Source of the DNA: Flavobacteriales bacterium
GTDB taxonomy: Bacteria; Bacteroidota; Bacteroidia; Flavobacteriales_F; PHOS-HE28
NCBI GenBank assembly: GCA_019638115.1
Contig: JAHBUK010000004.1
Location: forward strand, 224,794 to 288,793
Length of the DNA stretch: 64,000 nucleotides
Direction of reading: 5' to 3'
The position numbers were made by a program, and so were the translations under genes. Position 1 is the stretch's first letter. Every line of letters starts with the position of its first letter. The notes beneath the pieces were generated by a model. It saw only the letters and a list, made by a program, of their open reading frames with translations, did not search any database and had not been told where the DNA came from. Shown here piece after piece: positions 1 through 64,000 of the stretch.

Positions 1-293
1 CCACCAGCGCCAACTTGGTGGTACTGGTCAACGGCATCATCACCAACCTGTCCGATGCGCAGGCCGCCGACCTGCCACGCTTCTTCCTGCACCCCCACAC
101 ACGGCAGTTGCACTTGTTCGGTGGCCAGCAAGTACAAGCGCTCAGCATCGCGGACATGCAAGGGCGCGTGGTGCGTTACGGCACGCTCGGCGACCGCAAC
201 TGGGACCTTGCCGCCCTGCCCACCGGCGTATACCTGCTGCAGGCCCTGGTGGATGATGTGCCCGTGAGCACCCGCGTGCTGCTGGAGCATTGA
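1..293 (+). CDS. C-terminal fragment of a secreted protein with T9SS (Por) C-terminal sorting domain; 5' end lies outside the window
   Basis: Frame open from position 1. The tail GVYLLQALVDDVPVSTRVLLEH resembles the Por_Secre_tail beta-sandwich ends seen in other T9SS cargo proteins in this window. Confidence 0.45.
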   Translation, partial: TSANLVVLVNGIITNLSDAQAADLPRFFLHPHTRQLHLFGGQQVQALSIADMQGRVVRYGTLGDRNWDLAALPTGVYLLQALVDDVPVSTRVLLEH

Positions 294-555
294 GCGTGGG
301 GCGGACTTCCCCGGTCGCTGGGCGCATCGCGCAGGAGAAGGCTGCGGTCGGGTCGATCGCTGCGCTGGAGGAATTCTGCGGTGGATGAACCTTGGGGAAA
401 TGCAACCGCGGATGACGCAGATATCGCAGATGAACACAGGAGGATGGGATATCTGCGAGATGTGCGTCGTCTGCGACCAACACCTCGTCCACACCTACCT
501 GCTGCAGGTAACAGAAGCCTCTACGGATCCGCCCTGCCGACTACTTTCGCGAACC

Positions 556-2190
556 ATGGCCCACGACCTCGACTTCAACAAGAACGAAGACCACAACAAG
601 CTCGCCCTCAGCGACCTCAACAAGCGCCTGCGCAAGATCCACGAGGGCGGCGGCGAAAAGCGCATCGCCAAGCTCAAGGCCGACGGCAAGATGACCGCCC
701 GCGAGCGCATCGATGCCCTGCTCGACCCCAAGAGCCCGCGCATCGAGATCGGCGCCTTCGCGGCCGACGGCATGTACAAGGAGCACGGAGGTGCCCCCTG
801 CGCCGGTGTGGTGGTGGTGATCGGCTATGTGAGCAAGCGCCAGTGCATCGTGGTGGCCAACGACGCCACCGTGAAGGCCGGCGCCTGGTTCCCCATGACC
901 GGCAAGAAGAACCTGCGCGCCCAGGAGATCGCCATCGAGAACCGGCTGCCCATCATCTACCTGGTGGACAGCGCCGGCGTGTACCTGCCCATGCAGGACG
1001 AGATCTTCCCCGACAAGGAGCACTTCGGCCGGATCTTCCGCAACAACGCCGTGATGAGCTCCATGGGCATCACGCAGATCGCCGCTGTGATGGGCAGCTG
1101 CGTGGCCGGTGGCGCCTACCTGCCCATCATGAGCGACGAGGCCCTCATCGTGGAGAAGACCGGCAGCATCTTCCTCGCCGGCAGCTACCTGGTGAAGGCC
1201 GCCATCGGTGAGGACATCGACAACGAGACCCTCGGCGGCGCCACCACCCACAGCGAGATCAGCGGCGTTACCGACTACAAGTGCAAAGACGATGCGGATT
1301 GCCTCAAAAAGATCCGCGCCATCATGGACAAGCTCGGCAAGCCGAAGGACGCGGGCTTCAGTCGCGAGAAACCCGCAGCGCCCAAGGCCGATCCGAAAGA
1401 GATCTACGGCATCCTGCCGAGCGAGCGCGCCAAGCCCTACGACATGCGCGAGGTGATCGCGCGGCTGGTGGACGACAGCGACTACACCGAGTACAAGGAA
1501 GGCTTTGGCCAGAGCATCATCACCGCCTACGCCCGCATCGACGGCTGGGCCGTGGGCATCGTGGCCAACCAGCGCAAGGTGGTGAAGAGCAAAAAGGGCG
1601 AGATGCAGTTCGGCGGCGTCATCTACAGCGACAGCGCCGACAAGGCCACGCGCTTCATCGCCAACTGCAACCAGAAGAACATCCCGCTGGTCTTCCTGCA
1701 GGACGTCACCGGCTTCATGGTGGGCAGCCGCAGCGAGCACGGCGGCATCATCAAGGACGGCGCGAAGCTGGTGAACGCCGTGAGCAACAGCGTGGTGCCC
1801 AAGTTCACCGTGATCGTGGGCAACAGCTACGGCGCCGGCAACTACGCCATGTGCGGCAAGGCCTACGACCCGCGCCTGATCGTGGGCTGGCCCAGCGCCC
1901 AGGTGGCCGTGATGGGCGGCGACCAGGCCGCCAAGGTGCTGCTGCAGATCGAAGTGGCGGCGCTGAAAGGGCGGGGCGAGGAGATCACCAAGGAGCGCGA
2001 GGCCGAGATCCTCGGCAAGATCCGTGCGAAGTACGAGGAGAGCATGAGCCCGTATTACGCGGCGGCAAGGTTGTGGCTGGATGCGATCATCGATCCGTTG
2101 GAGACGAGGACGTGGATCAGTTTGGGGATAGAGGCGGCCAGCCAGAGCCCGGCGACGCGGGAGTTTAATATGGGGGTGTTGCAGACGTAG
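556..2190 (+). CDS. acyl-CoA carboxylase carboxyltransferase subunit (propionyl-CoA carboxylase beta / methylmalonyl-CoA decarboxylase alpha-like)
   Basis: 544 aa. The N-terminus KLKADGKMTARERIDALLDPKSPRIEIG and the later KTGSIFLAGSYLVKAAIGE and GGVIYSDSADKATRFIANCNQKNIPLVFLQDVTGFMVG segments match carboxyltransferase-domain proteins. Start chosen at the ATG at 556 (MAHDLDF...) inside the longer track ORF. Confidence 0.85.
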   Translation: MAHDLDFNKNEDHNKLALSDLNKRLRKIHEGGGEKRIAKLKADGKMTARERIDALLDPKSPRIEIGAFAADGMYKEHGGAPCAGVVVVIGYVSKRQCIVVANDATVKAGAWFPMTGKKNLRAQEIAIENRLPIIYLVDSAGVYLPMQDEIFPDKEHFGRIFRNNAVMSSMGITQIAAVMGSCVAGGAYLPIMSDEALIVEKTGSIFLAGSYLVKAAIGEDIDNETLGGATTHSEISGVTDYKCKDDADCLKKIRAIMDKLGKPKDAGFSREKPAAPKADPKEIYGILPSERAKPYDMREVIARLVDDSDYTEYKEGFGQSIITAYARIDGWAVGIVANQRKVVKSKKGEMQFGGVIYSDSADKATRFIANCNQKNIPLVFLQDVTGFMVGSRSEHGGIIKDGAKLVNAVSNSVVPKFTVIVGNSYGAGNYAMCGKAYDPRLIVGWPSAQVAVMGGDQAAKVLLQIEVAALKGRGEEITKEREAEILGKIRAKYEESMSPYYAAARLWLDAIIDPLETRTWISLGIEAASQSPATREFNMGVLQT

Positions 2191-3039
2191 GTCGTTTGGG
2201 CGTGTCGGCTCGAAGACTCGCCGTCGCGCTTTCCGCTCATACTCCTCGCGTGGATTACCACGCTGCGGGGTATCCGCTCCAATCGCTCACGCGGTAAGAA
2301 TCTCGTGTTCGAATAACCAAGTCGATAAATCTTGAACATCTTTAGGCTGTGAATACCGGAATTTTCATCTTCACACGTGATAGTCCAAGACGCGTTGCCA
2401 AGTGTTTGGAGGGAATCTCCGCAACTCCACATCGCAGGTTTGTCGTAGACGATTCTTCCGAACCGCAGCATCGAGACGAAGTCAAAGAATTGTGTGTTAC
2501 CCTAGGTCACGAATACCTCGGCGGAATCGAGTATGAGAGATTTCTGAATGAACGACGTATCTCTAAGGCCGACTTCTCCTTCCTTGTTCGTGAACCCGGC
2601 TTTCCGGAATGGAATCTCGGATTCGCTCGGAACTATGCGCTCCTCAAGGCACACTCAATTGGACTTGACCGGGTCTTGTTTATGGACGATGACATTCAGG
2701 TCCCTGCAATCTCCCTCATCGATGAGTTCTTTCAGCGGGTGGGAAGTACTTCGTTCGTTGGAGCCAAAGTCGATGGCGCTGTGGACCTTTCTCTGTTGGG
2801 GCACATTGCCGCTGAGGCTGGCATGACGAACCCGGAAATGCTCTCAGGTGGCTTCCTGGCTTTTAACCCCGCAACGGTCACGGAACATTTCGTCAATGTC
2901 TACAACGAAGATTGGATCTGGCTCCTTCTCCAAGTCAATCGGCAAAACTTCACTCAGCATGGCTCGGTTATACAGGACTATACTGTAAGCTTCCCCTGTT
3001 TTCGGGCCGATCATAACTAGAGGCTCCAGGGGCATCGGG

Positions 3040-3813
3040 TTAGGGTTGGATCAGCGCTGGTGGCCGGTAGCCTAGCGACTTGTGTGGGCGGTGATGGTTA
3101 TAGTCGTTCATCCACTCATCGGCTTTCTCACGCACCTCGTCCAAGGTACGGAACACGTAGGCGCTGAGCAGTTCGCGACGCATGCTGCCATTGAGGCGTT
3201 CCACGTAGGCGTTCTGTGTGGGCTTTCCAGGCTGGATGTAGGTCAAGGTGATGCCGTTTGCGCGGCACCAGTGGTCGAGCTTTGCGCTGATGAATTCCGG
3301 GCCGTTGTCCACGCGGATCATCTTTGGCAGCGGACGCACTGCTTTGATGCGTTCCAGCACACGTATCACGCGCAGGGCGGGCAAGGAGGTATCCACCTCG
3401 ATGGCAAGCACCTCCCGGTTGTAGTCGTCGATCACATTAAGCAAGCGGTACGAGCGTCCATCCCAGAGGCTGTCATGCATGAAGTCGATGCTGTAGACCT
3501 GGTCCGGACCCTCGGGACGGAACAGGGCCTGCTTTACCCGTGCAGGCAGCCGTTTCTTGGCCCTGCGCCGGATGTTCAGGCCCAGGCTGGTGTAGACCCG
3601 GTATACCCGCTTGAAGTTCCATAGGTGGCCCATCAAGCGCATCCGATGATGGCTTTGCCATACCCCGATGGCAGGGTGTTTCTGGGTGAGCTGCTCCAAG
3701 GCCTGGATAATGGGCGTGTCATCCGGTGGTGTCTTGCGGTACTGCGCGGTGCTACGCGCCAAGCCCACGCTATTGCAGGCCTGGCGCTCGGAGATGCTGT
3801 GCTCCTGTATCAT
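3040..3813 (-). CDS. IS3-family transposase OrfB (rve integrase core, DDE)
   Basis: 257 aa with ...[34 protein letters not shown]...[11 protein letters not shown]...[23 protein letters not shown]. The upstream frame stays open for ~10 codons into the orfA 3' end. Confidence 0.85.
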
Positions 3814-3838
3814 CGCCTGAACGATCTCGCGCTTCTCG

Positions 3839-4174
3839 TCAGGCGCCCCACTTCTTTTCCACCACGCTCTTCAAGGCGTCATGGACCATGCTCAGCTCCG
3901 CATACATGCGCTTCAAGCGGCTGTTCTCCTCTTGAAGGTCCTTCAGTTGCTTGAGCTGGCTTGCGTCCAGGCCGCCATACTTCGCCTTCCACTGGTAGAA
4001 GGTCGCGTTGCTGATCTCGTGCTCTCGGCAGAGGTCGGCCACCTTCACGCCCGCTTCATGCTGCTTAAGGATGCCGACGATCTGGTGTTCGGTGAACTTG
4101 CTCTTTCTCATGGCTACTTGGTGTTGAAAGTAACCCCTGGCCGGCCAAAGTGATCCTTGGCCCCGCGGGGCCAA
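3839..4174 (-). CDS. IS3-family transposase OrfA (helix-turn-helix/leucine-zipper part)
   Basis: 111 aa: [47 protein letters not shown]...[22 protein letters not shown]. This is a classic IS3/IS911 OrfA signature. Confidence 0.85.
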
Positions 4175-4575
4175 GGATCACTTCACCTCCAGTAATGAGT
4201 GGCCGAACTTTGGGAAAGCTTACAATACCGATCCGTTCGATGGCTTCCAATCAAAGGTCCTCTTTCAGGAACACGGTGAACTTCTTGTCGACGGGCTTCT
4301 GGATGTCTATGAAACCGATTCGTATGACAGATTGAGAGATGTTGACTTTTGGAAGCGCGTGCTGGTCGAGCGAGCCAACTACCTTGAGGAGCTATTCAAC
4401 CAGTGTCTTGCTCATCAACACACCAAAGGAATCGAAATCCTTAACTACTTGGCAGAGAAAAAACCCTCGATCAGGGCCGAAGAACTTGTGCTTCAATTCA
4501 CGACATATATACATGACGTCGAAGCCTTCAGAACGCTCTTCGCATCAATGCGAGAACCACTATCCACACCAAAGT

Positions 4576-4800
4576 CTACTTGAAACGTTCATTGATGGCC
4601 TTCATGGTAGTGTACAGCATAATCTCATCGTCCTGCAAAACCACTCCATATTCCCTTTCCAGTACCCCAATTATGGCCACATGATTGAGGCTGTCCCAAC
4701 TTGCGTGAACCCCCATGCCAGACTCATCGCTGAGCGTATTCGCATCGACCTTGAGCAACTCTGCGATAATATCTCTAGGTGATCGTGGTGTCTTGGTCAT
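4576..4800 (-). CDS. stand-alone acyl/aminoacyl carrier protein (phosphopantetheine-binding)
   Basis: 74 aa. The GVHASWDSLNHVAIIGVLEREYGV stretch has the DSL serine motif of ACP/PCP/DltC-type carriers. It overlaps the upstream adenylation gene by 4 nt. Confidence 0.7.
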   Translation of the reverse strand: MTKTPRSPRDIIAELLKVDANTLSDESGMGVHASWDSLNHVAIIGVLEREYGVVLQDDEIMLYTTMKAINERFK

Positions 4801-6248
4801 GGTTGGTGCTTCTCTAAGGCGGTGTAGTCAATCTTCATATTGATGTTCCTGGGCAAAGACGGAAGCGATACGAAGGCACGAGGTTGCTTGAAGTCTTCGA
4901 GCTTCTGCTTTAGCAACTCTCTGAGGCTCGCCTCCTCAACGGGCTTGTCACTTTCGATGAAGGAATAAAGCCCATCAGAAATCTTGACCGTGGCACTTGC
5001 AAGTCCCGTATGCTTTGTAATCCAGTAGTCAATCTCAGCAGGTTCAACGCGATAACCGCGAATCTTGGTCTGGCGATCCTTCCGTCCTTGGAAATAGACA
5101 TTGTCGCCTTGCTCAGCAATGAGGTCACCGGTAACAAATGTTCGCTGCTCAATGCCGCCGATCTCCTGGGTACCGAATCCGTTGTTCTCAGGCAGGCCCA
5201 GGTATCCCTTGCCGATATGATCACCGTAGAGGATCACATCCAAAAGGCCTGACTCGTCGCTAGGTCTCGTAAGTATATTCCATCCGGGTATAGGTTTACC
5301 AATGCTTGCGGTTGTTCTACAATGGTTCTTGTAGGTTTCCACACCAAGCTCTTGCCAGGTGCAAAACAGCGTCCCCTCCGTTGGGCCGTATGTGTTGAAG
5401 ACTGTAACAGCCGGGTTTCTCTCGAATACAAAGTCAAGTTGATGCATCTTCAGAGCCTCGCCACAAAAGCTCATTAGCCTGAGGGAACTGAGATCAACAG
5501 ACTTGGTTTGGTTCCGAGTGATCATGAACTCCACGACGCTTGGGACCGAGTGCCAAATGGTAAGCCTATGCTTCTCAACCAAAGACCAAGGCACTCCTTT
5601 ATTCGCTTGAGCGTACGCAACCAACGTTGCCCCAGAACCAAGACATGTAAAGATGTCGACTATGCTCAAGTCAAAGCTCAGCAACGAAAACTGGGCCCAA
5701 AGGTCTGCCTCAGTAGCGCCATAGGTTGGTATCGACCACTCCAGAAACTTGTTCAAGCCCCGTCTGTAGATCTCCACGCCCTTGGGAGTTCCCATAGATC
5801 CAGAAGTGAATATGACATACGCACTTGCCTCTGGTTCAACTGTGACCCTGTCCACAATTGGTTCAGTCTTGGCGGACCTAAGTGTGCCGATGTATGTTGC
5901 ACGTCGACTAGAATAGTCCTCGGCCACCCTGTCTTCGCTCAATACCAATACGTCAGCCCCAAATGCCTCAATCATTTGATTCTTCCTCTCGATAGGTGCG
6001 AGTGGGTTCAGTGGACAGAACACCCCGCCGACGTATAACACGGCAATCTCCAGAGCGTATGCATCAACCCCCTGTAGCAGGTCGAAGGCAACCTTTGGCC
6101 TTGGGCCATACTTGGACAAGCCTGAGGCAAGCTCCAATACGAGGCCATGTAGCTCCGAATAGCTGACAGAGCGATCTCCTTCTATAACTGCAAGCGCAGA
6201 TGGCTTCGCCTCGACGGTCTCAATGAAATGGTCCAGGCAGTCCTTCAT
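4797..6248 (-). CDS. stand-alone AMP-dependent adenylation enzyme (ANL superfamily; DltA / amino-acid or aryl-acid adenylation type)
   Basis: 483 aa with the core motifs FTSGSMGTPKGV, YGPTEGT, GDL..., and RKDRQTKIRGYRVEPAEID. It has no condensation or thiolation domain of its own. Confidence 0.85.
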   Translation of the reverse strand: MKDCLDHFIETVEAKPSALAVIEGDRSVSYSELHGLVLELASGLSKYGPRPKVAFDLLQGVDAYALEIAVLYVGGVFCPLNPLAPIERKNQMIEAFGADVLVLSEDRVAEDYSSRRATYIGTLRSAKTEPIVDRVTVEPEASAYVIFTSGSMGTPKGVEIYRRGLNKFLEWSIPTYGATEADLWAQFSLLSFDLSIVDIFTCLGSGATLVAYAQANKGVPWSLVEKHRLTIWHSVPSVVEFMITRNQTKSVDLSSLRLMSFCGEALKMHQLDFVFERNPAVTVFNTYGPTEGTLFCTWQELGVETYKNHCRTTASIGKPIPGWNILTRPSDESGLLDVILYGDHIGKGYLGLPENNGFGTQEIGGIEQRTFVTGDLIAEQGDNVYFQGRKDRQTKIRGYRVEPAEIDYWITKHTGLASATVKISDGLYSFIESDKPVEEASLRELLKQKLEDFKQPRAFVSLPSLPRNINMKIDYTALEKHQP

Positions 6249-7411
6249 TGCTCACGCTCAATTGGAAATATCCAGTCCTCTTTGATATCGGGACACATCA
6301 CATCTTGCTCATGCACGTTTACCTCAAAGAAGCACTCGAAGGCGGCTTGTCGGACATCATCAAGATTGAACTTCCTCAACACCTTCCGAATGTTGCTTTG
6401 TGCGGAAGGATGGTCTGAGAACGCCTTTGCCGCGCCTAATACACCGAAGGTGTGAAGTCCATTGATGAGAACAACTGAACTCTTAGGATTGAAAGGATTC
6501 GGATAGCGCGCGAAGTATCCCCAATCCTTAACCGTCTTGTTACCCTCTCTCGTGGCCACGTACTTGCTTCCGCCAAAAAGCAGTTCCTCGCAATCGTCTG
6601 AGTAACTCACTCTCCCGTTCATTCTCTCCATCATAGTCTTACAAATCCTATTGCCATCTCCCCCCTCTTCACCGGGTCCGCCAATGACAACTAAGTTCCC
6701 TTCTATTGATGCGGAGAATGCATCAGCAGCGTACATGGGCGTTTCTATGCTGCGATAGTTTCGATGCATGAATGTCATCACCCACAATAGTGCGTCGCGA
6801 TCACCTAAGCTTTCAAGGAGCATCCAGTTCTCAGACTTAGGATCGGCATACTGCATTCGCTTCTCCGATTCAGAGGAAGTCACCACATGAACTAACCCCA
6901 CACCTGCAGGAAACCACAGCTTATTGAGGTATATGCTGTAGAGAGCATCGCCTTCAATCAGCTTCTTGAAGTGAGTCGCGAGTTCTTCCACAGTTGCCTC
7001 GACTAGTGCGTCCATGGTTTTGTACACTACGGGTAATCGATCCTTGATGTCTGCAGGAATTGGGAAGGTCACCATCGACGCTTCTGCCTTCATCAAGACG
7101 ACGGGTTTGTTCAGTCCATATAACAAACCGTACTCAAAGAAGATGTTTGGTTTACTCTCTGTGATATCTACCAGAGCCACGTGTGCCTTCCTTATCTGTG
7201 CTTCAATTTGCTGAGGTAGCCCCTGAAACACATCGCTGAAAGTGTATGTCGTTTCAATCTCGAAGTCTTGATAGTCCCTTCGCACCAAGCTCTCTGCTTT
7301 GGTAATGAGCAACTCCACCTTCGTTCTGAACGTGTCCAAATCATACGTCGGGTTCTTCGGCTCGAATGGGTGCGATACGAAGATGTTGATCTGTCTATAA
7401 CTTTTACTCAT
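6245..7411 (-). CDS. hypothetical two-domain protein; N-terminal ~130 aa resembles the nucleoside 2-deoxyribosyltransferase / TIR-like (SLOG-type) fold; C-terminal domain unassigned
   Basis: 388 aa. NIFVSHPF...AHVALVDITESKPNIFFEYGLLYGLNKPVVLM resembles the D...N...FE(L/Y)G...G.KPV signature of deoxyribosyltransferase-like domains. It is translationally coupled on both sides (4-nt overlaps) and low in GC. Confidence 0.5.
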   Translation of the reverse strand: MSKSYRQINIFVSHPFEPKNPTYDLDTFRTKVELLITKAESLVRRDYQDFEIETTYTFSDVFQGLPQQIEAQIRKAHVALVDITESKPNIFFEYGLLYGLNKPVVLMKAEASMVTFPIPADIKDRLPVVYKTMDALVEATVEELATHFKKLIEGDALYSIYLNKLWFPAGVGLVHVVTSSESEKRMQYADPKSENWMLLESLGDRDALLWVMTFMHRNYRSIETPMYAADAFSASIEGNLVVIGGPGEEGGDGNRICKTMMERMNGRVSYSDDCEELLFGGSKYVATREGNKTVKDWGYFARYPNPFNPKSSVVLINGLHTFGVLGAAKAFSDHPSAQSNIRKVLRKFNLDDVRQAAFECFFEVNVHEQDVMCPDIKEDWIFPIEREQ

Positions 7412-8023
7412 CTAACACCTCGTTTTGAACATCCCGCGATACTTCGCCAAAGGCTGAATCTGACCGCCTACCAATATCATTCCCTCTCCGACATCTGTGC
7501 GCACTGTCTCGCCTGCGCCAACATATGCACATGGACCAATCTTCCTTGGGCCGATTATCAGGGCATTCACTCCGACAAAGCTCCCACGATACACCACTGG
7601 GGACTCTTCTTCCGTCTCGTCCCAATCGAGAGTTGCGTTGTGATGACTATGAGCTATCTCGCCCATGTAGGTGACATTGTCTTCTATTACGGTGCGGTCC
7701 GCCACATGACCACCGATAATGCAGTGAGCGCCGATCTGAGCATCCTCGGATACGTGCTTGGCATAGAGGACGCGCGTCTTCATTCCCACCTGCGCGCCTC
7801 GACAGACTTTGGAATAGTCGTCTAGGATAACGCCGGTGCGTAGCGTTGCTCCAAGATGCACTGTGCAGAACGCGCCGATAATCACCCCATCCTCGATAAC
7901 CGTTGGCTCGTCTGACTGGTCGCCATAGCCAACGATTGAGCCATGACCTATGGTCACGTCTTTTCCAATCTTGACGTTTGGATGGACATAAATCCCAGAT
8001 CCGATCATACGGTACTCGCTCAT
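7412..8023 (-). CDS. left-handed beta-helix (hexapeptide-repeat) acyl/acetyltransferase
   Basis: 203 aa with repeated [LIV]-G-x-x-x-x hexapeptides: VKIGKDVTIGHGSIVGYG, IIGAFCTVHLGATL, IGAHCIIGGHV, YVGAGETV. Confidence 0.8.
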   Translation of the reverse strand: MSEYRMIGSGIYVHPNVKIGKDVTIGHGSIVGYGDQSDEPTVIEDGVIIGAFCTVHLGATLRTGVILDDYSKVCRGAQVGMKTRVLYAKHVSEDAQIGAHCIIGGHVADRTVIEDNVTYMGEIAHSHHNATLDWDETEEESPVVYRGSFVGVNALIIGPRKIGPCAYVGAGETVRTDVGEGMILVGGQIQPLAKYRGMFKTRC

Positions 8024-8832
8024 AGCGACTCTTCAATGATGCCCAGAGCCGTCTTGTAAATCCCGCGATGGATGAGCTTCGTCTCTGGATGGTTGAGATC
8101 TTCGTCAATCTCAATTCCAAAGCCATGCCCCACCCCTTTTATGATCTCTAGGCGTGTCTTCGGTGACTTGTGCTTCTTCGACGAAGTCAGCGGCACATCT
8201 TCGTCATCACTTCCATGAAAAATGACCACGCGCGAACCAAGATTCGACAGAGCCTGGATTCCGTTCACGTAGGGCAGTTCATTGATTAACGCACGGCCGA
8301 AACGTATCCCCGATGACTTAAGAAATCCGTGTTTGTCTAGCTGGCGGACGGCTGCCGGGGTTAAGCCCTTCTCCGTTACCAACTTGTTCCGTTCAAGGAC
8401 ATCGTTCTGGTAGTTGAGCACTGGCGCGTTGAGAATCACCTTCCTGATCTGCTCCTGCCGAGTGGTGTCCACCCAGTAAGCCGCGAGCCCCCCTCCGAAA
8501 CTGGTACCCACCAGGAAGAACCGCTTCGTACTTCGCTTGACACCTTCAGCCAGGGCGGTGTACGCAGCGGAAACGTCATTCACTATACCACTCAGCGTAA
8601 GCTCTTCAAGAGTGGTTTCGTGAACACCGTGAAAGCGATAGTCGAACCTGAAAGACGATACTCCATTTTCGGCCAGGTAGTTCGCATAGTCCGAGTGAAA
8701 GCCCAATTCATCACGCGAGGACGTAATACCATGCACAAAAAGAAGTGCCGCCTTTTCTTTGGCCGCTCTTTGCATGGTGCCTTCCAGCTTGTATCCATCG
8801 TAGCTACTGAACTTGATGGTCTCTTCGGTCAT
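8020..8832 (-). CDS. alpha/beta-fold hydrolase (serine hydrolase)
   Basis: 270 aa with an HG oxyanion motif (LLFVHGITSS), the nucleophile elbow GTSFGG, and a C-terminal GVGHGF histidine. Confidence 0.8.
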   Translation of the reverse strand: MTEETIKFSSYDGYKLEGTMQRAAKEKAALLFVHGITSSRDELGFHSDYANYLAENGVSSFRFDYRFHGVHETTLEELTLSGIVNDVSAAYTALAEGVKRSTKRFFLVGTSFGGGLAAYWVDTTRQEQIRKVILNAPVLNYQNDVLERNKLVTEKGLTPAAVRQLDKHGFLKSSGIRFGRALINELPYVNGIQALSNLGSRVVIFHGSDDEDVPLTSSKKHKSPKTRLEIIKGVGHGFGIEIDEDLNHPETKLIHRGIYKTALGIIEESL

Positions 8833-9130
8833 GGGATTCGCCTTTCATTAAGGGTTGACGGCCGATGCTGACTAACGCATGCCGGAAAATCCGTCAAGCG
8901 CCTCAGCTCCAAACATAGTCACTAACACGCAATCTTTGGCGCTATAGCCTCGGTGCTCCGCAGCCCCCCCTCCCGCGGATCTGCGATCCCTGGTTTCGAG
9001 CATGGCACACCCCCTGAACCGGTCCTTTCCCCAATTGGCAGAGTTCTCGCGCGCTGGTGCATTGATCCTATCTTGCTGTCGATAACCTTGCCAGCAAAAC
9101 CGTCGAGACCGGGTTCCAATTTCAACCTTT

Positions 9131-9337
9131 GTGCAAACTGCTGTGGCCGACATCGCTTACATAACCCCGAAGGTCCTTAAGTGGGCACGCACCACGGCCA
9201 GGATGTCGCTGGAGACGGCTGCGGCCAAGGTGAAAGTGACCCCGGAACGCCTGGAGGCTTGGGAGGATCCTGATAGCGCGGACAGGCCGACCATTCGGCA
9301 GGCAGAGAAGCTCGCCTGTTATCGCGAATATCAGTAA
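9131..9337 (+). pseudogene. N-terminal fragment of an HTH (XRE-like) domain of the type fused to ImmA/IrrE-family regulators; the ORF stops after ~68 codons where the conserved continuation is missing
   Basis: ITPKVLKWARTTARMSLETAAAKVKVTPERLEAWEDPDSADRPTIRQAEKLA matches the typical N-terminus I(T/N)PExLKWARE..GLS.EELA....PE.LE.WE.GE..PT..QLEKLA. The normally following (K)(L/V)Y(R/K)RPL...FFL and peptidase domain are absent. Confidence 0.4.
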
Positions 9338-9385
9338 CCCTATCCCCCCGATCGAACCCCTTCCCCCACGCCGTGTACAGGCCGG

Positions 9386-9835
9386 GTGATGCGACTACTG
9401 AACGCCCTCCTACCGCTGCTTCTGTTCGTCCCCTCCCTGCCCGCCACTGCCCAATGGTATGGACAGGGTGATCCCGCGTACCTCTTCCAACGCCTGGCAG
9501 GGCAGATGCAACAGAGTACGGCCGACAGCGCGGCCTTCGCTCGGTTCGGTGAAGCCATGGCGCAGACCACGCTGGACAAGGACCCGCTGCCCGAGCTACG
9601 GGAATACCGAATGGTGTGGGAGGTGAGCTGCGAAGGACGCACGGGGCTACTGCGCGGCGATGGCACCGACCTGATGAGTTTCCTCATGGACCCGCCCGAA
9701 AAGCGCTTCGGTGTGCCGGTGTGCTGTCCACAATTTTATGGCGGGCGCTATGCGGTGGTGCAATGGGCGCCCCCCACAGGCTTGGTGCGCTACCGGTACT
9801 GGTTCTTCGAGCGCACACCACAAAACGATCACTGA
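9386..9835 (+). CDS. hypothetical secreted protein (signal peptide)
   Basis: 149 aa with a hydrophobic N-terminus MMRLLNALLPLLLFVPSLPATAQ. High GC. No recognisable domain. Confidence 0.5.
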   Translation: MMRLLNALLPLLLFVPSLPATAQWYGQGDPAYLFQRLAGQMQQSTADSAAFARFGEAMAQTTLDKDPLPELREYRMVWEVSCEGRTGLLRGDGTDLMSFLMDPPEKRFGVPVCCPQFYGGRYAVVQWAPPTGLVRYRYWFFERTPQNDH

Positions 9836-9851
9836 ACGAAAACAGGAAGCC

Positions 9852-10274
9852 ATGCGCTCCATCCTTCCCCTCGGCTTGTTGCTCCTGGCCAACACCGTCC
9901 AAGCCCAGGACCAGCCCACCCTCCCCGACCCACAGCACGGTTACTTCGGAAGGCCATACTTCGAGAACTCTTCCGATAGCGCGGAATTCATGGATTTCCA
10001 TGCAGGCCTGCAATGGAACGAGACCGTCACTGCCTTGGACACTACGAGCAGAACCTACAAGCTGGTGTGGCGCGAGAACCAGCATGGCGGCCTTAGGATG
10101 GTGTCCCGTGGTAATGGAAGCACGCTGGTACGTTCAACGGGGACCGTGCGCGTAGGCCCCATGCACGATGAAGGCCACTTCCGCACCGCCAGCGGCAAGC
10201 ACGGCATCCTGATCGCTTGGGAAACACCCTGCGGTATGATCTGCCGGACGGCGAGCTATTACGTGGAGGAATGA
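9852..10274 (+). CDS. hypothetical secreted protein (signal peptide)
   Basis: Internal ATG at 9852 gives MRSILPLGLLLLANTVQAQDQ... (140 aa). No recognisable domain. Confidence 0.5.
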   Translation: MRSILPLGLLLLANTVQAQDQPTLPDPQHGYFGRPYFENSSDSAEFMDFHAGLQWNETVTALDTTSRTYKLVWRENQHGGLRMVSRGNGSTLVRSTGTVRVGPMHDEGHFRTASGKHGILIAWETPCGMICRTASYYVEE

Positions 10275-10328
10275 GCGGAATGAGCGCTCCATCGCGTGGC
10301 CGGCAAAGCCGTGGACTAATTTCGGGGC

Positions 10329-10766
10329 ATGGCCAGCAGATCAAGTAAACAAGCGGATGGTACACCCATCACCCTGCTCTCCGGCGGCAACCCACAAATA
10401 CCGAAAGGTCACGGCGATGCCGTGGTGCAGGCCTACATCAATGCCATGCCCGGCTGGAAGCAGGAAGTGGGTATCTGGCTGGACGAGGTGATCATGCGCA
10501 CCCTACCCGGCGTGCGGAAGATGGTGAAGTGGAACACGCCTTTCTATGGACTGGACGGGGAGACCTGGTTCCTGGGCTTCCACTGCCTGAACAAGTACGT
10601 GAAGGTGGCTTTCCTGAAGGGCGCGCACCTGAAGCCGATGCCACCGGGCACCAGCAAGCAGAAGGACCCGCGCTACCTGGACATTTACGAGAACGCCCTG
10701 CCGGATGAGGAGCAGTTCGTGAGCTGGGTGAAGCAAGCGGCGAAGCTGCCGGGGGAGAAGTTGTAG
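10329..10766 (+). CDS. DUF1801 (YdhG-like) domain protein
   Basis: 145 aa. The ...GWKQEVGIWLDEVIMRTLPGVRKMVKWNTPFYGLDGETWFLGFHCLNKYVKVAF pattern is typical of the family. Confidence 0.65.
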   Translation: MASRSSKQADGTPITLLSGGNPQIPKGHGDAVVQAYINAMPGWKQEVGIWLDEVIMRTLPGVRKMVKWNTPFYGLDGETWFLGFHCLNKYVKVAFLKGAHLKPMPPGTSKQKDPRYLDIYENALPDEEQFVSWVKQAAKLPGEKL

Positions 10767-10776
10767 GCCGGACCTT

Positions 10777-10837
10777 GCGGAGAATAGCGGATTTATTCTC
10801 CGCACCTTTTGCGGAGAATATCCGTACCTTTCTCCGC
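10777..10837 (+). terminator. two tandem GC-rich hairpins (GCGGAGAATA-loop-TATTCTCCGC, then GCGGAGA-loop-TCTCCGC), the first followed by CCTTTT; putative intrinsic terminator or operator upstream of the Fic gene
   Basis: A perfect 10-bp stem at 10777..10803 is followed by ACCTTTT. A second 7-bp stem lies at 10811..10837. Both sit between the DUF1801 gene stop (10766) and the Fic start (10854). Confidence 0.45.
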
Positions 10838-10853
10838 AGAAAGCACGACCGTC

Positions 10854-11957
10854 ATGCCCCGCTATGTCCACGAACTGCCCGACTGGCCTGCGTTCCATTG
10901 GGATGCGGAAGCCCTGGCTCCTGCGTTGGCGGCGGTGCATGAGCAGCAGGGCCGCTTGCTGGGGCGCATGACCGCTGTAGGCTTCGACCTGCGCACGGAA
11001 GCCGACTTCCAGACCATGACCACGGACGTATTGCGCACCAGCGAAATAGAGGGCGAGGTGCTGGACCCTGCACAAGTGCGTTCATCCTTGGCCAGGCGGC
11101 TGGGGCTGGATGTTTCCGGCGCTGCACATGTGGACCGCCATGTGGACGGCGTGGTGGAGATGCTGCTGGACGCCACCCGCAACTGCTACGAAAAACTCAC
11201 ACTGGAGCGGCTGTTCGGTTGGCACTCGGCGTTGTTCCCTGCTGGTAGAAGCGGAATGTTGAAGGTGCTCGTGGGCCAACTCCGCGACGATTCCACTGGT
11301 CCAATGCAGGTGGTCAGTGGACCGATGGGACGTGAGAAGGTACACTACCAGGCACCGGCTGCGAAGGGCTTGAAGAAGGATATGACGGCCTTCTTGAAAT
11401 GGGTGAATGGCAAGACAGTGATGGATCCGTTGCTCAAGGCCGGACTTGGGCACTTCTGGTTCGTGACGCTCCACCCGTTCGAGGACGGCAATGGCCGCAT
11501 GGCCCGTGCGGTAGCCGACCTGCTCTTGGCCCGTGCCGATGGAAGCCCACAGCGCTTCTACAGCATGAGCGCGCAGATCAGGAACGAGCGGAAGAAGTAC
11601 TACGACATACTGGAGCGATCACAGCGCAGCAGTTTGGACGTGACCGAATGGCTCGCGTGGTTCCTGGCTTGCCTGGGTCGTACCATGGCCGCTTCGGAAG
11701 CAATGCTCGCCGACGTGCTCAATAAGCACCGCTTCTGGCAAACCCATGCGAAGACGGTATTGAACGCACGTCAAGTGAAGGTGTTGAACAAGCTCTTCCA
11801 GGGCTTCGATGGCAACCTCAGCTCCGGCAAATACGCCAAGCTGGCCAAGACCTCGCAAGACAGTGCCGCGCGCGACCTGGCCGACCTGGTGGCGAAGAAG
11901 GTGATGAAGAAAGCCAAGGCCGGTGGTCGAAGCACGCATTACGTGTTGGTGCGCTGA
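10854..11957 (+). CDS. Fic family protein (filamentation induced by cAMP / AMPylation-type)
   Basis: Fic motif HPFEDGNGRMARAV. N-terminal region of the Fic-N/DUF4172 type. Start taken at the ATG at 10854 (MPRYVHELPDW). Confidence 0.85.
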   Translation: MPRYVHELPDWPAFHWDAEALAPALAAVHEQQGRLLGRMTAVGFDLRTEADFQTMTTDVLRTSEIEGEVLDPAQVRSSLARRLGLDVSGAAHVDRHVDGVVEMLLDATRNCYEKLTLERLFGWHSALFPAGRSGMLKVLVGQLRDDSTGPMQVVSGPMGREKVHYQAPAAKGLKKDMTAFLKWVNGKTVMDPLLKAGLGHFWFVTLHPFEDGNGRMARAVADLLLARADGSPQRFYSMSAQIRNERKKYYDILERSQRSSLDVTEWLAWFLACLGRTMAASEAMLADVLNKHRFWQTHAKTVLNARQVKVLNKLFQGFDGNLSSGKYAKLAKTSQDSAARDLADLVAKKVMKKAKAGGRSTHYVLVR

Positions 11958-11961
11958 TGTC

Positions 11962-12396
11962 ATGGAACCCTACCCGAAGGCATACCTCTACAAGCGCATC
12001 GTGCAGGCCAAACTGCTGATGGACGAACGCTTCATGGAGCGCATTGATGGAGAACTGATCAGCAATGAAGCGGCCTTCTCCCACTCGCATTTCATCCGGT
12101 TGTTCAAGCAGGTGTATGGTGTGGTGCCACGTGTTTACCTGAGCAACTTGCGACTGGACCGAGCGCAACAACTGCTGGACGAAGGATGCTCCGTTGCCGA
12201 TGCCTGCTTGCGTGTGGGGTTCGAGAGCGTGCCCACATTCAGCCGGGCGTTCAAGCGGCGTACCGGCACCACGCCAGCGGCCTACCGCAAGGTCCGCGAG
12301 GAACGGGCGCGGAACATGCAAGAGGAGCCACTGGAGCACATTCCAAACTGTTATGCGATGTGGCTGGGTTGGCCGCAAAAGCGCGATCCAGGATAA
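11962..12396 (+). CDS. AraC-family transcriptional regulator (HTH_18 domain only, ~144 aa)
   Basis: ISNEAAFSHSHFIRLFKQVYGVVPRVYLSNLRLDRAQQLL...VADACLRVGFESVPTFSRAFKRRTGTTPAAYR. Starts 5 nt after the Fic stop. Confidence 0.7.
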   Translation: MEPYPKAYLYKRIVQAKLLMDERFMERIDGELISNEAAFSHSHFIRLFKQVYGVVPRVYLSNLRLDRAQQLLDEGCSVADACLRVGFESVPTFSRAFKRRTGTTPAAYRKVREERARNMQEEPLEHIPNCYAMWLGWPQKRDPG

Positions 12397-12429
12397 GTGT
12401 CCGAACGGCGGTCGGCCTTCCTTTGTGCC

Positions 12430-12861
12430 ATGATCGCTCGCATCACACACCTTTCGGTCTACGTGCTGGACCAGGACCGCGCGCTGGACTTCTACACACA
12501 GAAGCTCGGATTCAAGAAGCACACCGACATCCCCATGCACGGCGGCGGGCGCTGGCTTACGGTAACGCCACCCGAGCAGCCTGAACTGGAAGTGGCGCTG
12601 ATGCCAACTTCGCCCTGGGGGCCTTGGAACGCGGAGAACGCCGCTGCCATGCGCAAGTTGGTGGAGCAAGGCATGTTCGGCTTTGCCGCCTTCAAGTGCA
12701 AGGACGTGCGCGCCACCTATGAGGAGTTGCATGCCAAGGGCGTGGAATTCACCATGCCGCCGACCCAACAACCCTTTGGCATCATCGCTGTGTTGAAGGA
12801 CGACAGCGGCAATACCTTCAGTCTATCGGAGCTGGAACCGAAGAAGGGTAAAAGGAAGTGA
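12430..12861 (+). CDS. VOC-family (glyoxalase/bleomycin-resistance fold) protein
   Basis: ITHLSVYVLDQDRALDFYTQKLGFKK...GGRWLTV is a typical VOC N-terminus. 143 aa. Confidence 0.7.
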   Translation: MIARITHLSVYVLDQDRALDFYTQKLGFKKHTDIPMHGGGRWLTVTPPEQPELEVALMPTSPWGPWNAENAAAMRKLVEQGMFGFAAFKCKDVRATYEELHAKGVEFTMPPTQQPFGIIAVLKDDSGNTFSLSELEPKKGKRK

Positions 12862-12867
12862 ATGGGG

Positions 12868-12956
12868 TTGGAGAGTTGAAGAGTTGAGGAGTTGAAGAGT
12901 TGGAGAGTTGAGGAGTTGAGGAGTTGGAGAGTTGAAGAGTTGAAGGGTTGAAGGGT
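12868..12956. repeat. tandem octamer repeat (AGTTGRRG)x11, intergenic
   Basis: ggttggagagttgaagagttgaggagttgaagagttggagagttgaggagttgaggagttggagagttgaagagttgaagggttgaagggtg. It lies between the VOC gene and the DoxX gene. The opposite-strand ORFs (STLQLLNSSTLQL...) are translation artefacts of the repeat. Confidence 0.85.
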
Positions 12957-13036
12957 GCGAGAGCACGAACCCACTGTTCCACCTCGGCACCCTTGGACTT
13001 TTGCACGCTCGCACAAGAAAACACAAGCACCCGACC

Positions 13037-13438
13037 ATGAACAAGCGCAACAGGATCATCTATTGGATCGCCACGGTATGGCTCACACTGGGCATGGTGG
13101 CCACTGGAATACAGCAACTCATGCACTTACCCATTGAAGAGGCCTTGGCACCACCGGGCACGCACGGTATGGCGGCACTGGGTTATCCGGCCTACCTGCT
13201 CACCATCATCGGCATCTGGAAACTGCTCGGCACGGTGGTGCTATTCCTTCCGCGCACACCACTGCTTAAGGAATGGGCCTATGTCGGCTTCTTCTTCCTG
13301 CTTTCAGGAGCGTTGTTCTCGCACATCGCCGTGGGACATGGCGCTGGCGATCTCTTTCCTGCCGGGTTCTTACTGGTGATGCTGGCGCTGTCGTGGTGGC
13401 TGCGCCCGCAGGATAAGAAGTGCGCTCAAGCCATTTAA
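13037..13438 (+). CDS. DoxX-family membrane protein
   Basis: 133 aa with four predicted TM helices. IIYWIATVWLTLGMVATGIQQL and LLGTVVLFLPRTPLLKEWAYVGFFFLLSGALFSHI are typical of DoxX. Confidence 0.65.
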   Translation: MNKRNRIIYWIATVWLTLGMVATGIQQLMHLPIEEALAPPGTHGMAALGYPAYLLTIIGIWKLLGTVVLFLPRTPLLKEWAYVGFFFLLSGALFSHIAVGHGAGDLFPAGFLLVMLALSWWLRPQDKKCAQAI

Positions 13439-13446
13439 TTCGCAGG

Positions 13447-14025
13447 ATGAACCCGAAAGTCGACTGGTTCTTCGCAAAGGACTCCAAGTGGCAGGAAGCC
13501 TTTCAACTGCTGCGTGACATCGCCTTGGACAGCGGCCTCACCGAGGAACTCAAGTGGGGCCACCCCTGCTACACGCTGAAGGGCAAGAACGTGTTCCTGA
13601 TGCACGGCTTCAAGGACTATTGCGCGTTGCTCTTCCATAAGGGCGCGTTGTTGAAGGACGATCACGGCATCCTGGTCCAGCAGACGGCCAACGTGCAAAG
13701 CGCGCGGCAGATCCGCTTCACCGGCCTGAAGCAGATCAAGGACATGGTGCCGGTGATATGCAGCATCATGCAGCAGGCCATAGCGATCGAACAAAGTGGA
13801 GCCAAAGTGCCCTTGAAGAAGACCGCGGAGTTCGAGATGCCGGAGGAATTCGCCACGGCCTTGAAGCAGATGCCCGAACTGAAGAAGGCCTTCAACGCGC
13901 TGACACCGGGACGGCAACGCGGCTATCTGTTACACTTTGCAGGTGCCAAACAGGCCAAGACACGCGAGGCACGGATCGAGAAGAACGTGGAGCGGATACT
14001 TGCTGGCAAGGGGCTCGATGACTGA
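13447..14025 (+). CDS. YdeI/OmpD-associated-like (DUF1801-related) protein
   Basis: 192 aa: FFAKDSKWQEAFQLLRDIALDSGLTEELKWGHPCYTLKGKNVFLMHGFKDYCALLF and the C-terminal ...PGRQRGYLLHFAGAKQAKTREARIEK motif. Confidence 0.6.
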   Translation: MNPKVDWFFAKDSKWQEAFQLLRDIALDSGLTEELKWGHPCYTLKGKNVFLMHGFKDYCALLFHKGALLKDDHGILVQQTANVQSARQIRFTGLKQIKDMVPVICSIMQQAIAIEQSGAKVPLKKTAEFEMPEEFATALKQMPELKKAFNALTPGRQRGYLLHFAGAKQAKTREARIEKNVERILAGKGLDD

Positions 14026-14440
14026 ACCCATGCTCTCCGGTGGCCGGCGCTTCAGCTCCGTGCAGGATATGCTGGACTTCCTACCTACGGAAGAACGCGA
14101 ACTGACCGAACAACTGCGGGAGCTGATCATCTCGGAGGCGCCGGACCTGAAGGAACGCATGAGCTTCAACGTGCCGTTCTACAAGGCACAGCGTGATGTG
14201 TGTTTCATCTGGCCGGCATCCGTGCTGTGGGGCAAGCGCAAGACCTACGAAGGTGTACGCTTCGGACTGAGCTATGGCAGCCTTGTACCGGGCAGCGAGC
14301 CTTACCTCCAACGCGGTCCACGCAAACAAATGCTCTGGCGCGACCTGACGACACTTTCGGACACCGACATGCGCCAGATCCGCACCTTGTTACAAGCTGC
14401 CTTAGCAGTTGATCGGGAACGCGCCCTTGGCTTACGGTGA
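14018..14440 (+). CDS. DUF1801 domain protein (paralogous to 10329..10766)
   Basis: 141 aa with ...ELIISEAPDLKERMSFNVPFYKAQRDVCFIWPAS.... Overlaps the previous gene by 8 nt. Confidence 0.6.
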   Translation: MTEPMLSGGRRFSSVQDMLDFLPTEERELTEQLRELIISEAPDLKERMSFNVPFYKAQRDVCFIWPASVLWGKRKTYEGVRFGLSYGSLVPGSEPYLQRGPRKQMLWRDLTTLSDTDMRQIRTLLQAALAVDRERALGLR

Positions 14441-14460
14441 AGCCTGAACTTCGCACACCC

Positions 14461-15153
14461 ATGCCGAAGTCCAACAACCCTGTGATCCTGCCCGGTACGC
14501 TCCGGTTCCTCCACGAGTTGGAGGCGCACAATGAGAAGCCTTGGTTCGAGGCCAACAAGCAGCGCTACCTCCTTGCCCATGCGAACATGGTGGCCTTCGC
14601 CGATGCCCTGCTGGAACGCATGCAGGCCCACGATAATCTGAGCACGCCGAGCGGTGCCAAGAGCCTGATGCGCATCTACACCGACCAGCGCTTCCACAAG
14701 GACAAGCCGCCCTATGCACCACGTTTCGGTGGAAGGTTGGTGCGCGTGAAACCGGCCCTGCGCGGCGGCTATTTCTATCGCATCCAGCCCGGCGATCGAT
14801 CGCACGTCACCTGCGGTTTCATGGGCCCCGAGGCCAGCGATCTGCGGCTTATCCGTCAGGACATCGACTACGACCATACCACCTGGCGGAAGATCCTGCG
14901 CGGCAAGAACCTGCGGGCGCACTTCGGAGAGCTGTTCGGTGAGGAAGTGGCTACCATTCCACGGGGATATCCGTTAGATCATCCAGCGGCGGACCTCCTG
15001 CGCAAACGGCAGTTCCTACTGCGTCGCACCTTCACCGACAAGGAAGTGCAAGCCCCGGAGTTCCTCGATGAAGTGGTGAAGACCTTCCGTGCGGTGCGCC
15101 CGTGGTTCGACCATATGACCGAAGTGCTGACCAGCGATGGCAATGGGGCGTGA
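14461..15153 (+). CDS. DUF2461 (TIGR02453) family protein
   Basis: 230 aa: LRFLHELEAHNEKPWFEANKQRYL...YFYRIQPGDRSHVTCGFMGPEASDLRLIRQDID is typical of this conserved hypothetical family. Confidence 0.65.
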   Translation: MPKSNNPVILPGTLRFLHELEAHNEKPWFEANKQRYLLAHANMVAFADALLERMQAHDNLSTPSGAKSLMRIYTDQRFHKDKPPYAPRFGGRLVRVKPALRGGYFYRIQPGDRSHVTCGFMGPEASDLRLIRQDIDYDHTTWRKILRGKNLRAHFGELFGEEVATIPRGYPLDHPAADLLRKRQFLLRRTFTDKEVQAPEFLDEVVKTFRAVRPWFDHMTEVLTSDGNGA

Positions 15154-15166
15154 GTGTGCAGGAATG

Positions 15167-15211
15167 CGGGAAAAGGAAGGAAAGGGAGGAAAGGGAGGAA
15201 AGGGAGGTAAT
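15167..15211. repeat. purine-rich tandem nonamer repeat (GGAAAGGGA)x3-4 immediately after the DUF2461 stop
   Basis: gggaaaaggaaggaaagggaggaaagggaggaaagggaggtaatgg. The antisense ORFs with PFPPFPPFP are artefacts. Confidence 0.6.
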
Positions 15212-15303
15212 GGACGCGATGGTGGTGGGCGCAGTACTATTCGCCAATCGCCATCGACCATTCACCTTTTGCCGCATTCGCTCATCGAAGCGTCTGGCAA
15301 GGC

Positions 15304-15642
15304 CTACGCCTTCTTCACGAACTCGCTCTTGAGGCCCATAGCCCCGAAGCCATCCACCTTGCAGTCGATGTTGTGATCGCCGTCGGTGAGGCGGATGCCA
15401 CGCACCTTGGTACCTGCCTTAATGGCCTTGGATGCGCCTTTCACGGGCAGGTCCTTGATCACGATCACATCGTCGCCGTCGTGCAGCACGTTGCCGTTGG
15501 CATCCTTCACCACCGGTCCGGCCTCATCGGCGGCCACTTCATCGGGGTTCCATTCATGCCCGCACTCGCCACACATCCACGAGGTGCCTGTGGGATAGGT
15601 GATGGTGGAACGGCATTCGGGGCAGGGTTTGGTATCTGGCAT
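15304..15642 (-). CDS. PhnA-family protein (zinc-ribbon + PhnA domain)
   Basis: [31 protein letters not shown] zinc ribbon, then ...[39 protein letters not shown]. Internal start at 15642. Confidence 0.8.
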
Positions 15643-15931
15643 GACGGCCGCGAAAGTACCCGTCTCGATGGAGTGGCAAGTGACAGCGCTCATGCAATTG
15701 GACGATCGCTGCAACATGCGTCCGACACACTGCACACCAAAAGTGGGATGGAACGCGTTCGCACATCATGCGCCGCATCTTGTCACTTCTGCTCATCGCC
15801 TTGTTACTGGTATCGTGCAGCACCGGCGAGCGCGTTCATAAGTGCAACGGGAAGCGCGGCGAGCGGGTACCCATGGGCATCCTCTGAAGGTGCTTCAGCA
15901 TTACTGGCCTTCCTCGTGCGATCTTCAGCCC

Positions 15932-16441
15932 ATGGAACGCCACCAACTCTTCGAGCAATTGGAACGCCATGCACAGGTGTTCCGCGCCCTACTCGCCGGG
16001 CTCTCCCCTGCCGAGATCCGCTGGAAACAAGCACCCGATAAGTGGTGCCCATTGGAAGTGATATGCCATCTGTATGATGAGGAGCGCGAAGATTTTCGGG
16101 CACGGCTAAGATCCACGCTGGAGACGCCGGATGCGCCCTGGCCCAAGATCGACCCGGCGGCATGGGTGGCTGAGCGCAAGTACATGGAGCAGGACTTCGG
16201 CAATACGCTGAACGGATTCCTGGAGGAACGGCAACGCTCGCTGGAGTGGCTGCGCGGGCAGGACCATGCAACCTGGGGCAATGCGTACATCCATCCGAAA
16301 GTGGGGCCGGTGAGTTGCGATCTGCTGCTGACCAACTGGGTGGCGCACGACCTGCACCACATCCGCCAGCTGATCAACCTGCGTTACGCCTACCTGCAAG
16401 CGCATAGCACCGTGCCGCTCGACTACGCAGGCAACTGGTAG
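15932..16441 (+). CDS. DinB/YfiT-like (DinB_2) putative metal-dependent hydrolase
   Basis: 169 aa: ...WCPLEVICHLYDEEREDF...NWVAHDLHHIRQL. The conserved His residues are characteristic of the DinB superfamily. Confidence 0.65.
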   Translation: MERHQLFEQLERHAQVFRALLAGLSPAEIRWKQAPDKWCPLEVICHLYDEEREDFRARLRSTLETPDAPWPKIDPAAWVAERKYMEQDFGNTLNGFLEERQRSLEWLRGQDHATWGNAYIHPKVGPVSCDLLLTNWVAHDLHHIRQLINLRYAYLQAHSTVPLDYAGNW

Positions 16442-16459
16442 CCGCGTACCTTTCCCCAC

Positions 16460-17290
16460 ATGATCCTCACCGGCCGCATCCAAGACCTGCCCATTCTGCG
16501 GAACACTGCTGATGGCATGTACCTCGGCGATGCTGAAGACGCTGTGCTGCTCCCTGCGGTTGAAGCGCAAGGACTTGCCGCTGACCGCGGTCCTATCAGC
16601 GTGTTCGTATACCGCGAAAAAAGCGGGCAACGACTGGCCACCACCACACTGCCCAAGGCGCAAGCGGGCGAGTTCACCAACCTGCGCGTGGTGGCCATAC
16701 GCGGCGGCGTTGCGCAGCTGGAATTGGCACCCGGCATATTGGTGTTGGTGCCGCACGAAGAGCAGAAGAAGCCCATGGAGCAAGGGCGTTGGTACGTGGT
16801 GCGCATAGCGGTGGACCAGGACAACGACATGCTCTTTGCCAGCACGCGCATCGAGCAATACCTGGACAACCGTGAACTGAGCGTGAAGCGCGGCGACGAA
16901 CTCGACCTGCTGGTCTACAGCAAGAGCGAGCTTGGTTGGTCGGTGATCGTGAACAACAAGCACCAAGGGCTGATCCACGCGAACGAAGTGTACAAGCCGA
17001 TCTCCATCGGCAACCGGATCACTGGCTACGTGAAGCAGGTGCGCGAGGACAACAAACTGGACATCGTGCTGCAGCCGATCGGTTACCGGCAGTACATCGA
17101 TGTACACACCGCTTCCCTTGCGAAACGCTTGGAAGCACGCGGCTTCCTGCCCCTCACCGACAAGAGTTCAGCCGAAGAGATCCACGCCGAGTTCGGCATC
17201 AGCAAGAAGGCTTTCAAGAAAGCACTGGGGGCGCTGTACAAGGAGCGGCTGGTGCGCATCGGTGAGGATGGTATCGTGTGGATGGGCTGA
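16460..17290 (+). CDS. CvfB-family protein (three S1-like domains + C-terminal winged helix)
   Basis: 276 aa. N-terminus ...GMYLGDAEDAVLLP... with repeated S1-like segments. The tail SAEEIHAEFGISKKAFKKALGALYKERLVRI is characteristic. Confidence 0.75.
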   Translation: MILTGRIQDLPILRNTADGMYLGDAEDAVLLPAVEAQGLAADRGPISVFVYREKSGQRLATTTLPKAQAGEFTNLRVVAIRGGVAQLELAPGILVLVPHEEQKKPMEQGRWYVVRIAVDQDNDMLFASTRIEQYLDNRELSVKRGDELDLLVYSKSELGWSVIVNNKHQGLIHANEVYKPISIGNRITGYVKQVREDNKLDIVLQPIGYRQYIDVHTASLAKRLEARGFLPLTDKSSAEEIHAEFGISKKAFKKALGALYKERLVRIGEDGIVWMG

Positions 17291-17323
17291 ATTCCCTGAA
17301 TTGCATAACTACGACCAACACCC

Positions 17324-17725
17324 ATGAACCCTACGCTTCGGAACGTTTTGGCAGTGCTCGTTGGAGCAGTCGTTTGCATCGTGTTGAACGGACTGCTGCT
17401 CGAGGTCCTGATGTCGCTCAACCCGCCACCGGATGGCTTCGACCCGAACAAGCTTGATACGTTCGGACTACTGCGCGCCAAACACCTGATGAACGCCTTC
17501 GCGGCGCACGCGTTACCCACTGTCTTCGGTGGTCTGCTGGCGGCATTGATCGCGGCACGGCGCCACCGGGCCATGTCGATCATCGTGGGTGTACTGCACC
17601 TGGTGGGCGGCATCATTGCAGCGGCCCGGATACCTGCGCCGTTCTGGTTCATTGCGCTGGACCTGGTGATGGCCTATCTGCCCATGGCGTGGCTGGGCTG
17701 GAAACTGAGCCGCAAGCCGGTATGA
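17324..17725 (+). CDS. hypothetical membrane protein
   Basis: 133 aa with four hydrophobic segments and good coding periodicity. No recognisable domain. Confidence 0.45.
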   Translation: MNPTLRNVLAVLVGAVVCIVLNGLLLEVLMSLNPPPDGFDPNKLDTFGLLRAKHLMNAFAAHALPTVFGGLLAALIAARRHRAMSIIVGVLHLVGGIIAAARIPAPFWFIALDLVMAYLPMAWLGWKLSRKPV

Positions 17726-18375
17726 TCGATCGACCGGATGATCATTTCGACCGTGTGGCTCGCGTGTTCGGTGCAGGAGCGCAGGACTACGTGAATGCGT
17801 TCATGGATCTCACCGCCTATGACCAAGGCCTGCTCGCATTCCTCAACGGACTGCCAGCCAATGCCCGCGTCCTCGATGTGGGTTGCGGTCCGGGCAACAT
17901 CAGCCGATACCTACTGGAGCACTCACCGGAGCTCCGGATCAAAGGGATCGATATCGCCGAAGGCATGCTCGAACAAGCACGGATGCTCTGCCGTGGAGCA
18001 CATTTTGAGCATATGGATGTACGGGATCTTTCGCTCTGGAAGAATGAGCGGTTCGATGCTGCCGTCTGTGGATTCATCCTCCCCTACTTGCATCCACTTG
18101 AAGCCGAACAGCTGATCGCTGACCTATCGCGCTTGGTCCATCAAGGTGGCAAAGTCTACCTGAGCACCATGGAGGAGGCCCCTACCCAAAGCGGCCTCAA
18201 AGCATCAAGCAACGGCAAGTACGAGCCGCTCCATCAAAACTTCTATTTGGCCGATATGCTGAGTAGCATGCTGACCGTGAACGGCTTCACGATAACGCAT
18301 ACCAGCCGAGTCGTTCAACCGGATAAAAATGGCATTCCCGCAACGGACTTGGTACTCGTTGCACAACTGACCTGA
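17722..18375 (+). CDS. class I SAM-dependent methyltransferase
   Basis: Motif I VLDVGCGPGNIS. Overlaps the upstream stop by 4 nt. 217 aa. Confidence 0.8.
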   Translation: MIDRPDDHFDRVARVFGAGAQDYVNAFMDLTAYDQGLLAFLNGLPANARVLDVGCGPGNISRYLLEHSPELRIKGIDIAEGMLEQARMLCRGAHFEHMDVRDLSLWKNERFDAAVCGFILPYLHPLEAEQLIADLSRLVHQGGKVYLSTMEEAPTQSGLKASSNGKYEPLHQNFYLADMLSSMLTVNGFTITHTSRVVQPDKNGIPATDLVLVAQLT

Positions 18376-18381
18376 AACCTC

Positions 18382-18729
18382 ATGGAACCCCAACTCATTC
18401 GCCCCATGGCCCTGGACCTGCCCGGTGCTTTGGAGCAGGAGCACTTCGGAAAACCGGCCTTCAGTGTGAAGAAGAAGCTCTTCTGCACCTGGTGGGTGAT
18501 GGAGGATCGCGCAGTGCTCAAGCTCACTCCCGCACAACAAATGGAATGGTGTGCCGAGCTACCCGACGCCTTCTCCCCCGTGCCCAACAAATGGGGAAAA
18601 CACGGTTGGACGAACGTTTCACTACCGCACATCAGCGAACGCACCATGCGCTACGCGCTGGACCTGGCGTGGCGGAACGTGTGCCCGAAGTGGTTGTTGC
18701 CTACGAGACAGGTGCCGCCAAAGGGTTAG
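18382..18729 (+). CDS. MmcQ/YjbR-family DNA-binding protein
   Basis: 115 aa. MALDLPGALEQEHFGKPAFSVKKKLFCTWW is typical of YjbR. Confidence 0.65.
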   Translation: MEPQLIRPMALDLPGALEQEHFGKPAFSVKKKLFCTWWVMEDRAVLKLTPAQQMEWCAELPDAFSPVPNKWGKHGWTNVSLPHISERTMRYALDLAWRNVCPKWLLPTRQVPPKG

Positions 18730-18834
18730 GGTGAATGGTGAATGGGAATTGGTGAATGGGGCCGAGCCGATCACGCCGGTGGTGATCGATGTGCCTCCAT
18801 TCGCCATTCACCAACTCCTATTCACCTCCTCCTG

Positions 18835-20772
18835 CTACTCCAACACCACCATCCTATCCTTGGGCACCTTCACGCTGTAGCCGAAGCGTAGTTGCTTGCT
18901 GGTGCGGGGCTCCACGCGTTCCTTCCAGGTGAGGAAGCCTTTTTCGGTGTTCACGGAAGCGCCGCCGTTGTCGTCGAGCTTCACTTCGATCTCGCTGCGC
19001 ACGGCCACGGGGAATTGATCGCTGATGACAAGCTCGATGGGCTGTGCCTTGTTGTTGCGCACGCTGATCTCCCAACCGACGCTCTCGGTGCGCTTGTTGC
19101 CCACCACCTGCCGCTGGCTGTAGTCCTTGCGTTTGGTGCGCTGCACGGTAACGCCCTTGTCACGCCCGAGGCTGATGTCCAGCGTATCGTTCACACCGGC
19201 CAGGTCCAGCAGGCTCTCGCCCACATAGGTGCCCTCGAAGTAAATGAAGGCCGGGCCTGCCAGCAGATTCAGGCCCTCCCACCCCGTTACCTGCGCGAAG
19301 AGGAAGGCATCGAGATCAAGTTTGGGAATGCAGAAGTACTTGTAGCTGCTCACCAACTCCTGCTCCTTAACGCCCACTTGGTGGTTCTTGCCATCGCTGG
19401 GAATGGTGTATGGCACACTGATGGAGAACTCGAAACTGGTGGCACGCTCGGTGACGCTTTCGGCGAGCGAGGTGTTCGCCACTTCCACCCGGTCGAACAA
19501 TCCGTACATATCAACAGTATCCGAACGGCTTCCGCGGATGCGCTGCTTGCTTTTCATTTGAACGCCATCCATGTAACGGTAGCTGGCAGGCACTCCACCT
19601 GTTATGATAGCAACCTCGCTCAGCTGAATTGAACTCTCCGCCAGGTTCACGTTCATGGTCCCGTTGGAGATGGCCAGCTGCTGGGCGGTATAGCCTACGT
19701 AGGTGAATTGCAACGCACGGCCGTTCGCAGGGATCGCGATCGCATAGTAGCCGTCGATGTTGCTGGTGGTGCCATTGATCATCTGGCCATTGGCATCGGA
19801 GAGCACCACGTTCACGAAAGGCAGCGGCTCACCGGTCTTCGCATCGCGGATGATGCCGCGCACATCGCGTACGTTGGGGTTGTAGCCGGGCTGAACGTTC
19901 GCCACCGGCGCCGGCTTTGGCCTACCGAAGTCCAAGCGCCAGGGATACAAAGTGGGCATGATGGCGTCCTTGTTCGGTTCGCCGCTGCTGAGCGCGAGTT
20001 GCACCTTGTCCCAATCCTCGCCGGTGCTTTGGTACACCTGCGCCTTGTAGGTGAGTTGCATCGGTTTGGTGATGTCGGCAACACGGATGTCGTAGCTGGG
20101 GCTCCAGCCGGCACTGCTCACCATGTACTTCAGCGTAAGTGTGGCGCTCACCGTGGTGTTTGCGCTCACCTCCACCACCACTTCACTGGTGGGTCGTGTC
20201 TTCTTGCCTTGTACCTGGGCCAGTTGCAGTTTCACCTTGGCCAGTTGCTCGTTCAATGAATCGACCGTCCGTTTGATCTCCAGTCGCTTCATGGCCAGGG
20301 CCTCCTGCCTGCCACGCAGGTATTCGTTGATGCTTTGCAATTGTGTGAGCGTGAGCCCCTGTTCGCCGCCCACCACCTCGTTCTTGCCCAGGCGCGCATC
20401 CTCCTTCTCCACCACGGCAAGCAGGCTGTTCTCGCGCTCGATGTCGGCTTCCAAGGTCTTTATGCGGTCCTTCAGCACCAGTACCTCGGCACGGTCCTGC
20501 TTTTCCTCCAGGTAGTTCAGGCGGTGCTGTACGCCCAGAATGGTAAAGGCACCCGTGCCACTCACCTGTATGTTGGAAGGATCCACCTCTTCGCTCAACC
20601 CGGCAAAGACCAGCGTGGAGGTCCCCTTGGGCAGTTCCACTTTTCCGTTGCGCGTTACTTCGGCCCCACTGAGGAAGACCTTGACAGCGCTGATGGTGGT
20701 GGTGACAGGCTTTTCGGCGGCCTGTGCGCCAAGGGTGAACAATACGAGGGCGGTGAGCAGGGAACGCGTCAT
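18835..20772 (-). CDS. secreted DUF4139/DUF4140-type (mucoidy-inhibitor MuiA-like) protein with a carboxypeptidase-regulatory-like insertion and coiled coil
   Basis: Signal peptide MTRSLLTALVLFTLGAQA. A long coiled-coil segment (KDRIKTLEADIERENSLLAVVEKE...). VRGIIRDAKTGEPLPFVNVVLSDANGQMINGTTSNIDGYYAI is a CarbopepD_reg-like motif. Confidence 0.6.
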   Translation of the reverse strand: MTRSLLTALVLFTLGAQAAEKPVTTTISAVKVFLSGAEVTRNGKVELPKGTSTLVFAGLSEEVDPSNIQVSGTGAFTILGVQHRLNYLEEKQDRAEVLVLKDRIKTLEADIERENSLLAVVEKEDARLGKNEVVGGEQGLTLTQLQSINEYLRGRQEALAMKRLEIKRTVDSLNEQLAKVKLQLAQVQGKKTRPTSEVVVEVSANTTVSATLTLKYMVSSAGWSPSYDIRVADITKPMQLTYKAQVYQSTGEDWDKVQLALSSGEPNKDAIMPTLYPWRLDFGRPKPAPVANVQPGYNPNVRDVRGIIRDAKTGEPLPFVNVVLSDANGQMINGTTSNIDGYYAIAIPANGRALQFTYVGYTAQQLAISNGTMNVNLAESSIQLSEVAIITGGVPASYRYMDGVQMKSKQRIRGSRSDTVDMYGLFDRVEVANTSLAESVTERATSFEFSISVPYTIPSDGKNHQVGVKEQELVSSYKYFCIPKLDLDAFLFAQVTGWEGLNLLAGPAFIYFEGTYVGESLLDLAGVNDTLDISLGRDKGVTVQRTKRKDYSQRQVVGNKRTESVGWEISVRNNKAQPIELVISDQFPVAVRSEIEVKLDDNGGASVNTEKGFLTWKERVEPRTSKQLRFGYSVKVPKDRMVVLE

Positions 20773-20865
20773 GGGTCGGGGTATATGGCAGTAGGATGCA
20801 TGAACGCGGCAGATCGCATAAACGTGCATGCACCTGGCATGGACCGCGAACCTACGTACCCGACG

Positions 20866-21264
20866 CTACCCGAACTCCTTGGCCAATTCCTCCGTGATCC
20901 AAGCCCGCGCTTCCTGCCTACTCCTGAAAATGCGCGTGGGAAAGGTCTGCGGATTGTAGCTGTAGTAGACCCCTGCCATGGCCTCGCCGAGGTTGTCCTC
21001 GGTAACGATGGCAAGCGCTACCAACTGGGCATTCGCGTTGGTCTTGCCGAAGTAGTCCACGCTCATCACGGAAATGTCGGCCAAGGTGTTGGGGTGGAAG
21101 AAGGCGATCATGGCACAACGCTCGGTGGTAAGCTCACCACGGCGCAGCTGCACTTCCATCAGGCCCTCATCATCCAGATCGAGCCCTTCGCGGTAGTGCA
21201 CTTCGATGAGGCGGCCTTCGCTGGAGAGCCGCATCGTTGCCAGTTTGGTCTCGATGACGTTCAT
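20866..21264 (-). CDS. hypothetical protein (possibly SpoIIAA/STAS-like)
   Basis: 132 aa, high GC, good codon periodicity. Assignment is weak. Confidence 0.4.
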   Translation of the reverse strand: MNVIETKLATMRLSSEGRLIEVHYREGLDLDDEGLMEVQLRRGELTTERCAMIAFFHPNTLADISVMSVDYFGKTNANAQLVALAIVTEDNLGEAMAGVYYSYNPQTFPTRIFRSRQEARAWITEELAKEFG

Positions 21265-21323
21265 GCGTGTATGATGGATCGACCACTACCGCTCGTCCTC
21301 ACCAAATACAGGGAACAAGGTAC

Positions 21324-22205
21324 TCACAGGGACCTTTCAGCGGCTTTCAAGGTGTTCAGCAACAGGCTGGTGATCGTCATCGGCCCCACGCCACCGGGTA
21401 CCGGGCTGATCGCACTGCACTTGGGCCCCACTTCATCGGCATTCACATCGCCCAACAAGCGGAAGCCGCTCTTGCGCGTGGCATCATCCACCCGGTGGAT
21501 GCCGACATCGACCACCACTGCTCCCTCCTTCACCATGTCCGCAGTGATGAACTCGGGTTTACCCAACGCAACGATGAGGATATCCGCCTGCCGAGTGACG
21601 GCCGCCAGATCCCTGGTGCGGCTGTGCGCGAGGGTGACCGTGCAATTGCCCGGCTCGCTGTTGCGGCTCATGAGGATGCTCATGGGCGTACCCACGATGT
21701 TGCTGCGGCCCACCACAACACAATGCTTACCGCTGGTGGCCACACCGTAATGCCTGAGCAGTTCCACGATGCCTGCCGGTGTTGCGGGCAGGAAGCCGGG
21801 CAAGCCCAACACCATGTTCCCCACGTTCACCGGATGGAACCCGTCCACGTCCTTGCGCGGGTCGATGGCAAGCGTGATGCGGTCCGCATCGATGTGCTTG
21901 GGCAGTGGCAATTGCACGATGAAGCCATCCAACGCGGTATCGTTGTTGAGCGCGTGTACCAGTTCCAGCAGTTCCGCTTCGGTGGTCTCCGCTGGCTTGC
22001 GGATCAAAGTGCTTCGGAAGCCGACACTTTCGCAGGCTTTCACCTTGCTTTCCACATAAGTGCGGCTTGCACCATCGTTGCCCACCAGCACGGCGGCCAG
22101 GTGTGGCGGCCTACCAAGGCGTTCCTTCAGCGTCTGTGCTTTGACCGCGATCTCTCCGCGTATGGCCGCCGAGGCGATACGACCATCGAGCTTTTCGGTA
22201 GGCAT
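21324..22205 (-). CDS. folD: bifunctional 5,10-methylene-tetrahydrofolate dehydrogenase / 5,10-methenyl-tetrahydrofolate cyclohydrolase
   Basis: 293 aa. [15 protein letters not shown]...[16 protein letters not shown]...FIVQLPLP...[17 protein letters not shown]...[11 protein letters not shown] gives full-length FolD architecture. Confidence 0.9.
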
Positions 22206-22277
22206 GTGGGCGAAGATAACCGCCCATGGGAAAGCAGGAAATGACGGAAGAGCAGGTCCGATCAGCCCCCGATGCGA

Positions 22278-24161
22278 TCAACGAATGAGCATCACCCGTT
22301 CAGCAAAGCGCTCCGCGCCCACATGCAGGAGCAGCGTGTAGGAACCTGCATCAAGGCCGTTCAGTTCCAACCAATGCCCCTGCCCTTCGCAATTGGGCAC
22401 AAGACCCTTTGCGACCACTTGGCCCGATGCCGCGAGCACTTGGTAGAACGCGCCATCCGGCAATTCATCGTGGCATCGGATGAACACACCCTCGGTGGCT
22501 GGATTCGGATACACGGTGAATGGATCGTTCCCGAGACGCAATACCTCCACTACCGCAACATGCGATGTGGTACTGCTGCCATCGAGGTCCACCTGGCGCA
22601 AGCGGTAGTAGTTGGTTCCGCGCAGGGGCAGGTCATCGATGGCATCGTACTGCACCAAGGCGTTGCTGTGGCCCACAGCGTCCACACGACCGATTACGGT
22701 CCAGTTGCTTACATCATCGGAACGTTCCACATCGAAATACAAGTTGTCCCACTCGCTCGCGGTAGCCCACTCAAGTTGAACGGTACCATTTCGTTCCGAG
22801 CGAGCGGTGAAGCTCACCAGTTCGATCGGCAAGGGGGTGATGGCGATGTTGGTGGTGCCCAAGGTGAAGCGGACACCATCCTCCAGTGCGGTGACGGCCG
22901 AGAAACGATACAGATCACCGCCAATATGCGTGGCACCGGAGATCGGTATCTCGTTCGCCATAGATCCGTCCTGATCGGTATCCACCACCAAGCGGAGGTG
23001 CGTGGGATCCACGTTGCCCAGGCCGGAAAGGTCGAAGGTGATGTCCACCGCGCCCACATCCACGGCCGAAGCCCCGGTGGTGTTGCGCTCGGAAACGCGC
23101 CATACACGCTCCAAACGGCCTTGCAGTCCATCGGGCACATCGTCCACGCCCCAAGCACCGAGCATGCCGTTATTGTGCCCCCAGAAGAGGAACTCGTTGT
23201 TACCAAGCCCGGTGGGGTTCGAGATGCGCACGATGCCGCTGCCTTGTGCATCGTTGTGGATGTTGGAAGCATTGATGCGACCGATACCCGCCACTTCGTG
23301 ATCGAAATTGCCGCGTGCCGCATTGTCCTCGCGGTATACGTCGTTCGCTGACAGCGTGAGCCCATACTTGGCAGCCAGGTAATTGGCGATGATGATGCGC
23401 TGGGCATCGTTCACAGCAACGTTGTATGCCACCACTTCGGCAATGTCGCCGTTCCAGCTTTCACCCCCCGCCTGGCAACCGATGGCCATGTCCGTCCAAG
23501 AGCTCAGCGTTCCATCGGTGGCCACCGAACCGGCAGTGCCATGGTCCACGTACTGATCGATGCTGGCGGCCCTGTACATGGTATTCAGGACATAGGCCTG
23601 CCCATTGGCCAATGCAGTGGCCATGGTAACGTTGCGCTGTGTGCCATCACTTTGGATGCCGCGCCCCCATACTTGCGTGGTGGCCGAGGAGACCCACATG
23701 CCGATGTTCTTTTCCGCAGGTGTTGCTGAGTAGGCATTGCCTGAAGCAGCACCTTGAATGAGTCCGGGATTGGAGGAAGGCAGCGAGGTGTAGCGGGCCA
23801 CCACCCAGACCGAAGCATGATCGGCGGTGCTGAGGCCCGTGGAGAGCATTCTGTCGTTGTTGGCAGCCGTGTAGCGCACCACAGGGTAGCCGTTCAGCAC
23901 ATTGGTCTGGAGGTTCGGCCGATTGCCGGCAGTGGCCTGTGTGGCATGACGTCCGTTGCCCGAACGGTCGTTCCATTGCTGCACGTTCTCGGTGTTGGCT
24001 GCCGGAGTGGTGCCAGCGTTGTTGAACACGCCGTTCTCAGCGCTCAACCAAAGCGCATTGTTCGTGCTGTTGCCCACCCCACCCGGACCTGTCTGGCCCA
24101 CGGAAAGAAGCGGAAAAAGAAGTGCCACGAGCAGACCGGGAGAGTATGTCTTGCGTTCCAT
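22278..24161 (-). CDS. secreted protein with LamG/concanavalin-like region and T9SS C-terminal sorting domain
   Basis: Signal peptide MERKTYSPGLLVALLFPLLSVGQ. The C-terminus ...FTVYPNPATEGVFIRC...GSYTLLLHVGAERFAERVMLIR is a type A Por sorting domain. Confidence 0.7.
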   Translation of the reverse strand: MERKTYSPGLLVALLFPLLSVGQTGPGGVGNSTNNALWLSAENGVFNNAGTTPAANTENVQQWNDRSGNGRHATQATAGNRPNLQTNVLNGYPVVRYTAANNDRMLSTGLSTADHASVWVVARYTSLPSSNPGLIQGAASGNAYSATPAEKNIGMWVSSATTQVWGRGIQSDGTQRNVTMATALANGQAYVLNTMYRAASIDQYVDHGTAGSVATDGTLSSWTDMAIGCQAGGESWNGDIAEVVAYNVAVNDAQRIIIANYLAAKYGLTLSANDVYREDNAARGNFDHEVAGIGRINASNIHNDAQGSGIVRISNPTGLGNNEFLFWGHNNGMLGAWGVDDVPDGLQGRLERVWRVSERNTTGASAVDVGAVDITFDLSGLGNVDPTHLRLVVDTDQDGSMANEIPISGATHIGGDLYRFSAVTALEDGVRFTLGTTNIAITPLPIELVSFTARSERNGTVQLEWATASEWDNLYFDVERSDDVSNWTVIGRVDAVGHSNALVQYDAIDDLPLRGTNYYRLRQVDLDGSSTTSHVAVVEVLRLGNDPFTVYPNPATEGVFIRCHDELPDGAFYQVLAASGQVVAKGLVPNCEGQGHWLELNGLDAGSYTLLLHVGAERFAERVMLIR

Positions 24162-24200
24162 GGGGCCTTGGAACGCACTGGGAACGTGAAGGTTACCAGC

Positions 24201-24656
24201 TCATTTCCGACCCTTGCCCACAACCTCCTTCAGCAGGAACTGCTCCGCATCCATCACCGGTATGTCCGCGAAGTGGAAGTCCTTGCGGTCGTAGGTGATG
24301 ATGAACCCGCATTTCGCCTCAATGGCAGAATGGTACTGTAGACCATCCTCGATGTCGCTTATGCGCTTATCGGCGAGGGTGCGATCCATGGCCACCTGGC
24401 CCACACTGGTCATGCGTATTTTCTCACCCAGCAGTGCGATCTTCTTGCGAGCCAGTTTCTTGCCTCCCGCAGTGTTGCGCGACTTCTTCTCTGCGAAGTA
24501 TGCTCCGATGGCCATGCACAAGGGTGAGGTGTAGACCTCGAAGCGCGGGTCATCCACCAAGCTCAACACACGCGAACACGGACCGAAGCGCGGGTACTCG
24601 TTGCAAAGCACTGTGACCAGGATGTTGGCGTCGAGGAATATGCGGATGCGTGCCAT
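24201..24656 (-). CDS. PIN-domain protein (VapC-like toxin)
   Basis: RIFLDANILV N-terminus with acidic residues spaced as in PIN domains. 151 aa. Confidence 0.75.
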   Translation of the reverse strand: MARIRIFLDANILVTVLCNEYPRFGPCSRVLSLVDDPRFEVYTSPLCMAIGAYFAEKKSRNTAGGKKLARKKIALLGEKIRMTSVGQVAMDRTLADKRISDIEDGLQYHSAIEAKCGFIITYDRKDFHFADIPVMDAEQFLLKEVVGKGRK

Positions 24657-24779
24657 GGTTTACAAGAGAATGCAGCTCACACGGAGGCACGGAGCGCCCC
24701 CCTGTACTTGGGTGAGGGGTACGGGTGAAGGCGCATTCCCTCCGTGCCTCCGTGTCTCCGTGTGAGATAAGGTGCATGC

Positions 24780-25046
24780 TCAGCGTGACCGGCGCCGGCT
24801 CGCCAAGTAATCCTTCTTCACGTTCCGCTCGGATGCATTCTTCCGCACGTACTCCACCTCCCCTTCCGCAACGGCACTTACCCAATCGCTTACCGGCAGC
24901 TCATCAATGCTGCGGTAGCGCTTGTCGGTAACCTTGCTGAGCATGAACTCCACCAAGCGCGACAGGCTGATGTTGTTGGCTTCGGCGAAAGCCTTGGCCT
25001 TATCGGCCACGGTGGCATCGAAGCTGAGGGTGATCTTGGCGTCCAT
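24780..25046 (-). CDS. small protein upstream of the PIN gene; possible antitoxin
   Basis: 88 aa: MDAKITLSFDATVADKAKAFAEANNISLSRLVEFML.... Same strand as the PIN gene, 123 bp upstream of it. Confidence 0.4.
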   Translation of the reverse strand: MDAKITLSFDATVADKAKAFAEANNISLSRLVEFMLSKVTDKRYRSIDELPVSDWVSAVAEGEVEYVRKNASERNVKKDYLASRRRSR

Positions 25047-25100
25047 GGCTCGGAATGTTAATACGACAAATGTAAAACACTCATACGTATGAACAACCGA

Positions 25101-25481
25101 TCATCCTTTGGGACTGATGAACAACAGGCGGCCAAAGCCCAGTCCACAAAGCAGTAGGAGAACAGCCATGATGACCACCACAGGATGACCGGCCAGTTCA
25201 GCCGGTGCTTTGAGCAGGGCCAGTCCTGAGCTGAAGAAGGCGAGCAAGTTGGCCATCAACAGCGGACGGCCGTAGATGCCACCGATCGCTGCACCACGCG
25301 CCAGCCAGTTGTTGAAGCCAAGGGCCATGGCAAATCCGCCTGCGATCTGCGCAAGCAGCGTGGCGGCTGGCTCAGCGGAGCCATCCATTGCGAGCAATAC
25401 TTGATCCGGGGCGAAAAGCAGGAGTGCCCCAGGCGCTCCAAGTACCAGCGCAGCTATGGAAAGCAGGACCTTGGTAGACAT
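25101..25481 (-). CDS. hypothetical membrane protein (four hydrophobic segments)
   Basis: 126 aa, hydrophobic throughout. Confidence 0.45.
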   Translation of the reverse strand: MSTKVLLSIAALVLGAPGALLLFAPDQVLLAMDGSAEPAATLLAQIAGGFAMALGFNNWLARGAAIGGIYGRPLLMANLLAFFSSGLALLKAPAELAGHPVVVIMAVLLLLCGLGFGRLLFISPKG

Positions 25482-25545
25482 TGCATCGTGGTATGGTCAC
25501 GCAAAGGTCATCGCCATCAGATCCACCACCAACGCGGCAGTCTTT

Positions 25546-25863
25546 TCAATTCTTGGGCCTGCGTAGCACAGCCACGTTCATGGCGGGCTCAAGCTTCACC
25601 AGTTCCCAACCCTTGGCCTCGAACTCCTGCACGGTGGCGAATACCGCATTGACCATCCTGGTGGTTGCTCTAACGGTCAAGCCCTTCCTACGCTCCCGCT
25701 CCACAGGTACCAACTTGGACTGTGCAGTATCCGTTGCGATGACCATTACCTGCGCGTTCACCGGGTTGTATTGGATCCAGACGTATTCATGGATGCCGCC
25801 GCTTTGTGCGGATGAACGTGTGGTGGCGAGTATGAGGAAGAGGAAAAGGAGGAGCTTCTTCAT
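25546..25863 (-). CDS. small secreted protein, paralogous to 26627..26926
   Basis: MKKLLLFLFLILATTRSSAQ signal peptide. Shares HEYV...EGWELV...LRRPK with the paralogue. Confidence 0.5.
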   Translation of the reverse strand: MKKLLLFLFLILATTRSSAQSGGIHEYVWIQYNPVNAQVMVIATDTAQSKLVPVERERRKGLTVRATTRMVNAVFATVQEFEAKGWELVKLEPAMNVAVLRRPKN

Positions 25864-25895
25864 GGTCCGACCAGCCCTTGCTGTTGCAAACAGTT

Positions 25896-26462
25896 TTAGT
25901 GCTTCAAGTCGAAAGTTACATAGCTGCCCCCTGGTTCCGACCACCGCACACCCTTCGCCACGCTGGTGACCAGCTCCACAAAAGCATAGTGAGGACCCGG
26001 ACCGCCCATGCAGTCGTGATCAAATCGCTTCAGAACACTACCCTGACGAACTTCCACCCAGCATCTGCCACCATCCGCACAATCCGGACAGCCGATCTTC
26101 CGAATGCTGAACTCCGACCACAGACTTGTGGTATCCACTGCGTGAAGTATGGCTCGATACTTCTCCACGGATATGGGAACAACTTGCCGTTGCCTTGGAT
26201 AGGCGGTGGTGTCCCACCCAACGCGCTTGCATTCCAGCCCCCATGAATGGATCCTGAACTCCGACTTGCAATATCCATAACACATCCCTGCCGACCATCC
26301 AAAACTGATCGCGATGCTGTCCGGCTCTTCGATCACTATTGGCCGAGCTTCAATGGGTTCCACCGGAACGCCGGCTTCTTCACTCGGGGCAAAGTCAGTG
26401 CCCATACAGCCCGCTAACGCCAAAGCGACCAGACCAATGCTCGTTCGCAGATGGCGCCCCAT
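25896..26462 (-). CDS. hypothetical lipoprotein
   Basis: LALAGC lipobox after a signal peptide. 188 aa, Cys-rich. Confidence 0.5.
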   Translation of the reverse strand: MGRHLRTSIGLVALALAGCMGTDFAPSEEAGVPVEPIEARPIVIEEPDSIAISFGWSAGMCYGYCKSEFRIHSWGLECKRVGWDTTAYPRQRQVVPISVEKYRAILHAVDTTSLWSEFSIRKIGCPDCADGGRCWVEVRQGSVLKRFDHDCMGGPGPHYAFVELVTSVAKGVRWSEPGGSYVTFDLKH

Positions 26463-26526
26463 TATCTGATCTTCTTCCGGGTCTTCGGCACCTCATCTCC
26501 ACAGGCAAGATGCCTGTGGGACTAAC

Positions 26527-26598
26527 GCCTCATCCCCTGCACCTGCTGCATCCGCTGCATCATCGCCTGCATCTTGGTCTTGTCGCCCATCATCTTCC
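26527..26598. repeat. 72-bp near-identical direct copy (2 mismatches) of the ffh 3' end
   Basis: cctcatcccctgcacctgctgcatccgctgcatcatcgcctgcatcttggtcttgtcgcccatcatctt matches 26979..27050 inside ffh. The short flanking similarity is rearranged. Confidence 0.8.
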
Positions 26599-26626
26599 GC
26601 ATCGCCGCGAACTGCGATCAGCCTGT

Positions 26627-26926
26627 TCATCTCTTCGGCCTGCGCATCAGGAACGAACCCGGTACATGATTGACCATGACCAGTTCCCACCCCTCCCGTT
26701 CATGCTGCTGAACAAGCTGCATGACTTTCCTATAAGCAAGGTGGGAATCCTGCTTGAGCTCGGTTGAAGTGAGTTCAATCTTTTGCGTGACCTCATCCGG
26801 TGACACGATGTAAATGAGAGCGTGATTGACGTGCTGGAGCAGCACGTACTCGTGCTCGCCCTTTACTTGAGCAACTGCCATCATTGCAAACAAGCACCAC
26901 GACAAGCTCAAGATGATCCTCTTCAT
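26627..26926 (-). CDS. small secreted protein (paralogue of 25546..25863) located between the two ffh-3'-end repeat copies
   Basis: MKRIILSLSWCLFAMMAVAQ signal peptide. HEYVLLQH...EREGWELVMVNHVPGSFLMRRPKR. Confidence 0.55.
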   Translation of the reverse strand: MKRIILSLSWCLFAMMAVAQVKGEHEYVLLQHVNHALIYIVSPDEVTQKIELTSTELKQDSHLAYRKVMQLVQQHEREGWELVMVNHVPGSFLMRRPKR

Positions 26927-26972
26927 GGTATCGGGAATTTCCGTTCGCTTATGCTGTTGACATCGAAAGCAC

Positions 26973-28313
26973 TCACCTCCTCATCCCCTGCGCCTGCTGC
27001 ATCCGCTGCATCATCGCCTGCATCTTGCTCTTGTCGCCCATCATCTTCATCATCTTCCGGGTCTCGTCGAACTGCTTCAGCAGCTTGTTCACCTCGGGGA
27101 TGTCGCGGCCACTGCCTTTGGCGATGCGCTGACGACGGCTGCCGTTGATCAGGGCCGGGTTCTGGCGCTCCTCGGGCGTCATGCTGCGGATGATGGCTTC
27201 GATGTGCTTGAAGGCGTCGTCCGGGATATCGAGGTTCTTCATGGCCTTGCCCACGCCGGGGATCATGCCCATGAGGTCCTTCATGTTGCCCATCTTCTTG
27301 ATCTGCTGGATCTGCTCCAGGAAATCATCGAAGCCGAACTGGTCCTTGGCGATCTTCTTCTGCAGTTCACGCGCCTGCTTCTCATCGAACTGCTCCTGTG
27401 CGCGCTCCACCAGGCTCACCACGTCGCCCATGCCCAGTATGCGGCCGGCCATACGATCGGGATGGAACTCGTCCAGCGCCTCCATCTTCTCGCCGGTGCC
27501 GATGAACTTGATCGGCTTGTCCACCACGCTGCGGATGGTGAGCGCCGCACCACCGCGGGTATCGCCGTCGAGTTTAGTGAGCACCACGCCGTCGATGTCC
27601 AAGCGGTCGTTGAAGGCCTTGGCGGTATTCACGGCATCCTGGCCGGTCATGGCATCCACCACGAAGAGGGTCTCCTGCGGCTGGCTGGCCTTCTTCACCC
27701 GGGTTATCTCGTCCATCATCGCCTCGTCAACCGCCAGGCGTCCGGCGGTATCGATGATCACGGCCGTGAAGCCGTGGGCCTTGGCGTGGGCGATACCTTT
27801 CTGGGCGATGGCCACCGGGTCCTTGCTGTCGCGATCGCTGAAGACCGTGATGTCCAGCTGTTTGCCGAGCGTTTCAAGCTGGTCTATGGCCGCAGGGCGG
27901 TACACGTCGCAGGCCACCAGCAGGGGCTTCTTGCCTTTCTTGCGCAGGTAGGCCGCTAGTTTTCCACTGAAAGTGGTCTTACCCGAACCCTGCAGACCGC
28001 TCATCAGGACCACCGTGGGGTTGCCACTGAGGTTGATGGCCTGGTTGCGGCCGCCCATCAGTTCGGCCAGTTCGTCGTGCGCGATCTTCACCAGCACCTG
28101 GCCGGGGCTAACGGCCGTAAGCACGTTGGCACCCAGCGCCTTGGCCTTCACACGATCGGTGAATTCCTTGGCGGTCTTGAAGTTCACGTCGGCATCCAGC
28201 AAGGCGCGACGTACCTCCTTCATGGTCTCGGCCACGTTGATCTCGGTGATCTGGCCTTGTCCTTTCAGGACTTTGAACGCTCTTTCGAGCTTGTCGTTGA
28301 GATTCTCGAACAT
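26973..28313 (-). CDS. ffh: signal recognition particle protein Ffh (NG domain + Met-rich M domain)
   Basis: 446 aa with GLQGSGKTT P-loop, DTAGR, TKLDGDTRGG and a C-terminal Met-rich tail MMKMMGDKSKMQAMMQRMQQAQGMRR. Confidence 0.95.
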   Translation of the reverse strand: MFENLNDKLERAFKVLKGQGQITEINVAETMKEVRRALLDADVNFKTAKEFTDRVKAKALGANVLTAVSPGQVLVKIAHDELAELMGGRNQAINLSGNPTVVLMSGLQGSGKTTFSGKLAAYLRKKGKKPLLVACDVYRPAAIDQLETLGKQLDITVFSDRDSKDPVAIAQKGIAHAKAHGFTAVIIDTAGRLAVDEAMMDEITRVKKASQPQETLFVVDAMTGQDAVNTAKAFNDRLDIDGVVLTKLDGDTRGGAALTIRSVVDKPIKFIGTGEKMEALDEFHPDRMAGRILGMGDVVSLVERAQEQFDEKQARELQKKIAKDQFGFDDFLEQIQQIKKMGNMKDLMGMIPGVGKAMKNLDIPDDAFKHIEAIIRSMTPEERQNPALINGSRRQRIAKGSGRDIPEVNKLLKQFDETRKMMKMMGDKSKMQAMMQRMQQAQGMRR

Positions 28314-28589
28314 GTCTGGCTCTTTCTACAGGGACCGCGAAGGTAGTGGGGAGGTGTGAGGTGGCCTCCTTCACAGATCACACCTAACACTTCACACATC
28401 ACATTTCTTTCGGGGGCGTGCCCCTCGCTAAGCCTCGGGTCGGGTCCTCTGCTGTAGCCGACTTGTAAGGGCCAGCGGCTGCGGCGCTGCGGTGGCTTCC
28501 TCCGGTCGCCTCCTCGCTCGCGCCACACCTGCGCTTCGTCAGCGGCAGGCTGCCGCTTCAATCCCTCACGCTGTTAATTTCGTCAACGA

Positions 28590-29981
28590 ATGAAGATCAA
28601 AGCTCCTTTCGAAGGGTACTTCCATGTTCACGAACCTGAAACAGTCCAGGTTGCTGGACGAATCGAGTTCGACGTGATGACAGGTATTCGCCTTACCACA
28701 ATTGGCTCGTTTCATAAAGAGTTCATTCGATCAGGGGGTGAACAACGGTGGAGTTGTATTCATGGCTTCTCAACTAATGGACGGAAACTAACCCTGCTTG
28801 ACTGCAGAGGTCATGAGAACAGCAGTATCCCAGGCATTCCGAAGGGTTCCTACAGCTCGAAGTGTTTACTCGCCGGGCATCAACACTACGACCCTCAAAC
28901 GCCTCAAATCAAGAGCATAGCTTTCCGGATAACATACTTCGATGAATGGCTGAACCGATCCGGGGTTTCCTACGAAGCCAGCAATGAACTTTTCGGAGCC
29001 TTCACCGCAACTCATAAACATCAAGGGGCTATTCAACTCCATTTCGGGCCTCGCTTGAATGTCAGTATCTGGCATCACACGAATACACCCATGTTCGCTG
29101 AACATGATGTGTTGCGCAAGTTCAGTGAACAGGCGTACTTCAATGTTCAGTACTCCGAGCTAAGTACCATCGATCAGGCAATGGAAGACATGTTGATGAT
29201 CAGAGACCTCTTCAGTCTCCTCATGTCCGCACCAATCGTCATCGAGGATGCCGTCGCATTCATCGACGGTGAAAAGGAAGATGATGGTCGACGATTCGAA
29301 CTCTACTTCCCCTTAGGCTATGGATACCCTACCCGAGAGTCACAGCCAAGGCATTACATGCTCTATCCCTACGACGACATCGAGTCATTCATCGGGACGA
29401 CCTTGGAAAAATGGATTGAACTATATCCATCGATAAAGCGTGGGATAGCCTTCTACCACGAATCATATTTCAGCCGATCGCGCCACGCCTTTCAAAAGTT
29501 CATCGACTACGTCTTTAGTTACGAATCAACGAACAGATCGCTACATCCTTTGGAGCGATTCCCAGAGCAGGAGTACACTGCGTTATGCGCCGACCTTCTA
29601 GAGGGATTATCACCAACTCATGGAAACTTTGTTAGAGACATCCTCAAGCACGCTAATCAAGCCTCGCTGCGGCAACGACTCAAAGGCACATTCGAGCGGA
29701 CGGGTCTGGATGAAATATTTGATAGGAAGTCCATAAAGCTTCATACCGACCGGATTGTGAATGCGAGGAACAACATAGTTCACTTTGCGGAGGTGAACAA
29801 TGAAGAGACTGTATCAGAAGAAAACGTGGTCGACTACAATACCCTGGTCCGTATGTTGATCATTGGAGATCTGCTCTTGGCTATCGGCATCCCCAAGGAG
29901 GATATTGCAACTCGGCTGAAACGAGACCCAAATTTCGGCTTCTTGCTTATTGGAAGAAAGCTGAGCACTCTCAGCATTTAG
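28590..29981 (+). CDS. low-GC orphan protein with C-terminal HEPN-type Rx4H motif; candidate abortive-infection/RNase-type defence protein
   Basis: 463 aa, GC clearly below neighbours. The C-terminal KLHTDRIVNARNNIVHFAE contains R-x4-H. No other recognisable domain. Confidence 0.5.
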   Translation: MKIKAPFEGYFHVHEPETVQVAGRIEFDVMTGIRLTTIGSFHKEFIRSGGEQRWSCIHGFSTNGRKLTLLDCRGHENSSIPGIPKGSYSSKCLLAGHQHYDPQTPQIKSIAFRITYFDEWLNRSGVSYEASNELFGAFTATHKHQGAIQLHFGPRLNVSIWHHTNTPMFAEHDVLRKFSEQAYFNVQYSELSTIDQAMEDMLMIRDLFSLLMSAPIVIEDAVAFIDGEKEDDGRRFELYFPLGYGYPTRESQPRHYMLYPYDDIESFIGTTLEKWIELYPSIKRGIAFYHESYFSRSRHAFQKFIDYVFSYESTNRSLHPLERFPEQEYTALCADLLEGLSPTHGNFVRDILKHANQASLRQRLKGTFERTGLDEIFDRKSIKLHTDRIVNARNNIVHFAEVNNEETVSEENVVDYNTLVRMLIIGDLLLAIGIPKEDIATRLKRDPNFGFLLIGRKLSTLSI

Positions 29982-30264
29982 ACCCGAGACCACGTCCAAT
30001 TGCAGCACCCAATCCACCCCGCCCCTCCCGCCCTTCAACCGCTCAACAGTTCCCGCTTCCACCATCACTCGCGTCCCCTTCATTCGCAGCATAAAAGCCA
30101 TCGTCTGCTCGCGTTACGGGCCATCCGAGCAACTGCAAGTCCGAGACGTGCCCTAACCTGCGGCAGGCTTTCGCTTCACCCACACACCGCAAAAGGAGGT
30201 CAAAGACTACAAACTGCCTCGCTTCGATCATTGTCGCGTTCGCCACTTTGCGCACCTTCGCCCC

Positions 30265-30990
30265 ATGCGCCCTGCCCTGCTCCTGCTGTTCATACTTCTT
30301 ACCAAGCTCCTACCCGCCCAAGCCCCCGAGCTGCACTCTTGGTACGACAGCCTGCACAGCCGCGAGATACCCGTGGCCATCTACCAACCTAAGGGCGAAC
30401 TGAAGGGCCTACCGATCGTGATCTTCAGCCACGGATATGGCGCCAACGAGCCGGGGTCTTACGTGGACTACGCCTACCTGAACGAGGCCCTGGCCGCTGC
30501 GGGCTATTTCGTGGTGAGCATCCAGCACGAATTGCCTGGCGATGACCTGCTCATTTTCGACGGTCCGGCGCGGGTGGTGCGCATGCCCAACTGGGAGCGT
30601 GGGGCGGCGAACATCCACTTCGTGTTGCAGGAACTGGAGCGCCTTTACCCGCAACTGGACCATGGCCGTACCACCGTTGCCGGGCATTCCAACGGCGGCG
30701 ATATGAGCGTGCTGTACAGCCATCAGCATCCGGAACGCGTGCAGCAGGTGATCACCCTCGACCACCGCCGCATGCCCATCCTGCGTGCCAGCCAACCGCG
30801 CACCAGCACGCTCCGCAGCAGCGACCAACCGGCCGACGCGGAAGTCCTGCCCACGGATGCCGAGGCAGCGGCCTTTGGGATACGTGTGGTCTTTCTGCCT
30901 GACACGCCGCACAACAATATGGATAGCAACGCCGATCCCCGACAGCGCGCGGAGATCATTGAACTGATGCTCCGCTTCCTTCAGGAATGA
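30265..30990 (+). CDS. secreted alpha/beta hydrolase (dienelactone hydrolase / PAF-acetylhydrolase-like)
   Basis: Signal peptide, then PIVIFSHGYGANE and the nucleophile elbow VAGHSNGG. Confidence 0.7.
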   Translation: MRPALLLLFILLTKLLPAQAPELHSWYDSLHSREIPVAIYQPKGELKGLPIVIFSHGYGANEPGSYVDYAYLNEALAAAGYFVVSIQHELPGDDLLIFDGPARVVRMPNWERGAANIHFVLQELERLYPQLDHGRTTVAGHSNGGDMSVLYSHQHPERVQQVITLDHRRMPILRASQPRTSTLRSSDQPADAEVLPTDAEAAAFGIRVVFLPDTPHNNMDSNADPRQRAEIIELMLRFLQE

Positions 30991-31502
30991 TCACTTCCAC
31001 CGTTCTCCAACGCGCGATCCGCTCCTTATCCAGCGGGTTGATCCTGCTGGCAGCTTGTGGTAACCCATCCACACCTGAGCCAGCGCACGAGGATCCTTCA
31101 AGCACAACCGCAAACCCGGACATGATTGCGACCATCACCGCGTTGGACAGCGCGATGTTCGCCGCCTTCAACGCCCACGACGACGCCGCGCTGGGCACTT
31201 GGTTCACACCCGATCTGGAGTTCTACCACGACAAGGGAGGCCTCGCAGGCTATGACAGTACGATGGCTGGTTTCACGCGGCTCTTCAACCAACCCGCCTC
31301 CGCAGACATGCGCCGCGAGATCGTGCCTGGTTCCATGGAGGTATACCCGCTAGGCGACTTTGGCCTGTTGGAGATCTGCCAGCACCGCTTCTGCCACACA
31401 GAGAACGGGCAGGAGGAGTGCGGGACCTTCAAGAACATCATGATCTGGCGGAAGGAAGGCGCGAGCTACAAGGTGAGCCGCGTGATCAGCTTCGATCATT
31501 GA
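30987..31502 (+). CDS. NTF2-like (DUF4440/SnoaL-like) lipoprotein
   Basis: LLAACGN lipobox. ...ITALDSAMFAAFNAHDDAALGTWFTPDLEFYHDKGGL... is typical of the NTF2-like fold. Confidence 0.55.
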   Translation: MITSTVLQRAIRSLSSGLILLAACGNPSTPEPAHEDPSSTTANPDMIATITALDSAMFAAFNAHDDAALGTWFTPDLEFYHDKGGLAGYDSTMAGFTRLFNQPASADMRREIVPGSMEVYPLGDFGLLEICQHRFCHTENGQEECGTFKNIMIWRKEGASYKVSRVISFDH

Positions 31503-31651
31503 ACGAGGACTGAAGAACGACAACTACTTGAACGCATATCTGTTCCCTCCAGCAAGGATGGCTTCCATTGGTGAACGATGAAACGTACTCGGGACGTTCC
31601 GTTCGCGATAAGGCACTTTCACTCTTGCAAGATCGTCTTCCTCACCTACTC

Positions 31652-32143
31652 ATGACCACCCGGATCCGAGAAGCCACAACCGACCGCGACTGGGAGCAGG
31701 CCACAGCCTTGTTGCAGCGGGTGTATGTGGACGGTGGATTCACGGCGGCCGATACTGCCAAGCAATTCATGACACGCGCCAACCTGGAACCGGCCGGGGT
31801 GCTCTTGGTAGCCTTTGATGCTGCGGATATGGTGTTGGGCACCGTGTTGCTCCTGCATCCCGAAAGCGCGTTGCGACAGTTGGCCGGTGCAAGTGAGCGG
31901 GAATTCCGGATGCTTGGGGTGGAGAATGGCACCCGCGGATCGGGCATCGGCGCGCAACTCGTGGAAGCTTGTGTTGCGCGAGCATTTGCGGAAGGTGCGC
32001 AAGCCGTTGTGCTGTGGACACAACCCAGCATGCACAGCGCGCAGCGGCTCTATGCACGGCTCGGTTTCCAACGCGCACCGGAGCGGGACCAGGAGGATGC
32101 ACGGGGCTTCACGCGCTTGGTGTACCTGCGGGAAAGCCGCTGA
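31652..32143 (+). CDS. GNAT-family N-acetyltransferase
   Basis: RMLGVENGTRGSGIGAQLVEACVARAF...RLYARLGF is the acetyl-CoA binding motif A region. The start is uncertain (the ORF is open from 31568). Confidence 0.65.
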   Translation: MTTRIREATTDRDWEQATALLQRVYVDGGFTAADTAKQFMTRANLEPAGVLLVAFDAADMVLGTVLLLHPESALRQLAGASEREFRMLGVENGTRGSGIGAQLVEACVARAFAEGAQAVVLWTQPSMHSAQRLYARLGFQRAPERDQEDARGFTRLVYLRESR

Positions 32144-32192
32144 ACAACGGTGCCTTGGCCAACTCCGGCACGCGCCGCACATACCTTCGTGC

Positions 32193-32738
32193 ATGGCCAA
32201 ATTTCTCCCTGCACTGGATGAGCGGCTGATGGCCTTCATCCGCGCCCAGCACATCTTCTTCACGGGTAGCGCACCAGCGAACGGAAGGGTGAACATCTCT
32301 CCCAAGGGCCTCAACTCCTTCCGCATTCTTTCCCCAAGCCAAGTGGGCTACCTGGATCTTACCGGCAGCGGCAATGAAACGGCCGCGCACCTGCTGGAGA
32401 ATGGCCGAATGACCTTCATGTTCTGTGCGTTCGAAGGCCCACCGCTGATCCTGCGGCTATACGGGAAGGGGCGTTCCGTGCAGAAACAGCACCCCGAATG
32501 GCCTGCGCTGCGCGCGCATTTCGGACCACCTGTTCCGGGCGAACGCCAGCTGATCATCTGCGACATCAACAGTGTGCAGACCTCCTGCGGTTATGGAGTT
32601 CCCGAGCTTGGATTCCGGTCGGACCGCAGCCAACTGCTGGACTGGGCCGAGCGAAAGGGTCCGGAGGCCGTGGATGCCTACCGGATGGAGAAAAATCGCA
32701 GCAGCATCGACGGGGCGTCCACCGGGTGGGAAGGCTGA
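32193..32738 (+). CDS. pyridoxamine 5'-phosphate oxidase-like FMN-binding protein
   Basis: 181 aa. ...FFTGSAPANGRVNISPKG...GRMTFMFCAFEGPPLILRLYGKG is a typical PNPOx-like split barrel. Confidence 0.65.
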   Translation: MAKFLPALDERLMAFIRAQHIFFTGSAPANGRVNISPKGLNSFRILSPSQVGYLDLTGSGNETAAHLLENGRMTFMFCAFEGPPLILRLYGKGRSVQKQHPEWPALRAHFGPPVPGERQLIICDINSVQTSCGYGVPELGFRSDRSQLLDWAERKGPEAVDAYRMEKNRSSIDGASTGWEG

Positions 32739-32876
32739 GGTCGTCGGCCATTTTCGCGGTTTCGGCGAGGCCTCAGTGCTTACGCGAGAGGTTGTCTGAA
32801 CGGAAGATCAGGAAACCCGCAGCGAGAAGTTGCGTAGGACATGGGCACGGGATGTACCGGCACCCGTTCCCACGCC

Positions 32877-35800
32877 ATGCGAAAACTCCTACTCATCAGC
32901 CTGTTCCTAGGGCTTTTCGCCAGCACTGCCTCTGCCACCCACATGAGCGGTGGCGAGATCTACTGGGAGTGCATCGGACCGAACCAATACCGGATCACCA
33001 TGGTGATCTACCGCGATTGCTTCGGCATCAACGTGGACCCCAGCTACACCCTGCAAGTGCAGAGCCCCTGTGGCAACACCACCCTTACGGTGACCACGCC
33101 GGGCGGTGTGGAGATCAGCCAATTGTGCGACATCGAACTGCCCAACAGTACCTGCAATGGTGGTACGCTGCCCGGCATCCAGCAGTACATCTACACCGGC
33201 ACCATCACGCTGCCACCCTGCAATTTCTGGACGATCTCCTACACGAACATCTACCGGAACGCGGCGATCGTGAACCTGACCAACCCGGGTGCCCAGCGTA
33301 CCTACATCAGGGCCACCATCAACACCGCTGCATCACCCTGCAATGATTCGCCGCAGTTCACCAACACGGCGATCCCCTACGTGTGCCTTGGCTACCCCAT
33401 CACCTACAGCTTCGGCGCGTTCGACCCCGAGAGCGACTCGCTGAGCTACGAGTTGATCCCCGCCATGGGCATCGCGGGCGCTCCCCTCAACTACGTGAAC
33501 CCGCACAGCGGTGCGCTGCCGATCCCCGGATTAACGCTGAACCCCGCAACCGGTGAAGTGAATTTCACCCTTACGCAGATGGGCAACTGGGTGGTGGCCG
33601 TGCGTGTGAACCACTGGGTGAACGGCGTGATCGTGGGCACGGTGATGCGCGACATGCAATTCGTGGCATACCCCTGCGACAACATTCCGCCCGACCCCAC
33701 CACCGGGTTGGTGCAGGACCTCAACGGCATGGCCACGGCCACTGGCCCACGCGCCATCGAGGTGTGCGAATCCGGAAGCTTCTGCTTTGACATGGTGATC
33801 TCCGACCCCAACGCCACCAACGTGCTTACCGCGTTCAGCAACGTGCAGCAGAACCTGCCCGGGGCCACCTTCACGTACACGGGAACCAACCCGATCACCG
33901 CAACGGTCTGTTGGACCGCAGCGCCCGGCACTTCCGGTTTCTATCCGTTCATCGTGAACGTGAGTGACGGGGCATGTCCCATCCCGGCCTTCCAGACCTA
34001 CATCTACGCGATCACCGTGCTGCCCGGTCTGGGCGCCACACTGACGGTGGTGGATGAGAACTGCGTGGGTTCCGGTGACGGCAGCATCACGGCCGTGGTG
34101 AACACAGGTACATCACCTTACACCTACACGTGGAGCAATGGCAGCAGTGAGGCCAGCGTAAGCGGTGGTCCGGGCGACTACAGCGTGGTGATCGAGGACA
34201 GCAACGGATGCATCTCAGCCTCCCTCTCGGGCACCATTGGAAGTGCTGCTGAACCCAACGAGGCGGATGCAGGCCCCAATAGCACGGCCTGTGTGGATGT
34301 GCCATTCACGCTGCAAGGCAGTGTGGTGAACGCAACCGGGGGTGTGTGGAGCGGCGGACAAGGCACTTTCAACGGCACCTGGCCGAACGTGAGCTACACC
34401 CCTTCCGAGGCCGACCTGCTGGCCGGAGGTGCGATGCTTACCCTGACCACCACCGGGAACACCGGATGCCCACCTGCATCAGCAGAGGTCTTCATCGCAC
34501 TGGTGAACAGCTTCGAGAACGTGTCCGTGACCGCCACCGATGCCACCTGCAACAACACAGCGAACGGCAGCGCCAGCGCAGTACCCGACTCCCCCGAGTT
34601 CACTTACCTCTGGAACGACGGTGCAGCACAGACCACCGCCACTGCAAGCAACCTGGCGGCCGGTACCTACCAAGTGCTGATCACCGATGGCTTCGGATGC
34701 AGCACTTCGCTGGAAGCCATTGTTGGTCCTACCGACGCGATCTCCATTGCCGACCTGAGCGCCACGGACGAAGGCTGCTTCGGTGATGGCAATGGCACGG
34801 CCACCGTGGTCGCTACAGGAGGCACTGCGCCATACACCTACTTGTGGAACACGGGCGCCACCACGGCGACCATCACGGCCGGCAATGGTGACTACAGTGT
34901 GAGCGTGACCGATGCCAACGGATGCGCACCAGCACAGGGGCTGATCACCATTGCCGCACAAGGGCTGCCCAACGAGGCCAACGCAGGCCCCGACCAGGTG
35001 GCTTGTTTGAACACGAGCATTGCCCTGAACGGCTCCGTTACCAACGCCACCGGTGGCACATGGAGCGGCGGATCCGGCACGTTCCAAGGCAGCGGTCTCA
35101 GTGTTGGCTACACACCTTCCGCGGCTGAGATCGCAAGTGGTGCCGTGGAACTGACCCTGACCACTACTGGCAATACCGTGTGCCCTCCCGCATCGGATGT
35201 GGTGAGCATCAGCCTGTCCAACAGCTTCCTGCAAGCCGCCATCACCAGCGTGGATGCAACCTGCAGCGATAACGCCAACGGCAGCGCATCCTTCACTCCC
35301 GACGCGCCGGGCCTTAGCTATCTGTGGAACGATGCCGCCGCGCAGAGCACCGCCACCGCTGTGGGTTTGGCCCCTGGCAACTACCAGATCACCGTTACCG
35401 ATGCCCTGGGCTGCGACACCACCATGAGCGCCTTCATCGGCCCACAGGAAGCCATTACCATCGCCAGCCTGAGCGCCACCGATGAAGGCTGCCTGGGCGA
35501 TGGCAACGGTACTGCCACGGCACTGGGTGCAGGCGGCACAGCGCCTTACTCCTACCTGTGGAACACCGGCGAGACCACGGCGAGCATAACGGCCGGCAGC
35601 GGCACTTACAGCGTGAGCATCACCGACGCCAACGGCTGCACGCCCGCACAGGGCAGCATCACCATTGCCGCGCAAGGGCTGCCCAATGCAGCCAATGCCG
35701 GACCCGACCTGGTAGGCTGCCTGAACGCGCTTCCGATCACCTTGAACGGCACGGTGACCAACGCCACCGGTGGTACCTGGAGCGGTGGCAGCGGCACCTT

Positions 35801-37667
35801 CCTGGGCAGCGGGCTCAACGTGCAGTACATGCCCACGCCAGCAGAGATCCAAGCAGGCTCCGTAAGCCTTACGCTCACCACCACCGGCAATAGCGTGTGC
35901 CCCACCGCGAGCGATGCGCTCACCATCCAATTGTCCAACAGCTTCCTCCAGGCTGCACTGAGCGCTTCCAACGTGAGCTGCAACGGCCTGGCCAACGGCA
36001 CGCTGGCCTTCAGCCCCGACCTGCCCGGCAACAGCTACCTCTGGAACGACCCACAAGCGCAAAGCACCGCCACGGCCATCGGCCTACCGGCAGGCACCTG
36101 GAGCATAACCGTGAGCGATGCGCTCGGATGCGACACCACGCTGAGCGCCACCATCACCGAACCACCAACGCTTGCCATCGCGAGCCTGATGGAGAACCCC
36201 GTGCAGTGCAACGGTGGTACCACGGGATCCGCGGTGCTTGCTGTGCAGGGAGGTACCCCGGGCTACACGGTGCTCTGGAGCAACGGCACCACCGGCATGA
36301 TCCTGAACAACCTGGCCGCAGGTAGCTACAGCGCCACGGTCACCGACGCGTTGGGGTGCAGCACGCAGGCCACGGCCAACATCACTGAACCCGCGCCCAT
36401 CCTGCTCACCGCGCAAGTGCCTGACACCGTATGCGTGAACGCACCACACGTGCTTACGGCACAGGCAAGCGGAGGCACCGGCAACCTCACCGTGAATTGG
36501 AGCGGACTGGGCACCGGATCGCCGCTAACCGCGAGCTTCAGCGCATCACAACAAGTCTTCGTAACGGTGAGCGACCAAGTGGGCTGCACCGGCCCCACCT
36601 TGAGCTTCCCCGTTACCGTGCTCGACCTGTTCAGCGCCACGCTGAGCACCAGCGGCGGAGGCACCTTCTGCCCCGGTGCGAGCACTACCGTAAGCGCCAA
36701 CCTGTCCGGCTATCCCGGCAGCTACAGCATCCAATGGCCCACCTTGGGCACCACCGGCCCCGGTCCTTTCACAGTGCCCGTGACCGGCAGCCAACAAGTG
36801 GTGGCCATGGTGACCGATGCCTGCGGCAACAGCATCGAAAGCCCGGTGAACATCGTGTTGGACGTGCCCCCCAGCGTTCAACTTCCGCCGATCATAGCGG
36901 AAGGATGCGCGCCCTTGACGGTGACCATGCCCGACCTGCAGCTGCCCAGCGGCATCACCTACGCGTGGGACCTGGGGAACGGCAGTACCTCGGGCAGCGC
37001 ACAACCCACGGCTACCTATCCGGTTGGCACATACGCCATCGGGCTTGTGGTGACCACGGCAGCAGGCTGCAGCACCAGCAGCAACACCAACGGTCAAGTG
37101 ATCGCGCACGCTTCACCCAGTGCCGCCTTCACGGCCAATACGTGGAGCACCAACATCGACAATGCGAGCATCAGCTTCACCGACCAGAGCAGCGGCGGTG
37201 TAACGGCCTGGTCCTGGACCTTCGGCGATGGCGGCTCCAGCAGCGTGAACAACCCGCTCTACACCTACTTGGAGATCGGCACCTTCGAGGTGGAGTTGTG
37301 GGTGCAGAACAGCCATGGCTGCGCGGACAGCGTACTGCACACCATCGAGATCACTCCGGTGTACGATGTGACCATCCCGACCGCCTTCACACCCAATCCC
37401 AACGGGCAGGGAAATGGAGGCTGGATACCGGGAGACCTGAGCAACGACGTGTTCTACCCCTTCATCCGCTTCGTGGACGAGTTCCGCATGCGCATCTACA
37501 ACCGTTGGGGTGAACTGATCTTCGAGAGCAACGACCTGTCCATTGGCTGGGACGGTTGGTACCGTGGCCAATTGAGCCCACAGGATGTGTACGTGGTGCA
37601 GACCTGGGTGCGCTTCCTGGATGGAAAAGAAGTGCAGAAACTAAGCGACCTCACCCTGTTCCGATGA
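32877..37667 (+). CDS. giant SprB-repeat cell-surface adhesin with gliding-motility-associated (T9SS type B) C-terminal domain; SprB-like
   Basis: Signal peptide MRKLLLISLFLGLFASTASA. It has many SprB repeats (C.G..NG.A.....GGT.PYTYLWNTG) and three ~240-aa near-identical tandem blocks. The C-terminal domain ...TAFTPNPNGQGNGGWIP...FRMRIYNRWGELIFES...WDGWYRGQ... matches the CHU_C/type-B sorting domain. Confidence 0.8.
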   Translation: MRKLLLISLFLGLFASTASATHMSGGEIYWECIGPNQYRITMVIYRDCFGINVDPSYTLQVQSPCGNTTLTVTTPGGVEISQLCDIELPNSTCNGGTLPGIQQYIYTGTITLPPCNFWTISYTNIYRNAAIVNLTNPGAQRTYIRATINTAASPCNDSPQFTNTAIPYVCLGYPITYSFGAFDPESDSLSYELIPAMGIAGAPLNYVNPHSGALPIPGLTLNPATGEVNFTLTQMGNWVVAVRVNHWVNGVIVGTVMRDMQFVAYPCDNIPPDPTTGLVQDLNGMATATGPRAIEVCESGSFCFDMVISDPNATNVLTAFSNVQQNLPGATFTYTGTNPITATVCWTAAPGTSGFYPFIVNVSDGACPIPAFQTYIYAITVLPGLGATLTVVDENCVGSGDGSITAVVNTGTSPYTYTWSNGSSEASVSGGPGDYSVVIEDSNGCISASLSGTIGSAAEPNEADAGPNSTACVDVPFTLQGSVVNATGGVWSGGQGTFNGTWPNVSYTPSEADLLAGGAMLTLTTTGNTGCPPASAEVFIALVNSFENVSVTATDATCNNTANGSASAVPDSPEFTYLWNDGAAQTTATASNLAAGTYQVLITDGFGCSTSLEAIVGPTDAISIADLSATDEGCFGDGNGTATVVATGGTAPYTYLWNTGATTATITAGNGDYSVSVTDANGCAPAQGLITIAAQGLPNEANAGPDQVACLNTSIALNGSVTNATGGTWSGGSGTFQGSGLSVGYTPSAAEIASGAVELTLTTTGNTVCPPASDVVSISLSNSFLQAAITSVDATCSDNANGSASFTPDAPGLSYLWNDAAAQSTATAVGLAPGNYQITVTDALGCDTTMSAFIGPQEAITIASLSATDEGCLGDGNGTATALGAGGTAPYSYLWNTGETTASITAGSGTYSVSITDANGCTPAQGSITIAAQGLPNAANAGPDLVGCLNALPITLNGTVTNATGGTWSGGSGTFLGSGLNVQYMPTPAEIQAGSVSLTLTTTGNSVCPTASDALTIQLSNSFLQAALSASNVSCNGLANGTLAFSPDLPGNSYLWNDPQAQSTATAIGLPAGTWSITVSDALGCDTTLSATITEPPTLAIASLMENPVQCNGGTTGSAVLAVQGGTPGYTVLWSNGTTGMILNNLAAGSYSATVTDALGCSTQATANITEPAPILLTAQVPDTVCVNAPHVLTAQASGGTGNLTVNWSGLGTGSPLTASFSASQQVFVTVSDQVGCTGPTLSFPVTVLDLFSATLSTSGGGTFCPGASTTVSANLSGYPGSYSIQWPTLGTTGPGPFTVPVTGSQQVVAMVTDACGNSIESPVNIVLDVPPSVQLPPIIAEGCAPLTVTMPDLQLPSGITYAWDLGNGSTSGSAQPTATYPVGTYAIGLVVTTAAGCSTSSNTNGQVIAHASPSAAFTANTWSTNIDNASISFTDQSSGGVTAWSWTFGDGGSSSVNNPLYTYLEIGTFEVELWVQNSHGCADSVLHTIEITPVYDVTIPTAFTPNPNGQGNGGWIPGDLSNDVFYPFIRFVDEFRMRIYNRWGELIFESNDLSIGWDGWYRGQLSPQDVYVVQTWVRFLDGKEVQKLSDLTLFR

Positions 37668-38668
37668 AAAGAGCCCTACTCATCCTGACCCTGCTCGCAG
37701 GTCCGGCGGCAGTGCTCACCAGCACGGCACAGGACCCGCAGTTCTCGCAGTTCTATGCGGCATCGCAGTACCTGAACCCGGCTCTCACCGGCAACACTTA
37801 CCAAGACCGCGTAGCGCTGAACTATCGCCTGCAGTGGCCCGGCATTCAGCCCGGATACGAGACCTACTCCTTTGCGTACGACCACCGTTTCGCAGATGCA
37901 GGCAGTGGGCTGGGCGGTTATGTGCTGCGCGATAAGGCAGGCAGCAACGGCCTCACCTTCACCAAGATCGCCATGGCCTACAGCTACGAGGCCCGCTTGA
38001 ACCGCCGCAAGGCACTGCGCTTCGGTGTGCGCACCGGCTACACCATGCGCGGCGTGGACCCCAGTGGATATCTCTTCGCCGACCAAGTGATCCGCGACAA
38101 TGCGGCCACCAGCATAGAAGCCAACCTGGTGGAGCAGGTGAGCTACCTGGACCTGGCCGGTGGAGCCATGTACTACAGCGAGCAATTCTGGGGTGGCATC
38201 TCCTTGAACCACCTGAACCGGCCCAACCAAAGCCTGATGATGGAAGGTAATGCCCGGCTTGCCATGCGCACCAGCGTACATACCGGCTACCGCTTCGCCA
38301 TCGACGGGCGCTCCTTCAATCGCAGCGAGACCAAAATGACCCTTGCCGCGCACTACAAGATGCAGGGCAAGTGGGACCAGTTCGACATCGGCGGGTACAT
38401 CGACCACAACCGGATCAGTGCTGGACTGTGGTACCGCGGCCTGCCACTTGTAAAGGCCTACCAGCCCGGCTATGGGAACAGTGAAGCCATGATCCTGATG
38501 GTGGGTTTCGAGACCGAACAGCAACTGCGTTTCACCTACAGTTTCGATGTGACCATCAGCAAACTGAGCATGCGCAGCGCTGGTGCCCACGAGATCAGTG
38601 TGATCTACGAGTGGCCCAAACGCGCCAAGAACAAGAAGCACAAGGTGGTGCCTTGTCCGAAGTTCTGA
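37664..38668 (+). CDS. PorP/SprF-family type IX secretion system outer-membrane protein (cognate partner of the upstream type-B cargo)
   Basis: MKRALLILTLLAGPAAVLTSTAQDPQFSQFYAASQYLNPALTGN matches the PorP/SprF N-terminal signature QD..FSQY...NPA..G. The start overlaps the upstream stop (ATGA). Confidence 0.85.
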   Translation: MKRALLILTLLAGPAAVLTSTAQDPQFSQFYAASQYLNPALTGNTYQDRVALNYRLQWPGIQPGYETYSFAYDHRFADAGSGLGGYVLRDKAGSNGLTFTKIAMAYSYEARLNRRKALRFGVRTGYTMRGVDPSGYLFADQVIRDNAATSIEANLVEQVSYLDLAGGAMYYSEQFWGGISLNHLNRPNQSLMMEGNARLAMRTSVHTGYRFAIDGRSFNRSETKMTLAAHYKMQGKWDQFDIGGYIDHNRISAGLWYRGLPLVKAYQPGYGNSEAMILMVGFETEQQLRFTYSFDVTISKLSMRSAGAHEISVIYEWPKRAKNKKHKVVPCPKF

Positions 38669-38684
38669 TCGGAAGGAACAGGGA

Positions 38685-38800
38685 CGCTTCGCCCCTCGAC
38701 CAACCCTTCGACTCCGCTCAGGGTTTGGGAAGAGAGGGGCGCTTCGCCCTTGTACCATCGCTTCGACTCCGCTCAGGGTGAGGGAGCAGAAGTAGGTGCG
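38685..38800. repeat. two tandem ~45-bp direct repeats (cgcttcgccc...cttcgactccgctcagggt) in the sprF-transporter intergenic region
   Basis: gacgcttcgcccctcgaccaacccttcgactccgctcagggtttggg / gcgcttcgcccttgtaccatcgcttcgactccgctcagggtgaggg. Confidence 0.6.
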
Positions 38801-38844
38801 TACCTGCAACGCTTCAACAAGACCTTCCGTGTTGGCTGAGTACC

Positions 38845-39906
38845 TTGGTCCGCATGGACCTGCAACGCATTGCATACGGGCTGCTGGTGGTGATCGGCAC
38901 GGCGGTCATTCTCTCCTACACCAAGGCCGTGCTATTGCCTTTCGTACTGGCGTTCATGATCTGGTTCCTGATCCGGCAGGTGCAACAGCTCATGAGCAAG
39001 GTGCGCATCGGTGGCAAACAAGTACCGCTCTGGCTGCGCGGGTCGCTGGCTTTCCTCACCATCTTCCTCACCCTGGGCCTGGTCGCCACGTTGCTGATGA
39101 ACAATATCAAAGGCGTGACCGAGCTGCTGCCCCACTATGAGCGCAACGTGCTGCTCATAAAGGAACAGTTGGAGGGAGCCACCGGGCTCAACTTCGGGTC
39201 GCTTACGGGCAAGCTTTCCAAAGACCTTGAACTGGGCAAGCTCATCACACTTCTGGTGAACGCCCTTACCGGCGTGCTCGGCGATGCGGTGATGGTACTG
39301 ATCTACGTGGGTTTCCTGATGCTGGAGGAACGGCACGCCAGGGCGAAGTTCCAAGCCCTGTACAGCGATGGGCCCAAGCGCGAAAAGGCCTTGGCCATGC
39401 TCGCGCACATGGACCACGCCCTTAGCCAATACGTGGTGTTGAAGACCATTGTAAGCCTTACCACCGGTGGTCTCAGCTACATCGCACTGCGCATCATCGG
39501 TGTGGACTTCGCGTTCTTTTGGGCCTTCACCATTTTCATCCTCAACTACATCCCCACCATCGGCTCGCTGCTCGCAACGGTGTTCCCGGCCTTCATTGCT
39601 GCGCTGCAGTTCGCTTCCATTGGTCCTGCCTTGTGGGTCCTGGGCAGCGTCGGGGTCATTCAAGTGATCGTGGGCAACATCATAGACCCGCGCCTGATGG
39701 GCAGTTCACTGAACGTGAGCGGTGTGGTGGTGATCCTCTCCCTGGCCTTCTGGGGCAGCATCTGGGGTGTCACCGGCATGATCCTCTCGGTGCCCATAAC
39801 GGTGATGCTGGTGATCGTGCTGGCGCAGTTCGACAACACCCGTTGGCTGGCCGTGCTACTGAGCGACAAAGGCAAAGTGAACGGCGCAACGGAACAGAAG
39901 GCCTGA
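38845..39906 (+). CDS. AI-2E family transporter (PerM/YhhT-like permease)
   Basis: 353 aa with eight hydrophobic segments. ...NYIPTIGSLLATVFPAFIAALQFASIGPALWVLGSVGVIQVIVGNIIDPRLMG... is a typical AI-2E core. Confidence 0.8.
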   Translation: MVRMDLQRIAYGLLVVIGTAVILSYTKAVLLPFVLAFMIWFLIRQVQQLMSKVRIGGKQVPLWLRGSLAFLTIFLTLGLVATLLMNNIKGVTELLPHYERNVLLIKEQLEGATGLNFGSLTGKLSKDLELGKLITLLVNALTGVLGDAVMVLIYVGFLMLEERHARAKFQALYSDGPKREKALAMLAHMDHALSQYVVLKTIVSLTTGGLSYIALRIIGVDFAFFWAFTIFILNYIPTIGSLLATVFPAFIAALQFASIGPALWVLGSVGVIQVIVGNIIDPRLMGSSLNVSGVVVILSLAFWGSIWGVTGMILSVPITVMLVIVLAQFDNTRWLAVLLSDKGKVNGATEQKA

Positions 39907-39913
39907 GCTTCGT

Positions 39914-40126
39914 TCAAACGAACACGAGCAGTACGAGCGCTACCAGTAGCGTGTGGAACGCGCAACCGAGCAGGAACAGCAGCAGGCCGTTACGCTGCTT
40001 CAACACCTCCCGGAACGAGCCCTTGAAGCCCTTCGTGGCCCAGAACACGAATGCGCCAGGGTACGTGAAAAGCCTGATGATGATGGCATCCGATAGCGCT
40101 TCGGCAAACAGGTCTTGAAGAGGCAT
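39914..40126 (-). CDS. hypothetical small membrane protein (weak call)
   Basis: ~70 aa hydrophobic ORF between the transporter and argS. May not be expressed. Confidence 0.25.
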   Translation of the reverse strand: MPLQDLFAEALSDAIIIRLFTYPGAFVFWATKGFKGSFREVLKQRNGLLLFLLGCAFHTLLVALVLLVFV

Positions 40127-40128
40127 GA

Positions 40129-41967
40129 TCACATCCGCTCCGGCACCTTGATGCCGAGGCACCACATGGCCTTGCTGGTGGCATCGGCAACGGCAGCACT
40201 CAGACCCAGACGGAAACCGCGAATGGCCGCATCCTCCTCCTTCAGCACGGGCACGCTTTGGTAGAAGCTGTTGTAGGCCTTCACCAATTCGTAAACGTGG
40301 TTGGCGAGCGCCGAGGGATCAAGCTTGGTGGCGGCATCGTTGAGCACGGCAGGGCACTGGTGCAGGAGCTTGATGACGGTGCGTTCTTCGGGGAGAAGTT
40401 GATGGTTGTCCGTTGTCCGTTGTCCGGCCGGCACCGACAATTGAGGACTTACAACTGACACCTGTGATCCGACAACCGACAACTCCTCAGCTTTCCGCAG
40501 CAGGCTTTTGATCCGAGCGTAGGTGTACTGGATGAACGGGCCGGTGTGCCCCTGTAGGTCGATGCTGGCGGTGGGATCGAAAAGCATGCGCTTCTTCGGG
40601 TCCACCTTCAACAGGAAATACTTCAAGGCAGCAAGGCCGATCATCTCATAGAGTTCGCTCTTCTCTGCTTCGCTGAAGCCATCCAGCTTGCTCAGCTCCT
40701 CCCCTGCTTTGCGCGCTTCATGCACCACCTCCTCCATCAACTCATCGGCATCCACCACGGTGCCTTCGCGGCTCTTCATCCTGCCGCTGGGCAGGTCCAC
40801 CATGCCGTAGCTCAGGTGGTGCAGGCCATCCGCCCAGGTGAAGCCGAGCTTCTTCAGGATGATGAACAGCACCTTGAAGTGGTAGTCCTGCTCGTTGCCT
40901 ACGGTGTAGATCAGCTTGCTGAGCCCGGGATATTCCTCGAAACGCTTGATGGCAGTACCGATGTCCTGGGTCATGTACAGGCTGGTGCCGTCACCGCGCA
41001 GCAGCACCTTCTCATCCAAGCCTTCGGCCGTGTTGTCCACCCACACGCTACCGTCCTCCTTCTTGTAGAACACGCCTTTGTCCAGGCCCTTCAACACATC
41101 GTCCTTCCCCAGCACATAGGTCCGGCTCTCGTAGTAGAGCTTGTCGAACTCCACGCCCATGCGGGTGTAGGTGGCGTTGAAGCCATCGTAGACCCAGCCG
41201 TTCATTTTCTCCCAGAGCGCGCGGACCTCCGTGTCGTTGGCTTCCCATTGCAGGAGCATGGCCTGCGCCTCCTTCATCAGCGGCGCCTCCTTTTCCGCCT
41301 GGTCCTTGGGAATGCCACCGGCTTCCAACTCCTGCACCTGCTGTTTGTAGGCCTTGTCGAACTCAACGTAGTACTTGCCCACCAGTTTGTCGCCTTTCAA
41401 CCCACTGCTCTCGGGGGTCTCGCCATTACCGAAGCGCTGCCAGGCCACCATGCTCTTGCAGATGTGGATGCCCCGGTCGTTGATGATCTGCACGCGCACC
41501 ACCTCGTTGCCCGCTGCCTGCAGGATGCGGCTGACACTGTGCCCCAGGAAGTTGTTGCGCAGGTGGCCCAGGTGCAGTGGCTTGTTGGTGTTGGGCGAGC
41601 TGTACTCCACCATCACCTGCTGGCCCGTGGCAGGGAATTGCAGGATGTCTCGATCACCCGCATCCCGCAGGAATTCCAGCCAGTAAGCGTCGGCGATCAC
41701 GATGTTGAGAAAGCCTTTCACCACATTGAAGCGCTCCACGATGGGCAGTGCTCCCAGCAGGTATTCGCCGATCGCAGTGGCGGTAGGCTCCGGTCCTTTG
41801 CCACTCACCTTCAGGAAGGGAAAAACGTTGATGGTCACATCGCCCTCGAACTCGGGTCGGGTGGGCTGGAAGGCGATCGCCTTCGCTTCGATATCGTTGC
41901 CGAAAAGTTCCCGAAAAGCCTGCTGAACGGCGGATCGGAGCTTGGCGTGGAGGGGATCTTGGTACAT
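40129..41967 (-). CDS. argS: arginine--tRNA ligase
   Basis: 612 aa with class I HIGH-type motif PNTNKPLHLGHLRNN, a KMKSR-like SGRMKSREG, and a DALR anticodon-binding C-terminus. It carries an extra ~27-aa segment encoded by a palindromic repeat (see repeat 40404..40486). Confidence 0.95.
   Translation of the reverse strand: MYQDPLHAKLRSAVQQAFRELFGNDIEAKAIAFQPTRPEFEGDVTINVFPFLKVSGKGPEPTATAIGEYLLGALPIVERFNVVKGFLNIVIADAYWLEFLRDAGDRDILQFPATGQQVMVEYSSPNTNKPLHLGHLRNNFLGHSVSRILQAAGNEVVRVQIINDRGIHICKSMVAWQRFGNGETPESSGLKGDKLVGKYYVEFDKAYKQQVQELEAGGIPKDQAEKEAPLMKEAQAMLLQWEANDTEVRALWEKMNGWVYDGFNATYTRMGVEFDKLYYESRTYVLGKDDVLKGLDKGVFYKKEDGSVWVDNTAEGLDEKVLLRGDGTSLYMTQDIGTAIKRFEEYPGLSKLIYTVGNEQDYHFKVLFIILKKLGFTWADGLHHLSYGMVDLPSGRMKSREGTVVDADELMEEVVHEARKAGEELSKLDGFSEAEKSELYEMIGLAALKYFLLKVDPKKRMLFDPTASIDLQGHTGPFIQYTYARIKSLLRKAEELSVVGSQVSVVSPQLSVPAGQRTTDNHQLLPEERTVIKLLHQCPAVLNDAATKLDPSALANHVYELVKAYNSFYQSVPVLKEEDAAIRGFRLGLSAAVADATSKAMWCLGIKVPERM
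40404..40486. repeat. imperfect palindromic element (GTTGTCC-type arms) lying in-frame inside the argS coding sequence
   Basis: ggttgtccgttgtccgttgtccggccggcaccgacaattgaggacttacaactgacacctgtgatccgacaaccgacaactcc. It encodes ...QVSVVSPQLSVPAGQRTTDNHQ... in ArgS. Confidence 0.6.
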
Positions 41968-42006
41968 GGTGCGGGGTGCAAAGGAATGCAGTTCCGAGTA
42001 GTCAGT

Positions 42007-42047
42007 TGTCCGTTGTCAGTTCCGATGGGACGGACAACGGACAACCG
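42007..42047. repeat. perfect 13-bp-stem hairpin GTTGTCCGTTGTC-(15 nt)-GACAACGGACAAC between argS and the downstream convergent/divergent gene; same repeat family as the argS-internal element
   Basis: cagttgtccgttgtcagttccgatgggacggacaacggacaacc. It lies 40 nt upstream of the argS start and just 3' of the 42052..43017 gene. Confidence 0.7.
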
Positions 42048-42051
42048 AAAA

Positions 42052-43017
42052 CTATTTACTGCCCAGGAAGTTCTCCGCCAACATGCAGCGCACGCTTCCA
42101 CCGCCAACGGCCTCTATGGTGGGGATGGGCACGGGAACCAGTTCGGTGTAGCGTTGCAGGGCTTGGCGTTGAAAGGGTGCCAGCGCAAGGAAAGCCGTTT
42201 CGCTGAGTAATAGGTACTCCACACCTTGATCGGTAGCGGGTGCATGGTGGCTACGGATGCGGCCCGGTGCGGGCGTTCCACGCAGTTCCAGCATGTTGCC
42301 CACGTATTGGTGCATCTGCTCCAGCGTAATGGGGATCACCTCCTTGCCGGCCTTGGCCAATTCCTCTTCCAGTTCGGTACGTTCGGCGGGATAAGGAAGC
42401 GCATCGAAGCAGACCACCGCGAAGCGGGTACCGATGCTCATCACCACATTGGTGTGGTACACCGGCTGGCCTGTGAGCGTGCCATCCATGGTGGCGGTGA
42501 AGGTGATCGGCACGTATCCAAGGGCCTCACACCAGGCATTCACGGCAATCTCGGAAGTGCGAGGCGAAAGGCAGGCATAGGCGAAGCGAGCCACCCGATC
42601 CAGCACCAGGCTGCCGGTTCCTTCGAGTATGAGACCCTGCTGTTCCCAGGCGTGCAGATCGATCACCTGCCGTACGCTGAAGCCTTCGCGTTGCATGGTG
42701 GCCTGCATGTCCGGGTCGCGTTCCGAGCGGCGGCTCAGGGTATGCATGGGGTAGATCACCACCGTGCCATCCGCGTGGGTGCTGAACCAATTGTTGGGGA
42801 ACACGGCGTTGGGCGCCTTGGGGTCCACGGGATCCAGCACGGTGGTCCGGATGCCGCAGTTGCGCAGCGCATCCAGCAAACCATCGAATTCCTCTTCCGC
42901 CTGGCGGGTGATCCGCGGATCGTTGCGCTGCTGCTGAAAGCCGTTGCTCTCGGCCGTCTCCGGATCGTAACCGAAACCCGTGGGCCGTATCAGAATGACG
43001 GAGGAAGCGTTTTGCAT
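42052..43017 (-). CDS. amidinotransferase-superfamily enzyme (arginine deiminase / DDAH / citrulline-utilisation CtlX-like)
   Basis: 321 aa. The C-terminal GGGSVRCMLAE contains the catalytic-Cys motif of guanidino-group modifying enzymes. Confidence 0.7.
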   Translation of the reverse strand: MQNASSVILIRPTGFGYDPETAESNGFQQQRNDPRITRQAEEEFDGLLDALRNCGIRTTVLDPVDPKAPNAVFPNNWFSTHADGTVVIYPMHTLSRRSERDPDMQATMQREGFSVRQVIDLHAWEQQGLILEGTGSLVLDRVARFAYACLSPRTSEIAVNAWCEALGYVPITFTATMDGTLTGQPVYHTNVVMSIGTRFAVVCFDALPYPAERTELEEELAKAGKEVIPITLEQMHQYVGNMLELRGTPAPGRIRSHHAPATDQGVEYLLLSETAFLALAPFQRQALQRYTELVPVPIPTIEAVGGGSVRCMLAENFLGSK

Positions 43018-43050
43018 GGAGGCTTCGGAACGTTACCGGGCACTCCCCGC

Positions 43051-43989
43051 TCAGCGGTTGCGCAGAATGGGGAACAAGGGCTCCATGATGCTCAGCGCAG
43101 CCTCGGCCATGGCGTTCTTGTCGTCCAGTGCCGGGTTGATCTCCACCACGTCGAGGGTGGCCGTTCGAACGTCGCGGCAAAGGCCCTGAAGGAGCAGTGC
43201 CGCTTCTTCCACGGTAAGGCCACCGGGCACGGGGGTGCCGGTGCCCACGGAAATGGAGGGATCGAGGCTGTCCACATCAAAGCTCACGTGGATCCGTTTG
43301 CAAGCGCTCAGGTGCTTCAGGGTCTCCTGCACCGTTGCCATGGCGCCTTTGGCACGCAGGTCTTCCACGGTGATCACCTTGATGCCATGCTCCTCGATGA
43401 TGGCGCGCTCTTCCGGCTCGTAGTCGCGCAGGCCGATGAAGACCAGGTCCGCCGGGGCCAGCTTGGGGCCGTTCACACCGATCTTGCGCAGGCGGTCCCA
43501 GGTGGCCATGGTGTAGACCTGGGGTTTGTTGCGGCCCTTTTTCTCGATCTGCATCAGCAGGGCCAGGGGCATGCCGTGCACGTTGCCGCTGGGGGTGGTC
43601 CAAGGCGTGTGCAGGTCGGCATGCGCATCGATCCACACCACGCCCAGCCGCTCCTTGGGGAAGGCCATCTTGGTGCCGCTCACCGAGCCGATGGCGATGG
43701 AATGATCGCCGCCCACCACGATGGGGAACACCCCGTTGCGGATGTATTTGAACACCTCGTAGGCCAGGTCGCTCTCGAAGCGGATCAGTCCATCGATGTG
43801 GTGTGCGTTGGGCGATTTGTCATCCTCGTAGAGCACGTCGTTCTCATCGCGCAGGATGCTCTCCTCCGCATGTCCGAACAGTTCACTGCCCAATTTCCAG
43901 GCGGCCACGCGCAGGGCCGCCATGCCCATACTGGTGCCTCGGGTGCCTGCCCCGATCTCCGATGCCGCTTCGATCAATCGTACTTCCAT
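43051..43989 (-). CDS. arginase/agmatinase-family ureohydrolase (most likely arginase)
   Basis: GGDHSIAIGSV, DAHADL and SFDVDSLDP Mn-binding motifs. Start taken at MEVRLIEAASEIGAG. Confidence 0.85.
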   Translation of the reverse strand: MEVRLIEAASEIGAGTRGTSMGMAALRVAAWKLGSELFGHAEESILRDENDVLYEDDKSPNAHHIDGLIRFESDLAYEVFKYIRNGVFPIVVGGDHSIAIGSVSGTKMAFPKERLGVVWIDAHADLHTPWTTPSGNVHGMPLALLMQIEKKGRNKPQVYTMATWDRLRKIGVNGPKLAPADLVFIGLRDYEPEERAIIEEHGIKVITVEDLRAKGAMATVQETLKHLSACKRIHVSFDVDSLDPSISVGTGTPVPGGLTVEEAALLLQGLCRDVRTATLDVVEINPALDDKNAMAEAALSIMEPLFPILRNR

Positions 43990-44098
43990 GGTGTGCCGAA
44001 CTAAGGTCGTGGCGAAGGTATGCCGGAGCGCCCCGGCCCCGGAATGCAACGCGCCGGGGCCGATCGCCGTAACAGGCCCACCTTCAGACCGGAAAAAC

Positions 44099-44803
44099 AT
44101 GCGGAAACACCTACATATGTCGCTGCTGGCCATAGGCTTAGGAGCCATACTGAACAGCTGCAACACCGACCTTTTGACCCTCCGGATGGACGAGGGAGAA
44201 GTGGAATACGCGCTCACTTTCCCGGATTACGACCCCTCGGGGATCATGGCCGGCATGCTGCCCGAGCGCACCACCCTGAGCTTCATGAACGACAAACAAG
44301 TGGCGGAGGTGAGCGCCGGCATGGGCATCTTCCGGACCACGCTGGTGAGCGACAACAAGGCGCGCTTCATGGACTACCACATGAGCATGATGAGCAAGAA
44401 GCTCGTCTCTTCCGTGCAGCAACGCGACCTGGCCTTGTTCAACGATGGCTGGGGGGTGCCCACCATCCTGCACACCGGCCATGTGGACAGCATAGCCGGC
44501 GTGCCCTGCAAGCGTGCCATCGCCATTTTCGACGGCATCGATCAGCCGGAGATCGAACTCTGGTTCACGGATGCTTTCGCGATCGATTCCCCCAACTGGT
44601 ACACGCCGTTCGGCGAGATCCCCGGCCTGCTGATGCGTTACGACGTGGTGCAATACGGCATGCGCATGCGCCTGGAGGCCATCAACGTGAAGCCCGGCAA
44701 GCCCGACCCCGCCAAGTTCCAGCGCAAGGACGAGTTCCAGGCCGTGCCCGCCTCCGTGCTACAACATGAGATGGCCGAAGTAATGGGCGCTTTCAGCATG
44801 TAG
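44099..44803 (+). CDS. hypothetical lipoprotein
   Basis: MRKHLHMSLLAIGLGAILNSC lipobox. 234 aa, no recognised domain. Confidence 0.5.
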   Translation: MRKHLHMSLLAIGLGAILNSCNTDLLTLRMDEGEVEYALTFPDYDPSGIMAGMLPERTTLSFMNDKQVAEVSAGMGIFRTTLVSDNKARFMDYHMSMMSKKLVSSVQQRDLALFNDGWGVPTILHTGHVDSIAGVPCKRAIAIFDGIDQPEIELWFTDAFAIDSPNWYTPFGEIPGLLMRYDVVQYGMRMRLEAINVKPGKPDPAKFQRKDEFQAVPASVLQHEMAEVMGAFSM

Positions 44804-44834
44804 TCCACCACCATCTTGTTGATAATAGCCGCGG

Positions 44835-47483
44835 GTGCCGGGACGTTGTCCTCTGGCACCCCGGTACTTTTGGAGTGCATCGTGCGCCCGCGCGCACCCA
44901 TCCCGCATTCCCGCTTTGGCCAGCAAGAAGAACAAGATCCGCGAGACCGCGGAAGAGACCGAGACCGCACCCAAACGGCGCAAACGTGCCGCTTCGGATG
45001 CCGGTGGCGATAGCCGTTGGGCACGTTTCAAGCGCTTCCTGGGCGATGAGCGCACGCACAAGGTCGGCGGCCTTCTGCTGGTGCTCTGCTCCGCCTACCT
45101 GTTGGTCTCCTTCCTCAGCTACCTCTTCACCTGGCGCATGGACCAAGACCTCATGGGGCGGCCCTGGGGCGAGATCTTCGACCCCGAGGTGCGCGTGGAG
45201 AACTGGCTCGGCAAGCTCGGCGCCATCACCGCGCATCGCTTCATCCACATCTGGTTCGGGCTCGCCGCCTTCGTGCTGCCCGTTTGGGCCTTCCTGGGCG
45301 GCATCCGGGTGCTGCTCGATACCTGGCTGCTGCCCCCGCGCCGCACCCTGGGCTGGAGCGCCATGGCCTTGATCTGGATGCCCACCGTGCTCGGCTTCGT
45401 GTTCCGCGGCGAATACACCTTCCTGGGTGGCGGGCTGGGGTATCGGCTCAACCACCACCTCATCGGCTTGCTCGGAAACTTCGGCACCGGCGCACTGATC
45501 GTGTTCAGCCTGGGCGCCTTCGTGGTCTTCACCTTCAACCTCTCCTTCCAATGGGCCAATGATCTGCTGGAACGCCTCAGCGCCGGCAGGAACACCGCCG
45601 ATGCGGAAGAGGAAGAAGAGGTTCCCGCCCCCGCTCCCATCCGCAACAACGTGAGCAAGCGTGCCGAAGCCGCACCGTGGGAAGCACCGGCCGCCGGCGT
45701 GGAGGCCGAAGCGGAAGAAGAGCAGGAAGAAGAGCTTGCGGAGGAGGAAGCCGTGGAGGCGGAGTTGGAGGAAGCACCGGAAGAAGAACTGGAATTGGCG
45801 CTGGAAGGTCCTGTGGCCGAATTGGCACCGGAGCCCGTGCTTGCCGTTCCACAAGCGCTGGCCATGGACAGCGAGGAGAACGGCTTCAGCGTGCAGGTGG
45901 CCAAGCCCGAGGAAGTGCTGCTCACCGAGGAACAGTTGGACGAGAAACTGCAGGAGTTCGGCGAGTACGACCCCACCCTGGACCTGAGCAGCTATGAGCC
46001 GCCGCCCATCGACCTGCTGGTGGACCACGGCACCGGCGAAGTGACCGTGACCAAGGAGGAGCTGGAGGCCAACAAGGACCGCATCGTGGAGACCTTGGGC
46101 CACTACAACATCGGCATCGACAAGATCAAGGCGACGATCGGGCCCACCGTTACGCTGTACGAGATCATCCCCAAGGCCGGGGTGCGCATCAGCAAGATCA
46201 AGAACCTGGAGGACGACATCGCCCTGAGCCTTGCTGCGCTTGGCATCCGCATCATCGCGCCCATCCCCGGCAAAGGCACCATCGGTATCGAAGTGCCCAA
46301 CAGCAAGCCCCAGGTGGTGGGCATGCGCGCCGTGGTGGCCAGCGAGAAGTTCCAGAACAGCGGCATGGACCTGCCCATCGTACTGGGCAAGACCATCAGC
46401 AACGAGACCTTCGTCACCGACCTGGCCAAGATGCCCCACCTGCTGATGGCCGGTGCCACGGGCCAGGGTAAGTCGGTGGGCTTGAACGCCATCCTCGTAA
46501 GCCTGCTCTACAAGAAGCACCCCAGCCAGATCAAGTTCGTGCTGGTGGACCCGAAGAAGGTGGAACTCACCCTCTTCAACAAGATCGAGCGGCACTTCCT
46601 GGCCAAGCTGCCCGGCAGCGAGGAGGCCATCATCACCGACACCAAGAAGGTGGTGGCCACGCTCAACAGCCTGTGCATCGAGATGGACGAGCGCTACGAG
46701 CTGTTGAAGGATGCCCAGGTGCGCAACATCAAGGAGTACAACGCCAAGTTCATCAAGCGCCGCCTGAACCCGGAGAACGGCCACCGCTTCCTCCCCTACA
46801 TCGTGCTGGTGGTGGACGAGTTCGCCGACCTGATCATGACCGCGGGCCGCGAGGTGGAAACGCCCATCGCCCGCCTGGCCCAGCTGGCGCGCGCCATCGG
46901 CATCCACCTCATCATCGCCACGCAGCGCCCCAGCGTCAACATCATCACCGGTACCATCAAGGCCAACTTCCCGGCGCGCATCGCCTTCCGCGTAACCAGC
47001 AAGATCGACAGCCGCACCATCCTCGATGCCGGCGGCGCCGAGCAGCTCATCGGCCGTGGCGACATGCTGCTGAGCACCGGCAACGACCTCATCCGCATCC
47101 AGTGCGCATTCGTGGACACGCCCGAGGTGGACGAGATCACCGCCTTCATCGGCGGGCAGCGCGGCTACCCCGAAGCCCTGCTCCTACCCGAAGTGCCCAC
47201 CGAAGAGGGCGAAGGCGTGGAGTTGGACAGCGGCGACCGCGACAGCATGTTCGAGGATGCCGCACGCCTGGTGGTGATGACCCAGCAGGGCAGCACCTCC
47301 CTCATCCAGCGCAAGCTGAAGCTGGGCTACAACCGCGCCGGCCGCATCGTGGACCAACTGGAAGCAGCCGGTGTGCTGGGCCCCTTCGAGGGCAGCAAAG
47401 CACGGCGGGTGATGATACCCAACGAGGCTGCGCTGGACGCGCACTTGAATCAGGGAGTGGAGGCTGGGCAGGGGGGATTTTGA
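44835..47483 (+). CDS. ftsK: DNA translocase FtsK/SpoIIIE
   Basis: Lys/Arg-rich N-terminus, four TM segments, an acidic linker, and a motor domain with Walker A GATGQGKSVGLNAI plus a C-terminal gamma (winged-helix) domain. The true start is uncertain: the first ATG (44835) is far upstream of the KKNK region, and a TTG at 44916 is possible. Confidence 0.9.
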   Translation: MPGRCPLAPRYFWSASCARAHPSRIPALASKKNKIRETAEETETAPKRRKRAASDAGGDSRWARFKRFLGDERTHKVGGLLLVLCSAYLLVSFLSYLFTWRMDQDLMGRPWGEIFDPEVRVENWLGKLGAITAHRFIHIWFGLAAFVLPVWAFLGGIRVLLDTWLLPPRRTLGWSAMALIWMPTVLGFVFRGEYTFLGGGLGYRLNHHLIGLLGNFGTGALIVFSLGAFVVFTFNLSFQWANDLLERLSAGRNTADAEEEEEVPAPAPIRNNVSKRAEAAPWEAPAAGVEAEAEEEQEEELAEEEAVEAELEEAPEEELELALEGPVAELAPEPVLAVPQALAMDSEENGFSVQVAKPEEVLLTEEQLDEKLQEFGEYDPTLDLSSYEPPPIDLLVDHGTGEVTVTKEELEANKDRIVETLGHYNIGIDKIKATIGPTVTLYEIIPKAGVRISKIKNLEDDIALSLAALGIRIIAPIPGKGTIGIEVPNSKPQVVGMRAVVASEKFQNSGMDLPIVLGKTISNETFVTDLAKMPHLLMAGATGQGKSVGLNAILVSLLYKKHPSQIKFVLVDPKKVELTLFNKIERHFLAKLPGSEEAIITDTKKVVATLNSLCIEMDERYELLKDAQVRNIKEYNAKFIKRRLNPENGHRFLPYIVLVVDEFADLIMTAGREVETPIARLAQLARAIGIHLIIATQRPSVNIITGTIKANFPARIAFRVTSKIDSRTILDAGGAEQLIGRGDMLLSTGNDLIRIQCAFVDTPEVDEITAFIGGQRGYPEALLLPEVPTEEGEGVELDSGDRDSMFEDAARLVVMTQQGSTSLIQRKLKLGYNRAGRIVDQLEAAGVLGPFEGSKARRVMIPNEAALDAHLNQGVEAGQGGF

Positions 47484-47504
47484 GGCCTTACTGATCATCT
47501 ATAT

Positions 47505-49214
47505 TTGATCATGCAGTCCTGCTCACATACCCGATATTCATGGCGATTCTGTTTCCTATTCGCCTCCTCTATCCATGGTGTAATTGGTTACGGACAGATC
47601 GAGTACAACAGACATCACGCTTTCTCGATATCAGAATCGACCGGTGCCTTTAATTGTGAACCGGATGGACGCGGAGGTGGGTACTATGAGGTCGTGAATT
47701 ATGGATGCATGGATCTTGCGTATGGGAATGCCTTGCACACGGTTTGTCAAAGCTCCAACTACGTCAACCCATTTCGCACACTGATCCACTATGACCAGAA
47801 CGACGCACTGGTATGGACGCTTGACAGTTTACGTGTGCATGATATGGAGCACGACGAAACAGGTGGGATCGTCTTTGTTGGCGATGCACATATTCACGCC
47901 GATCTAGACCCAGGTCCAGGTGTGACAACCGTGGCCGGTGGACTGAAGGTCATTGCAAGCTATCGAGCTGATGGGACGCTAAGGTTCGCCCATCGGCTCC
48001 CTACCGGGTCCTCCTACTTTCAACGGGTCGCGTTAGCGAAGGATGGCAGTGTAGTGGCCGTGGGCGAATTCCAGCAACCATTCGACTTGGACCCAACGAG
48101 TGAAATAGCTTGGATCGAGCCGATCTTCACCACTGAGTCCTCAACCTTTCTGGCCCGATATGATTCATTGGGCACCCTCGTAGACCATCAGGTGTTCGAC
48201 TCCAGGAATATGTCTTCAATTGAGCACGTTGTGCTATCTGATAACCATGTTTACCTGCTGTGCGGTTCCTTCAACGCAACAGGGGAACCAATGGTCGCTG
48301 CTATCCGAACACTGACTGACAGCATTGTGGTTCAGCGGAACGAGCCCTATGCATTCGTTCTACTCTGTTTTAATGTCCAACTGGATCTGGAATTCGCACA
48401 TGTCGTGGATTGTAATAGTGGCAGTGTCGGGTCGCGATTGTTCAAACTTGGCCAGGATAGGATGTTGTTATATGGCCAAGGAAGTATGCCTTATGACCTG
48501 GACCCAGGGCCTGCCACGGTAGGTACGGCTAGCGGAGGCCGTTTCATGGCAGAATATGGGCAGGAATGGGCATACCACTGGAATGGAACCTTTCCGATCG
48601 GTGTGGTCAATGTCCAAGGTGCTGTGTTGGATGGCCTTAACCGGCTGTACATCGCGGGCAACATTCAAGGCACAGCTGATATTGACCCTACGGATGGAGA
48701 GGTTCTCGGATCTACAACAACGAACAGTCTGATGTATGTTGTCAAACTCAATAGCGTCCGTTTGACCGAATGGGCAATACCCTTCGGTTCCGAGGTATAT
48801 AGTAACTTAAGGGGTATTTACTTGGATGATGAATTAGTGCTGTATTTTTCTGCAAATGGTATGATGGACGTACAGCCGGGTCCATCATCCATGTACGTTG
48901 GTTGTCCGGATCCTGGAGTAGGAGCAGTAATCGCACACTATACCGTCAATGAGTTGAGCACGTCCCTATCGGGATCTCCAATTCCGACCGACCTACGGAT
49001 ATTGCCAAATCCGGCATCGGACGTGGTGCAGATTGAAGCACCCGCTCCGTTCGACCTAACACTCTTCGATGCGAACGGGCGCCTGATCATCTCCAAGGCT
49101 TACACCGATCCGCGCTCAATTATTCAAGTTGCCGATCTAGCCGAGGGTCTCTACGTGGTCCAAGTGCGTACGGCGAACTCGGTCGTCTCTCGTACCCTTG
49201 TCATCCAACACTAG
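47505..49214 (+). CDS. lower-GC secreted protein with T9SS type A C-terminal sorting domain
   Basis: 569 aa. The C-terminus LRILPNPASDVVQIEAPAPFDLTLFDANGRLII...GLYVVQVRTANSVVSRTLVIQH is a Por sorting domain. Confidence 0.6.
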   Translation: MIMQSCSHTRYSWRFCFLFASSIHGVIGYGQIEYNRHHAFSISESTGAFNCEPDGRGGGYYEVVNYGCMDLAYGNALHTVCQSSNYVNPFRTLIHYDQNDALVWTLDSLRVHDMEHDETGGIVFVGDAHIHADLDPGPGVTTVAGGLKVIASYRADGTLRFAHRLPTGSSYFQRVALAKDGSVVAVGEFQQPFDLDPTSEIAWIEPIFTTESSTFLARYDSLGTLVDHQVFDSRNMSSIEHVVLSDNHVYLLCGSFNATGEPMVAAIRTLTDSIVVQRNEPYAFVLLCFNVQLDLEFAHVVDCNSGSVGSRLFKLGQDRMLLYGQGSMPYDLDPGPATVGTASGGRFMAEYGQEWAYHWNGTFPIGVVNVQGAVLDGLNRLYIAGNIQGTADIDPTDGEVLGSTTTNSLMYVVKLNSVRLTEWAIPFGSEVYSNLRGIYLDDELVLYFSANGMMDVQPGPSSMYVGCPDPGVGAVIAHYTVNELSTSLSGSPIPTDLRILPNPASDVVQIEAPAPFDLTLFDANGRLIISKAYTDPRSIIQVADLAEGLYVVQVRTANSVVSRTLVIQH

Positions 49215-49217
49215 GAC

Positions 49218-49312
49218 AAGCTCGAACTTGCGTAGGGCTTCCTGAGGCACGAAGGGGCCCTGCGCTTTAGGACGTGGCCGCAGGGTCCCGAAGACGGAGA
49301 CCCTTCGGAGAT
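49218..49312. repeat. REP-like palindromic repeat element (family copy 1) at a convergent gene end
   Basis: ...cttcctgaggcacgaaggggccctgcgctttaggacgtggccgcagggtcccgaagacggagacccttcggag. The GGGRCCCTGCG / CGCAGGGTCCC arms form a stem. Confidence 0.75.
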
Positions 49313-49340
49313 TATGTGATCATGAAGAAACTATAATGAC

Positions 49341-50486
49341 TCAGGTGTTTGCCCGGATGTACGCTCTGAGCTTGCCTTCCTTCCGCATCTTGAGCAACTT
49401 CTCCAAGTCTTTGTTCTTACCCAGGTCGGTCAGGTTGTTCTCGTAGAACTCCAGTACATGCTCGGTGGCATAGATGTTCGCATCCACTGGGTTGTCGTTC
49501 ATGCGCAAAACGTGTGTGGTGTAGCCTCCCAGGTAGATCATCAAGCATTCATGCTGTTCGGTGTAGGGTACGATCGCTTCCTTGATCTCAATGCTTACCA
49601 GCGGTGAGCCCATGATCCATTGCAGCAGAAATGCGCTCAAGTCTTTGCGTTTTGCAGGCTCAGCACTCACGGGCGTGCTGTAGAGCCATTCATAGGCTAG
49701 AAGCACTTCAGGCACAAGCGCGGTATAGTCATCGGCAGATCGAGGAGTGTCCTTTCCAGCACCCTCTGTTCCAAGAACCTTCTTCGCCACTTCCTGATGG
49801 ATCCTGGCTCCAAGGTCCTTCGCCTTAATGATATACGGACGGGCCTCATCATATCGATTCGCATGATAATGCACCAATCCGACCAGGTGATAGCCATCCA
49901 TCAGGTGTGCATCGCCCGAGGCCTCGTAGATCGCCAATGCCTTGAGCGCATTCTCCAACGCTGCATCCAACTGCTTCTCTTGCAGCTGCATATTAGCCAG
50001 GCCGAAGTATCCTTCAGCGTTATCCGGCAGCATCTCGATAAGCGACTCGTACATCCTTACGGCATTGACCCGGTCTCCAGTTATGCTGTAGACCAACGCC
50101 AGATTTTGGCGAGCCATTTGTCCTTGCGGGTAGATCTCCAAGGATCGTTGGTAGTTCTTTATCGCAAGGTCGTACTCACCAGCTTGCCGATGCACTTGGC
50201 CCAGGTTGTCATAAGCCTCCACGAATTGCGGATCCTCCTTGATCGCCTTGGCGTAGGACTTTTTGGCTGCAGCAAGCTCGCCGGCTCGGTGTTCGCGCAA
50301 ACCTTGACGGTAAGCCACCATGGCCTTTTCCGAAGTGCTTCCATTGTACATTTCGGTTGATGTCCCCTTCAACTGCATATCACCGGCTCCCTTGGCTTTC
50401 ACCAACTCGTTCCGGGTATCGTTCTGGGCATATGAGGACGATGCCAGCAAAACGGTGGTGGCGAGGATAAAGGCGTGAAGATCCAT
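49341..50486 (-). CDS. secreted tetratricopeptide-repeat protein
   Basis: Signal peptide MDLHAFILATTVLLASSSYAQ, then several TPR units (AYDNLGQVHRQAGEYDLAIKNYQRSLEIYP...). Confidence 0.7.
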   Translation of the reverse strand: MDLHAFILATTVLLASSSYAQNDTRNELVKAKGAGDMQLKGTSTEMYNGSTSEKAMVAYRQGLREHRAGELAAAKKSYAKAIKEDPQFVEAYDNLGQVHRQAGEYDLAIKNYQRSLEIYPQGQMARQNLALVYSITGDRVNAVRMYESLIEMLPDNAEGYFGLANMQLQEKQLDAALENALKALAIYEASGDAHLMDGYHLVGLVHYHANRYDEARPYIIKAKDLGARIHQEVAKKVLGTEGAGKDTPRSADDYTALVPEVLLAYEWLYSTPVSAEPAKRKDLSAFLLQWIMGSPLVSIEIKEAIVPYTEQHECLMIYLGGYTTHVLRMNDNPVDANIYATEHVLEFYENNLTDLGKNKDLEKLLKMRKEGKLRAYIRANT

Positions 50487-50715
50487 GCTCTGATGTGTTC
50501 GGCTGATGAAAGTAGTACATGATCCGTTCCTGTAATGAAGATCCAATGTTTCCAATTGCTCCTGATAAGTCCAATGAGCAATGAAGCTCTCAGGATAACT
50601 ACGAGCCAACCAATGCGCAGATGTTGGCAGCTTGGATCATCACCGCTGGGCATTCAGGCCGATCCGCATTACATTCACGGTCGTACAATTCCATCCACCT
50701 GTTAAATCGCGGTCC

Positions 50716-53556
50716 ATGGTGTTCCCCAGACTGTTATTGTTCATCATCCTTATGACCGGCTTTGGTGCTGAATGTTTCACCAACAGAGCTGTAGGCCAGG
50801 CTGGTGCCATCGATCACTCGTTCGCGCCCAGCGACTTTGGGCATGGCAACGGCGAAAGCAACCATACCATTGGTCGATTGCTTCCCTTGCCCGATGGCAA
50901 CATGTTGATCGCCGGCCAATTCACGCTTTTCCAAGGAAGAACCATGAACGGCTTGGCACTGCTGGATCCAGAAGGAAGGGCCGTACCGTGGTTCAATAGC
51001 GGAAGCAGCCCCAATAGTGGCATGAAAGCATTGGCACTGACCTCGGATAACAAGATCATGGTGGGTGGATCCAACTTCAGCTACGAGGGAGGTGCACCAA
51101 CATCTCTGGTACGCTTGCATATGGACGGCTCACGTGATACGAGCTTCAACGCCCCATGGAGCACATTCACAGAGGTCTTTGAGATAATCGCCATGGACGA
51201 TGGCCGCTACTTGGTCGGCGGCCGGTTCACTTCGACCAACTCCGTTCCCTACAATTGTTTGGTCCGACTGATGCCTGACGGCAGTATGGACCCATCCTTC
51301 ACCAATTCGATCGGATTCAATTCCTCCTCGGCCGATCCTGTCGCAGTAACAGCACTGCACATCTTACCGGACGGGCGCATTCTGGTGGGCGGGAATTTCT
51401 CGCAGTATGAAGGGCAGTGGGTATCCCGGCTTATCCGGCTGAATTCAGATGGTAGCAGGGACAACACGTTCGGTACCAACTTGAGCTTTACCAACTCCAT
51501 AACGAACTCCACCAATGTTTCATCGATCCAAACGGATGGTCTCGGCCGAATTCTGGTTACAGGGTTGTTCACACAAGTCAATTTGTCCTTGCGCAGCGGG
51601 CTGGCCCGGCTAACTGCTGACGGTTTCTTGGACGACTCATTCACCACTGGAAGCGGGTTGCACGGCAACAACTCGGGCAATTTTCCTTACAGCATAAGTC
51701 GCCCATGCATTTCATCCAATGGTCAAATACTCGTTATTGGTCGTTTCAACAGCTACAATGGTACCCCACGCGTGAATGCCGTGTTGTTGGATGAGCAAGG
51801 TGGAATGATACCTGACTTCGACATCAACATGAGCGATATCGGATCTTCGCGTATTTCCACTTGTCTCCAACAAGCAGATGGCCGGTTCATTCTTGCAGGA
51901 TATGTCCACCGTGTGCAGAACATCGGTCTCAAAGGACTGTTCCGAATTGGTGCCGATGGTGTCTTGGATATGACCTACAACCGATTCGGAACTGGCGTGA
52001 ACGGCCAGATCAGATCGATGGAGATCGACACCAACGGAAGGGTCTTGATAGCTGGTGATTTCACCAGTGTTGGGGGCCGACCTTATAACAACTTGGCACG
52101 ATTGGCACACAACGGCGAGTTGGATACGACCTTCAATATCGGCACTGGCTCCAATTTCAGAATTGATCATGCGTCCATTCATTCCTCAGGGAGAATAAGC
52201 GCGGCAGGTTGGTTCCATGATTTTAATGGTCAAGGAAGCCAACACATTGTGACCTTGGAGGAGGACGGTTCCAACTGGCCCTCGTTTCTATGTTCACCCG
52301 GACCGGGAAATATCACCTACGCAACATTGGCTCAGGACAGTGGCAAATTGGTGATCGGTGGAAACTACATCGACGTTAACAACGTTCCGTTCCACCGCAT
52401 CGCCAGGATCCTTGAGAATGGAGACCTCGATGAAACGTTCAATATCACAGGGACCTCGATCCGGGGAGCATCAGGAGCTGTGCATGCGCTACTCAAGGAC
52501 GGGGACGGGAACATATTGGCAGGCGGAGCATTCAGTAGCTACAACCAGCAAGTCGCGAGAAGAGTGGTGAAACTGGACCCGAACGGCTCTCTTGTCCCTG
52601 ATTTCCAATGTACCACCATCATGAATGGCGAAGTGCTTGCCATGGCCATACAAGACGATGGAAAGATCCTGGTCGGTGGTTCGTTCAGTTCCAACGGCAA
52701 ACTGATACGCCTCAACACGGATGGAAGCTTGGATTCGACGTTCTCGGTTGGTCTTGGTCCTACCGGACAGAGCAGCCAAATAAAGGCACTTGCTCTTGAT
52801 AACGAAGGACTCATCTACGCAGGCGGGCATTTCTCGGGATTCGATGGCCACTTGTACCGAAACCTCGTTCGCTTGCATCCGTGGGGCGAAGTGGATACCA
52901 CGTTCACGACAGGAACTGGATTCAATTCCTTTGTGAACGCTCTCGCGGTGCATGATCACAAGCTCTATGTCGCCGGCAATTTCACGGATTACAACGGCAC
53001 CGGCAGAAATAGGATCGCTCGTCTCAGATTGGAATGTTACGCCGCTGGTACGCCTTGCAACGATCACGACCCATGCACGGAGAACGACACCTACGACAAG
53101 CGTTGTGAATGCGTCGGCACACTGATCGATAGCGACGGTGATGGGGTTTGTGACCTATACGATGTATGCCCGGACCAGCCCGAACCGGGCACACCATGCG
53201 ATGACGGTGATCCGTTGACCATCAATGACGTTGTACAACCCGATTGTCAATGCATGGGCGAACTCGACACGGAGACGCATGTTGCACGCGACCATGGCCT
53301 CACGTTGTACTCGCTTTACCCGAATCCGTCCGAAGGAGGTCTTATCCACCTGCAGATACCTGTCGATGAAAAGGATCAGATCCAGAAGATATCGATCATC
53401 GATAGCAGGGGCGCACGTGTGTATGAGCGGATCGCACCGATCAATACGCACTCCGGTCTTCTCCAGATCCGGACAAATGGCATGTCCGCTGGTTATTACA
53501 CCCTATTGGTGCAGATGAGGGATCGAACAGTGCCGCTATCCTTCGCGATACAATAG
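50716..53556 (+). CDS. secreted delta-60-repeat (beta-propeller-type) protein with Cys/Asp-rich module and T9SS C-terminal sorting domain
   Basis: 946 aa. It has many ~55-60-aa repeats of the form ILVGGxFxxYNGxxxxRLxRLNxDGSLDxSF, then CxDxDGDGVCD-like modules, then the tail TLYSLYPNPSEGGLIHLQIP...GYYTLLVQMRDRTVPLSFAIQ. Confidence 0.7.
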   Translation: MVFPRLLLFIILMTGFGAECFTNRAVGQAGAIDHSFAPSDFGHGNGESNHTIGRLLPLPDGNMLIAGQFTLFQGRTMNGLALLDPEGRAVPWFNSGSSPNSGMKALALTSDNKIMVGGSNFSYEGGAPTSLVRLHMDGSRDTSFNAPWSTFTEVFEIIAMDDGRYLVGGRFTSTNSVPYNCLVRLMPDGSMDPSFTNSIGFNSSSADPVAVTALHILPDGRILVGGNFSQYEGQWVSRLIRLNSDGSRDNTFGTNLSFTNSITNSTNVSSIQTDGLGRILVTGLFTQVNLSLRSGLARLTADGFLDDSFTTGSGLHGNNSGNFPYSISRPCISSNGQILVIGRFNSYNGTPRVNAVLLDEQGGMIPDFDINMSDIGSSRISTCLQQADGRFILAGYVHRVQNIGLKGLFRIGADGVLDMTYNRFGTGVNGQIRSMEIDTNGRVLIAGDFTSVGGRPYNNLARLAHNGELDTTFNIGTGSNFRIDHASIHSSGRISAAGWFHDFNGQGSQHIVTLEEDGSNWPSFLCSPGPGNITYATLAQDSGKLVIGGNYIDVNNVPFHRIARILENGDLDETFNITGTSIRGASGAVHALLKDGDGNILAGGAFSSYNQQVARRVVKLDPNGSLVPDFQCTTIMNGEVLAMAIQDDGKILVGGSFSSNGKLIRLNTDGSLDSTFSVGLGPTGQSSQIKALALDNEGLIYAGGHFSGFDGHLYRNLVRLHPWGEVDTTFTTGTGFNSFVNALAVHDHKLYVAGNFTDYNGTGRNRIARLRLECYAAGTPCNDHDPCTENDTYDKRCECVGTLIDSDGDGVCDLYDVCPDQPEPGTPCDDGDPLTINDVVQPDCQCMGELDTETHVARDHGLTLYSLYPNPSEGGLIHLQIPVDEKDQIQKISIIDSRGARVYERIAPINTHSGLLQIRTNGMSAGYYTLLVQMRDRTVPLSFAIQ

Positions 53557-53644
53557 CACCCAGAGATTAGCGCACCCCACGGGATCACGGATCACGAACT
53601 GAGGAGCGTTTGTGTTGGTCCTACTCTTTGGGCCAAGTGTATGG

Positions 53645-53795
53645 AGTTCAAACCTGCGCAGAGTCTCCTGAGGTTCGAAGGGACCCTGCGCTTTAGGCCT
53701 TCAAACCTGCGCAGAGTCTCCTGAGGCACGAAGGGACCCTGCGCTTTATGCCTTGACCACAGGGGCTCGAAGACGGAGACACTGTGGAGGTATAT
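53645..53795. repeat. REP-like palindromic repeat element (family copy 2; two tandem ~57-bp units plus a partial unit)
   Basis: tcaaacctgcgcagagtctcctgaggttcgaagggaccctgcgctttaggcct is repeated with 3 substitutions, then ...gaccacaggggctcgaagacggagacactgtggagg. Confidence 0.8.
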
Positions 53796-53809
53796 GTTCC
53801 TGCCAAGGA

Positions 53810-54445
53810 CTAAGACAAACCATCCTCGTCCTCTTCCTCCTTCGGCCGGTGTGCAGCCACAAAGGCCCGTCGTTCCGCGCGCAGTGTGTCGAAGAACGCT
53901 GCTATGGCTGCTTCCGGCACCACCAGCTCAAGCGTGATGTAGCCCCACCCCGTATGCCGCATGCCGGTGGGGCAGATGCACACCTGCAGTAAGAAACGGT
54001 CATCGTCCTCCAGTGGTCGTCGGTGGTTCGGGTCGGGCAGTTCGTTGCCGTAAGCGCCGTTGGCCCGTTGCAGAAAGCCCTGCCTGAGGTCCTTCGCCAA
54101 CTCGGGCCAGGTATCATCCCATGGTATGCTGCTGCCAGGGTGGATGGCGATGCGGTAGGCGGGTGGGTAAAGCAGGATGTGGGCGCGGTGCTCCAGATCA
54201 TGCCACGCCCGGGGCATGCGGTCCTCCATAGCGGGCCGCAGCAGCGCCACCAGGTCGATCTCTTCGTTGGCCGAGTCGTCCGTCCATACGAAGCCGGGTG
54301 CGAGCAAGCCATTATGGCGGTTGCTCACCTCCTGCAACAAGGGAACGCCGTTGCAGAACAGACCCAGGGCCATGCACACGTCCTCATCCGGTTCATCGAA
54401 GTGATCGATCACCAGGGATAGGGAACCGTCTTGCAGGGTGGCCAT
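53810..54445 (-). CDS. hypothetical protein (acidic, no recognised domain)
   Basis: 211 aa, high GC, good periodicity. It ends in a poly-acidic tail EEEDEDGLS. Confidence 0.45.
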   Translation of the reverse strand: MATLQDGSLSLVIDHFDEPDEDVCMALGLFCNGVPLLQEVSNRHNGLLAPGFVWTDDSANEEIDLVALLRPAMEDRMPRAWHDLEHRAHILLYPPAYRIAIHPGSSIPWDDTWPELAKDLRQGFLQRANGAYGNELPDPNHRRPLEDDDRFLLQVCICPTGMRHTGWGYITLELVVPEAAIAAFFDTLRAERRAFVAAHRPKEEEDEDGLS

Positions 54446-54603
54446 GGGCTCAGGTGCGTATCGTGGTGGTGGCGATCATGACAGGCTGTAGGGAAGGCAT
54501 CGGCAAGGTATTGTGGGCGAGCTGGAACGCCAGAGTTCTGAGGGAACTTTCGTGCGAGCTGGGGCTTTTAATTCCAACGCCTTGCGACAGTACGGAGGGC
54601 GTT

Positions 54604-56373
54604 CTAAGCACTGGGAATCTCGAAGACCTTAAGTGGATAGTTCTTCGAGTTCATTTCTCGCACACTCTGCACTAGTGAGAACTTAGCAATATTGGACTGA
54701 ATGCTGTCAAGGTTGTGGAATATGGACTTCCCATCCCGCCGGTCTGAACTGAAGGCCATGACATACACAATTTTCTTCGCCTTGAACTTGGCATAGAAAC
54801 TCTCCTCTAACACTGGTTCCGAACGTCCTTGGTTGTATCTAAGGAGTGTGCCCCGGAGGAATTCAAAGGATCCCGATTTCAGGTCACTCCATAGTCTCTG
54901 TGAGGAAATCAAAATCTGGTTTGATAGGTCGCGAATCTTCGCATTGAATCCCTTTTTCACGTGGATGAGGTAAATGTTGTACTCATCCTCGTAGAGGAGG
55001 TCACACAACTCAATGTTTTGAGATAGCTTGCGATCGAACACCATGAAGCCTGGTTGTGCTGAGTACTGAGCATTGTAGGCCTCTTCATCCAAATTTCCAT
55101 GTGGCCAAGGAATGTTCACACAAAGCTCTGGTATCCCATGGGCGCGAATCATTGCTTTACATTCGTCTGTGAGCGTTTCGACAAAGTCGCCCTTAACCCG
55201 ATACCATTTATCGTCGAGCAGGAACAGTGGTCTACTTCCAAACTCGAGTTCACAGGATAGGTGTTGTGTGAACATTGCATGCGTACACTGTGCGCCGTTT
55301 CTATAACCATAGACGCGTATGCCCGAGATGATAGCCTTGAAATTGTAAGGTGTGTTCTCCTCGATATTTTCGTAGATATACTGAAGCGCGGCTCTGTATA
55401 GGCCATGACGGTCACCGGAAGTATGAAAGGGAATTTCAGCATTGCGCGCAAAGAGTCGGTAGGTATCACACTCGTAGAACTCGTCCCATTTAGAAGGGTG
55501 GGTGAAGTCGTAGTCAAGGCCTTTTGCGTTTGGATCAGATCCTGGAGGGATCTTAAGCATCATGTCGTCTCGAAGTCGAGAATAGAGACCCAGTCGGTGG
55601 TTGTTTTCAATCAATCCTACATCTCGTTCTCTGACGAAAAGACTCAGGGGCTTGGGCTGTTGAATTTGAAGAATTTCATCAAGTCTTTGTAGTAGAGCAT
55701 GAGTTTCGTCGAAGGTCATTCGGTGCTTGATGAAGAAGGATGAGCATACTTCGGCCACAACTTTGGTCATGTCTTCGACAGCGAGGAAATCGAATACATC
55801 TGCCACTAGTACGTCACGGAGTAATAACCGCATATGTACCGGGATCCGACCGAACTGAAGAGAATCAATGAGCCGTTGTTCGTTTCGGTATGTCTCCTTG
55901 GTTAACGAGAGGTTTCCGGTTATGCCTCTGGAGTCAATCGAATAGACGATGTCATTCGCGGGATCAGCTATTCTCTCAAAGAGGTCGATACCGAAGGTGT
56001 GGTTAAGGTATCGCTTGATCACTTGCATTCCTGATCCGCCGATGATTGCAAAGAGCGTATTGTTGACAGAGGAGAAAAGAACGAAGGAAACCGTCTGAAT
56101 TGTGAAGTCGTCAGGGTTGATGATTTCTTGCGGTAAGAACGCTGTCCATGCCGACTCCACCTCATCTTGATTGAATGTGTATATGAAATAGTCCGTATTG
56201 TCAATCTTTATATTGTTGACGGGTTTTCCACAAGAATCCTCTCTATTGGTTGCCTTTCGGTGCTTGTCAACGATATGTTGGATCACCTTGGAATGCTCCG
56301 AATAGTCTCTGATTTCATAGAAAAGAGTGTCAATTTGATAGACTTTGATATGGCGAGTAACGCTGTAATCCAT
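54604..56373 (-). CDS. low-GC 589-aa protein of unknown function adjacent to the Type IIL RM gene (possibly of the sporadically distributed TIGR04141/DUF6119-type family; assignment from memory only)
   Basis: Long AT-rich ORF (~42% GC) with strong coding periodicity. No P-loop or classical nuclease motif recognised. Same strand as, and downstream of, the MmeI-like gene. Confidence 0.45.
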   Translation of the reverse strand: MDYSVTRHIKVYQIDTLFYEIRDYSEHSKVIQHIVDKHRKATNREDSCGKPVNNIKIDNTDYFIYTFNQDEVESAWTAFLPQEIINPDDFTIQTVSFVLFSSVNNTLFAIIGGSGMQVIKRYLNHTFGIDLFERIADPANDIVYSIDSRGITGNLSLTKETYRNEQRLIDSLQFGRIPVHMRLLLRDVLVADVFDFLAVEDMTKVVAEVCSSFFIKHRMTFDETHALLQRLDEILQIQQPKPLSLFVRERDVGLIENNHRLGLYSRLRDDMMLKIPPGSDPNAKGLDYDFTHPSKWDEFYECDTYRLFARNAEIPFHTSGDRHGLYRAALQYIYENIEENTPYNFKAIISGIRVYGYRNGAQCTHAMFTQHLSCELEFGSRPLFLLDDKWYRVKGDFVETLTDECKAMIRAHGIPELCVNIPWPHGNLDEEAYNAQYSAQPGFMVFDRKLSQNIELCDLLYEDEYNIYLIHVKKGFNAKIRDLSNQILISSQRLWSDLKSGSFEFLRGTLLRYNQGRSEPVLEESFYAKFKAKKIVYVMAFSSDRRDGKSIFHNLDSIQSNIAKFSLVQSVREMNSKNYPLKVFEIPSA

Positions 56374-56445
56374 TCGTATAGTTTAATTAATTATTTATGT
56401 GGTTTGAAAAGACCGAGCCCCGGCGAAGGTTCATCACTTCAGCGA

Positions 56446-56835
56446 CTAACTGTTGAAGAGCGCCACGATCGAAATGATCAAGGACGCTGCTGCCACTAAA
56501 AGGGCAAGCTTGTCGTAACGAAAAGAGCGAAGTGTCCCTTGTTTTATGGCTTTGTCCAGGGACAGTTCTTCCTGTGCGGATACATAACCGCCTCGCTGAA
56601 TATGGGCCATGCCCGTGCTTGTGATAATATGTGGCTCTCCCATTGGATCGAAGCGGTTTCGAGCCATGTAGCCATCGTCTAAGAGTCGTTTGATGATCAG
56701 ATCGACCTCCCACTTCTCCTCTGTCGAAGCCACGGTACGGACCAGATCTCCGATCCGCATGCGTTTACTAGCTGGATCACTTTCTCGGTGCAGAAGTCCG
56801 CGCAGCACCTGGTCCAATTGCTCGTGATGGGTCAT
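56446..56835 (-). CDS. small protein with C-terminal transmembrane anchor, between the RM enzyme and the 589-aa protein
   Basis: 130 aa. A soluble N-terminal part (MTHHEQLDQVLRGLLHRESD...) is followed by the single C-terminal TM helix KLALLVAAASLIISIVALF. Starts 5 nt after the RM gene stop. Confidence 0.45.
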   Translation of the reverse strand: MTHHEQLDQVLRGLLHRESDPASKRMRIGDLVRTVASTEEKWEVDLIIKRLLDDGYMARNRFDPMGEPHIITSTGMAHIQRGGYVSAQEELSLDKAIKQGTLRSFRYDKLALLVAAASLIISIVALFNS

Positions 56836-56839
56836 CGTA

Positions 56840-59629
56840 TCAAGATTTGCGCGTTGAATTTGCCATCCCACCCCCCAACACCCCACCCACCACCTCCTCA
56901 TACCGCTCAAACAGGTACCCCACCCGTTCGCTCTCACTCTCGAACGGCTTACTCCGGTAGCACTTATCCACCGCGCGGTCCAGCGCCTGGTGGGCTTTCA
57001 CCAAATCGGCGGGCATGGTGAGGGGATCGTACAGGTCCGCCAAACTGCTGCCGGGATGGTTTGCACGCGCATCCAGCACCCCTTGCGCGGCGGCCTCCAC
57101 CGCTGCCCGTTGCGCGGCCGTGGGGGAGCTGGGCCAGGGGAAGTTGTTGTAGACGATCTTGTTGGAGTAGCGGTAACGGCTTTCGAGCCTGCCAGCTACG
57201 GCACGCATCCATGCATTGTGCATTGCACTGGCCAGGATCCCGAAGTGAAACAGTTTGGCGCCTGGGACAACGAGGCAAAGATTACTTGCGATGACATCCT
57301 TGGGCATGAAGCCTATTGGTACGTACGGCCGTTTCTCCGAAGAGACACTGGGAATGATGATGTAGCTGGAATTGGGTTGTCGGTCCTCGCCGAATAGTGT
57401 TGGGGTCGATGCTAGTTTCTGGGTAGCGCCTCGCTTACTGCTTGACCGGTGCGCCTTGACCTTAGTGACACGTTCAAGCACGAGGGGCATCGCCTTCAAC
57501 TCTTGTGGGGAAGCATGCTTGAGCCACAGGCACCATCGATCTAGTCCATTGATGAACTCTTCAGCACCAACAAAGCGGTGCACGAATTTCTTCGCTCCGG
57601 GTTCCTGTTTCAGAAACTCGCGTTTCGCATCATCCTCGATGATCAGATGGCCGCCATCGTTCGGCATGCTGCCGAACACGATCTCCGGCACATTGCAGAT
57701 CGGCTTGCTGCGGCTCGGGATGAGCACATCGCGGCCGGCCACCAGGTATGGGTTGATGTTGTCCACCACCTCCACCAACGGTTCCGCCTTGGGGTCGCTG
57801 TAGCTGTAAAGGCGCTTCTTCGGCGTGTCGTGGTCCGCGAAACCGATGATGACACAATGCACGGCCGCCACGCCGCGCGCCTCGTTGTTCCAACGGAAGG
57901 TGCGGTGCGCGAAGTGGATCTTGATGCCCTGCGCCAGCAGCGGCCCCCAGAGCGCTGCCACCTGCTCGCCCTGCGCGATGCTGTTGGTGCTTACGAAGGC
58001 GCATGTAGTGCTGCCCTGTCCGTGCAGTTGCATGTACCGCGCCCCCAGCCCGTACCACGCGCATACAAAGTCCAGAATGCCGCTGTTGGGCGCGTTGTCC
58101 ATGGCGGCCAACAGGTCGGTGCGCATCTCGGCCGTCATCAACTTGCTGCCCACGAAGGGCGGATTGCCCAGGATGTAGTCATAGCGTTTTCCCTTGGGCA
58201 GTGGTGCGGCCCAATCGGTGCGCAGGGCATTGGCATTCAATACCGTGGCGCTCTTCCGCAGCGGTATGCGCACCACGTATTCGCCAAAGGCCTGGCCGAT
58301 CTCCTGGTTCATCTGGTGGTCCGTAAGCCACAGCGCCACCTGCGCGATCTGCGCGGGGAAGTCCTCGATCTCTATGCCGTAGAACTGGTCCACGTTCAGC
58401 AGGATCAGCTGGTCCACGTTGGTCACCTGCTGACCCTTCATCAGCGCGCGGATCACCTCCATTTCCAAGCGCCGCAGCTCGCGGTAGGTGATCACAAGGA
58501 AGTTGCCGCAACCACAGGCGGGGTCGAGGAAGCGGAGTTCGCTCAGCTTCTTGTGGAACTTCTCCAGCGGAGTAGGCACACGGTTCTTTGCCATGCGCTG
58601 TTTGGTGGTGGGCGCGGTGCCCTTCACCCGGTTGAACTCCTCCCACAACTCATCGAGGAACAAGGGTTTGATGAGCTTGAGGATGTTGGCCTCGCTGGTG
58701 TAGTGCGCCCCCAGGTCGCGGCGGGCCTTGGGGTCCATCACGCTCTGGAACAGCGCGCCGAAGATGGCGGGGCTGATGCGGCTCCAATCCAGTTGGCTGG
58801 CCTCCAGCAAGGTGATGCGCATGGCCCCGTCCCAGTCGGCCATGGGCAGGCGTTCCTCGAAGAGCTTGCCGTTCACGTAGGGGAATTCAGCAAGGCGTTC
58901 GTCCAGGTTGCGCGAGCGCTGCGCTTTCTCGCTGTTCAACACCTGGAAGAGGCGCTCCAGCTTGGGGCCGAGGTCGCTGCCATCCTCGCTGGTGTGACCG
59001 TAGACCCAATCGGCAAAGGCGTTGTTCTCGAAGATGCCCGTATCGTCGGCAAAGAGGATGAAGAGCATCCGCACGAGGTACACCTCCAGCGCATGGCCTT
59101 CGTAGCCGGTGGCCTTCAGCTCGTCGTGCAGGCGGCCCATCAGCTCGGCCGCTCGGATGTTCACGGGGTCCTGCTCGCGCGGGGCGTGGCTGGTGTAGCC
59201 ACTGATGAAGTCGAAGCGGTCGATGTGCTTGGGTAGCTCGGCCAGCTTCAGCTCGAAGGCTGCACCCGTTTCCAAGTGGTGCAGGTGGATGCGCGCGAAA
59301 TCACTGACCACGATGTACTCGGGCAGTTCGGTGTCCTTCAAGCCATGCAGGTAATCGATCGCCTGCCCGTGCGCCTTGGCCAGGTCCTTGCCCCGGCTCT
59401 TGTGTTCCACCACCAGCTTGCCCGGCCAGTAGAGGTCTATGTAGCCTTGGCGGTCGTCCAGCTTCTTCACCAACTGCTCGAACACGGCCACGCGTTTGCG
59501 CGGCACACCGAACACGTTCAGGAAGCCATCCCAGAAGCTTTTGGCATCGGCATCCTCGTTGTGCGCATCACGCCATTCGTGGGCAAAGGCCGTGGCACGC
59601 TTGCGGATCTCGTTCTTGGATAGGGGCAT
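56840..59629 (-). CDS. MmeI-family Type IIL (Type IIG-like) bifunctional restriction endonuclease / N6-adenine DNA methyltransferase
   Basis: 929 aa. The N-terminus MPLSKNEIRKRATAFAHEWRDAHNEDADAKSFWDGFLNVFGV with DLYWPGKLVVEHKSRGKDL (PD-ExK) resembles the MmeI nuclease domain. The central region has SAM-binding LDPACGCGNFLV and the catalytic motif NPPF. A C-terminal target-recognition region follows. Confidence 0.85.
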   Translation of the reverse strand: MPLSKNEIRKRATAFAHEWRDAHNEDADAKSFWDGFLNVFGVPRKRVAVFEQLVKKLDDRQGYIDLYWPGKLVVEHKSRGKDLAKAHGQAIDYLHGLKDTELPEYIVVSDFARIHLHHLETGAAFELKLAELPKHIDRFDFISGYTSHAPREQDPVNIRAAELMGRLHDELKATGYEGHALEVYLVRMLFILFADDTGIFENNAFADWVYGHTSEDGSDLGPKLERLFQVLNSEKAQRSRNLDERLAEFPYVNGKLFEERLPMADWDGAMRITLLEASQLDWSRISPAIFGALFQSVMDPKARRDLGAHYTSEANILKLIKPLFLDELWEEFNRVKGTAPTTKQRMAKNRVPTPLEKFHKKLSELRFLDPACGCGNFLVITYRELRRLEMEVIRALMKGQQVTNVDQLILLNVDQFYGIEIEDFPAQIAQVALWLTDHQMNQEIGQAFGEYVVRIPLRKSATVLNANALRTDWAAPLPKGKRYDYILGNPPFVGSKLMTAEMRTDLLAAMDNAPNSGILDFVCAWYGLGARYMQLHGQGSTTCAFVSTNSIAQGEQVAALWGPLLAQGIKIHFAHRTFRWNNEARGVAAVHCVIIGFADHDTPKKRLYSYSDPKAEPLVEVVDNINPYLVAGRDVLIPSRSKPICNVPEIVFGSMPNDGGHLIIEDDAKREFLKQEPGAKKFVHRFVGAEEFINGLDRWCLWLKHASPQELKAMPLVLERVTKVKAHRSSSKRGATQKLASTPTLFGEDRQPNSSYIIIPSVSSEKRPYVPIGFMPKDVIASNLCLVVPGAKLFHFGILASAMHNAWMRAVAGRLESRYRYSNKIVYNNFPWPSSPTAAQRAAVEAAAQGVLDARANHPGSSLADLYDPLTMPADLVKAHQALDRAVDKCYRSKPFESESERVGYLFERYEEVVGGVLGGGMANSTRKS

Positions 59630-59733
59630 GATGCTGATGGAATACGCGTCAAATAGCTAAGCCCAAGAATAAGGATTGCGTAAGATGTGACCAACCCATA
59701 TGGGTAAATTCCAACTTTGACTTACTTAGCCCA

Positions 59734-60483
59734 ATGGCAGAATTCCTTACCGCCACCGATACGAGTGCCGCCATAGAGCGTGTGATACGAGAAGCCAAAA
59801 AAGAGCTGACCTTGATCAGCGCTTACGTCTACCCTCGATTCATCTACTTGGAGCGATTGCGTGATGCTGCTGCACGTGGAGTACAGATCACCTTGGTATT
59901 CGGCAAAAGAAAAATGGACAACCGTGTTAAATCGCAATTCGAGCAAGTGAGTGGACTGCGTATCCATTTCTTGGATGAGCTTCACGCCAAGTGCTATTGC
60001 AACGAAAAGCACGCTGTGGTTACCTCGCTCAACCTGTTGAACAGTTCGGAGGCCCGCAACCGGGAGATGGGCGTTCTTCTGGACGCTCAGAATGACGCTA
60101 AGGCCTATGCTGACTGCATGGCCGAAGTGCAAAGTATTCTGCAGGCATCCAACCTTGTCTATTCATCACGAACACTGGGAGAACGTCCATCGGTTCGTAC
60201 CAACTCCACATTCCCCAAGGCAGGTTTTTGTATTCGCTGCGGCAAGAACGAGCAGTGCGACCCGGACGCCCCCTTGTGCATGGATGATTTCAAGGTGTGG
60301 GTGCGCCATGAGGACCCGCAATTCCCTGAGCACTATTGCCATACTTGCGGCCAACGCGCACAGGTCTGTATGGCAAAGCCGATGTGTGCTGGCTGTATGG
60401 AACTATATCGCCCGGCGATCGATGCCTTGAACGCATCACGCAAGATCGTTCGCTCCTTCGGAAGGCGCACTTGGCGTGAGTAA
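59734..60483 (+). CDS. PLD-family (single HKD motif) nuclease-like protein with C-terminal Cys-rich putative zinc-binding module
   Basis: HAKCYCNEKHAVVTSLNLLNSSEARNREMG is an HxK...N..S...N.E.G (HKD) motif. The C-terminus CIRCGKNEQC...HYCHTCGQRAQVCMAKPMCAGC has at least 8 Cys. Intermediate GC. Divergent from the RM gene. Confidence 0.55.
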   Translation: MAEFLTATDTSAAIERVIREAKKELTLISAYVYPRFIYLERLRDAAARGVQITLVFGKRKMDNRVKSQFEQVSGLRIHFLDELHAKCYCNEKHAVVTSLNLLNSSEARNREMGVLLDAQNDAKAYADCMAEVQSILQASNLVYSSRTLGERPSVRTNSTFPKAGFCIRCGKNEQCDPDAPLCMDDFKVWVRHEDPQFPEHYCHTCGQRAQVCMAKPMCAGCMELYRPAIDALNASRKIVRSFGRRTWRE

Positions 60484-60499
60484 GTGACCATGCACCTCC

Positions 60500-60735
60500 C
60501 AAACCTTCGCAGCGTCTCAAACCTGCGTAGGGTCTCCTGAGGCACGATGGGACCCTGCGCTTTGTGCCTTGACCGCAGGGTCCCGAAGACGGAGACCCTT
60601 CGGAGGTTTGACCTTCGCAGCGTCTCCTGAGGCACGAAGGGACCCTGCGCTTTATGCCTTGACCGCAGGGTCCCGAAGACGGAGACCCTGCGGAGGTTCA
60701 GGGTCCCGAAGACGGAGACCCTGCGGAGGTTTAGG
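60500..60735. repeat. REP-like palindromic repeat element (family copy 3; ~3.5 tandem units)
   Basis: The ctcctgaggcacgaagggaccctgcgctttatgccttgaccgcagggtcccgaagacggagaccct[t/g]cggaggtt units share GGGACCCTGCG/CGCAGGGTCCC and GGAGACCCT.CGGAGG arms with copies 1 and 2. Confidence 0.8.
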
Positions 60736-60765
60736 TTCAGTAAACGAAAACGCCCGAACAGCCTC

Positions 60766-61539
60766 TCAGAACGCGTAGCCGATGCTGATACCACCGCGCA
60801 TGATGGGGAACAGCTTGTTGTTGAAGTCAGCCCACGCTTTGGTATCGGAGGAGCGGGCAATGGGATCGGTAAGGATGTCGCGCAGGATGAAGACCTCGAT
60901 GTTGGCGCGGTCCTCGTACTGTTCAATGTTGCGCTGAATGCTGCGGTAATCCTCCAGTTCCAGGTTGGGGTCGTTGGTTTCCAGATGGATGTTGCCCACG
61001 CCCATGCCGAAGCCCAGGTTCATGTCCAGGAATACGCGCGTGCCCAGTGGCACTTGTACGCCGAGCGCCAATCCGCCGCCCATGCCGGATGCGGTCCCAT
61101 CGAGGTTCGCGGCAATGGTGCGGCCATCCTTGTCGTAATCGTATGGAACGAGGAAGGAGTAGTTGAAGTAGCGCCCGAAGGCTTCCAGGTAAAAGCCATG
61201 GAAGGCCTTGTTGGGATAGTACCGGAAATAGGGGTTCACGAAGAGTCCGCGCGGCTCCACTTCGCCGGCGTACGTCTGGTTCTCGCCATCCAGATCACCA
61301 ATGGCACTGACCTTTATGACCGAGGGCAGTTTGTAGCCGCCGAGCAAGCCCACGCTGGTATGCCTGCCCACCTGCTGCTCGTAGTTGGCGCTCACCGCCA
61401 ACAGGGCGTATCCGGCCAGGTTCGTCTTTACGATCCGCTTCGGCGCGAATAGATCGGAAAGGGGTGCAGCGCTTTTTTGCGCCGATAGCGTGGTGCTTCC
61501 GATCATCAACAAGATCAGGGTGATGCTGGTGGTCCTCAT
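60766..61539 (-). CDS. DUF3575-type outer-membrane beta-barrel protein
   Basis: Signal peptide MRTTSITLILLMIGSTTLSAQ, alternating amphipathic beta-strand pattern, and a C-terminal ...GGISIGYAF aromatic terminus. Confidence 0.55.
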   Translation of the reverse strand: MRTTSITLILLMIGSTTLSAQKSAAPLSDLFAPKRIVKTNLAGYALLAVSANYEQQVGRHTSVGLLGGYKLPSVIKVSAIGDLDGENQTYAGEVEPRGLFVNPYFRYYPNKAFHGFYLEAFGRYFNYSFLVPYDYDKDGRTIAANLDGTASGMGGGLALGVQVPLGTRVFLDMNLGFGMGVGNIHLETNDPNLELEDYRSIQRNIEQYEDRANIEVFILRDILTDPIARSSDTKAWADFNNKLFPIMRGGISIGYAF

Positions 61540-61878
61540 AGCCGTTCGCTTTTGTGCGATGGCAAAACAAGGAGGCCACGGCCAGCGACTTCCGCGGGTT
61601 TTCACCGGAAAATGCGCTACCGTGGAAACACCTACCACAACAGCCCTAGAGACATTTCCGCCAAGCAGCAAGGTGGGTTGGTGCACGGCAGGGAGCGCAC
61701 TCACAGGCTCTCGACCAAGGCACTCGCTCACGCGCTCTCCCTCTCCCATCCTCCCCTTGTCCCCCCACTTGGTCACCACCTCACATTGGGGTCCATCGTT
61801 CAAGCGATGCTGAACAGGATCAAAAAGCAAAGGCCGGCACCTTACGGTATCGGCCTTCACCATGGTGTGCGATAAGGA

Positions 61879-62349
61879 TCACACGATCTTGATCGCTTTC
61901 TTGTCCGAAGGATCCAAGGCAGCGGCCTTCACGTCCACTTCCACCTCCACGAAATACTCGGACTTCTCCGCACTTGCAAAGGCGCCGAGTTTGCCGATGG
62001 CACCCAGGGCACCGCCCTTCTCCTTCAACTCATCGTTGTCCGACTTCAGGATCTTGAAGGGCACCGAAAAGGCCATGTCCTTGGTTTCGCCGGTCTTGAT
62101 GGCGAAGCCTGCGGGCAGGTTCATTTCTCCCAAAGTGAAGGTCTTCTCCTTCTTGTCATCGCCACGGCCCGTGGTGAACACTTCCAACACCTTGATGGTG
62201 ATGGTAACGATGTCCTGATCGCTTTTGGTGGTCAATACCACCGACCCGTTCACCACACCATCCGCTTTGGCCACCTGGCCCGGAATGCGGAGATCCACTT
62301 TCACTCCGCCAATGCCGAGCTTGTTCTTGAGGTTGCTGAAGAATCCCAT
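61879..62349 (-). CDS. Spo0M-like (SpoOM N-terminal domain) protein
   Basis: MGFFSNLKNKLGIGGVKVDLRIPGQV... resembles the Spo0M family N-terminus. 156 aa. Confidence 0.45.
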   Translation of the reverse strand: MGFFSNLKNKLGIGGVKVDLRIPGQVAKADGVVNGSVVLTTKSDQDIVTITIKVLEVFTTGRGDDKKEKTFTLGEMNLPAGFAIKTGETKDMAFSVPFKILKSDNDELKEKGGALGAIGKLGAFASAEKSEYFVEVEVDVKAAALDPSDKKAIKIV

Positions 62350-62396
62350 GCTGTTCTTGTTGTTCGTGAGTTGTTGGAGGTTTTCGGAAAGGCGTT

Positions 62397-63233
62397 CTAC
62401 TTGGGCGCTTGCTCCCCGTTGGGGTTCTTGCTGGCGTTGCGGTGTTCATCCATCACCAATTGGTAGTTGTTGATGATGGCCCCCACCAGCAGGTTGAGGA
62501 GCAGGAATACGGCAAGGATGAACCAGATGACGTGGAAGGCCGTGATGAGCCCGGGCGACGCTTGCACCAGGCCGATCTCGCTGGCGTAGTTCAGGTTGTA
62601 CCGCAGGTCGGTCCAGTCCTCGCCCGTAAGGATGCGGAAAAGCGTGAAGGCGGTCTCACTCAGATCGCGGTAGGGATCACCACCGATACCGGGTGCACCG
62701 GGTGCTTCGGTGTTGTACAGCTCCAGCAGCGCCAATTGATCGGGCGTGGCCGTGGCCGGGTCCGGAAGCCTGAACAGCGTTACCCCGATGATGCTGAAGA
62801 GGTACATGAAGATCAGGAAGAAGATGGCGTTGTAGGAGAGCGTGCTGAAGGAGCGGAACAGCACCGACACGATCAGCTTGATCTCGCGGGCGGTGCGCAG
62901 CAGGCGCAGGATCCGGAACACGCGCAGCACACGGAGCGCAGTGACCATGGAAGCATCAGCGAACCAGCTTTCGGGCACGAAGCTCACCGCCACGATGAAC
63001 GTATCGAACACGTTCCAAGCATCGCTGAAGAAGGCCTTCACACTGGTGCGCGCCAACCAACGCACAATGATCTCGAAGAGGAAGATCCACAGCGCAGTGT
63101 GCTGGATGGCGTGGATGAGCGGTGTGGTGGTGTGTGTTTCAACTCCGATCAGGACGCAGTTGATGACGATGACCCCAATGATGAAGAACTCGAAGATCCT
63201 GGAATGAGCAAGTGAACGCGCGAGGGAGAGCAT
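62397..63233 (-). CDS. voltage-gated ion channel (single 6-TM repeat, BacNaV/NaChBac-like) with unusual TGEDW pore motif
   Basis: S4 helix with regularly spaced Arg (RVLRVFRILRLLRTAR). Pore loop FTLFRILTGEDWTDL. Six hydrophobic segments. Confidence 0.7.
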   Translation of the reverse strand: MLSLARSLAHSRIFEFFIIGVIVINCVLIGVETHTTTPLIHAIQHTALWIFLFEIIVRWLARTSVKAFFSDAWNVFDTFIVAVSFVPESWFADASMVTALRVLRVFRILRLLRTAREIKLIVSVLFRSFSTLSYNAIFFLIFMYLFSIIGVTLFRLPDPATATPDQLALLELYNTEAPGAPGIGGDPYRDLSETAFTLFRILTGEDWTDLRYNLNYASEIGLVQASPGLITAFHVIWFILAVFLLLNLLVGAIINNYQLVMDEHRNASKNPNGEQAPK

Positions 63234-63433
63234 GAATGGTGGATGTAAGAGTTTACCACTACCCGCCGGGGGGCACATGGAGCGCCAAAAGAAGCGCTAC
63301 GGTCAAAGTAACGTGCCACCGATCCACGGATCACCGTTCTCAATGAGCAGAGCATGGCTATGAACGAGCGAAGGGATGAACGGTTAGGGTTCGACCCGGC
63401 AATTGGCCCGTACCGATCCCCATCTTCACCACC

Positions 63434-63979
63434 GTGCAAGGGCCGCTGGAGATCATCAACACCCGCAATAACCTGATCGCGTTCTACGCCGATCGCGGGC
63501 TGCTCAGCCCCTTCCGAAGCCGGGCCACGCTCCCCTACCGCAAAGCTTTCCTGTGGTCCATTCCCACCGCCGCATCGCTGATCGGCGCTTCGTTCGTCTG
63601 GCAGTCCGTGGCCTGGTTCTTCATGCTCGGGGCGGTGATGCTCTTGGGCGGTGTGTTGGCCATGCTCTACGCGATCGGACATGTGCTGAACACACGGCGC
63701 ATCGTGTATCGCTGGGCGGCGCAGCATGGCGACGGGAAACCCATCCAACTGTGGCTGGGGCATGAAGGCTACCGCTTGGTGGATAGCGACTCGGAGCGCT
63801 TGGTGCGCTGGAGTGCGGTACAGCGTGCCAACATCGAGCAGGACCATGTGTTCATCGTTGTGGACGTGGAACGGATCTTCCTCCGCAGGAGCATGCGGGA
63901 TGCGGACTTCCAGCTGTTGTGCGAAACGGTGCGGGAGCACGTGCTGCAGGAAAAGGACGAAAGCGATGAGCCGCAGTGA
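63434..63979 (+). CDS. YcxB-like membrane protein
   Basis: 181 aa with two central TM helices and a C-terminal ...VRWSAVQRANIEQDHVFIVVDVERIFL... bPH-like region. Confidence 0.45.
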   Translation: MQGPLEIINTRNNLIAFYADRGLLSPFRSRATLPYRKAFLWSIPTAASLIGASFVWQSVAWFFMLGAVMLLGGVLAMLYAIGHVLNTRRIVYRWAAQHGDGKPIQLWLGHEGYRLVDSDSERLVRWSAVQRANIEQDHVFIVVDVERIFLRRSMRDADFQLLCETVREHVLQEKDESDEPQ

Positions 63980-64000
63980 TGGCCCGGAGCAGGAACGTGG

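Follow-up and report, generated by a model that had tools for sequence, protein, structure and literature searches.

A foreign low-GC block downstream of a carboxyltransferase gene

Within a 64,000-nt window, by which we mean the whole stretch of Flavobacteriales DNA analysed here, a carboxyltransferase gene is followed by a block of six cassette genes (Table 1), and the flanks in the window carry housekeeping genes and do not form a defence island. GC content, counted in 500-nt windows, was 0.47–0.53 at 4250–8750, 0.49–0.55 at 2250–3000 and 0.58–0.60 across an insertion sequence (IS) lodged in the block, compared to 0.60–0.66 in the flanks. The block stood out from its surroundings more sharply in GC3 than in GC, with values of 0.55–0.61 in the five minus-strand genes against 0.91 in the carboxyltransferase gene, 0.82 in a right-flank gene and 0.78 in the IS genes. 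The drop in GC described in an earlier note on this DNA was thus reproduced, and only its figure of 45–48% proved slightly low. The left boundary was fixed at 2294/2295 by alignment with a relative, L037, and the right boundary, at ~8870–8950, is compositional only. The spacer on the left gave a weak match to the Flavo-1 RNA at 2218–2300 on the minus strand (30.8 bits vs a gathering score of 42). In agreement with the earlier note, a tRNA scan of positions 1–12000 and a search for att-type or other flanking direct repeats at the block boundaries found none; promoter and terminator scans returned results at chance level.

Comparison with syntenic regions showed that the block is not conserved at this position: none of the 80 related loci found has the cassette 3′ of the carboxyltransferase gene. 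Different cargo fills the slot in the nearest relatives, which share 89–91% nucleotide identity in the flank; together with the GC3 contrast, this bears out the foreign origin suspected before. In L037, whose flank is 89% identical at the nucleotide level, a CBASS operon consisting of a cyclase (3e-102) and a TIR-STING effector (2e-74) takes up this same slot. An exact-protein look-up of the carboxyltransferase returned no record.

Table 1 Features of the block and its left border (positions in the window; aa, amino acids)
Feature	Position	Strand	Evidence or remark
Foreign low-GC block, six cassette genes and later IS insertion	2295–8900 (right end approximate)		GC/GC3 contrast; end of L037 homology; cassette missing from 80 flank-sharing loci
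Conserved spacer 3′ of carboxyltransferase stop codon	2195–2294		Aligns with L037 up to 2294, cargo differs beyond; ends exactly at block boundary
Gene 6, N-terminal part, interrupted by IS; probable divergent GT-A glycosyltransferase	2349–2983	+	Weak glycosyltransferase matches; cassette position
IS3-family insertion sequence, 1241 bp	2984–4224	−	Pfam HTH_Tnp_1, rve, rve_3; terminal repeats and target-site duplication
IS orfB	3040–3813	−	Part of IS3-family element
IS orfA	3839–4174	−	Part of IS3-family element
Gene 6, C-terminal part	4229–4583	+	Convergent with carrier gene, 8-nt overlap
Phosphopantetheine carrier protein, 74 aa	4576–4800	−	PP-binding 2.7e-5, above cutoff
Stand-alone amino-acid adenylation enzyme, DltA/AlmE-like, 483 aa	4797–6248	−	Pfam AMP-binding 4e-52
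Signature protein, 388 aa	6245–7411	−	N-terminal TIR/nucleoside-deoxyribosyltransferase (NDT)-like domain ~1–160; new C-terminal domain ~165–388
Left-handed beta-helix (LbH, hexapeptide) acyltransferase, 203 aa	7412–8023	−	Pfam Hexapep 9e-14
Alpha/beta-fold serine hydrolase, 270 aa, first operon gene	8020–8832	−	Pfam Hydrolase_4 2e-15

The enzymes of the minus-strand operon

The five minus-strand open reading frames were recovered exactly at the coordinates given for them before, and Pfam confirmed the domains predicted for four of the products (Hydrolase_4, Hexapep, AMP-binding and PP-binding). The claim that neighbouring genes overlap by 4 nt at every junction held at three of them, where ATGA joins the hydrolase and LbH genes, the 388-aa protein and adenylation genes, and the adenylation and carrier genes; at the LbH/388-aa junction TAG is immediately followed by ATG, and the two genes abut.

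Alignments of divergent cassettes showed that the catalytic residues of the enzymes were all kept. The hydrolase, whose closest solved structures are feruloyl/cinnamoyl esterases, has Ser111 (in GTSFGG), Asp210, His236 and the HG pair at 34–35 invariant in 13 divergent cassettes. The LbH protein, with His125 and His127 invariant, matched the NeuD/PglB/VioB and GlmU models of NCBIfam, all under their cutoffs, and its best matches in the PDB were the C-terminal domain of GlmU and WlbB. The carrier retains W35-D36-S37 in 10 divergent cassettes, and the adenylation enzyme retains the Asp of FDLS and the Lys of NMKID.

DltA and DltC serve the D-alanylation of teichoic acids, and AlmE and AlmF the addition of glycine to the lipid A of Vibrio cholerae. 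The cassette resembles both pairs in combining a stand-alone adenylation enzyme of ~480–500 aa with a stand-alone carrier of ~75–80 aa. The pocket segment of the adenylation enzyme, including FDLS and the cysteine of FCGE, was closest to that of AlmE (4oxi, 4e-19), which uses glycine, followed by that of DltA (3e7w, 3.5e-15), which uses D-alanine, upholding the earlier view of a DltA-like pair and pointing to a small amino acid as the likely substrate. The enzyme scored 256 bits with the AA-adenyl-dom model and 188 bits with the DltA model, both below cutoff (in NCBIfam, PRK04813 188.5 bits vs a cutoff of 476, and TIGR01734 181.5 vs 559.85), and is therefore a relative of DltA and not its equivalog. 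Its inferred specificity code, DLVHSCTLFK, read against a GrsA-PheA reference fragment, for which the return of the published PheA code DAWTIAAICK was the sole check, was kept across the Bacteroidota cassettes examined, two of which differ at one position each. Unlike a nonribosomal peptide synthetase, the cassette has its adenylation domain and carrier as separate proteins, and gave no Condensation or Thioesterase match in Pfam.

Gene 6 and its disruption by an IS3-family element

The element that splits gene 6 has two open reading frames, terminal inverted repeats (TGTAAGCTTYCCC, read from the sequence) and a 4-bp target-site duplication (ATAC at 2980–2983 and 4225–4228), as expected of the IS3 family; Pfam scores were 2e-24 for HTH_Tnp_1, 3e-19 for rve and 3e-27 for rve_3, and the element is present in a single copy in the window. 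Rejoined across the IS, the two parts of gene 6 form an open 329-aa frame. The gene is intact in L024, a contig from another sample that is 99.99% identical and has the empty site in place of the IS. Because the IS splits gene 6, the cassette is probably disabled in this genome, and an IS-free allele circulates in the other sample.

Homologues of gene 6, 314–334 aa long in Bacteroidota-type cassettes and 361–406 aa in CHAT-type ones, adjoin the operon in nearly all cassettes, and the disrupted glycosyltransferase-like gene belongs to the unit. Their DDS and DDD motifs are invariant. Gene 6 gave weak matches to Glycos_transf_2 (0.002; 18.7 bits vs the Pfam cutoff of 23.3), TAGT (0.003) and a PHROG beta-glucosyl-HMC-alpha-glucosyltransferase (1.6e-4), and in sister cassettes its place is taken by bona fide GT2 or GT1 enzymes. 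BLASTP detected no match between gene 6 and the GT2 of sister cassettes, hhalign aligned only 44 N-terminal columns at a marginal E of 0.006, and a PDB profile search found no match, and a demonstrable GT2 assignment was rejected on these grounds. The weak matches and the position in the cassette suggest that gene 6 is probably a GT-A-type glycosyltransferase.

A signature protein with exchangeable effector domains

The 388-aa protein matched no model in Pfam or NCBIfam. In PADLOC-DB 2.0 it gave the sole match among the cassette proteins, to a generic TIR-effector model; the adenylation, carrier, LbH, hydrolase and gene 6 proteins matched none of these models. Its N-terminal domain bears a TIR-like beta-A motif, IFVSHPF, and an invariant Glu93 in NIFFEYG. 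It differs from the nucleoside 2-deoxyribosyltransferases and the CMP hydrolases MilB and BlsM in giving no sequence-level match to the NDT or MilB families, in the TIR-like motif, and in a Glu that is dispensable in one clade of homologues.

The C-terminal domain, which has no existing Pfam or NCBIfam model and forms a family of at least 1,500 sequence clusters, has an invariant core (GGPG, N254, C257, Y270, E275, D296-GYFARxPNP, GxHTxGVxG, N340 and FE359) that is kept down to ~30% identity. Among homologues it is fused to TIR-like, TIR_2, CAP12/Pycsar TIR, ThsB_TIR, CHAT, PNP_UDP_1, Metallophos, Mrr_N or EAD5 domains. In the CHAT-fused proteins, CHAT has its His-Gly and Cys dyad, and the Glu of the N-terminal domain has given way to Ala, Val or Leu; in homologues lacking CHAT this Glu is invariant. 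Thus, what the earlier note regarded as an embedded DRT/SLOG-like oddity within a decoration pathway is the signature component of the cassette, a TIR/NDT-like domain joined to a new conserved domain whose partner is swapped elsewhere. Many of the invariant residues of the C-terminal domain are polar (Cys, His, Asp, Glu, Asn and Arg), and for this reason the domain may act as an enzyme instead of a sensor.

A widespread cassette in defence-rich and mobile surroundings

The module of adenylation enzyme, carrier, glycosyltransferase, hydrolase and LbH protein adjoins a protein with the C-terminal domain in 21 of 23 genome loci and in all eight metagenome contexts, which differ in architecture. 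These genes are found together in ~30 unrelated contexts, as expected of the single unit proposed before; the combination is no local idiosyncrasy but one instance of a cassette that is conserved and widespread. It occurs in Bacteroidota, Acidobacteriota, Binatia, Planctomycetota and Azospirillum; the Azospirillum version, with an extra aminotransferase and GT4, looks biosynthetic. Two loci encode C-domain–CHAT proteins without the module.

Cassette GC was lower than that of the flanks in 20 of 20 loci. The flanks elsewhere contain genes of type IIG restriction-modification, RmrA, PDC-S68, capH, CapH/CapP-like, MkoA (Mokosh), Old (OLD), AriA (PARIS), mad2, DrmD (DISARM-like), E1-E2 and PD-Lambda-2_B, along with integrases, serine recombinases, TraG and NikA. 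Neither tblastn against the phage and plasmid collections INPHARED and PLSDB nor a scan of IMG/VR found the cassette, and a full-text literature search, which left most subscription journals outside its scope, found no description of it.

Discussion

We propose, with a probability of about one half, that this block is a single copy of an as yet undescribed, horizontally mobile six-gene conflict system, most likely for anti-phage defence. The cassette would consist of two halves, a cytoplasmic five-enzyme module and the 388-aa protein as sensor-effector. The adenylation enzyme would activate a small alpha-amino acid of glycine or alanine size and load it as a thioester onto the 74-aa carrier, gene 6 would form a glycosidic bond, and the hexapeptide acyltransferase and serine hydrolase would carry out acyl transfer and deacylation or release, yielding a small aminoacylated glycoconjugate. 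This product, or the loaded carrier, may be recognised by the C-terminal domain, whereupon the TIR/NDT-like domain would act through Glu93 as an N-glycosidase on NAD+ or nucleotides and arrest the infected cell. A restraining, antitoxin-like role of the product was down-weighted, since the loss of gene 6 to the IS is tolerated in this genome while the effector gene stays unaltered.

A defence function is favoured by the exchange of classic immune effectors on the C-terminal domain, by the CBASS operon filling the identical slot in L037, by the reciprocal loss and retention of the N-domain Glu with and without CHAT, and by the strict co-occurrence of module and C-domain protein. The consistently low GC of the cassettes amid defence and mobile-element genes points the same way, as do the preserved catalytic residues and the conserved, AlmE/DltA-like adenylation pocket. 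Against it, to our knowledge, a five-enzyme route to a signal is without precedent, known signalling systems using a single synthase, and the Azospirillum version, the two loci without the module, the five proteins unmatched in PADLOC, the nil result in phage, plasmid and IMG/VR collections, the housekeeping flanks in our window and the weak matches behind the glycosyltransferase call all weigh in the same direction. The polar invariants of the C-terminal domain count against its role as a sensor. Location in defence islands is guilt by association.

The architecture resembles that of CBASS, Pycsar and Thoeris (TIR-STING, TIR-SAVED, PycTIR), in which an effector domain is fused to a conserved, non-catalytic-looking domain and the same effectors (TIR-like, PNP, CHAT) are swapped on one core; the defence-hotspot location, with a CD-NTase and TIR-STING operon in the slot of L037, is a further likeness. 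However, the cassette proteins gave no PADLOC match to a CD-NTase, the L037 cyclase serving as the positive control, they contain none of the SAVED, STING or CARF sensor domains of CBASS and type III CRISPR effectors, and they gave no PADLOC match to Thoeris, only one distant homologue having a weak ThsB_TIR match (9e-4). Distant cassette versions recall SAVED-CHAT proteins in fusing the core to CHAT with its dyad, but the 388-aa protein has no CHAT and its core is unrelated to SAVED. Mycothiol (MshA-D) and bacillithiol (BshA-C) are assembled by glycosyl transfer, hydrolytic deacylation, ATP-dependent amino-acid ligation and acyl transfer. The cassette may combine the same types of reaction, an analogy only, as the enzyme families are unrelated and the cassette would hold its amino acid on a phosphopantetheine carrier.

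It is unlikely that the cassette is instead a small secondary-metabolite cluster making an aminoacyl- or peptidyl-nucleoside or an aminoglycoside-like compound, as an antibiotic or an anti-phage chemical. In such a pathway the NDT/MilB-like domain, acting like BlsM and MilB, would release the nucleobase of a nucleotide, the glycosyltransferase would attach a sugar to the base or an aglycone, a small amino acid would be added by the adenylation enzyme together with the carrier and LbH protein, and the hydrolase would mature or release the compound. Yet the CHAT-fused clade has lost the predicted catalytic Glu and keeps the rest of the module, fusions to CHAT, EAD5, Mrr_N and HTH domains make no biosynthetic sense, and the cassettes have no recurrent transporter, resistance or regulatory gene; the defence and mobile-element flanks and the CBASS operon in the slot of a relative also speak against it.

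Quite improbable is a restriction-modification-like hypermodification of DNA or the nucleotide pool that marks self, with the GT-A-like protein glycosylating a base or nucleotide, the aminoacyl module decorating the sugar, and the 388-aa protein discriminating or attacking nucleic acid or nucleotides that are unmodified. The gene 6 matches do include DNA-base glycosyltransferases (the TET-associated and phage families above), the 388-aa N-domain probably falls in a nucleotide N-glycosidase/transferase fold, and one homologue is fused to Mrr_N. However, those matches lie far under the family thresholds, and the glycosyltransferases of sister cassettes are of the ordinary GT2 or GT1 type. The cassettes have no recurrent hydroxymethylase, TET or DNA-binding component, and the IS knock-out of gene 6 is tolerated although the putative "restriction" protein remains intact.

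Least credible of all is the Dlt/Alm-like aminoacylation of a cell-surface glycan (capsule, LPS or a teichoic-like polymer), altering surface charge or phage receptors, in line with the earlier note's pathway for transferring an activated acid onto a glycan: in sequence, the adenylation enzyme and carrier come closest to AlmE and DltA, and a glycosyltransferase and a sugar-acetyltransferase-like LbH protein are at hand, but only the pocket similarity is shared with AlmEFG, the membrane transferases DltB (MBOAT) and DltD are missing from the window and from ~30 related cassettes, as is an AlmG-type lipid A acyltransferase from the cassette, and the partners are a soluble glycosyltransferase, LbH acyltransferase, esterase-like hydrolase and TIR-like protein. 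The six cassette proteins are all free of transmembrane segments. Polysaccharide, teichoic-acid and lipid A genes are not a recurrent feature near the cassettes, nor are flippase, polymerase or sugar-nucleotide genes across ~30 contexts; the flanks contain defence and recombinase genes instead, and the invariant partner swaps TIR, CHAT or PNP domains. A conflict system is therefore the better reading.

Bacterial immunity has so far been dominated by nucleotide-derived signals. A bolder proposition, which we hold tentatively and consider on balance doubtful, is that the cassette represents a new signalling-type class of immunity, in which carrier-dependent aminoacyl transfer and glycosyl transfer, with no nucleotide cyclase, would make a non-nucleotide aminoacyl-glycoside messenger or licence that is read by an unmodelled sensor domain fused to at least eight effector types across several phyla.

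Should the product prove to be a metabolite, the pathway would still stand out for its unusual compactness, its wide transfer and its conserved adenylation specificity. If it is a defence system, thiotemplate (adenylation/carrier) and sugar chemistry would enter bacterial immunity, the C-terminal domain would define a new family, ligand-binding or catalytic, that lacks a model, and the effector swaps seen in nature (TIR-like, CHAT, PNP and phosphoesterase) would offer ready experimental handles. Because close relatives hold different immune cargo there, the slot 3′ of the carboxyltransferase gene, after the Flavo-1-like spacer, is a usable hotspot for mining such systems in high-GC Flavobacteriales.

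Features of the cassette and its left flank (window coordinates)
Feature	Coordinates	Strand	Remarks
Carboxyltransferase gene	385-2190
Gene 6 (two pieces)	2349-2983 and 4229-4583	+	rejoined: open frame of 329 aa
IS3-family element	2984-4224		inverted repeats TGTAAGCTTYCCC; target-site duplication ATAC
Carrier gene	4576-4800	−
Adenylation enzyme gene	4797-6248	−
388-aa protein gene	6245-7411	−
LbH acyltransferase gene	7412-8023	−
Hydrolase gene	8020-8832	−

Composition and limits of the island

Sliding-window GC fell from 0.62–0.66 in the carboxyltransferase gene to 0.47–0.53 at ~4250–8750 and returned to 0.60–0.65 past ~8900. Cassette and host genes were separated more sharply by GC3, which was 0.55–0.61 in the five minus-strand genes versus 0.91 in the carboxyltransferase gene and 0.82 in a right-flank gene; the IS genes were host-like (0.78). 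These contrasts, together with the absence of the cassette from all 80 loci of relatives sharing the flanking carboxyltransferase, confirmed that the block was acquired, as the earlier note had proposed. Its five minus-strand ORFs were placed exactly right, and, as it had stated, neither tRNA nor flanking direct repeats were found at the island. The claimed 4-nt overlap at every junction held for three ATGA overlaps, but the hexapeptide acyltransferase and 388-aa protein genes merely abut, with TAG directly followed by ATG.

Comparison with the close relative L037 placed the left boundary at 2294/2295. A spacer at 2195-2300, covering ~100 nt past the carboxyltransferase stop, is conserved in L037, ends exactly at the cargo boundary and may form a structured element or mark the insertion hotspot; Rfam returned a full-length, sub-threshold match to Flavo-1 RNA at 2218-2300 on the minus strand (30.8 bits, gathering threshold 42, E 0.002–0.016). 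About 2 kb right of the island lies a Fic/DOC gene (DUF4172 plus Fic, 10854-11957), of which no more than 44 aa at the C-terminus survive in the closest relative, L035 (L035 10960-11091), indicating that the right flank is itself rearranged. Two more stretches of reduced GC, at ~28000-30000 and ~48000-57000 (0.51–0.54 versus ~0.60), may be further acquired segments.

The cassette occupies a variable chromosomal slot

Homology to L037 (89% nucleotide identity) runs ~100 nt past the carboxyltransferase stop codon, to position 2294, and then ends. The slot in L037 (9741-11770, Ga0209573_1000126) holds a low-GC two-gene CBASS operon encoding a cyclase (3e-102) and a TIR-STING effector (2e-74), with Pfam matches to CAP12-PCTIR_TIR and prok_STING; a LexA-like gene comes next. 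In L035 (91% nucleotide identity) the slot is occupied by yet other cargo. The position after the carboxyltransferase is thus demonstrably a variable hotspot that accepts defence systems.

Elsewhere the flanks vary by locus and have no conserved neighbour in common. The 144 flanking ORFs of 20 loci included integrases, NikA, SSB, RadC and transposases, and PADLOC matched type IIG restriction-modification, RmrA, PDC-S68, capH, PDC-S53/56/69, PDC-M30B/M41B, MkoA, mad2, Old and AriA among them. Individual loci carried MmeI-type restriction-modification, an E1-E2 operon and an HTH-M78 regulator; a DrmD-like helicase with an MmeI-like methylase and three serine recombinases; PD-Lambda-2_B directly upstream; TraG with a Y1 transposase; or integrases.

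Spread of the cassette

Close homologues of the 388-aa protein numbered 159, all of ~387 aa and 54–79% identical to it, and a scan with one genome per species yielded 23 loci. The order hydrolase-LbH-388aa-adenylation-carrier was identical in 13 Bacteroidota and Ignavibacteria genomes (45–67% identity), with a gene-6 homologue adjoining, either convergent downstream or upstream. Two more Bacteroidota loci were incomplete, one in Roseivirga (without a hydrolase match) and one at a contig end. The same six genes recur as adenylation-carrier-gene 6-hydrolase-LbH-X in Binatia, Bryobacterales, Acidobacteriaceae and Pirellulaceae, X being the homologue of the 388-aa protein; Azospirillum has adenylation, carrier, hydrolase, LbH and X genes with no gene-6 match, then an aminotransferase and a GT4. 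In one clade the adenylation gene is immediately preceded by a gene of the TANGO2 family (Pfam 1e-17; L027 3561-4277, L030 9943-10653, L031 5802-6512).

A HMMER search of 1.84 billion representative proteins returned 1,532 clusters of varied length at E≤1e-3 (120 at ≤1e-30). All eight differing architectures looked up around the conserved C-domain of the 388-aa protein (~165–388, the core) adjoined the enzyme module, six of them with the full set and two with part of it, namely one contig without a recognisable glycosyltransferase and one short contig; the glycosyltransferase in these architectures was a bona fide GT2 or GT1. This recurrence across loci and architectures upholds the view that the genes form one unit. 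In every one of the 20 loci compared, the cassette had a lower GC than its flanks; since cassette GC was 31–36% for the majority of Bacteroidota relatives and 50% in the window copy, that copy is either partly ameliorated or derived from a mid-GC donor.

Gene 6 and its interruption

Over 13 kb, the Logan contig L024 (another run, SRR29353002) is 99.99% identical to the region and contains no IS, so the insertion is recent and polymorphic. L024 stops at window position 2209, 19 nt past the carboxyltransferase stop and within the conserved spacer; this end could be a graph branch, for example between island-free or differently loaded alleles in the sample. Inside the IS, close to the end of the element on the orfA side, lies a perfect palindrome of 18+18 nt (4148-4183, AAGTGATCCTTGGCCCCG / CGGGGCCAAGGATCACTT).

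The DDS and DDD motifs of gene 6 are invariant. Its only matches, all weak, were to Glycos_transf_2, a TET-associated glycosyltransferase and a phage beta-glucosyl-HMC-alpha-glucosyltransferase, and aligning its profile to the GT2 from sister cassettes gave a marginal result. We regard the product as probably a divergent GT-A enzyme, chiefly on the grounds that the role is taken by a glycosyltransferase in those other examined versions that have one. The interrupted glycosyltransferase-like gene does belong with the unit, as originally suggested.

The enzyme module

The hydrolase is an alpha/beta hydrolase (Hydrolase_4 in Pfam and NCBIfam) whose closest relatives of solved structure are feruloyl and cinnamoyl esterases. 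Its triad (S111, D210, H236) and HG oxyanion motif were invariant among 10–13 divergent cassettes, as were His125 and His127 of the LbH protein and W-D-S of the 74-aa phosphopantetheine carrier. The acyltransferase is a left-handed beta-helix nearest to the GlmU C-terminal domain and WlbB, and reached the cutoff of no named family.

The adenylation enzyme is stand-alone, NRPS-type and of the amino-acid-activating class; both the Asp that binds the alpha-amino group (FDLS) and the A10 Lys are present. The segment around its pocket matched best the V. cholerae glycine-carrier ligase AlmE (4oxi, 4e-19) and also resembled DltA (3e7w, 3.5e-15), with the FCGE cysteine common to them, so the earlier description of a Dlt-like adenylation/carrier pair was well founded. 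A ten-residue specificity code was inferred by alignment to a GrsA-PheA fragment, the sole check being that the fragment returned the published PheA code; so read, it was DLVHSCTLFK in all Bacteroidota cassettes (two each deviating at one position), DLAHSCTIFK in a second clade and DLMQSCTGFK in a clade with CHAT fusions. These codes imply that the substrate is probably one conserved small amino acid, expected to be about as large as Gly, Ala or Ser. The Dlt/Alm likeness does not extend to a surface pathway, which we regard as highly improbable: none of the six cassette proteins has a transmembrane segment, and both membrane components and a polysaccharide context are absent.

The signature protein

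The 388-aa protein matched no Pfam or NCBIfam model and gave only a weak TIR-effector match in PADLOC. AlphaFold predicted two domains; pLDDT was 80 for the full-length model and 86 when the C-domain was modelled separately. Residues invariant in the C-domain include N254, C257, E275, D296, R302 and H320. Across the family, the core is fused to CHAT, TIR_2, CAP12/Pycsar TIR, ThsB_TIR, PNP_UDP_1, Metallophos, Mrr_N, EAD5, HTH_3 or NAD-binding domains. The CHAT-fused clade has Ala, Val or Leu in place of the N-domain Glu (E93 in the 388-aa protein) and possesses the CHAT His-Gly and Cys dyad; clades without CHAT, Azospirillum included, keep the Glu. Such a pattern would be expected if a single conserved core served regulation or recognition and the executing domains coupled to it could be exchanged.

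A conserved gene of 398–412 aa always follows the CHAT-fused version (L016 11761-12957, L019 11752-12948, L022 11845-13041, L023 11653-12891); it has no Pfam or PADLOC match, and its product may serve CHAT as a substrate or partner. Core-CHAT proteins occur without the enzyme module in two Acidobacteriota loci (L020 9869-11566 and L021 10046-11659), with a group II intron reverse transcriptase in L020 and TauD-like dioxygenase fragments upstream in L021.

The cassette as a candidate defence system

We favour a defence (conflict) system, at a probability of roughly 0.5, because the cassette lacks membrane components and polysaccharide context and the variable domain of the module's invariant partner cycles through standard immune effectors. 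The same observations leave the surface-decoration reading unsupported. A compact cluster for a nucleoside or aminoglycoside-like metabolite is the better of the remaining alternatives, though an unlikely one, and a nucleic-acid hypermodification system is about half as probable as that.

As a defence system, presumably anti-phage, the five soluble enzymes would together build a small glycoconjugate bearing an aminoacyl group; this product, or else the loaded carrier, might be recognised by the conserved C-domain, which would thereby control the putative TIR/NDT-like N-glycosidase. Gene 6 is knocked out by the IS while the effector gene is unchanged, so the product is unlikely to be an antitoxin restraining the effector.

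None of the system models in PADLOC 2.0 matches the cassette, the core domain is covered by no Pfam or NCBIfam model, and full-text searches of a literature collection with few subscription journals turned up no description of the cassette. We rate it as a cassette of the defence-island type, in which a putative sensor-effector protein is paired with a module whose composition has no known precedent; on a more radical reading, the immune signal would be a non-nucleotide aminoacyl-glycoside.

Follow-up and report, generated by a model that had tools for sequence, protein, structure and literature searches.

We report that a two-domain protein encoded on the minus strand of the window (the whole 64,000-nucleotide stretch of DNA that was analysed) is, on balance, probably the subunit that combines sensor and effector in an undescribed conflict system of six genes, whose function is most probably anti-phage. 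The C-terminal domain of this protein, which we call C-dom, nearly always neighbours the same cassette of genes, composed of an adenylation enzyme, a carrier protein, a GT-A glycosyltransferase, an alpha/beta hydrolase and a left-handed beta-helix (LbH) acyltransferase. This cassette is found beside C-dom in several phyla and in differing gene orders, while the modules fused to C-dom vary. Keyword searches of the literature returned no description of such a system.

The target gene and its operon

The target gene (6245-7411, minus strand, ATG start) is recognised as an open reading frame and by its homologues, and encodes 388 amino acids comprising an N-terminal deoxyribosyltransferase (DRT)/TIR-like domain followed by C-dom. 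The reading frame and all peptide strings quoted in the original prediction are present, with the correction that the strand is minus. The detection of 159 full-length homologues with 54-100% identity indicates that this is no chance reading frame, and an exhaustive profile search reached 1552 clusters at E<=1e-3. The full-length AF2 model has a pLDDT of 84 and a pTM of 0.76.

In the window, five translationally coupled genes on the minus strand encode the hydrolase, the LbH enzyme, the target, the adenylation enzyme and the carrier protein, an arrangement that bears out the earlier placement of the target in an adenylation/carrier operon with acyl-transfer-type neighbours. A terminator-like hairpin with a T-run, assigned by consensus match only, lies about 95 nt 3' of the carrier-protein stop (4464-4483, minus strand). 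The sixth gene, encoding the glycosyltransferase, starts at 2349 and is convergent to the five-gene run. All six proteins are predicted to be soluble, with a transmembrane segment or signal peptide in none of the six. The island has a GC content of ~50%, compared with ~60% for the genome; neither this contrast nor the glycosyltransferase gene, split by an IS3 element, had been part of the original prediction.

The N-terminal domain

The N-terminal domain (residues ~1-155; 6947-7411, minus strand) is predicted from Foldseek, profile and PADLOC matches to be an N-glycosidase effector, and by both sequence and model it is assigned to the DNPH1/NDT/TIR-like fold. When the full model was compared with the PDB by Foldseek, the top matches were the NDT structures 9emx and 8qc0 (E~7e-4, probability 1.00), BcmB (4jen) and DNPH1 (8os9 and 8rpt), the scores for these N-domain relatives being modest (TM normalised to target, 0.5-0.7); the TIR domains of RPS4 and SPARTA also appeared in the match list. 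A profile of the diverse family matched Rcl/DNPH1 at E=1.5e-4, placing E93 of the target opposite the glutamate of the Rcl YELG motif, which we take to be the catalytic Glu93 of rat Rcl. Matches of this profile to Cap12 (7un8, E=0.015) and to PycTIR (8jsj, E=0.48) were weak. The PADLOC TIR-effector model aligned with residues 67-149 of the target (E=6.3e-6, below its curated cut-off), and PF05014 with residues 70-113 only (15.6 bits against a gathering cut-off of 28.8; E=0.018), with similarly weak PF05014 matches in 7 of 41 close homologues. PF10137 (CAP12-PCTIR_TIR) was matched by a few homologues at E=0.04-0.005, again under the curated cut-off. Taken together, these matches uphold the deoxyribosyltransferase/TIR-like fold first proposed for this part of the protein.

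The D...N...FE.G...G.KPV pattern noticed at the outset is indeed the most conserved stretch of the N-terminal half. The glutamate of its FEYG motif, which had been put forward as catalytic, is Glu93 of the NIFFEYG motif (codon 7133-7135, minus strand), the predicted catalytic nucleophile; it is invariant in both alignments inspected (A1 and A3). N89, E93 and G95 are invariant across 41 homologues with 21-41% identity, and an N-x-x-x-E-x-G-like motif is kept in 63 of the 91 representatives that bear an N-domain. By manual numbering on the printed alignment, D69 of Rcl lies opposite I69 of the target, with E70 adjacent, and a clear equivalent of the second-shell catalytic residues of NDT and Rcl (Tyr, Asp) was not found in the Rcl profile alignment.

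The C-terminal domain

C-dom (residues ~160-388, ~225 aa; 6248-6934, minus strand) folds in the AF2 model as a Rossmannoid domain with a beta-hairpin insert (pLDDT 86, pTM 0.87). No structural relative was found in the PDB or BFVD and no family match in Pfam or NCBIfam, in keeping with its initial description as Rossmann-like and unassigned; as judged from sequence and model, C-dom is a previously undescribed domain. Its conserved positions are D204, GG244-245, D296, the motif G318-x-H-T-x-G-x-x-G and N340.

C-dom is present in 149 of the 150 best representatives, and a recognisable DRT-like N-domain in about 90 of them. Modules fused to C-dom include DRT/TIR-like, metallophosphoesterase, HTH, CHAT protease, TIR, Mrr_N and EAD5 domains, and at least 18 unrelated families of C-terminal extension occur on the C-dom proteins among these 150. 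Because C-dom is constant beside the cassette and has a conserved, Gly-rich polar pocket, we infer that it may serve as a ligand sensor, the alternatives being a sixth enzyme or a substrate for modification. As the cassette's constant partner is C-dom, the operon as a whole would seem to form a single system.

The other enzymes of the cassette

Catalytic residues are kept in the adenylation enzyme, the carrier protein and the hydrolase. The adenylation enzyme (4797-6248, minus strand; 483 aa) is a stand-alone, NRPS-type enzyme predicted to act on amino acids; it matches AMP-binding at 4e-52 and TIGR01733 (AA-adenyl-dom) at 5e-76, under that model's subfamily cut-off, and its best PDB match is the LgrA A-domain (2e-82). 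The Asp235 and Lys517 equivalents are kept and the FDLS, NTYGPTE and K motifs are present. The specificity code reads DLVHSCTLFK, its positions being taken from PheA motif registers rather than from a structural alignment, and the substrate pocket is conserved between phyla. The carrier protein (4576-4800, minus strand; 74 aa), recognised from its open reading frame and WDS motif, has a predicted phosphopantetheine attachment site at Ser37 (codon 4690-4692, minus strand), within a W-D/E-S motif conserved in 24 loci; its homologue in the Azospirillum locus matches Pfam PP-binding at 9e-8.

The LbH (hexapeptide) acyltransferase (7412-8023, minus strand; 203 aa) is assigned by Pfam Hexapep, its nearest solved relatives being the C-terminal domain of GlmU, WlbB-type acetyltransferases and LpxD, and its conserved H125 is a candidate catalytic His. 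The alpha/beta hydrolase (8020-8832, minus strand; 270 aa) matches Pfam Hydrolase_4 and Abhydrolase_1; its triad Ser111/Asp210/His236 is conserved, and its PDB relatives are esterases. A condensation domain was not found in any locus examined; candidates for off-loading are limited to the LbH acyltransferase and the hydrolase. When the adenylation enzyme, the LbH enzyme, the hydrolase and the target were compared with PADLOC-DB v2.0.0, the first three had no match, and the target matched the generic TIR-effector model only.

The glycosyltransferase gene is split in the window. Its 5' part (2349-2983, plus strand) encodes a divergent, GT2-like GT-A enzyme with DDS, DDD and YNEDW motifs, and shares 48% identity with a 322-aa gene in the cassette of locus L001; family models gave weak GT2, GT8 and TAGT matches only. 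The 3' part (4225-4583, plus strand) is displaced by an IS3-family element (2984-4224, minus strand), recognised by rve, rve_3 and HTH_21 matches and by its terminal repeats. The element carries orfA (3839-4174) and orfB (3040-3813), ends in 25-nt imperfect terminal inverted repeats and is flanked by a 4-bp target duplication, ATAC. In-silico excision of 2984-4224 together with one ATAC copy restores an open reading frame of 329 aa, which shows 43% identity from end to end with the glycosyltransferase (GT6) of L001. With this gene interrupted, the cassette copy in the window is probably non-functional.

Conservation of the cassette and its genomic neighbourhood

The six genes occur together in 17 distinct Bacteroidota and Ignavibacteria loci, with the qualification that L019 has no detectable hydrolase and that L020 lies on a truncated contig. 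In Binatia, Acidobacteriota and Planctomycetota the cassettes are 29-35% identical and follow the order adenylation enzyme, carrier protein, glycosyltransferase, hydrolase, LbH enzyme, target, the glycosyltransferase of L021 and L024 being seen by tblastn only. Proteobacteria complete the list of taxa, and here the Azospirillum locus (L022) is a cassette variant with an added aminotransferase and GT1 enzyme. This variant resembles ordinary sugar biosynthesis.

Adjacency was scored over every C-dom variant whose locus was looked up. Cassette genes were adjacent to C-dom alone (L029, L034), to C-dom preceded by a metallophosphoesterase (L030), by an N-terminal region without known family (L031) or by an HTH domain (L036), and to C-dom fused to CHAT (L021, L023, L024, L027), to TIR_2 (L035) or to EAD5, the last of these (P0168, L033) being followed by an EAD5-Trypsin_2 gene. 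At two further CHAT loci (L025, L026), the cassette was not found within 8 kb.

The neighbourhoods of homologues, proposed earlier as a means of telling defence islands from biosynthetic clusters, are variable and often adjoin known defence genes. Among the 121 nearest flanking proteins, any one family occurs at most twice (Pfam) or three times (PADLOC), and the cassette has no conserved companion gene for transport, resistance or regulation. The flanking defence matches, a signal that is qualitative, comprise type IIG R-M, Mokosh, AbiGi, Old, AriA, GajA and DrmMI, as well as ThsB-TIR with SLATT, PD-Lambda-2, PDC candidate systems and capP-like regulators. One cassette copy is cargo inside a conjugative element; searches of phage, plasmid and IMG/VR collections brought up no relatives.

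Discussion

In the conflict-system reading that we favour, the carrier protein would be charged on its phosphopantetheine arm with an alpha-amino acid by the adenylation enzyme. The LbH enzyme would then pass this aminoacyl residue on to an acceptor, either a sugar or a nucleotide-sugar, in parallel to LpxA and LpxD. LpxA and LpxD, LbH acyltransferases like that of the cassette, take acyl-carrier-protein donors; the LbH gene described here lies beside a carrier-protein gene, and transfer from a thioester donor is therefore plausible. The glycosyltransferase would build or transfer the sugar part, and the hydrolase would edit or turn over the product. Binding of the product or of an intermediate by C-dom would then switch on the fused effector, which in the target may be an N-glycosidase that destroys NAD+ or (deoxy)nucleotides and so stops the growth of the infected cell. 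With this in mind, one may speculate further, and here only tentatively, since we regard it as possible rather than probable, that a thiotemplate pathway makes a non-nucleotide second messenger (an aminoacylated sugar or sugar-nucleotide) upon infection, which C-dom reads in order to fire interchangeable effectors. These effectors would be the DNPH1/TIR-like N-glycosidase in the window and, elsewhere, CHAT, TIR, the metallophosphoesterase and an EAD5-recruited trypsin. If true, immune signalling in prokaryotes would gain a new class. Counting against the conflict-system reading itself are the lack of PADLOC matches for the cassette enzymes compared, the lack of relatives in the phage, plasmid and IMG/VR collections, the resemblance of the Azospirillum variant to sugar biosynthesis, the two CHAT loci with no cassette within 8 kb and the scores of the N-domain, which lie under the Pfam gathering cut-offs.

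The original prediction had offered two roles for the protein, a nucleoside-modifying step in a biosynthetic pathway or a defence-type effector co-opted into the island. The former would make the locus a small biosynthetic cluster whose natural product is an aminoacylated glyco- or nucleoside compound. In it, the DRT-like enzyme would supply a free base or sugar phosphate in the manner of BlsM, MilB and BcmB, the glycosyltransferase would couple this to a sugar, the adenylation, carrier and LbH proteins would add an amino acid, and the hydrolase would release or deprotect the product. BlsM, MilB and BcmB are CMP N-glycosidases of the NDT family, and the synthesis of cytosyl-nucleoside antibiotics starts with an NDT-like enzyme and a glycosyltransferase; BcmB is among the structural matches, every cassette member is of a classical biosynthetic enzyme type, and the Azospirillum variant carries the aminotransferase and GT1 enzyme. 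Nevertheless, we consider such a cluster rather unlikely, because homologous cassettes can do without the DRT-like domain, which is absent there or is replaced or supplemented by a metallophosphoesterase, an HTH domain or another region, or by CHAT, TIR_2, Mrr_N or EAD5 (with its EAD5-trypsin gene), none of which is a tailoring enzyme; the lack of a conserved transporter, resistance gene or regulator, and flanks that differ between loci and hold many defence and mobile-element genes, also speak against it. The swapping of toxic modules instead favours the effector half of the second proposal, whereas its co-option half does not fit a C-dom that constantly accompanies the cassette.

Another explanation, to which we assign a low probability, stays within the same conflict-system frame; what sets it apart is only how, and in which direction, the cassette is coupled to the effector. 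The cassette may aminoacylate or glycosylate the C-dom protein and the hydrolase strip the mark, or a short-lived cassette product, made continuously, may act as a metabolic antitoxin that restrains the effector until phage-induced shut-off of synthesis frees the toxin. Similar logic is known from toxin-antitoxin systems and from CBASS Cap2/Cap3, a synthetic acyltransferase and a hydrolase are together in nearly every cassette, and C-dom has a number of strongly conserved Cys and polar residues. Yet the IS element in the window has knocked out the glycosyltransferase and left the effector gene intact, a loss that would be more easily tolerated with an activating product than with a restraining one. 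It is very improbable that the cassette performs a Dlt-like aminoacylation of a cell-envelope glycopolymer (for phage-receptor masking or cationic-peptide resistance) with the target as an accessory enzyme: the adenylation enzyme scores against DltA models, it is succeeded by a small carrier protein in the way that DltA is by DltC, and a glycosyltransferase and acyl-transfer enzymes are at hand, but the scores fall far under the DltA equivalog cut-offs, DltB/MBOAT, DltD and any membrane protein are absent, and the fused CHAT, TIR and EAD5 modules misfit envelope modification. Lastly, the 'SLOG-type' label given to the N-domain, which would make it a non-enzymatic, SLOG/LOG-type nucleotide-binding sensor, draws on a general Rossmannoid topology and on Gly-rich loops that lie in the C-terminal half. 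We consider it extremely improbable and have abandoned the label, since Foldseek against the PDB gave no LOG, DprA or ThsA-SLOG structure for either domain, Pfam, NCBIfam and PADLOC gave no SLOG family, and the N-domain aligns to DNPH1/NDT with the catalytic Glu conserved.

The conflict-system reading can be set against systems already described. DNPH1/Rcl and the NDT enzymes (PF05014, including BcmB, MilB and BlsM) share the Foldseek fold of the N-domain and the D/E-x-S/T...N-x-x-x-E-x-G...G-K-P segment, with the catalytic Glu matched; they are stand-alone enzymes of metabolism or antibiotic pathways, however, and the ~225-aa C-dom was never seen there. DltA/DltC and stand-alone NRPS loading pairs likewise consist of an A-domain followed by a carrier protein of ~75 aa with a conserved Ser, but the present cassette has no condensation domain, MBOAT or DltD. 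TIR-like domains serve as NADase effectors in Cap12 and Pycsar systems. Retron-Ec86 (Eco1), the Cap12 CBASS and PycTIR Pycsar systems resemble the target in joining an effector of the DRT/TIR assemblage to a system-specific regulatory part, and the NDT-like effector of retron-Ec86 is an established NADase (PMC13276650). The target locus, in contrast, has no reverse transcriptase/msDNA, CD-NTase or cyclase, it pairs the target with enzymes of thiotemplate chemistry and of glycosyl and acyl transfer, and C-dom is unrelated to SAVED, cNMP-binding and other known sensors at the sensitivity reached.

CBASS, Pycsar, Thoeris and type III CRISPR systems show the same signature, namely a constant enzymatic module and a constant domain on alternative toxic modules; here, the module would be a five-enzyme set around an adenylation enzyme and carrier protein instead of a cyclase or TIR, with the signal a matter of inference. 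A study of conflict systems describes EAD domains as adaptors through which effectors are recruited (Kaur, Burroughs, Iyer, Aravind, eLife 2020; PMC7159879); adenylation, carrier proteins and DRT go unmentioned in it. The cassette differs from these EAD-coupled systems in having no STAND, MoxR-vWA or GTPase core, and the window protein ends after C-dom, with no EAD. CHAT and TIR effectors are nonetheless themes common to both, and the EAD5/EAD5-Trypsin_2 pairing of those systems is shared by P0168.

Results and Discussion

The gene and its N-terminal domain

The gene of interest, at 6245-7411 of the minus strand, is a single ORF of 388 aa that begins with ATG and contains every peptide string quoted in the original prediction, while the plus-strand translation of the same interval is stop-rich. 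It is the third of five packed minus-strand genes with overlapping or abutting start and stop codons, the others encoding an alpha/beta hydrolase (8020-8832), a hexapeptide (LbH) acyltransferase (7412-8023), an NRPS-type adenylation enzyme (4797-6248) and a carrier protein of 74 aa with a WDS motif (4576-4800). The block has a GC content of ~50%, against ~60% over most of the remaining window, and is flanked by a housekeeping carboxyltransferase gene and unrelated genes; it is therefore regarded as a small acquired island. Full-length relatives of the protein number 159 (54-100% identity, chiefly in Bacteroidota, none named), and an exhaustive HMM search with the family yielded 1552 sequence clusters at E<=1e-3. 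Judged from its sequence, the ORF is under selection. A sigma-70 promoter scan is uninformative for Bacteroidota.

The N-terminus (residues ~1-155) had been proposed to adopt a deoxyribosyltransferase (DRT)/TIR-like fold of SLOG type. In Pfam, Nuc_deoxyrib_tr matched residues 70-113 below threshold (E=0.018), and in PADLOC a TIR-effector model matched with E=6e-6; the curated family cut-off for membership was not reached. An AlphaFold2 model of the whole protein built on 41 homologues (pLDDT 84, pTM 0.76) has as its best PDB matches nucleoside 2'-deoxyribosyltransferases, the CMP N-glycosidase BcmB, DNPH1, and plant and SPARTA TIR domains. Sequence searches of the PDB with a close-family profile gave no match, DNPH1 being reached only with a more diverse profile of 41 relatives at only 21-41% identity (Rcl/DNPH1, E=1.5e-4; Cap12, PycTIR and NDTs weaker). 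The profile alignment places the family-invariant Glu93 (NIFFEYG) opposite the Glu of the Rcl YELG motif, which is the catalytic nucleophile of that enzyme. Within the N-terminal part of the diverse alignment, invariance is confined to N89, E93 and G95. The matches of fold, profile and active site therefore support the predicted DRT/TIR-like assignment, and the domain adds a new member to an already known kind of effector. The SLOG label was not borne out, as neither domain gave any LOG, SLOG or DprA match in Pfam, NCBIfam, PADLOC or Foldseek.

An uncharacterised C-terminal domain with exchangeable partners

The C-terminal ~225 aa (~160-388; hereafter C-dom) have no family in Pfam or NCBIfam, no match in PADLOC and no sequence relative in the PDB with either the close or the diverse profile. 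Modelled alone, C-dom is predicted with confidence (pLDDT 86, pTM 0.87) to adopt a Rossmannoid alpha/beta fold into which a long beta-hairpin is inserted. Foldseek against the PDB returned only weak matches (E>=1.7e-3), to BcsB flavodoxin-like domains, a Methanococcus S-layer anchoring domain and GH115/GH67 enzymes; that all of these are carbohydrate-related is a hint only. Comparison with viral models (BFVD) gave no match. Conserved in the diverse alignment are D204, D206, GGP244-246, N254, D296, G318-x-H-T-x-G-x-x-G and N340, and Gly-rich loops and polar residues of this kind would commonly be seen in a ligand pocket or an active site. The G-I-H-T-x-G string suggested a macro domain, an identity that was rejected since no macro domain is among the fold matches. 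C-dom would represent a new family of ligand-binding or regulatory domains.

Among the best 150 of the 1552 cluster representatives, C-dom is present in 149 and a recognisable DRT/TIR-like N-domain in ~90; 36 carry C-dom with no N-terminal domain at all, and at least 18 unrelated families of C-terminal extension occur. Identified partner domains include CHAT, EAD5, Mrr_N, TIR_2, an NAD-binding Rossmann domain, metallophosphoesterase and HTH. In other genomes (loci numbered with the prefix L, each with its own coordinates), genes for the associated enzymes adjoin every C-dom variant that could be located on a sufficiently long contig: C-dom alone (L029, and L034 with TANGO2 inside a conjugative element), C-dom preceded by metallophosphoesterase (L030), by an unknown region (L031) or by HTH (L036), C-dom with TIR_2 (L035), and DRT plus C-dom followed by CHAT (L021, L023, L024, L027) or by EAD5 (L033). 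The enzyme genes are absent within 8 kb at just two C-dom-CHAT loci, one of them full of group II intron genes. The constant partner of these enzymes is C-dom and not the DRT-like domain.

EAD domains have been described as effector-recruiting adaptors in conflict systems (PMC7159879). At L033 the C-dom-EAD5 gene is directly followed by an EAD5-Trypsin_2 gene (6258-7394), a matched pair whose domain composition implies recruitment of a protease effector. A conserved gene of 398 aa without a Pfam family (L021 9761-10957, L024 9752-10948, L027 9845-11041) overlaps the stop codon of the DRT-C-dom-CHAT gene, and is possibly a seventh component of CHAT-type loci. In the clade with C-dom only, the start of the adenylation gene is overlapped by a gene of the TANGO2 family (L031 3561-4277, L034 3297-4064).

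A six-gene cassette conserved across phyla

In the loci of relatives, the same five genes are accompanied by a gene of ~320 aa, located either upstream or convergently downstream. Its family has the motifs DDS, DDD and YNEDW and a marginal resemblance to GT2, GT8 and TAGT, and its profile found nothing in the PDB beyond a marginal GT2 (DPMS) match; it is a putative divergent GT-A glycosyltransferase. A tblastn survey with the six proteins against 28 loci recovered all six genes in 17 distinct Bacteroidota/Ignavibacteria loci, the exceptions being L019 (the cultured Roseivirga echinicomitans KMM 6058), with no detectable hydrolase, and L020, whose contig is truncated. More distant versions, sharing 29-35% identity, occur in Binatia, Bryobacterales, Acidobacteriaceae and Pirellulaceae, where the gene order is adenylation enzyme, carrier protein, glycosyltransferase, hydrolase, LbH acyltransferase, C-dom protein. 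Among these rearranged loci, the glycosyltransferase is detectable by tblastn in L021 and L024 only. The locus of the cultured Azospirillum cavernae K2W22B-5 (L022) has an aminotransferase and a GT1 enzyme in place of the GT-A gene. Because it is conserved through rearrangement across phyla, the cassette is indicated to be a functional unit.

The adenylation enzymes keep the equivalents of Asp235 and Lys517, and their pocket signature is near-constant (DLVHSCTLFK, DLMQSCTGFK, DLAHSCTIFK), which indicates that a single alpha-amino acid is the likely substrate. Ser37 of the carrier protein, the Ser111/Asp210/His236 triad of the hydrolase and His125 of the LbH enzyme are likewise conserved across loci. 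In L030, the metallophosphoesterase variant, the adenylation enzyme (3730-5289) has an AMP-binding_C domain and the signature IYSAMGMPRK, lacks the Asp235 equivalent, and may activate a non-amino acid. In L001, a Hanamia MAG locus sharing its contig with L009, the adenylation gene is frameshifted near codon 78 (~11160-11400), so that the gene is truly a pseudogene or the long-read assembly is wrong at this point.

Proposed function and alternatives

The overall pattern combines an unvarying enzymatic module with a domain that is likewise constant and is fused to toxic modules that can be exchanged. By analogy with CBASS, Pycsar and Thoeris, which share it, such modularity is the signature of sensor-effector immune systems, and on this ground the C-dom protein may be read as a sensor-effector subunit and the whole as a modular sensor-effector conflict system. 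C-dom, as the part peculiar to this system, would provide the link to the thiotemplate pathway, in the simplest case by binding the product of that pathway, and the DRT/TIR-like domain would act as an N-glycosidase effector on NAD+ or (deoxy)nucleotides, analogous to Cap12, PycTIR and the NDT-like effector of retron-Ec86 (PMC13276650).

According to family knowledge of the enzymes, an amino acid would be adenylated, loaded onto the carrier protein as a thioester and moved by the LbH enzyme onto a sugar or nucleotide-sugar, after which the GT-A enzyme would perform a glycosyl transfer and the hydrolase would edit or turn over the product. LpxA and LpxD provide the precedent for LbH enzymes using carrier-protein thioesters. 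That the product activates the effector rather than restrains it is weakly favoured, because the window keeps an intact effector gene alongside a glycosyltransferase gene that carries an insertion sequence. A writer/eraser or metabolic-antitoxin variant of the system is a rival to this arrangement. A further rival is that the genes form a small cluster for a natural product, as with BlsM/MilB; the swapping of effectors argues against it. A Dlt-like envelope-modification pathway is excluded in practice because there is no membrane component, none of the six cassette proteins (0/6) having a transmembrane segment.

Neither C-dom nor the six-gene cassette is represented in Pfam, NCBIfam or PADLOC v2, and no description of them was found by keyword in open-access full text and preprints or in 2026 defence reviews; the same literature yielded no defence system with adenylation or carrier-protein components. 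In the known bacterial immune pathways where sensing and killing are separate steps, the messengers derive from nucleotides, examples being cyclic oligonucleotides, cNMPs, ADPR isomers and dITP. One may speculate, tentatively and against the odds as we see them, that the cassette makes a categorically new, thiotemplate-derived and non-nucleotide immune signal; amino-acid thiotemplate chemistry and glycosyl transfer driving swappable death effectors would then amount to a chemically different immune logic. Since all predicted catalytic residues are identified (E93, carrier-protein Ser37, the hydrolase triad), the idea lends itself to direct testing. Should the immune reading prove wrong, there is still an uncharacterised conserved biochemical pathway here, with an uncharacterised domain strictly linked to five enzymes in six phyla.

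Genomic neighbourhood and the copy in the window

Flanking proteins were compared at 23 cassette loci; among the nearest 121, no Pfam family recurs more than 2 times and no PADLOC model more than 3 times. Many of them score against defence models, namely type IIG R-M, Mokosh MkoA/C, AbiGi, Old, AriA, GajA, DrmMI, PD-Lambda-2, PDC-S53/S68/S69, capP-like regulators (capP models match 3 of the 121) and SLATT; ThsB-TIR with SLATT, MmeI, FokI-like, SocA, integrases and transposases also lie near cassettes. At L034 the cassette has conjugation genes on both sides (TraG-type and TrwC-type), with ArdC and RadC nearby. In qualitative terms, this picture would suit a self-contained mobile unit that resides in defence islands. 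No relatives of the family were found in plasmid, phage and IMG/VR collections. The gene immediately upstream of the cassettes of L021 (2350-3594) and L024 (2341-3585) encodes a protein that matches M78 peptidase weakly, just below the cut-off (21.9 vs 22 bits), and could be a regulator of the DNA-damage type.

In the window, the ORF at 2349-3020 has 48% identity to the glycosyltransferase, yet it is truncated. An IS3-family element (2984-4224; orfA 3839-4174 and orfB 3040-3813, both on the minus strand) is inserted in the gene; its terminal inverted repeats are imperfect and 25 nt long, and the target duplication is 4 bp (ATAC). In-silico removal of the element gives an ORF of 329 aa with 43% identity over its full length to the L001 homologue. 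That the duplication is clean and the ORF can be restored suggests a recent insertion. As read from the sequence, the gene is insertionally inactivated and this copy of the cassette is probably broken, and the significance for the window genome itself is lower because of this disruption.

Elsewhere in the window, a DUF4172-Fic/DOC protein (10809-11957, plus strand) is encoded ~2 kb from the cassette, and there are two DUF1801 proteins (10329-10766 and 13420-14025). Other low-GC stretches (29001-30000 and 48001-57000; 0.47-0.55 vs ~0.60) may be further acquired islands. Inside the IS element, a perfect 18+18-nt palindrome (AAGTGATCCTTGGCCCCG/CGGGGCCAAGGATCACTT; 4148-4183) overlaps the 5' end of orfA, which starts with TTG, and may form a regulatory or transposase-binding hairpin.

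Follow-up and report, generated by a model that had tools for sequence, protein, structure and literature searches.

Beside the core gene ffh, in the 64,000-nucleotide stretch of DNA analyzed here (hereafter, the window), lies an open reading frame (ORF) that is visibly AT-richer than its surroundings. The locus raises the question of what kind of protein is encoded, how the gene came to occupy this position, and what the protein does. A sequence-only reading of the same DNA had described an orphan protein with a HEPN-type RNase motif, delivered by horizontal gene transfer. The coordinates of all features discussed below are collected in Table 1.

Table 1 Features of the locus, in window coordinates.
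Feature	Position	Strand	Basis or remark
ffh (SRP54 GTPase), core gene, conserved edge of the variable slot	26973..28313	−	SRP54 9e-76, SRP_SPB, SRP54_N
GC-rich (0.62) 276-bp spacer, divergent ffh to ORF	28314..28589	.	No credible ORF, Rfam family or unusual RNA fold
Upstream block: hairpin GCGGCA-GGC-TGCCGC, motif ATCCCTCACGC, then TAATTTCG	28542..28582	+	Recurs upstream of homologues
ApeA_NTD1 + HEPN_Apea protein gene (PADLOC candidate PDC-S58)	28590..29981	+	Complete ORF, 463 aa, ATG start, TAG stop
ApeA_NTD1 domain, aa 7-275, beta-rich putative sensor/regulatory domain	28608..29414	+	PF18862
Apea-like HEPN domain, aa 325-437	29562..29900	+	PF18739
Predicted catalytic HEPN motif R393-N-N-I-V-H398 (Rx4H)	29766..29783	+	Conservation and model
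21-codon 5' remnant of a zinc-dependent alcohol dehydrogenase / quinone-oxidoreductase-type gene	30091..30153	+	Similarity to L008
Degenerate second copy (79%) of the upstream block	30160..30187	+	Directly after deletion junction; repeat family D2

Composition, family membership and neighbourhood

The ORF has a GC content of 0.479 and a GC3 of 0.547, compared to a GC content of 0.578 for the window overall (mean 0.577, sd 0.042 in 1392-bp windows) and to values of 0.51-0.63 (GC) and 0.60-0.86 (GC3) for neighbouring genes. The compositional contrast pointed out earlier is real, but its size had been overstated (48% vs. 58-62% GC, not 45% vs. >60%), and the lowest-GC stretch of the window is another one, at 54.6-56.4 kb (0.453). 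The N-terminus of the encoded protein, MKIKAPFEGYFHV, aligns with the N-termini of its homologues.

When the protein was compared with domain profiles, aa 7-275, part of the N-terminal ~380 aa in which no domain had been recognised before, matched the catalogued domain ApeA_NTD1 (PF18862) at profile positions 2-271 of 271 (7.1e-36, 124.5 bits vs. a cutoff of 25.5 bits), and the C-terminal part matched HEPN_Apea (PF18739; 1.6e-10, 42 bits vs. a cutoff of 24.4 bits). The PADLOC profile PDLC05048, which stands for the candidate system PDC-S58, covers both, with aa 7-447 corresponding to profile positions 6-444 of 461 (1.9e-40). NCBIfam contained no match for this protein or for the experimentally tested Ec1ApeA and Ec2ApeA, searches of PDB sequences with the protein and with the family profile gave no meaningful match, and the exact protein was absent from the encoding-contig index. 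At E<=1e-3, 3,953 representative clusters (50% identity) match the protein, and a size of ~460 aa is usual, nearly all of the 150 clusters listed having 430-500 aa. Far from being an orphan, the protein shares its architecture with thousands of protein clusters; by its domain matches, it is a stand-alone member of the ApeA_NTD1 + HEPN_Apea family, and nothing essential sets it apart. As the family is already catalogued with thousands of members, and has been present for years in Pfam and in the PADLOC candidate list, the gene is a fairly ordinary find and, as a single gene, adds little.

The earlier description of the protein as an uncharacterised member of its family is apt: PDC-S58 is only a candidate, listed for phage defence in the preprint of Payne et al. 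2024 (10.1101/2024.01.29.577857), where PDC systems are defined by embedding within BREX, DISARM or type I R-M systems, and no experiment on any ApeA_NTD1-type protein was found in the searchable literature. This definition is contextual and does not define the protein; no R-M, BREX or DISARM locus was detected by PADLOC around the gene among ten window proteins (nearby ORFs and those of other low-GC regions). The PADLOC search that the sequence-only reading had suggested was positive for the protein itself and negative for the proteins nearby, the sole match among the ten scanned being a weak one to a TIR effector ~21 kb away. The genes around the ORF are the divergent ffh, a hydrolase gene, a DUF4440 gene and a GNAT gene, and, apart from a PIN_3/DUF6364 pair at a distance of 3.5 kb, none of the neighbours is of a conflict type. 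In the window ORF list, there is no credible ORF in either the 276-bp or the 283-bp flank. The gene has no partner gene and, unlike its R-M-adjacent relatives in the PDC-S58 family, lies outside any defence island in this window.

Catalytic motif and modelled fold

The segment ...HTDRIVNARNNIVHFAEVNNEE... at aa 385-406 contains the Rx4H motif, which is located 65 residues from the C-terminus and not at the extreme end. In the close clade, R393, N394 and H398 are all invariant, and among 116 diverse relatives, mostly 15-25% identical to the query, W275, E312, R393 and H398 are invariant whereas N394 is at least 90% conserved; a second and a third word-indexed homology search with profiles yielded only six more sequences. 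An Rx4H motif alone is weak evidence of a HEPN domain, but in this case it stands above chance because HEPN_Apea matches and because neither R393 nor H398 varies in the 116 relatives.

An AlphaFold2 model of the protein (m33fe9abb3e30; pLDDT 85.2, pTM 0.83) has a beta-rich N-domain, with 17 strands, 3 helices and one short strand bridge in aa 7-239, followed by a C-domain in which aa 261-453 form helices only (268-294, 300-318, 326-337, 342-352, 360-370, 379-399 and 413-431), i.e. a helical domain wider than the Pfam HEPN span. The R393/H398 motif forms the C-terminal end of the long helix 379-399, so that the RNNIVH segment is placed within a helical HEPN-type domain, and the earlier assignment of a HEPN-type RNase motif is supported by the model as well as by the Pfam match and the residue conservation. 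The modelled fold agrees with the published description of the family, in which ApeA-NTD1 consists of 'mostly beta strands' (PMC3710099). A Foldseek search of the model against PDB and BFVD gave nothing at E<1e-3; beyond that threshold, a faint Hcp or tail-tube-like resemblance was seen for the N-domain, and one 222-aa viral protein without a name was retrieved at probability 0.99. Given this result, the assignment of the HEPN fold rests on the Pfam match and secondary structure and not on three-dimensional superposition.

Gene replacement beside ffh

In the related contig L008, the same slot beside ffh is occupied by a zinc-dependent alcohol dehydrogenase gene, the ORF of which has the domains ADH_N and ADH_zinc_N; at the amino-acid level, the window ffh shares 85% identity with the copy in L008 and 90% with that in another contig, L088. 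Downstream of the window gene, positions 30019-30153 match positions 866-1001 of L008 at 76%, and the remnant included in this region reads IKAIVCSRYGPSEQLQVRDVP* as opposed to MKAIVCERYGPPEQLQLRDVPV in L008, with the ATG changed to ATA and a stop following. As judged from this alignment, the remnant is the scar of a gene replacement at the locus. The gene is accessory and horizontally acquired, in a variable slot beside ffh, as the sequence-only reading had proposed: apart from the different occupant of the slot in L008 and the 21-codon remnant, homologues have a GC content of 0.47-0.52 within flanks of 0.52-0.69, and a member of the close clade is present in 2 of ~185,600 species-representative genomes. 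The neighbourhoods of homologues show patchy low-GC accessory genes, not core genes of uniform GC, and distant relatives adjoin type I R-M and HNH genes. On a small scale, the locus neatly illustrates how one gene can replace another at the edge of a core gene: a zinc-dependent alcohol dehydrogenase gave way to a gene of the defence type, and a scar of 21 codons was left behind. A phage origin of the gene was also considered and rejected, as neither IMG/VR nor the phage genomes of GenBank contained a relative.

The non-coding spacer on the ffh side is GC-rich, as had been noted, with a length of 276 bp rather than ~260 bp, and shares 72% identity over ~160 nt with the leader of the homologue in L003. 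A structured RNA or riboswitch in this leader was ruled out by the lack of an Rfam match and a fold z-score of -0.64. The idea that the gene is flanked by a sigma-70 promoter or a terminator was likewise discarded: the scan did not exceed the shuffled background, and the consensus applied would not be expected to suit a Bacteroidota-type genome such as this one. Close to the start codon, the upstream block includes a motif, ATC[CG]CTCACGC, that also precedes homologues located in different contexts (L003, L004, L088, L007 and L095/96), and the homology of the window with L088 starts at 28553. The last element of the block, TAATTTCG, resembles the Bacteroidota -7 box. Travelling with the gene, the block is probably a promoter or operator. 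In the 64 kb, GCGGCAGGC occurs at 28542 and 30160 only, and the copy at 30160 may be either a chance match or a recombination scar. An imperfect direct repeat at these two positions was not upheld as proof of a mobile cassette; with only two copies and 79% identity, it is merely suggestive.

Proposed function and comparison with known HEPN systems

We consider it likely that the gene encodes a stand-alone ApeA_NTD1 + HEPN_Apea ribonuclease that acts as a HEPN dimer, is silent until its N-terminal domain detects infection, and then cuts RNA. Following general HEPN biology and the characterised ApeA proteins, two copies would pair via their HEPN domains to create a composite RNase site. The enzyme would stay silent until the N-terminal domain meets an infection cue, conceivably with the help of a pocket of conserved HEPN residues (H315, R316, N356 and R363) in sensing; once activated, it would cut tRNA anticodon loops or phage RNA, such that phage replication is blocked, whether or not the host dies. 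A role in phage defence is predicted for the family as a whole, and abortive-infection activity might be expected by analogy. In line with such a role, relatives occur next to type I R-M and HNH genes as well as in the mobile contexts described below.

The genomic contexts of relatives could also be read in favour of a different role, in which the protein would serve mobile elements selfishly as a toxin for addiction or competition, e.g. as an RNase that stabilises plasmids or acts against them, would take no part in phage defence and would have been left as chromosomal cargo. Relatives are carried on plasmids in six genera, one of these an archaeon, with IS21 and PIN/Phd toxin-antitoxin modules nearby; one relative is located in a mobile-element-like region among RHS-repeat, TniB and HTH_17 genes; in L088, a sequence that, when read by eye, resembles an IS-type transposase lies directly downstream; and the window gene itself is solitary, without defence neighbours. 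However, no antitoxin or immunity ORF is adjacent to the gene here, nor consistently in homologues, and the class was picked for its embedding within R-M, BREX or DISARM systems. Because defence genes are typical cargo of mobile elements, the mobile context does not separate a defence gene from a selfish one. We regard the selfish role as quite improbable. It appears very improbable that the gene is a functionless relic, decaying or already inactive, on its way to becoming a pseudogene. Decay is seen in two of the closest homologues, in that a frameshift splits the 81-86%-identical one in both L003 and L004 and the one in L007 is fragmented, and rearrangement scars are present at the locus. 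Nevertheless, the window ORF is intact and full length, keeps the family-invariant W275, E312, R393 and H398, and is 100% identical in DNA in a second sample (L005), whereas L003 and L004, being 99.5% identical, may not be independent witnesses, and L007 is suspected to come from an error-prone long-read assembly.

Another of the closest known systems is the tested ApeA (Gao 2020). Characterised ApeA proteins are HEPN-dependent antiphage RNases with monomers of ~600 aa that, according to published cryo-EM, are predominantly alpha-helical and comprise N-terminal, Mid and HEPN domains; they form a decameric or dodecameric ring, bind dinucleotides in a pocket and cleave tRNA anticodon loops (10.64898/2026.01.26.701840; 10.64898/2026.03.20.713152). 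The pocket lies between the N-terminal and HEPN domains (Ec2 Y37, S40, E74, R148, H487, R490 and Q494; Ec1 E28, T34 and R485). A functional orthologue of Ec1ApeA/Ec2ApeA would be expected to share the ring, the activation through a small-nucleotide pocket and the anticodon-loop cleavage that aborts infection, and several features are consistent with such orthology. The catalytic context RI(V/Y)xxRNxIxH is common to both (RIVNARNNIVH in the window, RIYRTRNLIVH in Ec2ApeA at R502 and RIYKVRNKITH in Ec1ApeA at R521, compared for the presence of the motif); the patches of the E-helix and of the catalytic helix (RNxxxH) line up with E371 and R502-H507 of Ec2ApeA, in the order in which they occur there; and the near-invariant R363, 30 residues before R393, aligns weakly (2.3 bits) with the Ec1 pocket residue R485, 36 residues before R521. 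Against orthology, the PADLOC ApeA model PDLC02157, which scores 1386 bits with Ec1ApeA (WP_000706972.1) and 45 bits with Ec2ApeA, has no match to the window protein at E<=10, and neither Ec1ApeA nor Ec2ApeA matches ApeA_NTD1 or HEPN_Apea at E<=1. Furthermore, the window protein, with 463 aa, falls short of their length by some 120-140 aa, a beta-rich fold is predicted for its N-terminal region as opposed to the predominantly alpha-helical N-terminal and Mid domains reported for them, and the N-terminal pocket residues (Ec2 Y37, S40, E74 and R148; Ec1 E28 and T34) have no alignable counterparts in it. Since the similarity to Ec1ApeA/Ec2ApeA does not reach statistical significance (E>=0.49 in BLASTP; a probability of 1.4% in hhalign; 8.4 and 2.2 bits in hmmsearch), the tested mechanism is not simply transferable, and orthology is, in our judgement, unlikely. 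On these alignments, Ec1ApeA and Ec2ApeA appear to be, at best, remote relatives that have only the HEPN signature patches in common with the window protein. The term 'ApeA-like' of the sequence-only reading fits the Pfam/Anantharaman family (PDC-S58) and does not fit the ~600-aa ApeA.

[quoted passage not shown] The names are a trap in this respect, in that the Pfam 'ApeA' domains and the experimental 'ApeA' system miss each other's models, and, as a result, pipelines and readers can wrongly transfer the tRNase/deoxydinucleotide mechanism to PDC-S58-type proteins. The 'minimal' ApeA homologue of Drobysheva was considered as an experimental proxy for the ApeA_NTD1 class and was set aside. In that work, the text and a figure legend disagree on whether the 'minimal' homologue is Bp1ApeA or Bm1ApeA, and the first ~130 residues of Bm1ApeA, as translated by eye from the plasmid sequence, look helical-type and unlike ApeA_NTD1.

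We tentatively raise the possibility that the ~460-aa ApeA_NTD1 class is a mechanistically distinct defence family and not a 'minimal ApeA', combining an ApeA-type HEPN effector (and perhaps the pocket Arg) with a beta-rich domain in place of the helical N-terminal and Mid sensors, and responding to a different cue, with the hairpin and ATC[CG]CTCACGC block serving as a dedicated regulatory or recombination site. If so, the cue could be something such as a phage structural protein or the end of a nucleic acid, and not deoxydinucleotides. The class with the beta-rich N-terminal domain would lend itself to a comparison of the ways in which one HEPN effector is gated by different sensor domains.

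Among other HEPN proteins, the minimal toxins of HepT/MntA toxin-antitoxin systems (PDB 5YEP, 7AE8) are those whose solved fold reportedly comes nearest to the HEPN domain of ApeA. These HepT toxins and the window protein are alike in the HEPN helical core and the Rx4-6H motif. The window protein differs in the addition of an N-terminal domain of ~270 aa and in showing neither a PDB sequence match nor a Foldseek match at E<1e-3, and no MNT antitoxin gene is present beside the window gene, where the 276-bp and 283-bp flanks are followed by ffh and the hydrolase gene. A weak match to RiboL-PSP-HEPN (PF18735) at aa 337-424 (E 0.0023, 18.3 bits) reflects the common HEPN core; membership in that family was rejected, the score being below the Pfam cutoff of 28.4 bits and the architecture being different. 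An association with CRISPR type VI/Cas13 was rejected as well: the PADLOC Cas13-ApeA model matches aa 255-440 (1.3e-20), i.e. the HEPN half of the protein only, and Tandem Repeats Finder detected no CRISPR-like array in the 64 kb.

The closest known counterpart of the window protein is its own family, described under the name 'ApeA/BMEI1217' by Anantharaman et al. 2013. The two are alike in architecture, in the size of ~460 aa, in the beta-rich N-terminal domain and the conserved Rx4H, and in single-gene organisation (PMC3710099); the family is patchy and mobile across bacteria and archaea, with relatives that adjoin R-M genes. The sub-clade to which the window protein belongs is a rare one, with 12 clusters in a set of 5.8 billion proteins, and has GYFHVHEP where the family has a near-invariant GxWWLP N-terminal motif.

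Family membership and predicted fold

The ApeA-like protein belongs to the 'ApeA/BMEI1217' family of Anantharaman et al. 2013 (PMC3710099). Its N-terminal region, which the sequence-only reading had left unrecognised, is listed in Pfam as ApeA_NTD1 (PF18862), a domain matched over the entire profile at aa 7-275 (E = 7e-36), and an Apea-like HEPN domain (PF18739) follows at aa 325-437 (E = 1.6e-10). The PADLOC phage-defence candidate PDC-S58 gives a full-length match (E = 1.9e-40), and the PADLOC HEPN-only model 'Cas13-ApeA' covers aa 255-440. PDC systems are 145 candidates picked because their genes lie inside BREX, DISARM or type I R-M systems (10.1101/2024.01.29.577857). Nor is the protein an orphan, as had been supposed: an exhaustive HMMER census with a clade profile against 1.84 billion cluster representatives returned 3,953 related proteins at E<=1e-3 (1,841 at E<=1e-10), and, among the 150 matches listed, nearly all are 430-500 aa long and aligned end to end. 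The immediate clade comprises just 12 clusters among 5.8 billion proteins and 2 loci in ~185,600 species-representative genomes, both in Bacteroidota MAGs. The gene adds one more member to a family that is already known and defined computationally, and for which we infer a candidate role in defence.

The C-terminal peptide quoted previously, HTDRIVNARNNIVHFAEVNNEE, was found at aa 385-406, with the Rx4H motif at R393-H398. In the close clade, R393, N394 and H398 are all invariant; in a diverse alignment of 116 relatives, most of them 15-25% identical to the ApeA-like protein, invariance is limited to W275, E312, R393 and H398, and H315, R316, N356, L360, R363 and N394 are conserved in >=90%. 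A first AlphaFold2 run on 11 sequences was poor (pLDDT 62); with four distant members added to the input, the model reached pLDDT 85.2 and pTM 0.83, with a beta-rich domain at aa ~7-239 and a purely helical domain at aa ~261-453. RNNIVH is placed at the C-terminal end of the long helix 379-399, within the helical domain. The HEPN assignment is thus upheld by the PF18739 match, the invariant R393 and H398, and the predicted helical fold.

The gene and its slot beside ffh

The start call is sound because the N-terminus, MKIKAPFEGYFHV, is the same in all close homologues. GC content is 0.479 (GC3 0.547) compared to 0.578 for the whole window (1392-bp windows across the stretch: mean 0.577, sd 0.042), and GC3 is 0.60-0.86 in the neighbouring genes; the low GC noted earlier is real, but the contrast of 45% versus >60% was too large. 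The GC-rich spacer toward ffh was confirmed (276 bp, GC 0.62), as was ffh itself. In this 276-bp leader, neither a credible ORF nor an Rfam family was found, and its RNA fold is not unusual.

Directly ahead of the gene lies a block consisting of a hairpin (GCGGCA-GGC-TGCCGC), the motif ATCCCTCACGC and then TAATTTCG, which resembles the Bacteroidota -7 box. The block (GC hairpin, ATC[CG]CTCACGC and a TAnnTTTG-like box) is also present in L003, L004, L007, L088, L095 and L096, loci with homologues; genomic contexts differ among them, and the block precedes the ApeA-like gene each time. We read it as the gene's own putative promoter or operator, travelling with the gene.

In L008, a related metagenome contig that lacks an ApeA-like gene and has ffh and hydrolase genes 85% and 74% identical in amino acids to the window copies, the slot between these genes is filled by an intact gene for a 322-aa zinc-dependent alcohol dehydrogenase/quinone oxidoreductase-type protein. 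Window positions 30019-30153 match the first 21 codons of this gene together with the sequence ahead of them (76% nt identity), and the remnant, in the same position as the intact gene, has its ATG changed to ATA (IKAIVCSRYGPSEQLQVRDVP* in the window vs. MKAIVCERYGPPEQLQLRDVPV in L008). Therefore, relative to L008, window 28352-30018 is an insertion, and ~1 kb of the dehydrogenase gene was deleted. A degenerate second copy of the upstream block, 79% identical and directly past the deletion junction, is suggestive of a recombination scar, on statistically weak similarity. In L088 (ffh 90%, ApeA-like protein 76% identity), the gene is likewise beside ffh, accompanied by a 188-aa membrane ORF and, downstream, by what we read in the sequence as an IS-type transposase fragment. 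L088 and the window become homologous 37 nt ahead of the ApeA-like ATG. Thus, the divergent side of ffh is a variable slot.

A second sample (L005, Logan SRR29353002) is 100% identical over 26998 to ~31938, including the whole ApeA-like gene; from ~31939 on, starting inside a GNAT gene, ~2% divergence suggests recent recombination or mixed-strain assembly. In L003 and L004 (an NCBI MAG and a JGI contig, 99.5% identical, which may share source data), an 81-86%-identical homologue is frameshifted into 216-aa and 252-aa ORFs.

Distribution and surroundings

In 6 of 6 homologous loci, gene GC is 0.47-0.52 and that of the flanks 0.52-0.69; in the L007 profile, the gene is again lower than its flanks. 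More distant members adjoin type I R-M and HNH genes, are found among RHS-repeat and TniB genes in a mobile-element-like region, or are carried by plasmids of Photobacterium, Thiothrix, Halomicrobium, Sinorhizobium, Priestia and Pseudomonas, where the only annotation is 'HEPN domain-containing protein'. No family relatives were found in IMG/VR or GenBank phage genomes. The variable slot, the low-GC genes in richer flanks, and the members on plasmids or in mobile-element-like surroundings support the horizontal acquisition proposed earlier; slot variability, GC contrast and patchy contexts argue against core genes of uniform GC.

The gene stands alone, as described, with no partner gene at the locus. 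The host is of ~58-60% GC and belongs to the Bacteroidota, to judge by its SprB, PorP/SprF and T9SS sorting domains. Neither a CRISPR-like array nor a tRNA gene is present in the 64-kb window; among ten window proteins (around the gene and in other low-GC regions), PADLOC gave a single hit, a weak TIR-effector match ~21 kb off. At a distance of 3.5 kb from the ApeA-like gene, adjacent PIN_3 and DUF6364 genes resemble a toxin-antitoxin pair of the VapC type. Between them and ffh, two small ORFs with apparent signal peptides, slightly low local GC and no Pfam or PADLOC match look paralogous, judging from a common ...EYV..Q...GWELV...RRPK pattern. The lowest-GC stretch of the window (54.6-56.4 kb, 0.453; about 0.45-0.47) is taken up by the DUF6119 protein, without a PADLOC match, probably encoded by another horizontally acquired accessory gene. 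A palindromic repeat, ACCTGCGCAG.GTCTCCTGAGGCACGAAGGGACCCTGCGC... (~45-90 nt), occurs twice, 7 kb apart, and resembles intergenic elements of the REP type.

Coordinates of the features discussed
Feature	Sequence	Position	Strand	Remarks
Lower-GC patch	window	4000-9000		GC ~0.50-0.52; AMP-binding enzyme, hexapeptide transferase, hydrolase, 388-aa ORF
Weak TIR-effector match	window	6245-7411	-	388-aa ORF, PADLOC 6e-6
PIN_3 and DUF6364 proteins	window	24201-25046	-	151 aa and 88 aa
Small ORF	window	25546-25944	-	
Small ORF	window	26627-26926	-	
ffh	window	26973-28313	-	SRP54, SRP_SPB, SRP54_N
Upstream block	window	28542-28582		
ApeA-like ORF	window	28590-29981	+	463 codons, ATG start, TAG stop
Dehydrogenase remnant	window	30091-30153		21 codons
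Second block copy	window	30160-30187		
Lower-GC patch	window	48000-53000		GC ~0.50-0.52; T9SS-tailed, TPR, DUF5122 propeller proteins
Palindromic repeat	window	53647-53754, 60500-60735		
DUF6119 protein	window	54604-56373	-	589 aa, Pfam 1.2e-27
Intact dehydrogenase gene	L008	939-1907		
Frameshifted homologue	L003	410-1800		
Frameshifted homologue	L004	48-1438		
Ec2ApeA-type gene	L001 (E. coli)	2501-4252		
Ec1ApeA gene	L002 (E. coli)	2501-4306		

Comparison with the tested ApeA proteins

According to two preprints from 2026, the ApeA proteins of Gao et al. 2020 (~600 aa) form rings of HEPN dimers that cleave tRNA anticodon loops in abortive infection; Ec2ApeA is activated by 5'-phosphorylated deoxydinucleotides, which bind in a pocket where the N-terminal domain faces the HEPN domain (10.64898/2026.01.26.701840). 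In addition, the genomes of RNA phages are cut by Ec1ApeA, and the cell is not killed (10.64898/2026.03.20.713152). As test sequences from E. coli genomes, we used Ec1ApeA (WP_000706972.1) and WP_072664300.1, a close relative of Ec2ApeA. The Ec1ApeA gene is flanked by an IS2 element and a MobQ relaxase; the Ec2ApeA-type gene, annotated merely as 'hypothetical protein', lies between tail and baseplate genes of a P2-like prophage. The 'minimal' ApeA homologue of Drobysheva et al., for which text and figure legend conflict (Bp1ApeA or Bm1ApeA), was rejected as a proxy, the start of Bm1ApeA (translated by eye) being unlike ApeA_NTD1.

Neither test protein matched ApeA_NTD1 or HEPN_Apea at E<=1, indicating a naming inconsistency between the Pfam 'ApeA' models and the studied ApeA; both match only the PADLOC 'ApeA' model PDLC02157, which has no match to the ApeA-like protein at E<=10. 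BLASTP between the ApeA-like protein and either test protein was not significant, hhalign against tested ApeA gave a probability of 1.4%, and a family HMM scored the two test proteins at 8.4 and 2.2 bits. By these tests, the protein falls outside the Gao 2020 ApeA system, so the earlier label 'ApeA-like', essentially right for the Pfam family, needs care.

Two HEPN signature patches nevertheless align with Ec2ApeA in the same order: its LLNLWIAIE (E371) pairs with FLxLxQALE, and its IRRIYRTRNLIVH with the catalytic stretch RIVNARNNIVH. In Ec1ApeA, the pocket residue R485 pairs weakly with the near-invariant R363, at similar spacing to the catalytic Arg (36 and 30 residues, respectively). Monomers of ApeA have been described as mainly alpha-helical and as having distinct N-terminal and Mid domains (10.64898/2026.01.26.701840), whereas the N-terminal region of the ApeA-like protein is predicted to be beta-rich. 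Given the shared HEPN patches and the differing domains and models, the ApeA-like protein is probably, in the manner of ApeA, a HEPN RNase gated by a sensor, with a trigger that likely differs from that of the studied ApeA.
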